A DNA stretch of 64,000 nt from positions 1 through 64,000 of the forward strand of contig JBJFYY010000085.1 in the NCBI GenBank assembly GCA_044892505.1, given 5' to 3'. The translations under genes were made by a program, and so were the position numbers. Under the pieces are notes generated by a model that saw nothing but the letters and a program-made list of their open reading frames with translations, did no database searches and was not told where the DNA came from. Of this stretch, positions 1 through 64,000 are shown in pieces (position 1 is the stretch's first letter; each line of letters opens with the position of its first letter). The DNA is from Schmidtea nova (Eukaryota).

Positions 1-83
1 ATGAAAGTAGGTGAAATTAAGGTCAAAAAGATCGTTTTGTAGGTCAAATATAATAAATGTAGGTCAAGTCAAAAATTATATAG

Positions 84-123
<40 letters not shown>

Positions 124-687
124 ATTATATAATTATATATAATTAGGCCAGTGTAAAATTAAGTACGTCAATTGAAGATGTTTAAATTTAGATTAATCAG
201 GTCAAATAAGATAGGCAATATATAAGAAAGTATGCTTGTATTATGCTAAGTAGGGTCATCAAAATTCGTGCTGTATTATATCAAACACACTCTAACTCTG
301 CTGATATGGCATGGTAATTTAGTCTTTATGGTTAGTTTTCGGTGACCATAATGTTTCAATGAATCTCACTTAGCCGTAATTTATTTCTTTTACGAATAAA
401 AAGAGTGCACTATATGATTAATATGATGAAAAACAGTCGGATGCCCAGATCTTAGTGATAATATGGTCTCCAATTTCTTTAAATGTATATTATATTGTAT
501 ACATTATACAGTCATCTGGAGTAGGTTTAATGACTAAACATTATTACTTTAATATTGCCTGATTTATATTACTCACGGGCTAGCAAATCAGATCTGGTTC
601 CATTTTTGGCTTTTGCGTAAAATTGTTTCTGCTGGACACTAAATGATAAATATTTCATAATAATAATGTCCCTATATTGTCTCATAG

Positions 688-3600
688 CTCACTGTTCTTC
701 CTGAATCGGTGCAAGATCCTCTAATATTCGCTTTACCTGACAAAACACGGTTATCGTTGGTGGACTTCCCGCTCCACTTACCGTTGGAATTGCTAGGCAT
801 TGATACCTGCCTGAGATTGTTAACAGCAATAATTCTTGAGCAAAAGGTTGTCGTGCAATCCCGTGACTACAATGCCCTGACCATGTCCGTTATGGCCTTC
901 ACAGCGCTCCTCTATCCATTACAATACATGTTCCCAGTCATTCCGTTATTGCCCACTTGCATGCACGATGCGGAACAGGTATTCGTGAATATATTTCATT
1001 TATACTTATAATATTCCCCTGGAAATAAGCTCTTATTGGCCCCTACTCCATACCTTATTGGGCTACCTGCTAGTTTCCTTTCTTACAAAAAAGGATTCCA
1101 ATTACCTCCAGATGTGTGGCTAGTAGATCTAGATGCAAACAAGTTGGTCAGTAGTGCCAACAGTGATCCCCTGCCGTCGCTGCCGGAGCCTGAAAGAACT
1201 GAGCTTGTGCAACATCTTCAGCAAGCTATGGCAAGCATTCATTCAGCTCCACCAATCAACAATCTTGACCAATTCGACAAAACAGGTCTCATTCTACCTC
1301 CACAACAAAATGAACTCACTCAACCGCAAACCCGCCCATTGATATTTGGAAACGATGTTGACAGTGTTGATGTGGCAACTCGAGTGGCTATGGTGAAATT
1401 TCTCAACTCGTCAAACATACTCGCCAATTTCACTGAGCACACTCGCACGTTGCGCCTCTATCCTCGTCCGGTAGTCATGTTCCAGTACCTTTCCTTCATG
1501 AAATCTCGCAACTCAATGACATCATTCACTCGTCGGCTTGCTAGAACCCAGGCCGTGGAATTTCTTGCAGAATGGAGTCTTTGTCCGGAAAATGAAGTAT
1601 TTCAAAGAATACATGCTGGCCTTTACGACCCAGCAATAATCGGTGATAAACCCAAATGGTACAGCAGCAATTTGACGAGATCTGAGTTCATGGTATGTCG
1701 ACCGGTGGAGCAATGCACACTTCACCTGAATTGGGACTCTGGAGACCAGGAGGATTCCGATGAAGCCAGTGGTAAGAGTTTTTTTAATTTTATTTCTTTT
1801 AGAGTAATGNNNNNNNNNNNNNNNNNNNNNNNNNNNNNNNNNNNNNNNNNNNNNNNNNNNNNNNNNNNNNNNNNNNNNNNNNNNNNNNNNNNNNNNNNNN
1901 NNNNNNNNNNNNNNNNNNNNNNNNNNNNNNNNNNNNNNNNNNNNNNNNNNNNNNNNNNNNNNNNNNNNNNNNNNNNNNNNNNNNNNNNNNNNNNNNNNNN
2001 NNNNNNNNNNNNNNNNNNNNNNNNNNNNNNNNNNNNNNNNNNNNNNNNNNNNNNNNNNNNNNNNNNNNNNNNNNNNNNNNNNNNNNNNNNNNNNATAAGA
2101 AAATAAGATTTTGTTGCGAAATATTTTTTATTAATGGAAAATTTCCGATTATAAAATAATTCTCATCAATCCTAATTCGAAATCTATCTGGTATCTTCAT
2201 ACATTTCTGCTGAATTCTTTTTCGTGAATTCTTTTTCTTTTCATTGAATGTTAATCTGATTAATATAAATTTTAAATTTAAAAGTATTTTTTTTAATTTA
2301 AAATATAAAATAAGCACTCTAAAATTTAAAATTTTTGGAATAAATATAAATATAAATCTTAATTTAATTTTATATCTCTTTGAAATGCCAATATATGGGC
2401 GATTTCGCCAAATGGGCGATTTCGCCAAATGGGCGATTTCGCCAAATGGGCGATTTCGCCAAATGGGCGATTTCGCTAACTTCGTTAATTTTTGGGTTTT
2501 TGTCTATAATAAGAATAGCTTCTTTCAGTCTGAGATTTTTTTCGTCATTTTCGCTGGTCAATATTCTCACTGATATTAAATTTATTTTATTTCTGTCTGC
2601 CATTGGTGAAGATGTCTACATACAGATAAATTTCCAACAGGATCAAGAAATAATATTTTTACCTTCGAATTCCTTTCATCAATGACCGGATCGACTTTAT
2701 AATCTCACTGATCTTCCAATTCGTTTGGCACATAGATCTAAGACATTGAGGCAAGGCCAGTCTAACAACTCGAAAAAAGAAAATACCTATAAGGACCCGT
2801 CCATCACAAAAAATTATTTCATTTGACAATTTTATCATTATTATTTAGTCATTCAAATAAATTTAATCTTTTATTCACTAGATGTCAACAGTATGAATTA
2901 TATTTTAATTAAATTTCACTTTAACTTACTTCATCATGAAAGGAATTCAAGCGCAAATAAAAAGATTTTCGTGGCGTCATATTAGAGGGCTGCCATTTTG
3001 TGACGTCCTGTGGGGAGGGGGAGGGCGCAAAAATCGGTCAAAATTGCGTGATGTCATTTATGGGCGGGCCCTAAGATGGAAAACTACCAAACACCAACGA
3101 AAATATGTTTCCGCAAGAACATTGTTTATAGCATCATGTTAATAAATGAGAAGAAATTTACATAGGAAGCACCCTTCGGACTTTGCATCAGAGAATTAAA
3201 GAACACCTTGATCCTGGTGTTGTCAGATATATAGAGTATGTGAATTCTGGTGCGATGTGGGATTGTCCACCAAATTTTTATTGAAAAGATTCCTTATCAT
3301 TATTTAGCAAAGGTTAAGCGGCCTGATTGCGTGTGGCGATTTAGAGGTTGTATCAGCGGGGGACAAGGGCAGGCATTAGCTTAATGGCTACCAGTGACAA
3401 TGGAAATATTTATATAATATATGCCATATGTGAACAGTTCTCGTTTTACAACTTTCCATTGGGGTTTATTGAAATATTCATCTGCCATTCTAGATTTAGA
3501 GGTGAGCAGTGAAGAGGAAAGAGACACGAGCACATTGTCATCGTATTCCAGTTACAATGATTTCCTGACAGACATTGTCGACAGTGGCATCAATAGCGAC

Positions 3601-6600
3601 ACGTTCAAATCAAACGATGAATATGAGCCGACGGAAATGGAAAAGTTATCCGTGGATTTGGAGCAGGCATTCTGTGTTGCTACTGGCTGTGTGAAGGATA
3701 AGGATGATTTGTCATTGCTATCGAATAGCAGTATGGAAGAAGAGAGCACGAAGGAGGACAATGGCAACAACACGTCATCAGATCAAGTGAGTAGTCCATA
3801 TTTGCATTGAGTGCATTATCATTCCTTATCATGGAATGGACTAGATATATCATATTTTGCTATCTTTATATCGGTGGAGGGGTTTTCTTATGCATGCTCT
3901 TATTTTCCTTAGGATGATTCCGATATCTGGGATCTCAAATATCAGGACCGCAACCAGCCAGCTCCAATTGAGGATACTGTTCCCAGTAAGCCACCGTCTC
4001 GATTACATCAGAAAAAGACCTCTTCGTCGTCTTCTTCTCACACTGCATCTTTGAATAATTCTTCAATAGATTCAGGCAGTTGGACTCCAAGAGGAACCCT
4101 GAATTCATCGGTAGACCCTAGTCTATAGCTTGTGTAAATGTTGTTAGCCTACGCATGCCTCTTTCACGAGCAGCTGTAATAATAATAATAATAATAATAA
4201 AAATAATAATAATAATATAATTAGTAATAATATAATGATTATATCTGCCCGTGATAATATATATCCCAATCAATGTATTTTTAATCAGTGATTATATCTC
4301 AATGTTGTCTATCCAATAATACCCATAGCATATCAATATCACCACATTTCTGCATTTATTGACTGGTTACCAATAATAATGGGAAATCGATGTGCCAGCA
4401 CATGTGCAACTGAACGAGAACGTCCTATTGATTTGATCACTTTACTTAGCTCTGCTAATTGGTTGGCAAAACCAGGCGGTTGCACCGTCTGCACTCAATT
4501 GTGCACTCTAGAAGATTAGTTGTTCCCTCTCCTCCATAGATATTTAAATAAACATATCAAAATCTAATAATTATGAATTGAAAAAATCAAATATCAATAT
4601 CAATTGCAAAACGTTTGTAGACGGTGTAAAATTTGTGCTAGGCATACTGCGGAGTAAGAGCGGTTATGAGGATATGTGAAGGGTGATGATGTTGACAAAT
4701 CTTCATAAATACCGAGAGTGACAGCCATATCAAAAAGCTGTATATAAAGCTTTGTCTCCACCTCAAATTTGATGTTCGTGTCGTATCTGTTATTGAATTA
4801 CGTTTTTTTCACATTTCGCTTGTTGTCATTTATTCCGTTTTTATTTCAGATCAAGAATAACGCGACAAAATCTGGAAACAAGTTGGCTTTGATATTAGGA
4901 TTTTAATAATGAATTTTATTCACCCTTCACAGGTCGTCTCCTATGAGACCGCCGCCACCGACAAAAGTAGGATCAATAGGATCACATCCTGGCACTCCTC
5001 AGGGTGCTCCAAAAGCCACGTTCTTTCCAGAGGGTTTATTTTAATGCGTTATTTGTAATTGACGTTGAGTATTAACCCATTCAGAAAATGTTAGTAATGG
5101 ATTGAATACAGATCCCAAGGTAAGATTTACTTGAACTCTTTTCTGGTATGGTACTTCCTTGAACTCGTTCTTTATCGATACATGTCGGGTTTCCCATTGA
5201 CGATTCATCAGATCAGGCTTTTTGACCTTCGCTGTAACTGTCACTCTTTAACTTTAAAATTAAACGAGGCTTCCGTTTATGTGTACATATGATCACATAG
5301 AATCATAGGATTATATGGGACCACGTGGGATCACATTGTGTCATATAATTATTAGCTGGCTAGTAACAAGTTATATGTGCATATTTATTAGAACAGGGTC
5401 CGTAACGTTATTAGCTACGTGATCCGAGATCTGTGAGGATTTACTTTCATAATTTAATCTAATTTCTTCCTATCCTGCTTCATGATCTTCTTACGATTAG
5501 TTCGGAACTGCCTAAAGTTTACAAACAAATAGTGATAAGAAAGTTGCTTTGTTATCAATATCGTCAATATCCTCTGTCACTTGTATTCCTCGTTATCGTT
5601 TCTCAGAGCGAGTACTCGAGACTTATATATTGCAATGTAAACCCCGTATACAATTGCTATTGAAATAGATTATCAACAAATCATTGCGAAATTCCCAAGC
5701 TCCCGGTGATTCTCAGTCGAATGCGTCCAGTGATTCCGAGATGACTGGATTGGAGCTATTAAAAGATTTGGGTGAGCAAGTAACCGACGCAGCAAGTCAG
5801 GCTAGTAGCACAATTAATGATATATTAGGTGGGTCCTATCAGTGCTTTGTTAGGTTCATGTGACTGTCTGTTGTTTTTCAGGTTCCAAGGGTCTGTCGGT
5901 GCACAAATTTACGAAACCGTATTCACATCTAGGTAAGTCTTATCTTATTTGATTGATAATTCATATTATTGCCAATTTCACACGCAACTGAAAAATAATT
6001 CATATATGCTGATATTGTGCTGATCGATAATAAATGGTGCCAAAGGATGTTGCTACATATCCTTCCTGAACATTGTATTCCTTGACTTTCTGAAGAAAAT
6101 TGTACAGTACTTTGACTCACCAACTCGTCGCTACTAAGCATAATTACTCAATGTTTCTAACCTGGACAAAGTTGATATAAATGGCGCAAATTTTTAGTGA
6201 GGCCCTTAGCAAAATGTTTGGTGGGCACCTGTTTTATCAACATTTGATGTCGTCCACGTCTTACAGTTCACATTCTGGCTTTTGACTTGCTGACCAGAAA
6301 GGACATTGCGACAAATTACATTATAATTTATGCTTTTGCCATGCAGTCAATTTAGTACGTCAAAGGGTGCTTCAATTCCCTTCTGTGAAATATCAATATC
6401 AACTTTGTACTTATACAAAAAGAATATTATTATCAACGAAATGCTAAACAAATTTGCCAAGTCTGAACATTTATAAAAATATATAATAATATAAAATTAT
6501 AATATGAAATAAAACGCATTCATCCCTTCTAGTTTATTTATTTTGATAATTTTGGTACCCGAAACGAATATTTTTTAAAATTTCATAACAACCAAAATAC

Positions 6601-9600
6601 AAAAGAATGTCAGTAATTTTCACAAATATTTTATTCGTTTTTTTATACTACTTATTTATAAAATTATCGCTGTTGGCAGCTATGCACTAGCAGACGACTG
6701 TTCGGGTAGGATTCTCTCTCATTTGGCCGATTTTTGGTTGGAAATTCTTAAAAAATGTGCAGCACATTGAGAGAATCACTTTGTAGCGCAATATGAAAAC
6801 ACATTGTGATTCACTACAAATTACAATTAGGAGCATTTGATAAAACTGTATGGAACTTTCTGTTTTGTTGGAGATGAGGAACCATATTTTATTTTGGATA
6901 ATTGTCGAATCCATTGTGATGTTTTTCTGGATAATATCTATCATAATTTGATGTATCGAAATCGAATATTAAAATTAAAGTATCAACAGTAATTTATATT
7001 GAAAAACCTTTTACAAAAAGCAATGACACGCCGATCCACAACATCGAAGATTTAATATCCACATTAAGGGGTCTCAATATGACATCATATTATTGGCACT
7101 GCTTGTCATATATCTATATTTTTATTAAAAATGTAAATAAATGGTGAATAATTAAGCTCCGTCCATTTAATTTTTATTTAGTCTTTTTAATAAAAATAAA
7201 ATTTAATCGCTTTAAAATACAATTATATCATATATGTATAAATATATGTATAATTATATCATATATGTAAAGTTTAATACATATACGATATAAATGTATT
7301 TTAAAGGGATTAGATTAAGTTAAAACCCCTGTATTAAATAAATACTTAAACAAATATGGCAAAGATTAAATTAATGAAAAACGCAACTAAATACGAGTCA
7401 GATTGTGCTGTCAGAACATGAGGAACGTATTTTGGAATATTGTCCTAATAATTGTATTAAAAATCGGGTTGATGAAAATGAATTGCGTGCATAAATTGAA
7501 CGTTTGTTTTATCATACATGTATGTGAAATAAGGATGCTGATTTGTGTTATGTTAAAACAAGGATTATTTAGTGTTAAAGAATTTGGCAAAGAAAAACAT
7601 TAATGTATGTAAATTTGATTGATGAAATGGATTGGTGATGTTGGACCATGACGTGTATTTAGAAAAATTGAATAATGTCCTCAGTTTGAGAAAATAAATA
7701 ATATTCGGGAAAATGGTAGATTGCTACCTATAAAGGATGAATGATATGTTAAAACGTTTTATCAATAAGGAAAGTATTGATGAAGTAGTTAAATTAATTC
7801 TTTCAAAGGGTTCACAACCAGTAAAATTGTATGGACTTCCAAAAAAAGACCTGTTTTATTTGGATGGATTATACTCGTCCGCGGCGTACAATTTTTTTAC
7901 AAGATTCACAAACGAAGAAATTATAAAAATAAATTCCAAAATAAAATCCAGCATGGAGTGAGTAGAAAATTCTTAGGCCACGGCTAATATACGATATATG
8001 TGAAGCGTTGTTGATTAGATCTTTAAATCTTAAAATTAATGTGCAAAATACTGTGAATACGTTTATTTTGAATGTTTTTAATATAGTTTGGAATGCTAGT
8101 TTGTGTGTGTGTGTGTTGTTATATTAATTAAATTGAATGATGAAATTGGATTTTTGTTAATCATTTTAATATTTATTATTAGATTTATTTTTAATAAATT
8201 TAAATTATATTTAAAAGTTAAAACTTTATCTAATTATATTTTATGATTTGTTTCAATAAATTGAATTTAACAGTTTTTTCTGGATACTTGAAGATAGCAG
8301 GAAGTCTATCGAAATATATATTAGGGATGTTAAATAAGTGGCGTTTTTCATTAATTAATATTAAATGTTGATAGTAAAAAAATATTTTAAATTACTATAA
8401 ATCAAAAAATATTTATTATTTTCAAAATCTTAAATTTTATGCATTATTAATAATAGGAGTTTTCCGCACTGATTGTCATACTTATTTATTACCTATATCA
8501 TTATTAACTTTTGCATGACTAGATAAAAAATATTTTTTGAACTAGTCTTACAAAAATTAATATGAATACACTTAGACCACGCTTTGCACTGTAGAGGCGT
8601 TCAGTAGCGTCACTAAGGTTGGTGTCACCCGATGCGCTAACTCATGGTGTCACCTAACGACAACTTCAAAACTACCAACATCCAATACAACGACAAAAAC
8701 AAATCATTTTTAAGCACATGCAGTGGGCGAAACAAACACTATTGTAGGTTATGTTAGACGTGAACTAGCTAACTGCGAAAAAGCCGCAGTGGAGTGCCGG
8801 GGAGCCTATCGATGTTTTTGACAGTTGTCAAGAGCATCGACACAGATATATTTTTATATTTCAATAATATAATACATTTATGTCGCTGGGCACTGAGGCG
8901 GCTGGGCTGAAACAATGCATAACAATAATTTTATGGAGTGACATAGAATCATGGACAGTGATATTTTGCATTTTGGTGTTACCCGTTGCGGTCCGCACCC
9001 CGAACCCCTTAGTGACACCACTGGATGCGTTCCACAATATCCCGACTCAAAGTGAATTATTACCTAAACGAATAGACACAAAGCGAGGCCTATGTGAATT
9101 ATTTAAATCCTAAATTTTATTTAAAAATAAATATGAAATAAAAAGGAATAATGATTTCAAAGTATAGTTTGAAAACCGTGAATTATACTTTTTCTTATGA
9201 AAACTTATAAAACTTACCTTAAAAAATAACTTAAAATATATTTAACACATTCATTGCAGAGCGATATTTCTTCAATTTATTCCCCCGCGCCAAATTAGTT
9301 TCGTTGATTTATTTTAATAAAATATTTAAAAACATTACTTTTTTAGTAATACATTCAAATTATATAATGACGCCAAACTCTCTTTCCTGGCGTCAGATAA
9401 CTTCAAAGAGCATGGAAATGCCACGAGTCAACTCGTATATGGCGATAGATCAGAAGACATCTACCACAAGTCAATTCATAACTGAAGTCTAAAATCAAAC
9501 CTTTAAATACGAGTTAACTTGAAGTCGGCAGCGAACGTCTTAATGAAATTATGCTTATTAAAGTCATGTGACTTATAATTTATCTGCTTATAGCAGATTG

Positions 9601-10607
9601 AAATTATAAACGACGTAATAGCGATTTAACGTACATCATTTCATCTACATTACCACCAGTCTGACTAGCTATTGGTTCACAAGGCATTCTTTACTTTACA
9701 CTAGGCATATTAATAAGTAGTATATCATATAAAAACTACATTTTATAAATAAATTATATATGTAAAAACTGCATTATGAAAATTATCAGGTCACCGGAAA
9801 TCGTCTGTTGAAAAATCCTTCTTGTCTAAACAAGCAAATAATAGCATTATGAAGGCGAACAGTGGCGCTCCGAATCCTGACAACAAAAAGATGATGGACA
9901 GACAAGTACAGAAAATTCTAATGCAGGAACAAATGCGAACCAATGCTCAGAGGTAAATGACATCCGGTTGGAAAAGATATTATCAGTTCCATATTATCAG
10001 TTCCGAGAATCAGACATTCCTCAAGGAAATGGTGCAGAACATCTTGAAAGGCAGCACGCCCAATGTATTCAATCGAGGTAAGGTGTCAAAACTGCTGGAG
10101 GATGAGAATTATCGCAATTTCGTATTGTCCAAATTGTATGTATCGTTAGAGCGCAAGATATCTGAAAGTCAGCCCCACATAGAAAATGTGGTAAGGAGTT
10201 GAACTGTATCTATTTCCATAAATTCTCTACCTTCTTTCTAGCTTATTTCCAGCAAATCGGTGTTCAAGGCTATTCAATGGCTGTTGAGTATAATCATTCA
10301 AGGATTGGAATATTCCTGTCGAAACCGAGGTATTGGTGGCATGGCTAGCGCATACTTGTTACTAGAGATCATCCATACCCATTATTTGTGCCAACAACCA
10401 TTAACAGGGGGGTCTAGGATAGGCAGCCAGACTAATCTCTCTCATGTAAGTCATGTTCCATTAGATAGTTATGCTTAAACGCTTTCATTCTTAGGCCAGC
10501 TCCCCGGACAGCAGCAGCACTCAAGATTTTATCAAGGATGAAAGTTTGGTTAATACGGTTGGTAAGTAAGATCATTAATTATATCCTTTATGGAATCTAT
10601 TATTTTG

Positions 10608-10665
<58 letters not shown>

Positions 10666-12914
10666 TTTCATCTGATTTATTTATTCTTCATATTACTTCA
10701 TTTTCATTGTATTTATTATTATTTACAAATATTTTCATTATTAATATAACACTTCCTTGATATAATCATACGCAGCTGGATGGTTCAAGGACGCAGCTAG
10801 GGATATAAAAGGAACAACAAAAGAATTAGCATCGAATAATGCATTTAGTAGCTTTAGAAGACAAAGTCAAGGTTATTTATGGTCACTTAGCCATTTTATA
10901 GCCGTTGTATTATAAATGTTGTCATTGTCTCATTATTGTTTACTTCTTGTCGTGTTGTTGCAGTGCCTTACAAATGAATATTTGCCTTTTCCCTAGATCA
11001 ACAGAAGTATATTGAAATCTTTATAGATATCCAACCTCCGAAACCACCAGTTTCTCCTCAGCTACCAGACAATTTAGAGCCACCATTGGGACCACAAATT
11101 GGACCTGAACAGGATTTGCTTCGTTCATTGGTTATGGGGAAATCAACAAGACTCAGCAAAATGGTGTCCATAGAATCGGACAGATCGGACTACATTGGTG
11201 CGAGTAACAGCAGTGTCATCTCAAACACGAGAATAACACATGAAGCCATCAGACCAGTCGCACTGAGGGATCCCACAATGTTGCATGATACGAAGGAGCA
11301 TTCACCAGACCACGAAATTACGGGTAACGGTTCTTTATCTTTTTTACTAAATTATTTATTTTCAATAATACTGACGGGTATGACTATACTTTCTGGGGTT
11401 CAGTTTAAGGATTGATCTATTTCCTTTGAAGCATTTATATATATAGTAACTTTCAATGTCACCTTCTATATTGCAGGTCGCTGTGTGCATCAAATGTGAC
11501 ATTATGCAATTTTATGGCGAAATCAGTCTTTTTAGAACTGCTCTTTATGAATATTTGATCGGATTTCTTTCATATATAACCTTTTGCAGTCCACCTTTGC
11601 ATTAGACTTTGCATTATTTCATTTATTAGTGTTCTTTGGTAGTTATGATAATTATAAACCAATTACCACAACCCCAAACCCCACTAATAAATGAAATATT
11701 AACACTATCTAATGCAAAGGGAGCACTAGCACATGAGGATCCCTATATTTATTTTACAACTTTCTTTTAATTTACAGGGTTAGAAACAGAAAACTTACAT
11801 CATCATTATTATAATGCCACTGTTTGCTAAATCTACTACTGATAATTATCGGTAGATAAATTCTGATACGTTATTCATAAAAATTTGAGGTTCGTATATT
11901 ATCTGATTAAAGGCATTTTCATGTCTTAGTTCTGTGCGATAATTAACCATTGTCATTCCTGGGATTAGTACCCTTCTAATCATTTGAATGTGTGTGCGTG
12001 TTGAATAAGGAGTTAACGCGACTGTCATTATTAGTTATCCTCTACAATAGGAATAATTATGGGAAACCCTTATCCCATAATGTGTGAAATGAAATTACTT
12101 CATAAGCTTTACGAGCGCATTAGAATGGGAATAATTCCCAAGGGCTAATTGATGCATTTTCATAATTATATCAGCTGAACCTTCAGGACCGTTGTATGTG
12201 AAATGCAAATGGAGTGGCAAGTACCGCTATCATTGCGGGAAATTGGTGGCGGTGGAACGGTGCCCCCAGAATGAAATTGACACAAAAATGTCACCACAGC
12301 GATTGTATTTATTCGAGTGGTTTATCAGCGATCTAGACAAGTTACGCCATAGCCTTTGGGCAAATTTGCAATTCTGGGAAGACGTGTTCCTGGATGCAGT
12401 GGCACAAGAACGGGACATGGTAGGAATGGATCAAGGCACTGTGGAGATGATGAAACGGTATTCCACTTTGTCACGAGTCGAGCGCAAGAGGTTGCAGTTG
12501 GATGAGGATCGGCTGTTGAGCACCCTTCTTTTCAATTTGGCCGCTTTCATGTTGATGATGCGAATGGATGTCAATGACATTAGAAATAAGATCCGTCGGA
12601 TCTTGGCATCTTGCCATCTTGGTCTGCATTACAGTCAGCAGATTAATTATCTATTAGATCAGCTGCATAAATTGGTATATTTTCCTTTTCCTTTCTACTT
12701 GTCAAGATTTGTAATGCCCTTAGCAAGCCAATGACATTGATCTCAAGCCCATGGTCAGCCGCCTCATGCAGAAGAAGTCCTTCACTGTCCATTGGGGCAC
12801 TGATCTCAATGGGGATATCTTATTTTTTGAGGTGACATTTTCATTTTCAATAATTTCTATCTATTAAAATCATTTTTTATAAATATTTATATTATTATTA
12901 CTATTACTATATTA

Positions 12915-13000
<86 letters not shown>

Positions 13001-16000
13001 GCAAATAAATTACAGTGAACCCCGTCTATAGTGGGCATGTTTCAGACCATGATTTGTGCATCATGACGGCCACGTATGCTAGTTAACTTCTAAAAGGCCA
13101 TTAGGCTAGTTTAGAAATGAAAGATATAGATGGAATTGTATCGGGCAGCGCGCAAGAGATATAGAGGACCCTAAATGTTTACATCGTACTCATAAGGCTT
13201 CGTACGCAGAAGTCGTTTTATTTTAGGGCAAATGAGACGCTTTAGTGTGGATATCCTCCTTGATTAGGTTATGTCGTCGGATATTATTGTCTCATCGTTC
13301 AGATACAGATCTTTGCACTCATTTACCTTATAACAACCGTGTTAATGACGATATCTTCACTACAGATTCATCCGTCTCTTTCGGCTTATTTTCACGCCAG
13401 GCGCAACTGTCCATACAAGCGGCGTATAACATGTGGTGCAATGTACATTAATCAGAAATAGGTGCCAATTATTAATCAAACATTACTTGGATGAAGTATC
13501 GCTTTAAAAATCAACATGTTTTGAGTGTAAAAGCTGAAAACATATGAAAGTTAAAAATATAAATGGATAAAATATTATTAAAAGGAAAGCTGGTCCCTGA
13601 GGCATAGGTGTATAATAGCAACTAGTTAAATAACTAATTGAATGAAATTATTCCATAAATCATTGCGAAAGATGAAGGCAAAAAGTCGGTTATGCAAATA
13701 GGGGATATAAAATGGCATGGGCGGGATTGGAGGGGGAAACTCGATATCGGGCGGGTCTCGTGAAAGAAATCTAGATAGGAGATATCCCCACAATGATTGG
13801 TGGGGAACGGTTATATCTGAACCAACTGATAGAGGGACAATTGCCATTGTGAACCATTACAAGATATTGGTTGTATTGTGGTGGAAATATCTAGAACCAA
13901 GTTGCGGAGGAATAAATATTTTAGTCTGTTTACAACACTGGTTATAGAATTTGGAAAGCTTTGGGATATTTGATTAATTAATTAATTGATTTGCTGAGAG
14001 TGGATTCTGTAGATATCCAATCAAACTAGTTGAAACCCCAACCGAGGGCTCCCGTATTAGTGTCATCCAATAGGATAGGAGGGCTCTCACGATATTCTGC
14101 TTCCCAATTGGTTAATATCCCAATTATTGAATGATTGCACTGCCAAATGGCCTTGGATAAGGGGAGAGTGGGGAATGCCTGGATATGGGACTCAATCTCA
14201 ATATGATATTAATAGGTATTCGACGACTGTATAATCCTTCGCAGTATATCAGGAGCCATCGTAGACAGGTGGTGGTTCGAGAAGATAATCCATTTCAGCT
14301 TCTGTCCAAAAACCAAAGTCGTGGTATTCTGGATGAAGGACGGCTCGAAAATCGCCCATAACAAGCTCTACACCAAAAAGGTAATAAATGTAATAAATGC
14401 TACTGATAAATATCTGCAATGCCAGTGCAAAGAACTCTACAACTGTGTCAAGGAGACGATGGAAAGGGCAGCAGCCAGGACGATGAGCGGAGGAGACCCA
14501 TGTTTGTTTTGTTGATTGTGTTACCGCTCTGTCCTCTAGTAGTGTATCACAATGTCCTTTACGTGTTTTTGTCTTTTCAGCTCCAGAAATGGGTGGTGAG
14601 TTCCCGATAAAGGATCGCAATACAGAGGAGGAAGGAATCTTACAGGTTTGCATGGACGGTTTGTCCATCAATTTTCCCACGAAACAAGTAAGCAGCAAAT
14701 TTGTTGTAAAATTTTGGCAAATGTTTTGCATGTAAGCATATGATGAGGTTGATGTTCACCTGTGTGTTTTTCAGCACTTTGTTCCCATTGCACAAATCAG
14801 ACGCTGCCTCACTCACAAGGCTAACATTTTCATCATTGAGATCATTGGTAAGTGTTGTCACCTTTCTCCTCTCAGCTTACTGTAAGGAGCTAAATGGAAT
14901 GATCATTTACCTAAATGCTTTGACGTTTTTAATGCAACTTATTTGTCATTTTATTATCATTATTATTATATAATATAATATTAATATTATTTATTATCAT
15001 TATCTTTTGGCTTCACTTTGATCTTTTTTAATTCAATAATTTCCAAGTCTACAGATCAAATCAATAATTATTTTATTGAGTACACGATATTTCTGCACCG
15101 CCTTTATCGAGTGTATAATCTTAGAAAAATGAATTGAAAATTATTGAAATAATTATTTATTATTATCATTATTATTAATATCAATAATTCCCATAATGGT
15201 AAGACTAGATCAAATTTTATTTAAATAAGTATACAATATTTCGGCACAGCCTTTATCAAGTATAGTCTTACCATTATGGGAATTATTGATATTAATATTA
15301 AAAAATCAAAAGTGAAACAAAAAGATAATTATGACATTATTATTACTATAAATTTGTTTAATATTCTATCGATTTTCCTATTTAATTTGGGTCATTCCGT
15401 TCATGGTGAATGTGATTGCAAATGACAACTCACAATATAAGGATAGCCTCCCTCTGGGATAGACTCATTGAACTAATTGATATCATGCGGGCTTCAGTGC
15501 ATGAAACATTCTATGTATATTCGCTATTGGAAATGGGATTGTTATATGGAGTTGCATACAAAATGTTCCTTATTTGTTGTTTCTGTCGTATAAGATAATA
15601 ACATGTCCATATTATTGGCAGAGTATCTTATTATTTATCAGCACTAGTCCCGTCACCGTTTAAATATGAGTCAGAGAATTATCCACAAATAATTTATTTT
15701 ATTCTATTGATTTCGTTATCTTTTCCTTGGTGTAATGATTAGTCAGTATTGGCCAATCAGCATCGCATGCACACTTTACGCATACGCCATTCATTGATAG
15801 GTAAACCAATCAAATCATTAGATTGCATCCAATCATTATTTTATTGATTTTGAATGCTTTTTCATCAACTTTATCCAGAATTTTATTTTGTTGTTGTTGT
15901 AAAATTAACATAGATGCTCATTTCAAATGCTATTAGAATGTCAATCAAATTTAGGAGAAATGTTCATAACCGTTTACTACTTACGTTATGCTGCTTTCAA

Positions 16001-16433
16001 ATCGTTCTCATCAACCTATTTACCTTTATATTTTCCATTCAGATCCTCAAACTAAAAAAGTTCGTATGAAGAAATATTACTCAGATCAGGTGAAATATTT
16101 GTTTTATTATGTTTAATATCTTCACTGATTTTATAATTTTATTGGTTTAATAATAATAATAATATGATAGCAATATAATATTTTAAATGCTTGAGAAATA
16201 TCCCATCAGAAATAACTAAATAAATCTCCTCCGTTCAGGCCAGCAACATCACCTATTCCGTGCTGTGCTTGTTCTCATACCTTGCAGCCAGCCTCCACAC
16301 CAGCCCCTCTCCCAGTGCTTCTATATGCTCTGACATAGACAAAATGCTATCCAACTCCACAAATCCCAACCACAGAATGCCCAGTGAGGACAGTCTAGTA
16401 GCTCCTACGCAAAATATTATCACCTCGTCCTGA
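688..16433 (+). CDS. MADD: MAP kinase-activating death domain protein (DENN/MADD, Rab3/Rab27 GEF); 5'-partial, multi-exon
   Basis: Hand-spliced GT-AG exons: 688-978, 1030-1771, 3494-3786, 3913-4110, 4850-4881, 4933-~5033, 5669-5828, 5882-5932, 9790-9952, 10001-10190, 10242-10445, 10495-10561, 10776-10871, 11027-11323, 12175-12674, 12724-12831, 14216-14380, 14426-14501, 14581-14687, 14775-14847, 16043-16089, 16239-16433 (TGA). Recognisable MADD motifs: [122 protein letters not shown]. The phase at the 5033/5669 junction did not resolve, so the middle low-complexity exons are less certain. The N-terminus lies upstream of the window. Confidence 0.95.
2395..2479. repeat. 17-bp tandem repeat (ATGGGCGATTTCGCCAA) x5
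   Basis: Five consecutive copies read directly; each contains the palindrome GGCGA-TT-TCGCC. Confidence 0.9.
2793..3071. mobile_element. PIF/Harbinger-type MITE
   Basis: TAA on both sides (2790-2792, 3072-3074). Imperfect TIR GGACCCGTCCAT vs GGGCCCGCCCAT (reverse complement of right end). The right end CGTGATGTCATTTATGGGCGGGCCC has the form of Harbinger MITE ends. Confidence 0.7.
7770..8360 (+). mobile_element. Penelope-like retroelement remnant (RT fragment plus GIY-YIG end and 3' terminus)
   Basis: [12 protein letters not shown] matches the PLE RT xLYGLPK motif. At ~8005, [16 protein letters not shown] resembles the GIY-YIG C-terminus. The 3' sequence is homologous to 33845-34300. Internally deleted. 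Confidence 0.7.
8602..9023. mobile_element. Non-autonomous hAT element (MITE)
   Basis: TIR CAGTAGCGTCACTAAGG vs CAGTGGTGTCACTAAGG (reverse complement of right end). 8-bp TSD GAGGCGTT / GATGCGTT (1 mismatch). Confidence 0.8.
10610..10664. repeat. (TA)n microsatellite
   Basis: Read directly; lies in a MADD intron. Confidence 0.95.
12915..12997. repeat. (ATT)n microsatellite
   Basis: Read directly; lies in a MADD intron. Confidence 0.95.
15081..15115 (-). ncRNA. Degenerate minimal type-I hammerhead ribozyme motif (copy A)
   Basis: Minus strand UACAC-UCGAUAA-AGGCGGUGCA-GAAA-UAUC-GUGUA. Stem I is intact, but there is a U4>C core change and a stem II mismatch. Confidence 0.45.
15230..15264 (-). 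ncRNA. Minimal type-I hammerhead ribozyme motif, U3-A8 variant (copy B)
   Basis: Minus strand UAUAC-UUGAUAA-A-GGC-UGU-GCC-GAAA-UAUU-GUAUA: stem I UAUAC/GUAUA, stem II GGC/GCC, palindromic AUAU stem III, putative AUU cleavage triplet. Confidence 0.65.
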
Positions 16434-18787
16434 TTGAAGGATGACATCGTAGTGTCGTATTTGTTTTCTCCTTTCGCAATTATTATTATTACTATTAATT
16501 ATTAGCTTTCCATTCCTGTCTATTCATTTTGATCAACTGTGATATTTTACCGATCAGTGATATTGGATCACCCGGTTATCTCTCTATGGATCATCATTAG
16601 TCATTTGTATTTTATTTTTTGGATNNNNNNNNNNNNNNNNNNNNNNNNNNNNNNNNNNNNNNNNNNNNNNNNNNNNNNNNNNNNNNNNNNNNNNNNNNNN
16701 NNNNNNNNNNNNNNNNNNNNNNNNNNNNNNNNNNNNNNNNNNNNNNNNNNNNNNNNNNNNNNNNNNNNNNNNNNNNNNNNNNNNNNNNNNNNNNNNNNNN
16801 NNNNNNNNAGCATTTATGAGTAAATAAATATTTCCCTAATGTTGCGAATGTGAGTAGATAATAACAATTATTATAGGTATGGTTTTATTAATATATATAT
16901 TTTTTGAAATGTATTGTTGCCGTTGTAATTTGTAGGAATTAACTAGTTATTTTTGAAAGTATAAACAAATCCAAAAAATTCAAATAATTGTTGGGTGATG
17001 CCGTGCATAAGGTGTTTGATTAATTATAATGACTCTTTACTCTTCTTTGTTGTGTCGTTTATTCTATAATTTTTATCATATCAGATATGTTTCATTTTCT
17101 GGGGAGTGAGATAGTTTGATAGCAATTTTAGTTTACAAAAGAGGGGAACACCTACAAAAGTGAATGTGACAAATGTATATTATTTGCCAGTGAACATTCT
17201 TCTATTCAATTACTGGCGATTTCTTGAGGAAGTACATTAGTCGAAATATAGGTTAAATCGCATTGCAATTGGAAAAAAATTGGTTAAATAGATTTTCCAT
17301 TTTTGATGATCATGTTAACAATCGTAGTTTTCGATATTGGCACACCAAACCCTCGAGAAGATATATATTCAACGGACATAAAAAGATTATAAATGGAAAG
17401 CTGTCATCAGCAATCATTTTAGAATCTAGATAAAATTTCATCTAGTGGGTTTTAATTGAAGATATATATATACAAGTCTTAGGTTGGCAATGGTTGAGCA
17501 TCAAGTACATCATTTATTATTAATGAAATGAACTTATGTCATGTGCTCGTTTTTAACAATTAATTGCACGTTACATTTTCCAAATTCTCAAAATTTGTCA
17601 CATAAGAATTCCACATACACATATCCCCGGATTTGCATCGTACTATTTTTACACAGTTTGAAATACTATAATTTTTTGGACATCTGGTTTAATAAATTGG
17701 CTTTATTTAATATTTCTTCACTTTTACAACATTTATATCAATATCAAGATACATACATTTTAAAAAACCAATGTGCATAAATGGGAAATTCCCTGATTTA
17801 AATATTCCAGGTTATTAGTTGGTAGATGTGAGCCCATGTACCACTATAAATTATCGAGCCCCTCCTAGTGGCTAACAAGTTTTCCCAATTTTTAGTCGAT
17901 GAGCATTGATTTTTCAGTGTAAATATAGTTTAAAAATTCAATTATTGATTTTAAGGTGGGAAAAGGTGTGTCTGGTTGCAAAAAAGTGCTTTCTGAGTGA
18001 CAATCATACATTTTCGCTTACCTACCAAATAATTGTCAAAATCTTTGATTTGCGACATTGCATGAGTTATCGTGATACTGTGTAACAAGTTATCGCGCGT
18101 TTAAAAAATCAATTTTATATTTTGATTAAAAAGTGATACTATTGATTTTCAAATGCACAATATTTTAAAAAGTGATGCACTTAATTTTAAATTGCTAATA
18201 TCGATTTTTTAGTGCAAAATTGTAATTTTGTGCACAAACTATAGTCTTTCAAAGGTTACATGGGTTTTCGAAAGTAGTTAATGAGAACACCGAACAGATT
18301 AATTTGAGTAGTTTGAAAAGATAGTAAAGAGGTGAAAAACATAGCTAGACTAAACGTACCAGAAGAGGCTATTACACCTTTGACTATACGTCTTAATGTG
18401 AATCAAAGCGGGAACGTGAAAAAGCGCAAATTATAGTGAAAATTGTAATAATTAAAACGACTTTATTTCAAAAACGAATTGTTTTTGAGATGACTTTTAA
18501 ATGAAAAATTTTATGTTGGGTTTTATAAATTTTCGAATTTTAAAAGGACAACTTTTCACAAAAATAACTTAATAAGCGTTATTAAAACTACTATCGATAT
18601 TTCTAAAAAAATTACGATCAAGAAATTTAAAATAAAGACAAGGAATTAAAACTAATTAAATTAATTCTATTGTATTAAATTCGGTTAGCCACTGTTACAA
18701 TTTTCATATGATAAAGTAACCGAAAGCCGAATTAATAATATTGTAACCATAACAACAAAAAGAGAAAATCAAAATATAATTTATTCA

Positions 18788-21700
18788 TTAAAATTTCGTC
18801 CGTTTCATTTTCACATCAACTTCCTTGTAATAATGAAATCCGATTTTCTTGTCCTTGCTGGCCCTCTCCAACCGCCTTCTATCCTTACTGGTCATTTTCT
18901 TTGAGACTGAATTTTCTGCCGTTTTGTTTTTCTTGACCTTTGGTGTTTTTATTTTGACCCCAGCATGAAATTCACCGACTTTCTTCTCACCGGCCTTTTC
19001 CATTTGCTTTTCATTCTTCTTTTTCGCCTTCTTATTCTTCTCTTCTTCATCAATATCCCCGAAGTCTTCCTCTTCGTCGCTGTTTTCCTCACCTTCCGCA
19101 GTCATCGCGAGCTCCTCGACTGCTGATTCTGATTGCTTCCCCTTCTCCAGCTTCTCTTGCTCCTTCAATTCCGCTTCTTCGATTGCTGCTTGCTTCTTCA
19201 ACCAGTTCTTGTTCTCGTAGTCCTTCAAAGTCTCCTTGGAATTGTCATAATTTGGCGGCTTCACGTACCAGGACAATTTCCCGCTGTTGAAATCCTTCAA
19301 CATCTCCTTAGCAACGGTGAGAATATCCGGCTGGCCGCCCTTCAAAAGTCTGCCTCGACTCCTGGCAACCATTTCCAGGAATTCCTCACTGTTGCTATAA
19401 GGCCGATTGATCTTATAGAGCTTGTTGATGACGTCGCGATTGACAAGTTCCAGCATGGCTGGAATGTGCCGATCTGCGTCCTCGACTTTCTCTACTCGAA
19501 TCGAGTTGCGCAATATTAAATCGGTTTCGGATAATTTATGGTCGTCCTTGTCGGACGAGGCCGTGACGGTACCGGGACAATCAATCAGATCGATTGACTT
19601 CATTAGGGAGATGTATTGCCAGACCTTTGTCTCTCCGGCAATGGGCGCAACCTTACACACCTTTTCCCCTTTGAGGGTATTGATGAGGGAGCTCTTACCC
19701 GTGTTGGGGAACCCGAGGATTCCCACGCTTATTGACCTACGGTCCTTCATTCGGTCTCGGATTTGCCGCAGCAACCCGATCAATTTATCCTTACCCAATG
19801 GATGCTTCATATCTGCATAGAACATGACGGTTGGATACTCCTTGTTCAGTTCCTTCTCCCAATGTCTCTGAAATTATGAAATTTAATTTAATATCAATAA
19901 TATTGACTAAATTATTAAATATATTGACTAAATTATTAAATATATTGACTAAATTATTAATAATATTGACAAAATTATTATTATTGCTAAAATTATTAAT
20001 AATATTGATTAAATTATTAATATTAACAAAATTATTAATATTGACTAAATTATTAATAATATTGACTAAATTATTAATGATATTGACAAAATTATTAATA
20101 TTGTTAAAATTATTAATAATATTTATTAAATTATTAATAGTGACTAAATTATTAATATTGACTAAATTATTAATAATATTGATTAAATTATTAATAGTGA
20201 CTAAATTATTAATATTGACTAAATTATTAATAATATTGATTAAATTATTAATATTGCTAAAATTATTAATATTGATTAAATTATTAATATTGACTAAATT
20301 ATTTTAATATTGATTAAAACTAAATTATTGATAATATTGACTAAATTATTAATAATATTATCAAAATTATTAATATTGCTAAAATTATTAATATTGACTA
20401 AATTATTTTAATATTGATTAAATTATTCATAATATTGACAAAATTATTAATATTGACAAAATTATTTTAATATTGATTAAATTATTCATAATATTGCCAA
20501 AATTATTTATTATATTGACAAAATTATAAATAATATTGATTAAATTATTAATATTGACAAAATTATTATTAATATTAAAATAATTGATTGAATTGTCGGG
20601 ATTTAATAGAATTACTCAAATAACCATAACTTAACCATAAAAACTTAGTAAAAATCAAAAATTTTAAAAGTGATAATTAAAATATGGAAATTAATTAAAA
20701 ATTTTAAAATAAAGATTCTGCGTTGGAAATTGGTATGTGTGCCGAATCGTGAAATGAATCAAAAATCGGTAAAATAAAATCTACGAGGGTCCCCAAAAGA
20801 AAAGAATTAATTGGCTTATGGGAAGCGAGATAATAATTAACCAAAATCTTGTTTTAATTAAAGTGATTGGGAAATTACAATGGGAAATACCGCCAGACCA
20901 CTTGCTGAGGAAAACTCATTAAAACAAGCAATATATAAACGAGTCGACAATCCCAGAATTTGCCAGAGCGGTCGGGCAGGAACAGGTGAGTAAAATTATT
21001 TAAAAAGGTCAAACGAATTAAAAGGAAAAGTTAAGCGAGTGAAAAAGGGAAAGTTAAAGTTGAATTTATTCTTCACGGTGGACCGGAAGAGGAGATTCCC
21101 TTCCATTGGGAGACTTTCGAAAGTTATTGTGAATTTTTACAAAGACTTGTTGCTATCATAATTTATATCGAAGATTTGTGTTAATTATAATTCCAAATAT
21201 ATATTTCTGCGTTGAGTTATTTTCGTAAATCAATCTTAAGAACACCAAGGAGTCAGATAAATAGTACGGACCTTAGAATTATTAAATATATGGACTAAAT
21301 TATTAATAGAATTGATATATAATCGACTGCAATATTAATAATATTGACTTAATTATTAGATAAATTGGCTAATAATTAATAATATTGTCTTTTCATAATT
21401 ATAGTAATATCCAACTAATTATAAATGTAATTTATAATTATTAATATATTGATTATTATAAAATTAATATTTCAATTGACTTTTTAATATATACTACTAC
21501 GAATTTCCAACAATATTCAGCAGAATTCAACAACAGAATTCAGCAAAATGTAGATGGCGAGGAATTACAAAATATTCATGGAAAAGATTTTAAACCGTCT
21601 CCGGCTGGTTGGAAAATATTTCTCTAAATAGAAACTCTTTTCATTAAATTAAACAGTTACAAATTTTTTTTTCTCAATTAGCTCTATAATATTCTAAGTG

Positions 21701-23278
21701 GAAAAGAAGAATTTACCACAATCAGCCGATAAGGTTTTTATTAAATTCATTTTTATATAATGTAATCATTTATTATAATTAAAATTAATTGTTGTCCTGG
21801 GAAAAAAATTAATTTCAATTAGTTTATAATTATAAATGTAATTTATAATTATTAATATATTGATTATCATAAAATTAATATATCAATTGAATTTTATATA
21901 ATTAATATTACGCTTTTCCAACAATATCATAAATTGTCGAATTCGACAAAATGTAGATGGTGAGGAATTACAAGATTTTAAACAGTCTCCGACTGGTTGG
22001 AAAATATTTCTATTTGATATGTGCGATTTTATCTGTAATAACAAGATTACTAATAACAGACAATGAGTAGGGGTGATGAGTGGATGGTTGCAAAATAATA
22101 TCTCACAAAAAAGTTTCAAAAATGTAAAAGAAACTCCGACAATGGAGTCAGAGATGGATGGGATTATGGGTATTATTTTGTTATGAATTTATGTTCCTTA
22201 AATTAAACAGATTTATTATTAAATATGAAAAAGTTATAAAAATAAAGTTCTCAATTAGCGCTATAATATTCTAGGGGGGAAATTATAATTTTATGTAAAA
22301 TTAATTAATTTTTTTTTGTCACAATCGATAAGGCTTTTATTAAATATAATTTAATCATTATTATATTAATTTTGCCCAGGTGCATTTAATCAATAAAATA
22401 TTAATAATGATGATAAATAATCATTGAAATCTTACCGTAACTCTTGCTGGCAACAAATCAACCTTATTCAATATGAATATCAAATGTTTCTGCTTGCTTC
22501 TAATGTCCGCCTCAATCTTGCTGGATCTCATTCCCATTGGATTCCGCGCATCTAGCACGTAAAGCAGCACATCGGACGAATCAATAACTTTATAGAGTTC
22601 CTTCCAAATCCGATTGGATGTTCCTGCACGGAACACACCATGAGTTGCTTCTGATTTGCTGCCAATGTTGCCTTCGTGTCCTGCTTGCTCTCCATCTACG
22701 CCTTCTGCTGCTGCAGACGCTGCTATTCTAGCGTTATATTCTTCCAGTCCCACTTTTGTTTGTTCTCTCAATTCCTCAAATGTTCTTGCTTTGATATTCA
22801 GCGGATTCATTGGGATTTTACGCTTGAAATATGGCTGCAAATTTGTGAAATTTGGCTTGTTCTTCTTCACTTTTGCTTGATTTAAAGCGAGTGGCATAAC
22901 AGTGCGTCGGAGCTGGATTTGAAATGGGTCAAATGTGTTTTTATATTCTTGGAATTTTAACAAATCTTTTTCGGCAATAACTCTGGTGTTGCCGAACCAC
23001 TTCCGATTCGGTTCTATTCTTGCCATACTACCCGATGGTAATTCCGATTGGAATGGGGCTTCTTTTACAATCTTACCGATAGCATTTCGGCGTTCTTTGG
23101 AGTTTCGATACATTTTCAATCGTTTGATCGTGGCTTTTGAACGCATTTGACCTGATGCATTTTTACGATCTGAATTTTGATTTATTTAATTAGAATGGAA
23201 TATTTTTCATAATGATAAATTACCTTCATTTAGCGAGTGAGTTCCACGATTTATTTTATCAACGATTGGACGACCCAT
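18788..23278 (-). CDS. GNL2: Nucleolar GTP-binding protein 2 (circularly permuted GTPase, NOG2), 622 aa
   Basis: Exons 23278-23224 (ATG, MGRPIVDKINRGTHSLNE), 23169-22436 and 19867-18788; introns of 54 and 2568 nt with GT-AG and consistent phases. NGP1NT-type motifs MRSKATIKRLKMY, RIEPNRKWFGNTRVI, RIWKELYKVIDSSDV; G4 NKVD precedes G1 GFPNTGKSS; GETKVWQY; G3 DCPG. Confidence 0.97.
19900..20580. repeat. AT-rich degenerate minisatellite (ATTGACTAAATTATTAAT-type units)
   Basis: Read directly in GNL2 intron 2; explains the spurious LTKLLII ORF 19831-20307. Confidence 0.9.
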
Positions 23279-26200
23279 TTTTTTAAAAATTGTTTTTTAA
23301 TTGTAATATTTAAACAAGATATATAAATGATAATTATAATAATCATTATATTAGCAGTTATGAAATATGCAAAGCGATTTGGAAATTTGTTTTTTGTGAT
23401 ATCGTTTTTATGGATTCTGGATTTAAGATGTTTAAAAATAGGTTTTAAATAATATTTTTTATTGATAAATTTTATATATAATTCTTTATACTGACTTAAA
23501 AATCGCATAGGAAAAAGTAACACAGTTGGTCATGTTGGTCAATTTCTAAAATTAAGTGAAGAGCAAAAATCTGTTTACAATCAGTTGTTTCTAAACAATT
23601 GAAGATGACTAATAAGCATGTCGATTAAAGGTACGTGACACCTCAAGGACATGTATACTAACCACACGACTAGTTGAGGGCTAAGACAATAGTATTTTTT
23701 TAAAGTTGAAATAAAAGTAAATAATGTATGGTGGTTACTACCTATTAACTTAACCATATTAATCACATACAAATGTTGAGAAACCATATTGTTAGTCATT
23801 ACATAGCAACGTTGGTGTTGTAACAATTGGGTAGATATCCGCAAACAGTGAGCACTGACTGATTGAGAACTGTATTTGGCCGAATATCGTAGTTGGGTCA
23901 CAGGGTGACTGATAGAGGGTATAATGCCCATTTTTATCTGTCCCAAACTATTTTTAAAGGTTCCTTGTAAACGGTTCTATCTATACCCGATAAATTATTA
24001 TGATTAAAACTAATTATTAGGAATACTCTTTAATTTAATTTTTCCATTTTATATCATTTAATCTGAGTTTGTCCTCGCTCGAAGTTCATTATATGAAAAA
24101 TCATATTATAGTATTTCAAGGAAATATTAGCAATTTCATTCAATAATTGTGAAGCAAACCTTGATTTAATAATAGAAAAACAATTTTATTCATTCAGAAT
24201 TAATAAGTAAATTAAACATCAACATTTCATAATTGAATATACAATATACATAAAAAATAAATGACGATAACAAATTGACGTACAATGTAAATGTAATACA
24301 TAATGGCATAATACTAAAACTCATCCAAAGTTAGATCCACGCCTGGAATACATTCGTTTGGTGCACTTTCATCTTCAATTGACTCAGAAGACTGGCTTCT
24401 TGTCGACGACGATACCATGTCCAATCGACCTTATTAAGTTTATGTCGTTTAACCCATTCAGTGACATTATTATATGATGTTGAGGTATTGTTTTTGGAAA
24501 AAGTTGAAATATTGTTTTCAACCCTAATTGGTGGAAACAATTCTCTTTATGTGAGCTGCTAACTTTAGTCAACCACCGAGGCAAAACTTTGGTCGTGGAT
24601 TTCTTTCCTTCAGCTATTTTCAACGCATCTTAATTCGGCTTGTTGTTTGAGCTGCCGGATTTGTTTCTGAAGCTTTCTCATCTTGTCGGTTAGACTCAAT
24701 GCCTCTTCTATTTTTGACATCCATGTATGATTTTTTTAGGCGTTTTTTTCATGTTCCAGTTTTCCTCGGCATTCTCCATTCTGGATAGCCGCGAATTAAT
24801 GATCCTGATTGATTCTTCCATTTCCTAAACAAATTCAACGAAATATTTAAATCGAATCACAATAAATTGTATACATATTTAGATGACGAATTATAATTAA
24901 AAAAATCATTTATACCTATATTCAAAAATATCTCATACATTTCCATATTCACATGAACCTATATATCGGATAGGGAAATCTAGAAATATTTTTTCGGTTT
25001 ATGGCATTACACATTTATTAAATTTTACAAAGATTTTTAATTATTCGTAAGGAGTTTATGCAAGAATCACTGGGTAAATCTCTAATTAAATAGTAGAGAG
25101 AAACGATACATGACTTTCCTACATTGGTTTAAATTTTTAGGCAAGATTTGTTTCTTTACTGTTATAGTTATTTTGTAATTATTACCAGAAGGAAATTTCA
25201 TTTAAAACCTGGATTAATTATTACCGACCTTTGTATTTAAATTGAAGGGAAAATTAAATAAATTTATATCAGTGCCGTGTTTTCTTTATATTAAAGTTAA
25301 ATTTTATGTTAAAATTTTAAGAATAAAAATTTTAAAATTCGTGGTTTACCAGTTGTCTGGCTACATTTTTATACCGAGGAATTACAAATTTTTATGGGTG
25401 ATTTGACTGAAAAATCAGTCAGTTTATATACTAAATTTTAAGGCACTTAATCTGTCAATAATGATTGTTATTCTGCCTCGAGTTGATTGAAATTGTTTTG
25501 AAAATAGAGTTATTTTCAAAACAGAATTGTTTTCAAAATTATTTTTTTTAACCTTGGAATATTATTTCATTTTGCTGACCTTTGTGGGTCATAAATATAA
25601 TTTATTTAAGCAAGATTTTTGTAAGAAAATCAATGATTTACGATTTTTCTACAATTAATTATGTGAAATGGTTTAAAATCTGGTTATGTAATTTATTTGA
25701 ATTGTAAGTAACTGTAAATCATTCCCACTGTACGAGTAACTTGTTCCGTCTTTCAAAAAACATACATTGGAATATTTTTTCAGGGGCGGATTATCCATTG
25801 TGTCAACTATGCCTAATGTCAATTGAAAGTGAATTCCTACAAAAAATTGATTTTTATTACGGTGTCAATGATTTCATTTTAGCAAAGCGTCGAAAAATTA
25901 ACATCTAATAAATAACACTATAAGTTTTAAATCACGAATATCAATATGTATGGTCATTGTGATGGAGACGTTATAACTAACAGTAACACCCAAGAAGACC
26001 GAAGAAGCAATTAAATTTAATAAATAATTCATTTTTTAGTTATATTCCCAATGATCATTCCTTCTAAATAAATATTTTTCTCATTTACTTTGTTCATTAA
26101 ACATTTATTCAGATTATTCTATTGATCTAAAATTTGACTAAATGCCTATCGGAAAGACTCTTTAAAATGTAGTTTTCAGAAGTTTAATTTTTGAGATAAA

Positions 26201-26941
26201 ATTATGCCTGCGTAAAGGGGGACCAGATTTATTTTGGCACAGTCGCACAGAGCCCCCTAAATGTTTAATCCAGCATTGAATTTATTAATCAAATTTGATT
26301 TCATTGTCTGTTTTAAATTTTATTTCGACTTCAATTCGATCTTATTTTTAGGATTTTCGTAAAATAAATTGTAATTGTTGATCTCTATATTTTTTATTTA
26401 CTTTCATAATAAAGCCTTTACTTACATTTTATTTGATATTGTTTGTCTCTTTCCAGTTTCCGATAAAGGTATTCTGTGAATGACCATGATAAAATACTGG
26501 GAAATATTAATGATAATAACTGCACGAATTTGCTTTTAATTTTATACCAATTTTCGATGGGTAAATCTTGTTTTATTTTTGAAAAAAACTTTTATTAAAT
26601 TGTTAGGGTTAATCTTTATATTTTTATTTCATTAATAAATTTTTACTTACTCTATTTGTAAAATGTAAATTTATTATCGATGGCAATTTTTATTTTTTAT
26701 ACCAGTATTTTGTAAATGATTGGAAAAATGCTTTACGATATTAAAGGTGGTTTCTACAATGAGCTTGTTGTTTACAAATATAAAATTGGATTAATATTAT
26801 ATTTTTAATATTATATTATATTTATATTTACATTATATTTTATAATATCATAATTATCTTTTTTCACCTTTGATCTTTTTTTATTATTATTATCAATAAT
26901 TCTCATAATGACTAGATCAAATTTTTTTTTATAAACAATAA

Positions 26942-26972
26942 CACAATATTTCGGCACAGCCTTTATCAAGTG
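26942..26972 (-). ncRNA. Minimal hammerhead motif, U3-A8 variant (copy C), at the apex of a fold-back
   Basis: Same core and stem II as copy B; stem I is only CAC/GUG. Flanked by inverted arms 26893-26948 and 26973-27096. Confidence 0.5.
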
Positions 26973-29123
26973 ATATTGTGTTATTGTTTATAAAAAAAAT
27001 TTTATAAAAAAAATTTTTGTTTATAAAAAAAATTTTATAAAAATTTTTTTTGTTTATAAAAAAATTTTGATCTATAGTCATTATGAGAATTATTGATAAT
27101 ATATATATAACTGAACATCATTTTCAGTGTAAATGAAAATGTTATTTTATTTTCACTTCATTTAACTTTTCTAAAATCAATATAAGTACTCCTTTCTAGT
27201 AATCTCGACATGTATTGATTTTTCAAATATTAACAAATGAAATTGGTTCATATAAATAAAAAAAATATTGTGATGTAGTAAAATAAAAAATGAATTTTTT
27301 TTATTTAAAAAATTGTTTTGTGAAATTTTACGTTTTATTTTTGGCTCTTCATTTAATTTAGGTTGCCCAGGCTTGATTTAGATAATCTATTGAACATTGT
27401 AAAAGTTAAAAATTTTTAGTTACAACAATATTTTGAACTTGTCTTAAAATAATTAATAATAAAACATTTATTCAACTAAAGAAATAAAAATGAAAAAGAA
27501 ATACATTGTAATTCTGGAGAAATAATAAGCAATAATCTTTTAATTAAATCTTTTAATTAAAACATGCTTAGTATTAATTAACTAGTGCAGATTGGAGGGA
27601 ACAAATACCAAAAGCAAAAAATAGCAATGCGTATAAAATTAGGTGTTGAATTACTTATGTTCAACATTCAATTTGCTGCGAGGAGAAGCAAATAGAACTT
27701 TGACATTCTATTTCCTAAGAAAACAAAAAACAAAACAAATTCTAGAAAGGTACTTGAAACTTACAAAAGCGGCAACAGATTTAACCTAAAGAGTAATCAA
27801 GAACACTGAACTCCTACTTAATTCCGATTTATTTACAAACTGGAGAGGCAGCAGATTAATTCAGAACTAACTGTTGAACATTTTATATTATTTAAATAAT
27901 TCATTTAGTGAATCTTAGACAAAGTTCTTGTAGAAAGGATATTAATTGTCTGAGGTTTTTTATTGATAAAAGTTAAAATTAAATTAAAAAAATAATATCC
28001 AGCATTAATTTAGGTAGCTTCATAATCTAGCGTGTACAAAACAAGTTGACCACTTTAGTAGGCTGGAGTTGCTAAGATTTATTACTTTGCTTATTCAATG
28101 TGTTACATTCCTTGAGGTGGTTGTGCTACCCAGAGGCCAACGGTTCCTTGTAGACCGGTAATACAACAAGGATCAGTTGATTTAGGATCTTTTGTAGATC
28201 TGATAACTTTTAAAATACAGCTGAGGTTAGTCTAAAACTGTGCAAGTGAAACATGAGTGCGCCGGGGATTGAAGGGAAATTAATAAAAAGGATGAAAATC
28301 GTTAAATTCACAATTAATAAATAAGTACAAAAAATAAATTAAAAATTAACATATGGCGGGAGAAAATAGGGAGACGGATACGAATATGATAATAAAATAT
28401 CAGTAGAGGGTCCCCAGAAAAAGATATCCAATAAATAGAAATTAACTAAAAATTAATGAATAATTAATTAGTTAAGTAACAAACCAAAGTCAATGGAAAG
28501 CCCGAGTGCATGAGAGATTCGGGCTACTGGAGAGCCCATGCAAAGGGAAACCCGAAATGAAAAATAATTATGAAAAGCGCGGATCAAGTAAATCCAATTA
28601 TAACAAATTTTAATCAACAATAATCAAATTACTAAAGTTCATAATCAAACTATAAAAGCGACAAAGAAACAACATCAAATTGCCAGTTTGGTAGAGGAAA
28701 ATTGTCCTCAGTTATACCGATTTGGTAAGTGAGAAGGAAGTAATTCTAAATCTAAGATTAGCAAATCAAAGCTTGAGAAAAGAGTGCAGAAAGTTTGCGT
28801 AGAAAATTGAGAAAATTGCATTGATTTTTAGTCGTTATAACTTGTCAGATAGAAATAAATAAAAATTTATTGTGTTGGGTCTTAGATATTTTATCAATTG
28901 ACGGAGCACGAGAAGTCAGAAAATAAACCGACTCAAAATAATAACCCAAGTTTATTTTTCTCAGTTCAATTTCAACACTATCAAGGTGAAATTATCTATT
29001 CAGTGCAAAAGCCTAGGAACGTGCAAAGTCCCAAAGGCGACCTCAATGTAATAAATTACAACAAATATGCAATTGAAAAATATCCCAAATTATTTATTAA
29101 GATACCGAAATTTTTTTTAAACT

Positions 29124-39666: not shown

Positions 39667-42580
39667 ATCAATATAGTCAATATATAGTATTATATATAGT
39701 CAATATTAAATAGTCTATATTTAGTCAATTTATAGTCAATATTATATTTAGTCAATATAATAAATATAGTCAATATATAATATTATATATAGTCAATATT
39801 ATATTTTCAATATTATATTTTCGATATTATATAGTCAATATTATATTTTCGATATTATATAGTCAATATTATTTGTCTGTTTTTTTACTTGTTTTTCAAA
39901 TTTCTTAGTTATCATATTATCATAGTTTTTCAAAAACTGGCAAAACCACTGGCAAAACCATTGGCAAACCCTCCATTCTTAATCCCTTAAAGCATTGAGG
40001 TCTAGCACTTTTTCCTGTAATCAGTAGCTTTCGATTGTCAGCACCTGACATTTGTACAGCATAACATAGTAATGCGGTCCATTGCCTTTGTATAACCAGA
40101 CAGTGCAATGTGTTTAGAGCACTAGGAACCATCTGACGTAGCACGATAATAGAGGCCGATTTCATCAGCATTGTAAATGTCATCAGCAGAAAAATTCTCT
40201 AAAATAGTAGGAATTTTCGTAGTTTTCCACTGTTCGGCACTTTCGTTGTCCGCACTTTGAAGAGAGAGTTAAATAGTACGTTAAATCGCTTAGAGGTAAA
40301 CGAGTGGAGCCGAAGCTGATGTATGGGATTCAGTTGATTGTGTGTTATCTTGTTTTTAGTGAAATCTTTCAAGGGTTCGTTATTGATGAGCTCGTAATAT
40401 GCGATCAATGCACTTTCTATACATCAAAACTGCGACCAATAGAGCTGTTTTTCTGTCGTATTGATAAAGGTGACCAGTTCTTCGGAATCGGTTTAATAGT
40501 TCAATGCACGGTTAAACATAATGTATTGGTAATTGTGATTGCGATTGGCTAATATTGATGATTGTCAATGCTGATTGCTTTCCATCGCGATAACCAACTA
40601 TCAGTAGCTTTGAAATCGTTGCGGCCCAGTTTTAGCTAACTTCTTTGACTTCGCTTCAATATTGGGCCGTTGATATTTACGCCTCTGCAACTAACAATAG
40701 AAAACCATTGATCTAGTGCTTCTTCACGTCTGGATCCTTTCCCTCGCGTTTTCTTTTTTTGATGTTCCTGCTTGTCATTCTTGTAATACCAATTCCTCAC
40801 GCGGTTGATTTTCTTGACGTAAGACAAGCGATGTGGTAGATTTTGGTACACCAGTTATCTCAGCGAGCCGACGATAGCTTGTATTAAGTGGATGGCTTTT
40901 TATTTTATCTAGTAAAGCAATTTTACTGGAAACTGTCAAATCATTTCTTGGCATTTTGTCAAGGGTCAAATTTCTGATAAATAAAATTGACAAAAAATAA
41001 GTTTAACTGAATAAATACGTGACAATTGAGACAGTAGGCTAGACTCTCACAGCTTTAATGATTGGCCCGGCTTGGCACCGATCATTAAAACTGACTACGT
41101 AAACATTAAGTGACACCTGATTAAAAACAACTCATCTGAATGAAAATTAAGGCAAATTCTTTGTAAATATTTTTTTCTTGAGAATATGTGTAACATAATA
41201 TGTACTGTGATCTTAAATTTACACTCCCAATTAAACATATAAATTTACTGTTGGTTCCTTGGTTTGATTTTTGTTCTTTAAGATTTGGCCCAATTAAGCG
41301 GAATCGACTGTATATAAGATAATATTTTCTATTTTGTTATTAGAAAAACTCTAATATTTGACTAATAAAGTATTTGATAATCAATGGTAATAAATAATTA
41401 ATAATCAATGAAAATATATATAATTAATAATCAATAATAATAAATAATTAATAGTCAATGATAATAGATAATCAATGATAATTAATAATCAATAATAATC
41501 AATAATTAAAAATCAATGATAATAGATAATCAGTAATAACAAATAATTATTGATAATAGTTAATTAATAATCAATGATAATAGATAACTAATAATCAACG
41601 ATAATAAATAATTAATAGTCAATGATAATAAATAATCAATTATAATAAATAATTAATAATCAGTAATAATAAATAATCAATGATAATAGATAACCAATAA
41701 CCAATAATAATAAATAATTTATAATTAATAATCAACGATAATAAATAATTTATAATAAATAATTAATAATCAATGATAAAAGTAAATTAAAAGTCAATGA
41801 TAATAGATAATCAATGATAATTAATAATCAATGATAATAGTTAATTAATAATCGACGATAATAAATTAATAATAAATAATTAGTAATCAATTATACTAGA
41901 TAATTAATAATCAATGATAACAAATAATTAATAGTCAATGATAATAAATAATAAATAGTCAATTATAATAAATAATTAATAATCAGTAATAACAAATAAT
42001 CAATGATAATAGATAATCAATAACCAATGATAATAAATAATTTATAATTAGTAATCAATTATACTAGATAATTAATAATCAATGATAATAAATAATTAAT
42101 TATGAATTATAATAAATAATTAATAATCAGTAATAACAAATAATTTATGATAAAATATAATTAATAATCAATGATAATAAATAATTTATGATAATATATA
42201 ATTAATAATCAATGATAATAAATGATGATAATAGATAATTAATAATCATTAAAATATATAACGAAAAAAAAGTTCAATAAAGCAAATTCAACACTCACTT
42301 TGGGAATCATTTGCATGAGCTTGGCAATGTCATTAGCCAACATATCGTCTACAGTGTCGATTAATTTCTGCTTCAGTGTTGGAAAGGCTTTGAAATCGTG
42401 ATCTGGTAACAGATTTTGCATTCGCTCTATTTTCGGAAAGTCACCAGGCGAAATACTGTGCTGACGAGAAATCCTGTCGTATATTCCTTGGAGGTTTTGA
42501 ATTAATTCTTTCTTTTTATTATCTTTTCCAATTAAAGCGGGCATTTCATCACGTAGAGCGCTGATAATGTAAGCATGTAC
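32954..42580 (-). CDS. EHD1: EH domain-containing protein (EHD1/RME-1/Past1 family); last three exons only
   Basis: Exons 42580-42299 (VHAYIISALRDEMP...ISPGDFP...DDMLANDIAKLM), 33443-33285 (VKGGAFE...EWAVAKYKNEFDE) and 33235-32954 (HPVNGKI...[33 protein letters not shown]...LIPPAKR, TAA). All phase 0, GT-AG; introns 8855 and 49 nt. The EHD paralogue cannot be assigned. GTPase-domain exons were not found in the window. Confidence 0.93.
33561..33802. mobile_element. piggyBac-like MITE
   Basis: TTAA flanks; CCC...GGG ends with an imperfect 12-bp TIR; two copies of the 16-bp palindrome GTTGCCATATGGCAAC (33577-33592, 33656-33671). Confidence 0.55.
33845..34300. mobile_element. Penelope-like 3' fragments in inverted arrangement
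   Basis: 33845-34000 on the minus strand and 34030-34290 on the plus strand both match the 8005-8290 element (TTTTGAATGTTTTTAAATAG...AATTGAATGATGA). The plus copy ends TTCCTGGATACCTGAAGATA. Confidence 0.65.
34560..34954 (+). mobile_element. Decayed Tigger/pogo fragment
   Basis: KMFTMMEKVKLLDLIKDGK resembles a CENP-B N-terminal HTH; Tigger-type right end CGCGATAAACGAGGGATAACAG followed by TA. Left end not resolved. Confidence 0.55.
35334..36035 (-). mobile_element. Internally deleted hAT element (ZMYM1-like transposase ends)
   Basis: TIR CAGGGCAAGATTTACA vs CAGGGCTGGATTTACA; decayed 8-bp TSD GTGGATAC/GACGATAC. The minus strand keeps an N-terminus (MGRSFLRTYESGAAKRKKK) and a hAT dimerisation-type C-terminus (KRLNNFALLSS...IDFDSLVNDCVDEK). 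Confidence 0.72.
36609..38399 (+). mobile_element. mariner (DD34D) transposon, frameshifted, inserted in the Tigger
   Basis: 29-bp TIR CGTGGTGCGCCCA(G/A)TAAGTC(T/G)TGAGACTA with TA TSD. Transposase QYRSVIRFLF...RSGRPS (37288-37498), FVPRFLT, TVDET, HDNAP and YSPDLAPSDF across frameshifts. Confidence 0.93.
36745..37280 (+). mobile_element. 3' fragment of a NeSL/R2-like non-LTR retrotransposon (REL endonuclease) inside the mariner 5' end
   Basis: LRPDIIIRK...ILDIKCPFD...CSLGTW is the PD-(D/E)xK RLE motif; stop at 37172; AATAAA near 37271. Boundaries approximate. Confidence 0.8.
39222..39880. repeat. TA-rich low-complexity array (TATATAGTCAATAT units) interrupting the Tigger ORF
   Basis: Read directly. 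Confidence 0.9.
41390..42240. repeat. AT-rich degenerate minisatellite (AATAATCAATGATAAT-type)
   Basis: Read directly in the EHD intron. Confidence 0.88.
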
Positions 42581-43037
42581 CTGTTATTGAAATTTGTATA
42601 AATAATATAAGGAGAAACAGTTGTGATTAAATAAAAAAAGAGAGGAAACCAAACCAAAGCAATAGAAAGTTGAAAATGTAAGTAGAAGGATATGTCCGGT
42701 TTAAATCACTAAAAGTTATCGCGCGTTTTTTGATGCCATTTTGAATTTGTGTTTTGATTTATTTTTGGATTTTTGTTTAATTTTTATTTATTATATATTT
42801 TTATTAATCAGTTATTTATTTTTATATATTATTAATTTACTTTTGTCAGTATAATTTATTATTGTTATTTTTGTTTTATGAACGCCTTCAATGATAAATG
42901 TTCAATGAAAACACTCATCAAAATATTATAAACATTCAACAAAATGAGACAATTCTGCACAACATAAAATTACATGGTCAAATACGATAAATATTAAACT
43001 AAATATTTATTACTTATTTTATTATTTATTTTATTAC

Positions 43038-46000
43038 TTATTTTATTTTATTATTATTATTCTTAATCTTTCCATCATTCTTTGGGATGACCAGTGCGTT
43101 GTGGAATGTAAATTTGGATGGAAATAGGTTCGGAAAATCTTGCTTAGATGTAGGATCTTCTACTTTTTCAAAGATTTTCTTTTCATCATTTCTTGGGAAT
43201 TCCAGTGCCTTGTGAAATGTAAATTTGTAAGGAAATGGGTTCGGAAAATCTTGCTTAGATGTAGGATCTTCTACTTTTTCAAAGAATTTCTTTCCATCAT
43301 TCTTTGGGATGACCGGTGCGTTGTGAAATGTAAATTTGAATGGAAATAGGTTCGGAAAATCTTGCTTAGATGTAGGATCTTCTACTTTTTCAAAGATTTT
43401 CTTTTCATCATTTCTTGGGAATTCCAGTGCCTTGTGAAATGTAAATTTGTAAGGAAATGGGTTCGGAAAATCTTGCTTAGATGTAGGATCTTCTACTTTT
43501 TCAAAGATTTTCTTTTCATCATTTCTTGGGAATTCCAGTGCCTTGTGAAATGTAAATTTGTAAGGAAATGGGTTCGGAAAATCTTGCTTAGATGTAGGAT
43601 CTTCTACTTTTTCAAAGATTTTCTTTTCATCATTTCTTGGGAATTCCAGTGCCTTGTGAAATGTAAATTTGTAAGGAAATGGGTTCGGAAAATCTTGCTT
43701 AGATGTAGGATCTTCTACTTTTTCAAAGAATTTCTTTCCATCATTCTTTGGGATGACCGGTGCGTTGTGAAATGTAAATTTGAATGGAAATAGGTTCGGA
43801 AAATCTTGCTTAGATGTAGGATCTTCTACTTTTTCAAAGATTTTCTTTTCATCATTTCTTGGGAATTCCAGTGCCTTGTGAAATGTAAATTTGTAAGGAA
43901 ATGGGTTCGGAAAATCTTGCTTAGATGTAGGATCTTCTACTTTTTCAAAGATTTTCTTTCCATCATTCTTTGGGATGACCGGTGCGTTGTGAAATGTAAA
44001 TTTGTATGGAAATAGAACCAGAAAATCTTGCTTAGATGTAGGATCTTCTACCTTTTCAAAGATTTTCTTTCCATCATTCTTTGGGATGACCGGTGCGTTG
44101 TGGAATGTAAATTTGGATGGAAATAGGTTCGAAAAATCTTGCTTAGATGTAGGATCTTCTACTTTTTCAAAGATTTTCTTTTCGTCATTTCTTGGGAATT
44201 CCAGTGCCTTGTGAAATGTAAATTTGTAAGGAAATGGGTTCGGAAAATCTTGTTTAGATGTAGGATCTTCTACTTTTTCAAAGATTTTCTTTCCATCATT
44301 CTTTGGGATGACCGGTGCGTTGTGGAATGTAAATTTGGATGGAAATAGGTTCGAAAAATCTTGCTTAGATGTAGGATCTTCTACTTTTTCAAAGATTTTC
44401 TTTTCATCATTTCTTGGGAATTCCAGTGCCTTGTGAAATGTAAATTTGTAAGGAAATGGGTTCGGAAAATCTTGCTTAGATGTAGGATCTTCTACTTTTT
44501 CAAAGATTTTCTTTTCATCATTTCTTGGGATGACCGGTGCATTGTGAAATGTAAATTTATAAGGAAATGGGTTCGGAAAATCTTGCTTAGATGTAGGATC
44601 TTCTACTTTTTCAAAGAATTTCTTTCCATCATTCTTTGGGATGACCGGTGCGTTGTGAAATGTAAATTTGAATGGAAATAGGTTCGGAAAATCTTGCTTA
44701 GATGTAGGATCTTCTACTTTTTCAAAGATTTTCTTTTCATCATTTCTTGGGAATTCCAGTGCCTTGTGAAATGTAAATTTGTAAGGAAATGGGTTCGGAA
44801 AATCTTGCTTAGATGTAGGATCTTCTACTTTTTCAAAGATTTTCTTTCCATCATTCTTTGGGATGACCGGTGCGTTGTGGAATGTAAATTTGGATGGAAA
44901 TAGGTTCGAAAAATCTTGCTTAGATGTAGGATCTTCTACTTTTTCAAAGATTTTCTTTTCATCATTTCTTGGGAATTCCAGTGCCTTGTGAAATGTAAAT
45001 TTGTAAGGAAATGGGTTCGGAAAATCTTGCTTAGATGTAGGATCTTCTACTTTTTCAAAGATTTTCTTTTCATCATTTCTTGGGATGACCGGTGCATTGT
45101 GAAATGTAAATTTATAAGGAAATGGGTTCGGAAAATCTTGCTTAGATGTAGGATCTTCTACTTTTTCAAAGAATTTCTTTCCATCATTCTTTGGGATGAC
45201 CGGTGCGTTGTGAAATGTAAATTTGAATGGAAATAGGTTCGGAAAATCTTGCTTAGATGTAGGATCTTCTACTTTTTCAAAGATTTTCTTTTCATCATTT
45301 CTTGGGAATTCCAGTGCCTTGTGAAATGTAAATTTGTAAGGAAATGGGTTCGGAAAATCTTGCTTAGATGTAGGATCTTCTACTTTTTCAAAGATTTTCT
45401 TTCCATCATTCTTTGGGATGACCGGTGCGTTGTGAAATGTAAATTTGTATGGAAATAGAACCAGAAAATCTTGCTTAGATGTAGGATCTTCTACCTTTTC
45501 AAAGATTTTCTTTCCATCATTCTTTGGGATGACCGGTGCGTTGTGGAATGTAAATTTGGATGGAAATAGGTTCGAAAAATCTTGCTTAGATGTAGGATCT
45601 TCTACTTTTTCAAAGATTTTCTTTTCGTCATTTCTTGGGAATTCCAGTGCCTTGTGAAATGTAAATTTGTAAGGAAATGGGTTCGGAAAATCTTGTTTAG
45701 ATGTAGGATCTTCTACTTTTTCAAAGATTTTCTTTCCATCATTCTTTGGCATGACCGGTGCCTTGTGGAATGTAAATTTGGATGGAAATAGGTTCGAAAA
45801 ATCTTGCTTAGATGTAGGATCTTCTACTTTTTCAAAGACTTTCTTTTCATCATTTCTTGGGAATTCCAGTGCCTTGTGAAATGTAAATTTGTAAGGAAAT
45901 GGGTTCGGAAAATCTTGCTTAGATGTAGGATCTTCTACTTTTTCAAAGATTTTCTTTCCATCATTCTTTGGGATGACCGGTGCGTTGTGAAATGTAAATT

Positions 46001-49000
46001 TGTATGGAAATAGAACCGGAAAATCTTGCTTAGATGTAGGATCTTCTACCTTTTCAAAGATTTTCTTTCCATCATTCTTTGGGATGACCGGTGCGTTTTG
46101 GAATGGAAATTTGGATGGAAATAGGTTCGGAAAATCTTGCTTAGATGTAGGATCTACTTTTTCAAAGATTTTCTTTTCATCATTTCTTGGGAATTCCAGT
46201 GCCTTGTGAAATGTAAATTTGTAAGGAAATGGGTTCGGAAAATCTTGCTTAGATGTAGGATCTTCTACTTTTTCAAAGATTTTCTTTCCATCATTCTTTG
46301 GGATGACCGGTGCGTTGTGAAATGTAAATTTGTATGGAAATAGAACCGGAAAATCTTGCTTAGATGTAGGATCTTCTACTTTTTCAAAGATTTTCTTTTC
46401 GTCATTTCTTGGGAATTCCAGTGCCTTGTGAAATGTAAATTTGTAAGGAAATGGGTTCGGAAAATCTTGTTTAGATGTAGGATCTTCTACTTTTTCAAAG
46501 ATTTTCTTTCCATCATTCTTTGGGATGACCGGTGCGTTGTGGAATGTAAATTTGGATGGAAATAGGTTCGAAAAATCTTGCTTAGATGTAGGATCTTCTA
46601 CTTTTTCAAAGATTTTCTTTTCATCATTTCTTGGGAATTCCAGTGCCTTGTGAAATGTAAATTTGTAAGGAAATGGGTTCGGAAAATCTTGCTTAGATGT
46701 AGGATCTTCTACTTTTTCAAAGATTTTCTTTCCATCATTCTTTGGGATGACCGGTGCGTTGTGAAATGTAAATTTGTATGGAAATAGAACCGGAAAATCT
46801 TGCTTAGATGTAGGATCTTCTACCTTTTCAAAGATTTTCTTTCCATCATTCTTTGGGATGACCGGTGCGTTTTGGAATGGAAATTTGGATGGAAATAGGT
46901 TCGGAAAATCTTGCTTAGATGTAGGATCTACTTTTTCAAAGATTTTCTTTTCATCATTTCTTGGGAATTCCAGTGCCTTGTGAAATGTAAATTTGTAAGG
47001 AAATAGGTTCGGAAAATCTTGCTTAGATGTAGGATCTTCTACTTTTTCAAAGATTTTCTTTCCATCATTCTTTGGGATGACCGGTGCGTTGTGAAATGTA
47101 AATTTGTATGGAAATAGAACCGGAAAATCTTGCTTAGATGTAGGATCTTCTACCTTTTCAAAGATTTTCTTTCCATCATTCTTTGGGATGACCGGTGCGT
47201 TGTGGAATGGAAATTTGGATGGAAATAGGTTCGGAAAATCTTGCTTAGATGTAGGATCTTCTACTTTTTCAAAGATTTTCTTTTCATCATTTCTTGGGAA
47301 TTCCAGTGCCTTGTGAAATGTAAATTTGTAAGGAAATGGGTTCGGAAAATCTTGCTTAGATGTAGGATCTTCTACTTTTTCAAAGATTTTCTTTCCATCA
47401 TTCTTTGGGATGACCGGTGCGTTGTGAAATGTAAATTTGTATGGAAATAGAACCGGAAAATCTTGCTTAGATGTAGGATCTTCTACCTTTTCAAAGATTT
47501 TCTTTCCATCATTCTTTGGGATGACCGGTGCGTTGTGGAATGTAAATTTGGATGGAAATAGGTTCGGAAAATCTTGCTTAGATGTAGGATCTTCTACTTT
47601 TTCAAAGATTTTCTTTTCATCATTTCTTGGGAATTCCAGTGCCTTGTGAAATGTAAATTTGTAAGGAAATGGGTTCGGAAAATCTTGCTTAGATGTAGGA
47701 TCTTCTACTTTTTCAAAGATTTTCTTTCCATCATTCTTTGGGATGACCGGTGCGTTGTGGAATGTAAATTTGGATGGAAATAGGTTCGAAAAATCTTGCT
47801 TAGATGTAGGATCTTCTACTTTTTCAAAGATTTTCTTTTCATCATTTCTTGGGAATTCCAGTGCCTTGTGAAATGTAAATTTGTAAGGAAATGGGTTCGG
47901 AAAATCTTGCTTAGATGTAGGATCTTCTACTTTTTCAAAGATTTTCTTTCCATCATTTCTTGGGATGACCGGTGCATTGTGAAATGTAAATTTATAAGGA
48001 AATGGGTTCGGAAAATCTTGCTTAGATGTAGGATCTTCTACTTTTTCAAAGAATTTCTTTCCATCATTCTTTGGGATGACCGGTGCGTTGTGAAATGTAA
48101 ATTTGAATGGAAATAGGTTCGGAAAATCTTGCTTAGATGTAGGATCTTCTACTTTTTCAAAGATTTTCTTTTCATCATTTCTTGGGAATTCCAGTGCCTT
48201 GTGAAATGTAAATTTGTAAGGAAATGGGTTCGGAAAATCTTGCTTAGATGTAGGATCTTCTACTTTTTCAAAGATTTTCTTTCCATCATTCTTTGGGATG
48301 ACCGGTGCGTTGTGAAATGTAAATTTGTATGGAAATAGAACCAGAAAATCTTGCTTAGATGTAGGATCTTCTACCTTTTCAAAGATTTTCTTTCCATCAT
48401 TCTTTGGGATGACCGGTGCGTTGTGGAATGTAAATTTGGATGGAAATAGGTTCGAAAAATCTTGCTTAGATGTAGGATCTTCTACTTTTTCAAAGATTTT
48501 CTTTTCGTCATTTCTTGGGAATTCCAGTGCCTTGTGAAATGTAAATTTGTAAGGAAATGGGTTCGGAAAATCTTGTTTAGATGTAGGATCTTCTACTTTT
48601 TCAAAGATTTTCTTTCCATCATTCTTTGGGATGACCGGTGCGTTGTGGAATGTAAATTTGGATGGAAATAGGTTCGAAAAATCTTGCTTAGATGTAGGAT
48701 CTTCTACTTTTTCAAAGATTTTCTTTTCATCATTTCTTGGGAATTCCAGTGCCTTGTGAAATGTAAATTTGTAAGGAAATGGGTTCGGAAAATCTTGCTT
48801 AGATGTAGGATCTTCTACTTTTTCAAAGATTTTCTTTCCATCATTCTTTGGGATGACCGGTGCGTTGTGAAATGTAAATTTGTATGGAAATAGAACCGGA
48901 AAATCTTGCTTAGATGTAGGATCTTCTACCTTTTCAAAGATTTTCTTTCCATCATTCTTTGGGATGACCGGTGCGTTTTGGAATGGAAATTTGGATGGAA

Positions 49001-52000
49001 ATAGGTTCGGAAAATCTTGCTTAGATGTAGGATCTACTTTTTCAAAGATTTTCTTTTCATCATTTCTTGGGAATTCCAGTGCCTTGTGAAATGTAAATTT
49101 GTAAGGAAATAGGTTCGGAAAATCTTGCTTAGATGTAGGATCTTCTACTTTTTCAAAGATTTTCTTTCCATCATTCTTTGGGATGACCGGTGCGTTGTGA
49201 AATGTAAATTTGTATGGAAATAGAACCGGAAAATCTTGCTTAGATGTAGGATCTTCTACCTTTTCAAAGATTTTCTTTCCATCATTCTTTGGGATGACCG
49301 GTGCGTTGTGGAATGGAAATTTGGATGGAAATAGGTTCGGAAAATCTTGCTTAGATGTAGGATCTTCTACTTTTTCAAAGATTTTCTTTTCATCATTTCT
49401 TGGGAATTCCAGTGCCTTGTGAAATGTAAATTTGTAAGGAAATGGGTTCGGAAAATCTTGCTTAGATGTAGGATCTTCTACTTTTTCAAAGATTTTCTTT
49501 CCATCATTCTTTGGGATGACCGGTGCGTTGTGAAATGTAAATTTGTATGGAAATAGAACCGGAAAATCTTGCTTAGATGTAGGATCTTCTACCTTTTCAA
49601 AGATTTTCTTTCCATCATTCTTTGGGATGACCGGTGCGTTGTGGAATGTAAATTTGGATGGAAATAGGTTCGGAAAATCTTGCTTAGATGTAGGATCTTC
49701 TACTTTTTCAAAGATTTTCTTTTCATCATTTCTTGGGAATTCCAGTGCCTTGTGAAATGTAAATTTGTAAGGAAATGGGTTCGGAAAATCTTGCTTAGAT
49801 GTAGGATCTTCTACTTTTTCAAAGATTTTCTTTTCATCATTTCTTGGGATGACCGGTGCATTGTGAAATGTAAATTTATAAGGAAATGGGTTCGGAAAAT
49901 CTTGCTTAGATGTAGGATCTTCTACTTTTTCAAAGAATTTCTTTCCATCATTCTTTGGGATGACCGGTGCGTTGTGAAATGTAAATTTGAATGGAAATAG
50001 GTTCGGAAAATCTTGCTTAGATGTAGGATCTTCTACTTTTTCAAAGATTTTCTTTTCATCATTTCTTGGGAATTCCAGTGCCTTGTGAAATGTAAATTTG
50101 TAAGGAAATGGGTTCGGAAAATCTTGCTTAGATGTAGGATCTTCTACTTTTTCAAAGATTTTCTTTCCATCATTCTTTGGGATGACCGGTGCGTTGTGAA
50201 ATGTAAATTTGTATGGAAATAGAACCAGAAAATCTTGCTTAGATGTAGGATCTTCTACCTTTTCAAAGATTTTCTTTCCATCATTCTTTGGGATGACCGG
50301 TGCGTTGTGGAATGTAAATTTGTATGGAAATAGAACCGGAAAATCTTGCTTAGATGTAGGATCTTCTACCTTTTCAAAGATTTTCTTTCCATCATTCTTT
50401 GGGATGACCGGTGCGTTGTGGAATGGAAATTTGGATGGAAATAGGTTCGGAAAATCTTGCTTAGATGTAGGATCTACTTTTTCAAAGATTTTCTTTTCAT
50501 CATTTCTTGGGAATTCCAGTGCCTTGTGAAATGTAAATTTGTAAGGAAATAGGTTCGGAAAATCTTGCTTAGATGTAGGATCTTCTACTTTTTCAAAGAT
50601 TTTCTTTCCATCATTCTTTGGGATGACCGGTGCGTTGTGAAATGTAAATTTGTATGGAAATAGAACCGGAAAATCTTGCTTAGATGTAGGATCTTCTACC
50701 TTTTCAAAGATTTTCTTTCCATCATTCTTTGGGATGACCGGTGCGTTGTGGAATGGAAATTTGGATGGAAATAGGTTCGGAAAATCTTGCTTAGATGTAG
50801 GATCTTCTACTTTTTCAAAGATTTTCTTTTCATCATTTCTTGGGAATTCCAGTGCCTTGTGAAATGTAAATTTGTAAGGAAATGGGTTCGGAAAATCTTG
50901 CTTAGATGTAGGATCTTCTACTTTTTCAAAGATTTTCTTTCCATCATTCTTTGGGATGACCGGTGCGTTGTGAAATGTAAATTTGTATGGAAATAGAACC
51001 GGAAAATCTTGCTTAGATGTAGGATCTTCTACCTTTTCAAAGATTTTCTTTCCATCATTCTTTGGGATGACCGGTGCGTTGTGGAATGTAAATTTGGATG
51101 GAAATAGGTTCGGAAAATCTTGCTTAGATGTAGGATCTTCTACTTTTTCAAAGATTTTCTTTTCATCATTTCTTGGGAATTCCAGTGCCTTGTGAAATGT
51201 AAATTTGTAAGGAAATGGGTTCGGAAAATCTTGCTTAGATGTAGGATCTTCTACTTTTTCAAAGATTTTCTTTCCATCATTCTTTGGGATGACCGGTGCG
51301 TTGTGAAATGTAAATTTGGATGGAAATAGGTTCGGAAAATCTTGCTTAGATGTAGGATCTACTTTTTCAAAGATTTTCTTTTCATCATTTCTTGGGAATT
51401 CCAGTGCCTTGTGAAATGTAAATTTGTAAGGAAATAGGTTCGGAAAATCTTGCTTAGATGTAGGATCTTCTACTTTTTCAAAGATTTTCTTTTCATCATT
51501 TCTTGGGAATTCCAGTGCCTTGTGAAATGTAAATTTGTAAGGAAATGGGTTCGGAAAATCTTGCTTAGATGTAGGATCTTCTACTTTTTCAAAGATTTTC
51601 TTTCCATCATTCTTTGGGATGACCGGTGCGTTGTGAAATGTAAATTTGTATGGAAATAGAACCGGAAAATCTTGCTTAGATGTAGGATCTTCTACCTTTT
51701 CAAAGATTTTCTTTCCATCATTCTTTGGGATGACCGGTGCGTTGTGGAATGTAAATTTGGATGGAAATAGGTTCGAAAAATGTTGCTTAGATGTAGGATC
51801 TTCTACTTTTTCAAAGATTTTCTTTTCGTCATTTCTTGGGAATTCCAGTGCCTTGTGAAATGTAAATTTGTAAGGAAATGGGTTCGGAAAATCTTGTTTA
51901 GATGTAGGATCTTCTACTTTTTCAAAGATTTTCTTTCCATCATTCTTTGGGATGACCGGTGCGTTGTGGAATGTAAATTTGGATGGAAATAGGTTCGGAA

Positions 52001-53963
52001 AATCTTGCTTAGATGTAGGATCTTCTACTTTTTCAAAGATTTTCTTTTCATCATTTCTTGGGAATTCCAGTGCCTTGTGAAATGTAAATTTGTAAGGAAA
52101 TGGGTTCGGAAAATCTTGCTTAGATGTAGGATCTTCTACTTTTTCAAAGATTTTCTTTCCATCATTCTTTGGGATGACCGGTGCGTTGTGAAATGTAAAT
52201 TTGTATGGAAATAGAACCGGAAAATCTTGCTTAGATGTAGGATCTTCTACCTTTTCAAAGATTTTCTTTCCATCATTCTTTGGGATGACCGGTGCGTTGT
52301 GGAATGTAAATTTGGATGGAAATAGGTTCGGAAAATCTTGCTTAGATGTAGGATCTACTTTTTCAAAGATTTTCTTTTCATCATTTCTTGGGAATTCCAG
52401 TGCCTTGTGAAATGTAAATTTGTAAGGAAATAGGTTCGGAAAATCTTGCTTAGATGTAGGATCTTCTACTTTTTCAAAGATTTTCTTTCCATCATTCTTT
52501 GGGATGACCGGTGCGTTGTGGAATGTAAATTTGGATGGAAATAGGTTCGGAAAATCTTGCTTAGATGTAGGATCTTCTACTTTTTCAAAGATTTTCTTTT
52601 CATCATTTCTTGGGAATTCCAGTGCCTTGTGAAATGTAAATTTGTAAGGAAATGGGTTCGGAAAATCTTGCTTAGATGTAGGATCTTCTACTTTTTCAAA
52701 GATTTTCTTTCCATCATTCTTTGGGATGACCGGTGCGTTGTGGAATGTAAATTTGGATGGAAATAGGTTCGGAAAATCTTGCTTAGATGTAGGATCTACT
52801 TTTTCAAAGATTTTCTTTTCATCATTTCTTGGGAATTCCAGTGCCTTGTGAAATGTAAATTTGTAAGGAAATAGGTTCGGAAAATCTTGCTTAGCTGTAG
52901 GATCTTCTACTTTTTCAAAGATTTTCTTTTCATCATTTCTTGGGAATTCCAGTGCCTTGTGAAATGTAAATTTGTAAGGAAATGGGTTCGGAAAATCTTG
53001 CTTAGATGTAGGATCTTCTACTTTTTCAAAGATTTTCTTTCCATCATTCTTTGGGATGACCGGTGCGTTGTGAAATGTAAATTTGTATGGAAATAGAACC
53101 GGAAAATCTTGCTTAGATGTAGGATCTTCTACCTTTTCAAAGATTTTCTTTCCATCATTCTTTGGGATGACCGGTGCGTTGTGGAATGGAAATTTGGATG
53201 GAAATAGGTTCGGAAAATCTTGCTTAGATGTAGGATCTACTTTTTCAAAGATTTTCTTTTCATCATTTCTTGGGAATTCCAGTGCCTTGTGAAATGTAAA
53301 TTTGTAAGGAAATAGGTTCGGAAAATCTTGCTTAGATGTAGGATCTTCTACTTTTTCAAAGATTTTCTTTCCATCATTCTTTGGGATGACCGGTGCGTTG
53401 TGAAATGTAAATTTGTATGGAAATAGAACCGGAAAATCTTGCTTAGATGTAGGATCTTCTACCTTTTCAAAGATTTTCTTTCCATCATTCTTTGGGATGA
53501 CCGGTGCGTTGTGGAATGTAAATTTGTATGGATTATTTTCCGGAAAAACTTGCATTGGTGTAGGATCTTCTACTTTTTCAAAGATTTTCTTTTCATCATT
53601 TCTTGGGATTTCCAGTGTCTTCTGAAATGTAAATTTGTATGGATTATTCTCCGGAAAAACTTGCATTGGTGGAGGATCGTCATCTTTTTCAAAGATTTTC
53701 TTTCTATCATTCTTTGGGATTACCGGTGCTTTGTGGAATGGAAATTTGCATGGAAATTTCTCAGGAAGACCTTGCATTGGCGAGGGATATTTTATGTTAT
53801 TAAACCTTTCCTGATCAGAGTCTTTGGTAACAGAAGACATACTGAAATTTGCTTTACTGAATTGAAATTTATTTAACTTTTCTGTCTGATGAAAATTGAA
53901 TTTATTGCTGTTTGTTGAGAGGCTGGTTATATTTGTTTTGCAAGTTTGATACATGGTTTCCAA
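43038..53963 (-). CDS. Giant intronless 37-aa tandem-repeat protein (~3640 aa), unknown function
   Basis: Open frame of 10.9 kb; first ATG at 53954 (MYQTCK). About 60 unique residues, then about 97 units of 111 bp (some 108 bp), consensus KVEDPTSKQDFPN(P/L)FP(Y/S)KFTFH(NAPVIPKNDG/KALEFPRNDE)KKIFE. No signal peptide. Expression unknown. Confidence 0.7.
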   Translation of the reverse strand: METMYQTCKTNITSLSTNSNKFNFHQTEKLNKFQFSKANFSMSSVTKDSDQERFNNIKYPSPMQGLPEKFPCKFPFHKAPVIPKNDRKKIFEKDDDPPPMQVFPENNPYKFTFQKTLEIPRNDEKKIFEKVEDPTPMQVFPENNPYKFTFHNAPVIPKNDGKKIFEKVEDPTSKQDFPVLFPYKFTFHNAPVIPKNDGKKIFEKVEDPTSKQDFPNLFPYKFTFHKALEFPRNDEKKIFEKVDPTSKQDFPNLFPSKFPFHNAPVIPKNDGKKIFEKVEDPTSKQDFPVLFPYKFTFHNAPVIPKNDGKKIFEKVEDPTSKQDFPNPFPYKFTFHKALEFPRNDEKKIFEKVEDPTAKQDFPNLFPYKFTFHKALEFPRNDEKKIFEKVDPTSKQDFPNLFPSKFTFHNAPVIPKNDGKKIFEKVEDPTSKQDFPNPFPYKFTFHKALEFPRNDEKKIFEKVEDPTSKQDFPNLFPSKFTFHNAPVIPKNDGKKIFEKVEDPTSKQDFPNLFPYKFTFHKALEFPRNDEKKIFEKVDPTSKQDFPNLFPSKFTFHNAPVIPKNDGKKIFEKVEDPTSKQDFPVLFPYKFTFHNAPVIPKNDGKKIFEKVEDPTSKQDFPNPFPYKFTFHKALEFPRNDEKKIFEKVEDPTSKQDFPNLFPSKFTFHNAPVIPKNDGKKIFEKVEDPTSKQDFPNPFPYKFTFHKALEFPRNDEKKIFEKVEDPTSKQHFSNLFPSKFTFHNAPVIPKNDGKKIFEKVEDPTSKQDFPVLFPYKFTFHNAPVIPKNDGKKIFEKVEDPTSKQDFPNPFPYKFTFHKALEFPRNDEKKIFEKVEDPTSKQDFPNLFPYKFTFHKALEFPRNDEKKIFEKVDPTSKQDFPNLFPSKFTFHNAPVIPKNDGKKIFEKVEDPTSKQDFPNPFPYKFTFHKALEFPRNDEKKIFEKVEDPTSKQDFPNLFPSKFTFHNAPVIPKNDGKKIFEKVEDPTSKQDFPVLFPYKFTFHNAPVIPKNDGKKIFEKVEDPTSKQDFPNPFPYKFTFHKALEFPRNDEKKIFEKVEDPTSKQDFPNLFPSKFPFHNAPVIPKNDGKKIFEKVEDPTSKQDFPVLFPYKFTFHNAPVIPKNDGKKIFEKVEDPTSKQDFPNLFPYKFTFHKALEFPRNDEKKIFEKVDPTSKQDFPNLFPSKFPFHNAPVIPKNDGKKIFEKVEDPTSKQDFPVLFPYKFTFHNAPVIPKNDGKKIFEKVEDPTSKQDFLVLFPYKFTFHNAPVIPKNDGKKIFEKVEDPTSKQDFPNPFPYKFTFHKALEFPRNDEKKIFEKVEDPTSKQDFPNLFPFKFTFHNAPVIPKNDGKKFFEKVEDPTSKQDFPNPFPYKFTFHNAPVIPRNDEKKIFEKVEDPTSKQDFPNPFPYKFTFHKALEFPRNDEKKIFEKVEDPTSKQDFPNLFPSKFTFHNAPVIPKNDGKKIFEKVEDPTSKQDFPVLFPYKFTFHNAPVIPKNDGKKIFEKVEDPTSKQDFPNPFPYKFTFHKALEFPRNDEKKIFEKVEDPTSKQDFPNLFPSKFPFHNAPVIPKNDGKKIFEKVEDPTSKQDFPVLFPYKFTFHNAPVIPKNDGKKIFEKVEDPTSKQDFPNLFPYKFTFHKALEFPRNDEKKIFEKVDPTSKQDFPNLFPSKFPFQNAPVIPKNDGKKIFEKVEDPTSKQDFPVLFPYKFTFHNAPVIPKNDGKKIFEKVEDPTSKQDFPNPFPYKFTFHKALEFPRNDEKKIFEKVEDPTSKQDFSNLFPSKFTFHNAPVIPKNDGKKIFEKVEDPTSKQDFPNPFPYKFTFHKALEFPRNDEKKIFEKVEDPTSKQDFSNLFPSKFTFHNAPVIPKNDGKKIFEKVEDPTSKQDFLVLFPYKFTFHNAPVIPKNDGKKIFEKVEDPTSKQDFPNPFPYKFTFHKALEFPRNDEKKIFEKVEDPTSKQDFPNLFPFKFTFHNAPVIPKNDGKKFFEKVEDPTSKQDFPNPFPYKFTFHNAPVIPRNDGKKIFEKVEDPTSKQDFPNPFPYKFTFHKALEFPRNDEKKIFEKVEDPTSKQDFSNLFPSKFTFHNAPVIPKNDGKKIFEKVEDPTSKQDFPNPFPYKFTFHKALEFPRNDEKKIFEKVEDPTSKQDFPNLFPSKFTFHNAPVIPKNDGKKIFEKVEDPTSKQDFPVLFPYKFTFHNAPVIPKNDGKKIFEKVEDPTSKQDFPNPFPYKFTFHKALEFPRNDEKKIFEKVEDPTSKQDFPNLFPSKFPFHNAPVIPKNDGKKIFEKVEDPTSKQDFPVLFPYKFTFHNAPVIPKNDGKKIFEKVEDPTSKQDFPNLFPYKFTFHKALEFPRNDEKKIFEKVDPTSKQDFPNLFPSKFPFQNAPVIPKNDGKKIFEKVEDPTSKQDFPVLFPYKFTFHNAPVIPKNDGKKIFEKVEDPTSKQDFPNPFPYKFTFHKALEFPRNDEKKIFEKVEDPTSKQDFSNLFPSKFTFHNAPVIPKNDGKKIFEKVEDPTSKQDFPNPFPYKFTFHKALEFPRNDEKKIFEKVEDPTSKQDFPVLFPYKFTFHNAPVIPKNDGKKIFEKVEDPTSKQDFPNPFPYKFTFHKALEFPRNDEKKIFEKVDPTSKQDFPNLFPSKFPFQNAPVIPKNDGKKIFEKVEDPTSKQDFPVLFPYKFTFHNAPVIPKNDGKKIFEKVEDPTSKQDFPNPFPYKFTFHKALEFPRNDEKKVFEKVEDPTSKQDFSNLFPSKFTFHKAPVMPKNDGKKIFEKVEDPTSKQDFPNPFPYKFTFHKALEFPRNDEKKIFEKVEDPTSKQDFSNLFPSKFTFHNAPVIPKNDGKKIFEKVEDPTSKQDFLVLFPYKFTFHNAPVIPKNDGKKIFEKVEDPTSKQDFPNPFPYKFTFHKALEFPRNDEKKIFEKVEDPTSKQDFPNLFPFKFTFHNAPVIPKNDGKKFFEKVEDPTSKQDFPNPFPYKFTFHNAPVIPRNDEKKIFEKVEDPTSKQDFPNPFPYKFTFHKALEFPRNDEKKIFEKVEDPTSKQDFSNLFPSKFTFHNAPVIPKNDGKKIFEKVEDPTSKQDFPNPFPYKFTFHKALEFPRNDEKKIFEKVEDPTSKQDFPNLFPFKFTFHNAPVIPKNDGKKFFEKVEDPTSKQDFPNPFPYKFTFHNAPVIPRNDEKKIFEKVEDPTSKQDFPNPFPYKFTFHKALEFPRNDEKKIFEKVEDPTSKQDFSNLFPSKFTFHNAPVIPKNDGKKIFEKVEDPTSKQDFPNPFPYKFTFHKALEFPRNDEKKIFEKVEDPTSKQDFSNLFPSKFTFHNAPVIPKNDGKKIFEKVEDPTSKQDFLVLFPYKFTFHNAPVIPKNDGKKIFEKVEDPTSKQDFPNPFPYKFTFHKALEFPRNDEKKIFEKVEDPTSKQDFPNLFPFKFTFHNAPVIPKNDGKKFFEKVEDPTSKQDFPNPFPYKFTFHKALEFPRNDEKKIFEKVEDPTSKQDFPNPFPYKFTFHKALEFPRNDEKKIFEKVEDPTSKQDFPNPFPYKFTFHKALEFPRNDEKKIFEKVEDPTSKQDFPNLFPFKFTFHNAPVIPKNDGKKFFEKVEDPTSKQDFPNPFPYKFTFHKALEFPRNDEKKIFEKVEDPTSKQDFPNLFPSKFTFHNALVIPKNDGKIKNNNNKIK

Positions 53964-54740
53964 TTCTTTATGATTTGGGTCAGATTAAATATGAACAAAT
54001 TTATTGTATTAAATATTTTGTTTCCTTTTTTATTAAATTGCGTATTTGATTATATATGCGGAAATGCTCTTCACACGGCTTTGAATAAATATCTTCATTA
54101 CTAGATAAGTGGCATCGTAATCCTTTTCTTTGTATTTTTCATCTAGGCCAGGGGTGGACAAACCGCGACCAACACTGGAATATTTTCTGGCCCGTGAGTT
54201 GTAGTGGTCTAGAAAGTTGATATCGAAGATTTTCTCAAAGTATTAAAGGAACATGGTCTGCCTCAAACTTTCACTTTATTCAGTGATATTAGATTTTCAA
54301 CAGTTCATTTTAATGACGAGTTAACTCCAAAAACAATCAAAGGACTAATAATTGAAGCTTCAGAATGGTTTGGAAATCATGTACAGTGAAAATCGAACTT
54401 ATCATGATATAGGTGCTCAATTATCTTAAAATTGAGAAATTCCAAGTCAAAACAATTTGAATAATTTAACAATAAATGTTTTTCTCAAAACTTTATATTT
54501 TTGATAACTTTGTTGTGATATTGGCTGATTTGGCGTTTCTGAATTGTTTGAGTTTAATTTTTAATTTTACTTTAATTTACTTAAAAATATGGTGTTTGTT
54601 TTAATATTTCTTTGAGATTAAATACTTTTTTTCTGAAGTTTAAAAAATTGTTAAAACGTGTTAACATTCGTCATAATAAATGATTTCAAATAGTCGATTA
54701 ATAGTTATTTTTTTCTTTAGTCAAACTGTTTTTAAATTTC

Positions 54741-55260
54741 TTAGTGGATTTAATTCAAAAGCTGATTTAATCCAACATCAAAAAATGACGAGTATATTCA
54801 TTCGGATGATGTAGAATATTTAATGTTATCGATTGATCGTGCAAATTTTGTTGATGATCAGCCTAATGACGATTCACCAAAATCGATTGGTTTTGGTGTA
54901 ACTATCAGTGCTCCACACGTGCATGCAGTAGCACTTGAACAAATTCTGCCTAAGTTGAAGCCGGGTGCTGGAATTCTTGATATTGGTTCAGGTAGCGGAT
55001 GTTTAACTGCTTGTTTTATGAAAAAGCTTGGCAGCCAAGCAGTCGTTGTAGGAATTGATCACATTGAAGAACTTGTTCATAAATCTATTTTGAATATTAA
55101 TTAAATTCCGGAAAATAAAGAACTCGTATATACAGGCCATTTGCATTTAAAAATAGGTGATGGTAGAGAGGGGTATGAAGGTTTATCGCCTTATGATGCA
55201 ATTCATGTTGGAGCCGCATCTGAAATTATTCCTGAAAATTTAGTACGTCAACTGAAGGCA
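54741..55260 (+). pseudogene. PCMT1: Protein-L-isoaspartate O-methyltransferase pseudogene
   Basis: SPKSIGFGVTISAPHVHAVALE, LDIGSGSGCLTACF, VGIDHIEELV, GDGREGY...PYDAIHVGAA...LVRQLK. There is a 1-nt frameshift at ~54779, an in-frame TAA at 55102, and truncation after QLK. Confidence 0.9.
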
Positions 55261-55366
55261 TGCAACATGCTATGGCTGAGAAACCCACGAAATGAGTTTT
55301 ATCACATTTTTACACTATATAATTCTTTCATTATGGCCGTGTTGATATAAATATTCTAAAAAATTA

Positions 55367-55700
55367 ACCGATTCGTTCTTTTTTGAGATAGAAATTGTAA
55401 GCTTGATATTTTTTTACCGGCCATGATAAGAGATAACTTGCTTGACACTTCTAATTATGATCCGAATTACCCTTTTTACAGTGGGAACCTTGATTCTGTC
55501 ATTGGCAAGTTCAAAGACGAGAATAAAGGGCTTAAGTACTAGGAATAGGTGTTTCTTAGACCTAAACTTTATAGCCTTTTAGGTGATGACGAAACTAATA
55601 AAGCTAAGGGGGTAACATTGGAGGGTACTGACATAAAGCATCAGTCTTACCTAGATTGTTTTAATGATAACCAAATATTTTCTGTTCCTCAAACTATATA
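55367..55700 (+). mobile_element. Maverick/Polinton-type protein-primed DNA polymerase B remnant
   Basis: TDSFFFEIE (end of the DTDS motif), LDTSNY, VIGKFKDE, LRPKLYS, KAKGV, IKHQSYLDC; several stops and a frameshift. Confidence 0.75.
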
Positions 55701-56587
55701 AAGAGAAAAACACGAATTTTAAACAGAAGTTTGCGGAGAAGTATTACGGCAAGAATTTGCAACATACGTTTTATGACAGGAAATTATGAGAAATTGATCG
55801 AGATGAGTTTATTGAGAAATTGATTGTTGAAAATTTAGTGGAAGTTGATTATTGAGAATTTTATTAAATAGTTTGTTAAGCCGAATTTCAAGTCAAAGCA
55901 AAGAAAACAAATAGTTGGTTACCCATTATTAAATCAGTGGTTGATGATCGTTAGACAGAGATTATACACCAGTGCTATTCCTCAAATAAGTGTTGTAATA
56001 TGCACTGTATAATTGCCTCAGGTAATTAATTGAGTGTACCAGTGTAATTGTGAAATCAGTTGTGATAACAAAAAAATATCCCTGATGTAATTTCTATTCC
56101 ATTTATTAATAAGTACGCATTCGGAGTCAGAAATTTGATTGGTAATTTTTATACTTCACCAACAATACCAATATTAATTGAGATACAAACATTTGTTTGA
56201 AGTGAAAAATTGAAATATCATGAGATATTATTATTATTATTATTATTATCGTGTTAACTATTATTCTTATATTTAAACTTAGATATTATAATAAGAATGT
56301 TTATACCAACACGGCCATAATGAAAGAATTATATAGTGAAAATGTGATAAAACTCACGGGCCAGAAAATATTCCAGTGTTGGTCGCGGTTTGGCCACCCC
56401 TGGCCTAGATGAAAAATACAATGAAAAGGATTACGATGCCACTTATCTAGAAATGAAGATATTTATTCAAAGCCGTGTGAAGAGCATTTCCGCAAATATA
56501 ATCAAATACGCAATTTAATAAAAAAGGAAACAAAATATTTAATACAATAAATTTGTTCATATTTAATCTGACCCAAATCATTAAGAA

Positions 56588-59500
56588 TTGGAAACCATGT
56601 ATCAAACTTGCAAAACAAATATAACCAGCCTCTCAACAAACAGCAATAAATTCAATTTTCATCAGACAGAAAAGTTAAGTAAATTTCAATTCAGTAAAGC
56701 AAATATCAGTATGTCTTCTGTTACCAAAGACTCTGATCAGGAAAGGTTTAATAAAATAAAATATCCCTCGCCAATGCAAGGTCTTCCCGAGAAACTCACA
56801 TACAAATTTACAATTCACAAAGCACCAGAATTCCCAAAAAATGATAAAAAGAAATTGTTTCAAAAAGTAGACGATCCTCCACCAATGCAAGTTTTTCCGG
56901 AGAATAACCCATACAAGTTTACACTTCACAACGCACCGGTCATCCCAAAGAATGATGGAAAGAAAATCTTTGAAAAGGTAGAAGATCTTACATCTAAGCA
57001 AGATTTTCCGAACCCATTTCCATACAAATTTCCATTCCACAATGCACCGGTCATCCCAAAGAATGATAAAAAGAAACTCTTTGAAAAAGTAGAAGATCCT
57101 ACATCTAAGCAAGATTTTCCGAACCCATTTCCATACAAATTTACATTTCACAACGCACCGGTCATCACAAAGAATGATGGAAAGAAAATCTTTGAAAAAA
57201 TAGGAGATCCTACACCAATGCAAGTTTTTCCGGAGAATAAATCATACAAATTTACATTTCACAAGGCACCGGTCATCCCAAAGAATGATGGAAAGAAACT
57301 TTTTGAAAAAGTAGAAGATCCTACATCTAAGCAAGATTTTCCGAACCCATTTCCATACAAATTTACATTCCACAATGCACCGGTCATCCCAAAGAATGAT
57401 GGAAAGAAACTCTTTGAAAAAGTAGAAGATCCTACATCTAAGCAAGATTTTCCGGACCTATTTCCATACAAATTTACATTCCACAACGCACCGGTCATCC
57501 CAAAGAATGATGGAAAGAGACTCTTTGAAAAGGTAGATCCTACATCTAAGCAAGAATTTCCGAACCCATTTCCATACAAATTTACATTCCACAACGCATC
57601 GGTCATCCCAAAGAATGATGGAAAGAAACTCTTTGAAAAAGTAGAAGATCCTACATCTAAGCAAGATTTTCCGAACCCATTTCCATACAAATTTACATTC
57701 CACAACGCACCGGTCATCCCAAAGAATGATGGAAAGAAAATCTTTGAAAAAGTAGAAGATCCTACATCTAAGCAAGATTTTCCGCACCTATTTCCATACA
57801 AATTTACATTCCACAACGCACCGGTCATCCCAAAAAATGATGGAAAGAAAATCTTTGAAAAGGTAGGAGATCCTACACCAATGCAAGTTTTTCCGGAGAA
57901 TAAGACATACAAATTTACATTTCACAAGGCACTGGAATTCCCAAGAAATAATGATAAGAAAATCTTTGAAACGGTAGAAGATCCTAAACCTAAGCAAGAA
58001 TTTCCGAACCCATTTCCATACAAATTTACATTCCACAATGCACCGGTCATCCCAAAGAATGATGGAAAGAAACTCTTTGAAAAAGTAGAAGATCCTACAT
58101 CTAAGCAAGATTTTCCGAACCCATTTCCATACAAATTTACATTCCACAAGGCACCGGTCATGCCAAAGAATGATGGAAAGAAACTCTTTGAAAAAGTAGA
58201 AGATCCTACATCTAAGCAAGATTTTCCGAACCCATTTCCATACAAATTTACATTCCACAAGGCACCGGTCATGCCAAAGAATGATGGAAAGAAAATCTTT
58301 GAAAAAGTAGAAGATCCTACATCTAAGCAAGATTTTCCGAACCCATTTCCATACAAATTTACATTCCACAATGCACCGGTCATCCCAAAGAATGATGGAA
58401 AGAAACTCTTTGAAAAAGTAGAAGATCCTATATCTAAGCAAGAATTTCCGAACCCATTTCCATACAAATTTACATTCCACAATGCACCGGTCATCCCAAA
58501 GAATGATGGAAAGAATCTCTTTGAAAAAGTAGAAGATCCTACATCTAAGCAAGATTTTCCGAACCCATTTCCTTACAAATTTACATTCCACAATGCACCG
58601 GTCATCCCAAAGAATGATGGAAAGAAACTATTTGAAAAAGTAGAAGATCCTACATCTAAGCAAGATTTTCCGAACCCATTTCCTTACAAATTTACATTCC
58701 ACAATGCACCGGTCATCCCAAAGAATGATGGAAAGAAACTATTTGAAAAAGTAGAAGATCCTACATCTAAGCAAGATTTTCCGAACCCATTTCCATACAA
58801 ATTTACATTCCACAATGCACCGGTCATCCCAAAGAATGATGGAAAGAAACTCTTTGAAAAAGAAGAAGATCCTACACCTAAGCAAGATTTTCCGAACCCA
58901 TTTCCATACAAATTTACATTCCACAAGGCACCGGTCATCCCAAGAAATAATGATAAGAAAATCTTTGAAAAGGTAGAAGATCCTACACCTAAGCAAGAAT
59001 TTCCGAACCCATTTCCATACAAATTTACATTCCACAATGCACCGGTCATCCCAAAGAATGATGGAAAGAAACTCTTTGAAAAAGTAGAAGATCCTACATC
59101 TAAGCAAGATTTTCCGAACCCATTTCCATACAAATTTACATTCCACAAGGCACCGGTCATGCCAAAGAATGATGGAAAGAAACTCTTTGAAAAAGTAGAA
59201 GATCCTACATCTAAGCAAGATTTTCCGAACCCATTTCCATACAAATTTACATTCCACAAGGCACCGGTCATCCCAAGAAATAATGATAAGAAAATCTTTG
59301 AAAAGGTAGAAGATCCTACATCTAAGCAAGATTTTCCGAACACATTTCCATACAAATTTACATTCCACAATGCACCGGTCATCCCAAAGAATGATGGAAA
59401 GAAACTCTTTGAAAAAGTAGAAGATCCTACATCTAAGCAAGATTTTCCGAACCCATTTCCATACAAATTTACATTCCACAAGGCACCGGTCATGCCAAAG

Positions 59501-59893
59501 AATGATGGAAAGAAAATCTTTGAAAAAGTAGAAGATCCTACATCTAAGCTAGATTTTCCAAACCCATTTCCATACAAATTTACATTCCACAATGCACCGG
59601 TCATCCCAAAGAATGATGGAAAGAAACTCTTTGAAAAAGTAGAAGATCCTACATCTAAGCAAGATTTTCCGAACCCATTTCCATACAAATTTACATTCCA
59701 CAATGCACCGGTCATCCCAAAGAATGATGGAAAGAAAATCTTTGAAAAGGTAGAAGATCCTACATCTAAGCAAGAATTTCCGAACCCATTTCCATACAAA
59801 TTTACATTCCACAATGCACCGGTCATCCCAAAGAATGATGGAAAGAAACTCTTTGAAAAAGTAGAAAATCCTACATCTAAGCAAGAATTCTAA
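56588..59893 (+). CDS. Paralogous 37-aa tandem-repeat protein (~1100 aa), head-to-head with the 43038-53963 copy
   Basis: First ATG at 56597. The unique N-terminus is nearly identical to the left copy, followed by about 28 units dominated by PNPFPYKFTFHNAPVIPKNDGKKLFE; TAA at 59891-59893. Confidence 0.68.
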   Translation: METMYQTCKTNITSLSTNSNKFNFHQTEKLSKFQFSKANISMSSVTKDSDQERFNKIKYPSPMQGLPEKLTYKFTIHKAPEFPKNDKKKLFQKVDDPPPMQVFPENNPYKFTLHNAPVIPKNDGKKIFEKVEDLTSKQDFPNPFPYKFPFHNAPVIPKNDKKKLFEKVEDPTSKQDFPNPFPYKFTFHNAPVITKNDGKKIFEKIGDPTPMQVFPENKSYKFTFHKAPVIPKNDGKKLFEKVEDPTSKQDFPNPFPYKFTFHNAPVIPKNDGKKLFEKVEDPTSKQDFPDLFPYKFTFHNAPVIPKNDGKRLFEKVDPTSKQEFPNPFPYKFTFHNASVIPKNDGKKLFEKVEDPTSKQDFPNPFPYKFTFHNAPVIPKNDGKKIFEKVEDPTSKQDFPHLFPYKFTFHNAPVIPKNDGKKIFEKVGDPTPMQVFPENKTYKFTFHKALEFPRNNDKKIFETVEDPKPKQEFPNPFPYKFTFHNAPVIPKNDGKKLFEKVEDPTSKQDFPNPFPYKFTFHKAPVMPKNDGKKLFEKVEDPTSKQDFPNPFPYKFTFHKAPVMPKNDGKKIFEKVEDPTSKQDFPNPFPYKFTFHNAPVIPKNDGKKLFEKVEDPISKQEFPNPFPYKFTFHNAPVIPKNDGKNLFEKVEDPTSKQDFPNPFPYKFTFHNAPVIPKNDGKKLFEKVEDPTSKQDFPNPFPYKFTFHNAPVIPKNDGKKLFEKVEDPTSKQDFPNPFPYKFTFHNAPVIPKNDGKKLFEKEEDPTPKQDFPNPFPYKFTFHKAPVIPRNNDKKIFEKVEDPTPKQEFPNPFPYKFTFHNAPVIPKNDGKKLFEKVEDPTSKQDFPNPFPYKFTFHKAPVMPKNDGKKLFEKVEDPTSKQDFPNPFPYKFTFHKAPVIPRNNDKKIFEKVEDPTSKQDFPNTFPYKFTFHNAPVIPKNDGKKLFEKVEDPTSKQDFPNPFPYKFTFHKAPVMPKNDGKKIFEKVEDPTSKLDFPNPFPYKFTFHNAPVIPKNDGKKLFEKVEDPTSKQDFPNPFPYKFTFHNAPVIPKNDGKKIFEKVEDPTSKQEFPNPFPYKFTFHNAPVIPKNDGKKLFEKVENPTSKQEF

Positions 59894-59894
59894 T

Positions 59895-64000: not shown

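Follow-up and report, generated by a model that had tools for sequence, protein, structure and literature searches.

Giant, lineage-specific repeat proteins encoded by single exons are represented by the microtubule-associated repetitive proteins of Trypanosoma brucei, which are built of 38-aa units, and by the S100-fused epidermal repeat proteins. Transcripts and products of both have been demonstrated, and both usually carry distinct terminal domains. The locus described here lies in a 64-kb window (the whole stretch of DNA that was analysed) of an AT-rich animal genome and consists of two divergent ORFs made almost entirely of 111-bp units. It resembles these proteins in its unbroken arrays of near-identical units of ~37-38 aa, its unequal crossing-over, its lack of recognisable domains and the absence of homologues outside a narrow lineage. 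It differs from them in that its products are only predicted and in having neither a C-terminal domain nor detectable amino-acid constraint. With titin PEVK and sticker-and-spacer disordered repeats the predicted products would share a P/E/V/K-rich composition, regular spacing, many copies and a mostly coiled structure. Unlike titin PEVK, however, they contain 15% Phe, have a period of 37 rather than about 28 aa and form stand-alone ORFs without flanking Ig/Fn3 domains, and no sequence similarity to it was detected. At the DNA level, the head-to-tail units, 3-unit higher-order repeat (HOR), identical blocks, homogenised variants, diverged edge and inverted array switch are those of HOR satellite DNA. 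Unlike a typical HOR satellite, the unit here has a length divisible by 3 and shows no frameshifting indels, and the sense frame stays open for 68 codons past the array to an ATG.

We favour, with about half of our confidence, the reading of this locus as a young, lineage-restricted pair of protein-coding tandem repeats (a "coding satellite") and a recent inverted duplicate. All features are listed in Table 1.

Table 1. Features of the repeat locus and the neighbouring EHD exons (window coordinates)
Feature	Position	Strand	Details
EH-domain exon	near 33133	(-)	EHD gene; about 10 kb from the locus
EHD (EH-domain-containing, dynamin-like ATPase) exon	42239..42577	(-)	entered after AG acceptor near 42578
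Left ORF	43038..53963	(-)	3641 codons; first ATG 53954; stop 43038-43040
Left 111-bp array	43067..53757	(-)	97 units, 29 distinct DNA units; TRF
Left 68-codon leader	53751..53954	(-)	ATG to first clear unit
Shared 249-bp upstream sequence, left copy	53955..54203	.	candidate promoter and 5'UTR; 6 differences from right copy
Left-only 1.09-kb segment	54204..55292	(+)	breaks the palindrome
PCMT (protein-L-isoaspartate O-methyltransferase) pseudogene fragment	54823-55260		within left-only segment; in-frame stop 55102-55104
Outer remnant of left arm	55293..55357	.	94% inverted match to 56294-56358
Central palindrome spacer, 936 bp	55358..56293	.	short ORF fragments
Shared upstream sequence, right copy	56348..56596	.	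upstream of right ATG
Right ORF	56588..59893	(+)	1101 codons; first ATG 56597 in ACCATG context; in-frame TAA five codons upstream
Right 111-bp array	56799..59886	(+)	28 units, mostly distinct; TRF
29/58-bp AT-rich satellite	59891..60290	.	unrelated; abuts right array

The initial annotation had described two divergent ORFs that expand one 111-bp unit about 97 and about 28 times, and both TRF and a split on the KF.F.H anchor, which provided the unit counts, confirmed it. TRF reported 96.5 copies of the unit on the left (89% matches, 0% indels, score 16863) and 27.8 on the right (92% matches, score 5120), and N runs are absent inside 43038-59893. As annotated, the consensus unit lacks W and C and holds six residues each of K, P and F/Y. 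A signal peptide is absent, as the annotation also stated, for the N-terminus lacks a hydrophobic core. The claim that unit length varies solely through a 3-nt loss turning VED into VD held across both arrays: this loss accounts for all 36-aa units (8 left, 1 right), and no other length variant was found in either array. Array GC is 35%, against 20-30% in the flanks.

Variation among the units is organised in blocks. Only 49 distinct DNA units occur among the 114 full-length units of both arrays. In the left array, blocks as long as 11 units recur in identical form and a lag-3 periodicity marks the 3-unit HOR. No unit type is common to the left and right arrays: variants are array-specific, the arrays are ~90% identical with per-unit minimum distances of 2.7-13.5%, and the more diverged units sit at one array edge. 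Clustered multi-nucleotide variant blocks at codons 7-16 and 27-37 are all in frame. Long head-to-tail arrangement, higher-order structure and homogenisation, the marks of a satellite, are thus present at the locus. The left array breaks off mid-unit after PKNDGK (unit codon 17), with the stop supplied by an AT-rich low-complexity flank, and the right one after KQEF (unit codon 32), with the stop supplied by the first bases of the abutting 29-bp satellite. Neither a C-terminal domain nor a stop codon or 3' flank is common to the two ORFs. On the coding reading, the right copy is truncated at the 3' end, possibly the left one as well, and may represent a decaying paralogue.

Both copies derive from one ancestral copy that was duplicated head-to-head, after which the arrays evolved separately. 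The unique inverted arms (53700-54203 and 56348-56851, 504 nt) are 96% complementary, and the unique part of the duplicate has diverged by ~2% between left and right. The shared leader and upstream region noted earlier were found as described, with three replacements and one silent change in the leader and 6 differences (2.4%) in the 249 bp upstream. The replacements (N28S, F37I, N53K) are the only differences in codons 1-63 (1.6%), and the silent change lies in codon 64. From the 94% match of the outer remnant, it is apparent that the inverted duplication first extended ~300 bp upstream of the ATG. A putative TATA-like A/T-rich stretch was recognised by eye ~70-85 bp before the right ATG. The ORF fragments in the central spacer gave no Pfam match, and Rfam had no match across 42000-61000.

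With two inverted arms of tandem repeats that differ in length and enclose a unique loop, the overall architecture resembles that of Drosophila FB elements. The resemblance raises the possibility of a foldback-type transposable element with tandem-repeat terminal inverted repeats, or alternatively of an assembly artefact from a palindromic chimeric read; we regard either as very improbable. The outer ends of the arms are asymmetric, breaking at codon 17 on the left and codon 32 on the right, no target-site duplication or flanking direct repeat was seen, the loop contains no transposase, and no further copy of the unit or arm was found elsewhere in the 64-kb window. An artefact is at odds with the absence of any identical unit type common to the arms, the 2-4% difference in their unique part, the 2.1 kb of unique loop sequence between them and the private 1.09-kb insertion of one arm.

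The sense frame stands apart from the other five. It contains no stop in either array, whereas the remaining frames hold 100, 344, 61, 115 and 346 stops on the left and 31, 98, 8, 13 and 112 on the right, so that every other frame is interrupted in each array (8 to 346 stops), as had been claimed for the left one. Only one frame therefore offers an unbroken ORF together with a start codon. Two of the six frames are open in the consensus itself, namely the sense frame and one antisense frame, yet the latter carries 61+8 stops in the arrays. Across the units we counted 79 distinct substitutions. None creates a stop in the sense frame, against 2.6-2.7 expected (P about 0.07 (0.066), from few independent events). 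In the other five frames the same 79 variants create 3, 6, 5, 3 and 2 stops, against 3.3-4.1, 4.3-5.6, 4.3-5.6, 2.2-3.3 and 3.3-3.5 expected; the sum of 19 versus about 22 indicates that the neutral model is calibrated. Indels amount to one or two events in 13.9 kb, both of 3 nt and neither frameshifting, while other tandem arrays in the same window show 5-22% indels (TRF). These results point towards a sense frame kept somewhat better than chance. Of the annotated 125 stop-free "variant units", the freedom from stops stood and the number of variants did not: with only 49 distinct units and repeated blocks, independent mutational trials are far fewer than 125, and the left array, being largely the product of very recent block duplication, added few of them. 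In the proposed comparison of stop counts with a neutral model, the deficit of the sense frame reached P about 0.07, and the other frames followed expectation.

Selection on the amino-acid sequence left no sign in the data. Synonymous variants number 20 against 16.5-16.8 expected, giving a dN/dS of about 0.8, not significantly different from 1, and the amino-acid replacements are conservative to the same degree as random ones (mean BLOSUM62 -0.37 vs -0.39, P=0.49); the test of array variants for purifying selection on residues (dN/dS <1, conservative replacements) was thus negative. Third-position GC (GC3) is 0.32 in the arrays and 0.49 in neighbouring exons, GC1 exceeds both GC2 and GC3, and TTT, GAT and GAA are taken 85-99% of the time.

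These data bear directly on the main alternative, that the arrays are non-coding satellite DNA, to which we assign about one chance in three. The ORFs would then be incidental products of a 111-bp unit, a multiple of 3, that is stop-free in two of six frames; amplification would be too recent for mutations to have broken the sense frame, and the array edge with its flank would afterwards have been duplicated in inverted orientation within an EHD intron. By calculation, a 37-codon frame at 35% GC is open about 6% of the time, and roughly 1 in 3 such units would therefore have an open frame. The small number of distinct substitutions, with a probability of no stop of about 0.07, the dN/dS with random-like replacements and the AT-biased codon usage all agree with this explanation. 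So do the HOR, identical 11-unit blocks and array-specific variants, which are expected of satellite-like concerted evolution, the termination of both ORFs exactly at array breakpoints, the lack of homologues, and flanks composed of other satellites, mariner/pogo debris and a pseudogene. It does not account for the complete lack of frameshifting indels next to indel-rich satellites, nor for a stop deficit limited to the sense frame. The leader is a further difficulty: its 68 codons are open in both copies with an ATG near the start, against 2-7 stops in the five remaining frames, and only ~3% of equal-length non-array stretches of the window are open. Moreover, leader and unit are more similar as protein (score 41; shuffles 23+-4.7, maximum 39) than as DNA, where no similarity is seen (score 18; shuffles 17.7+-2.7).

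Weighing the two, we place a young orphan repeat protein narrowly ahead of an incidentally open satellite. The coding reading is favoured by the absence of frameshifting indels, by stop-creating changes occurring at the expected rate only in the five other frames and by a diverged leader that is open in both copies, with a start in ACCATG context. Further points on this side are the in-frame variant blocks, the stops that the arrays carry in the antisense frame open in the consensus, the excess of GC1 over GC2 and GC3 and the higher GC of the array than of its flanks. The reading is weakened by the dN/dS and the non-conservative replacements, by leader differences that are all replacements, by a leader divergence (1.6%) similar to that of the non-coding 249 bp upstream (2.4%), by the low GC3, by the missing common C-terminus and ORF ends at mid-unit array breaks, by the lack of any homologue or domain in the collections searched, and by the repeat- and pseudogene-rich, probably intronic surroundings. 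The statement in the initial annotation that the arrays are a protein gene "rather than neutral satellite" is accordingly not established: dN/dS is near neutral, replacements look random and there is no common 3' end.

Before its head-to-head duplication, the ancestral copy comprised ~300 bp of sequence upstream of an ATG, followed by a leader diverged from the repeat and then by a 111-bp array. Each array afterwards changed separately by unequal exchange of multi-unit blocks, the left growing to 97 units on the 3-unit HOR and the right holding 28 more varied units. On the coding reading, translation from the ATG at 53954(-) or 56597(+) would yield polypeptides rich in K, F, P, D and E, about 3638 and 1098 aa long, predicted to lack a signal peptide and to carry a net charge of about +1 per 37-aa unit. 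Disorder would prevail in them, each unit contributing a single short beta-strand (KFTFH). Selection would mainly keep the frame open and the bulk composition constant rather than individual residues, as might be expected of an intracellular repeat protein that is multivalent and of the sticker-and-spacer type. The function suggested previously, that of an intracellular scaffold, spring or phase-separating protein, was drawn from composition; the structure prediction that had been proposed as a check returned a coil of low confidence in which each unit has one short strand (AlphaFold, pLDDT 47.8), and it is the sole structural result.

The earlier statement that the ORFs belong to no recognisable family was borne out by searches of protein, Pfam, PDB and contig collections. 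These databases may omit the proteome of the source species itself, given that the best match of the neighbouring gene GNL2 is 78-83%, and eukaryotic genome assemblies lay outside their scope. A word search found no relatives, and a HMMER search of 1.84 billion representative proteins retrieved only 4 marginal, unrelated repeat proteins (E 7.6e-6 to 9e-4). One candidate of this search, P0002, has an FTF..PVIP..DG..IF motif in common with the unit; we treat it as chance because its unit is 63 aa long, it comes from a 977-bp metagenome contig and it shows no DNA similarity. Contigs from metagenomes, viruses and prokaryotes were scanned with protein patterns, and those from metagenomes also with an exact 23-mer; none matched. 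Pfam matches to RodZ_C (6e-22), IpaB_EvcA, SCIMP, TEX13 and others were rejected as spurious, since no single stretch passes alone, the families are mutually unrelated and the values arise from summing weak per-unit scores; NCBIfam matches behaved in the same way and were likewise rejected.

A literature search on the peptide, on 111-bp satellites with ORFs and on 37-aa repeats found nothing relevant save a lead to cortactin, whose cortactin/HS1 repeats (Pfam HS1_rep) have the identical 37-aa tandem unit length. A six-unit profile aligned to the cortactin repeat region (PDB 8p94_I) gapless and in register, with the common pattern K.E...S..D[FY]...F..K[FY], at E=0.033. At ~3 bits per unit this match is within noise, considering that spurious Pfam families reach E=1e-8 on the ORF protein through repeat summation, and Pfam scans with cut-offs as lax as E=1 and E=10 did not return HS1_rep (PF02218). 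Unlike cortactin, which has 6.5 copies, the ORFs hold 97 or 28, and neither an SH3 domain, an acidic N-terminal region nor any domain beyond the repeats was found in either of them. We therefore rejected homology to cortactin as unsupported.

The EHD exons to the left of the locus lie on the strand of the left ORF. No EHD G-domain exon was found in 42578-64000 and no upstream EHD exon lies in the window, which makes it probable that the arrays are intronic to EHD and co-transcribed with it. N runs occupy 1810-2094, 16625-16808 and 62328-63054 of the window, and the last could hide an EHD exon.

This setting suggests one more reading, which we consider improbable: a hairpin RNA (hpRNA)/endo-siRNA locus, in which a through-transcript such as the minus-strand EHD pre-mRNA would carry the antisense of the right array followed by the sense of the left, fold into a hairpin with a stem of at least 3 kb of double strand at about 90% identity, and give rise to siRNAs that might target the repeat gene itself. 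Young hpRNAs in Drosophila are reported to target their parental genes (PMC10317233, PMC10292708). Those loci resemble ours, a recent inverted duplicate of part of a young repetitive ORF with kilobase pairing arms; ours differs in its head-to-head copies with their own duplicated upstream regions, and its through-transcript and small RNAs are hypothetical. The inverted geometry (unique arms 96% complementary, a 2.1-kb loop, arrays about 90% identical) and the shared strand with EHD fit such a transcript. However, the copies point apart, so that their own promoters would give no hairpin, and the preserved frame would be left unexplained. An hpRNA role would be compatible with both the coding and the satellite reading.

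The consensus unit contains the tripeptide NPF, with 35 copies on the left and 21 on the right; in two thirds of the left units NLF or VLF stands in its place. NPF is the classical EH-domain-binding motif and would be expected by chance in about 5% of units of such composition. From the link between this motif and the EHD gene in whose intron the locus appears to be nested, noticed post hoc, one could speculate that the arrays encode a satellite-born cytosolic multivalent ligand or sponge for EH domains, a putative role to which we give very little credence. Were it true, repeat expansion would have given birth to a co-located receptor-ligand pair.

Translation of the arrays, if it occurs, would place a gene on the border between satellite and coding DNA. 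Its product, of up to 3,600 residues and without relatives, would grow by block duplication, keep its frame open while otherwise drifting, and already exist as an inverted duplicate. It would offer a tractable case of how repeat expansion makes new proteins and how minimal the selection that keeps them can be. If it does not occur, the locus serves as a warning: an ORF that stays free of stops over 11 kb and 97 units represents far fewer independent trials than is apparent. In either case, kilobase inverted arms, probably in an EHD intron, could yield double-stranded RNA.

The spliced neighbours GNL2, EHD and MADD were analysed exon by exon. A GNL2 exon matches an entry present in UniParc only at 78% identity and, at 83%, a Logan contig (SRR33002330), and the best named full-length matches of GNL2 are from arachnids and a beetle, at about 40%.

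The left (L, minus-strand) and right (R, plus-strand) ORFs are each approximately coextensive with their own array of a 111-bp tandem unit encoding 37 aa. Splitting at the KF.F.H motif yielded 97 units in L and 28 in R, among which the only length variants were 36-aa units (8 in L, 1 in R), all produced by an identical 3-nt loss that turns VED into VD. The consensus unit contains the motif blocks YKFTFH, NAPVIPKNDGKK, IFEKVEDP and TSKQDFPNPFP, with six K, six P and six F/Y residues and W and C absent; no hydrophobic segment was found at the N-terminus of the ORFs. The five frames other than the sense frame hold 8 to 346 stops each. The description of paired 37-aa repeat ORFs in the initial annotation was correct in every element. 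The pair is a real, curious feature of a known kind, the lineage-specific tandem-repeat ORF or coding satellite.

Features of the repeat pair and its genomic surroundings
Feature	Position	Strand	Details
MADD/DENN exons	700-12734	plus	
Tandem array	2395-2476		perfect 17-mer x4.8
Nucleolar GTPase GNL2 exons	18788-23146	minus	
Tandem array, 18/21/39 bp	19898-20576		within GNL2 intron
Tandem array, 23 bp	32592-32929		
EH-domain exon of EHD	near 33133 (33000-33250)	minus	
Mariner-type transposase fragment, broken	37511-38184	plus	Transposase_1, 1e-15
Pogo/Tigger-like DDE_1 and HTH fragments, broken	38650-41000	minus	
Tandem array, 136/157 bp	39217-39872		
Tandem array, 24/41 bp	41363-42261		
EHD (EH-domain-containing ATPase) exon	42239-42577	minus	DUF5600, 2e-32
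Left ORF	43038-53963	minus	3641 codons
Left array	43067-53757		96.5 copies, 89% matches, 0% indels
ATG, left copy	53954	minus	
Insertion splitting left arm	54204-55292		1.09 kb, private to left arm
PCMT (protein-L-isoaspartate O-methyltransferase) pseudogene fragment	54823-55260		within insertion; Pfam 7e-26 and 5e-13; in-frame stop
Right ORF	56588-59893	plus	1101 codons
ATG, right copy	56597	plus	
Right array	56799-59886		27.8 copies, 92% matches
Tandem array, 29/58 bp	59891-60290		

The two copies are an inverted duplication. Their unique arms (53700-54203 and 56348-56851) are inverted and 96% complementary, and the 249 bp upstream of the ATG are common to both with 6 differences. In the leader, the 68 codons from the ATG to the first clear unit, L and R differ by three replacements in codons 1-63 and one silent change at codon 64. 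Right upstream sequence at 56294-56358 also matches 55293-55357 in inverted orientation (94%), so the palindrome once extended ~300 bp upstream of the ATG. No clear target-site duplication was seen around the insertion that splits its left arm, and a central spacer of 936 bp is left. Because the arms differ, the loop is unique and one arm has an insertion of its own, a palindromic assembly artefact is excluded. That the inverted arms belong to a foldback transposon is unlikely, given their asymmetrical termini and the lack of a target-site duplication and of a transposase.

Two short ORF fragments in the spacer (55423-55701, plus) resemble part of a polinton-type DNA polymerase B by eye, with nothing matching in Pfam at E ≤ 0.01. 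The outer shared upstream region holds a relatively GC-rich segment (GGCCAGGGGTGGACAAACCGCGACC...; 54140-54200 and 56350-56410), which resembles a dispersed-repeat fragment and could be a source of promoter activity.

No identical unit type is common to both arrays, and R is the more heterogeneous. The 97 L units comprise 29 distinct DNA sequences and two main types, distinguished by clustered changes in codons 7-16. These types form a higher-order repeat of three units (unit distance 0.055 at lag 3 vs 0.10 at lag 1), and identical blocks, the longest of 11 units, recur 19 units apart. The distal end of L lies after unit codon 17, followed by nine AT-rich low-complexity codons up to the stop; in R the array is cut off after unit codon 32 and directly abuts the 29-bp satellite, which provides the stop.

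Within this AT-rich animal genome, the nearest EHD exon lies 460 bp past the stop of the left ORF, and L is on the same strand as EHD. Since no EHD G-domain exon was found in 42578-64000, where a 727-N run (62328-63054) could conceal one, the whole ~17-kb inverted pair probably sits within a single EHD intron longer than 21 kb. If EHD pre-mRNA read through both arms, a hairpin RNA would arise, in analogy to the Drosophila hpRNAs that originated when young genes were duplicated in inverted orientation (PMC10317233, PMC10292708). A primary role as hairpin-RNA source, which would be compatible with either coding or satellite repeats, nevertheless appears improbable to us. Several satellites, and debris of mariner and pogo elements, also appear to lie within EHD introns. 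The six other tandem arrays are mostly AT-rich and indel-rich, in contrast to the 111-bp arrays, with 0% indels also in the 23-bp array, the 17-bp array and the 29-bp reading of the 29/58-bp array.

Two frames of the consensus unit are open, the sense frame and one antisense frame. By our own calculation, about one in three 111-bp units would carry some open frame at 35% GC; an open consensus is therefore unremarkable, and the real test is whether variation avoids frame breakage. The 114 full-length units comprise 49 distinct DNA sequences, which depart from the consensus by 79 distinct substitutions (59 replacements, 20 synonymous, none creating a stop). Expected sense-frame stops were 2.6 under a transition/transversion-weighted model and 2.7 under a 12-class spectrum model (P=0.066), while in the remaining five frames these variants gave 3, 6, 5, 3 and 2 stops, near expectation. 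The comparison of nonsense counts with a neutral model, as proposed in the initial annotation, hence revealed a deficit that is specific to the sense frame, but weak. More telling is the indel pattern: one or two events, both of 3 nt, in 13.9 kb across both arrays, compared to 3-22% indels in other arrays of the window with 66-81% matches, which are shorter-period and more slippage-prone. The leader is open in both copies, with 2-7 stops in its other frames; among non-array stretches of this length in the window, ~3% are open. The leader is similar to the unit as protein (z about 3.8), not as DNA. Together, stops, control frames, indels and leader favour a maintained frame.

We give roughly even chances to the tandem repeat being a young orphan that codes for protein and was copied as an inverted duplicate. 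Translation would start at the conserved ATG and yield a K/F/P/acidic, largely disordered polypeptide, and selection would keep frame and composition, not residues. Evidence for translation of the ORFs is suggestive, not decisive.

Several signs speak against selection on the protein. The dN/dS ratio of ~0.8 is indistinguishable from 1, replacements do not differ in how radical they are from random single-nucleotide ones (P=0.49), and third codon positions are only slightly enriched in variants (33 vs 25 and 21 elsewhere). The three differences in leader codons 1-63 are replacements without exception, at a rate like that of the upstream non-coding sequence. GC3 is 0.32 vs 0.49 in neighbouring exons, TTT, GAT and GAA are nearly exclusive, and no common C-terminus or 3' flank was found between the two copies. 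An incidental ORF within a recently amplified satellite is, in our view, somewhat less likely than the coding repeat.

Because the claim of an orphan repeat depends on the absence of relatives, an exhaustive HMMER search of 1.84 billion representative proteins was run, which returned only four marginal matches, to unrelated repeat proteins. A word-index search gave no match, and scans of metagenome, viral and prokaryotic contig collections and of Rfam were empty. Pfam and NCBIfam matches were repeat-summation artefacts: no single stretch passes in whole-protein scans, and the families are mutually unrelated. That the repeats are of no recognisable family, as initially annotated, is supported. 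Identity to the closest GNL2 in the databases is only 78-83%, so the species' own proteome may be absent from the protein collections. In the collections covered (proteins, and metagenome, viral and prokaryotic contigs), 'no relatives' is therefore to be read as none outside near kin.

Against PDB, a six-unit profile of the unit alignment (A1) matched best to the cortactin repeats (8p94_I, residues 144-315, E 0.033), whose 37-residue period exactly equals that of the unit; the two align without gaps and in register, at about 18-24% identity and about 3 bits per unit. On the repeat protein, E-values of 1e-8 arise even from spurious families. With E 0.033 within noise and the Pfam HS1_rep model never matching, we took the likeness as a coincidence of period and composition. 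A metagenomic 63-aa (189-bp) tandem-repeat ORF (P0002 / L002; ENA ERZ15185986, 977-bp contig) has the motif FTF..PVIP..DG..IF in common with the unit (12/20 residues) and no detectable DNA similarity to it; this likeness is probably chance.

By AlphaFold2 on six units, with an alignment of 19 unit-windows, each unit is predicted to form one short strand at KFTFH and coil elsewhere, at a pLDDT of only 47.8 in the best model (24-32 in the others). From composition one may reasonably guess at a scaffold, spring or condensate function, as the initial annotation did. NPF, the motif that EH domains classically bind, lies at unit codons 34-36; L has 35 copies and R 21. With the repeats probably nested in an EHD gene, this is a lead, noted post hoc. 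Counting against an EH-domain link, NLF or VLF replaces NPF in ~2/3 of L units, and chance alone would place NPF in about 5% of units of such composition.
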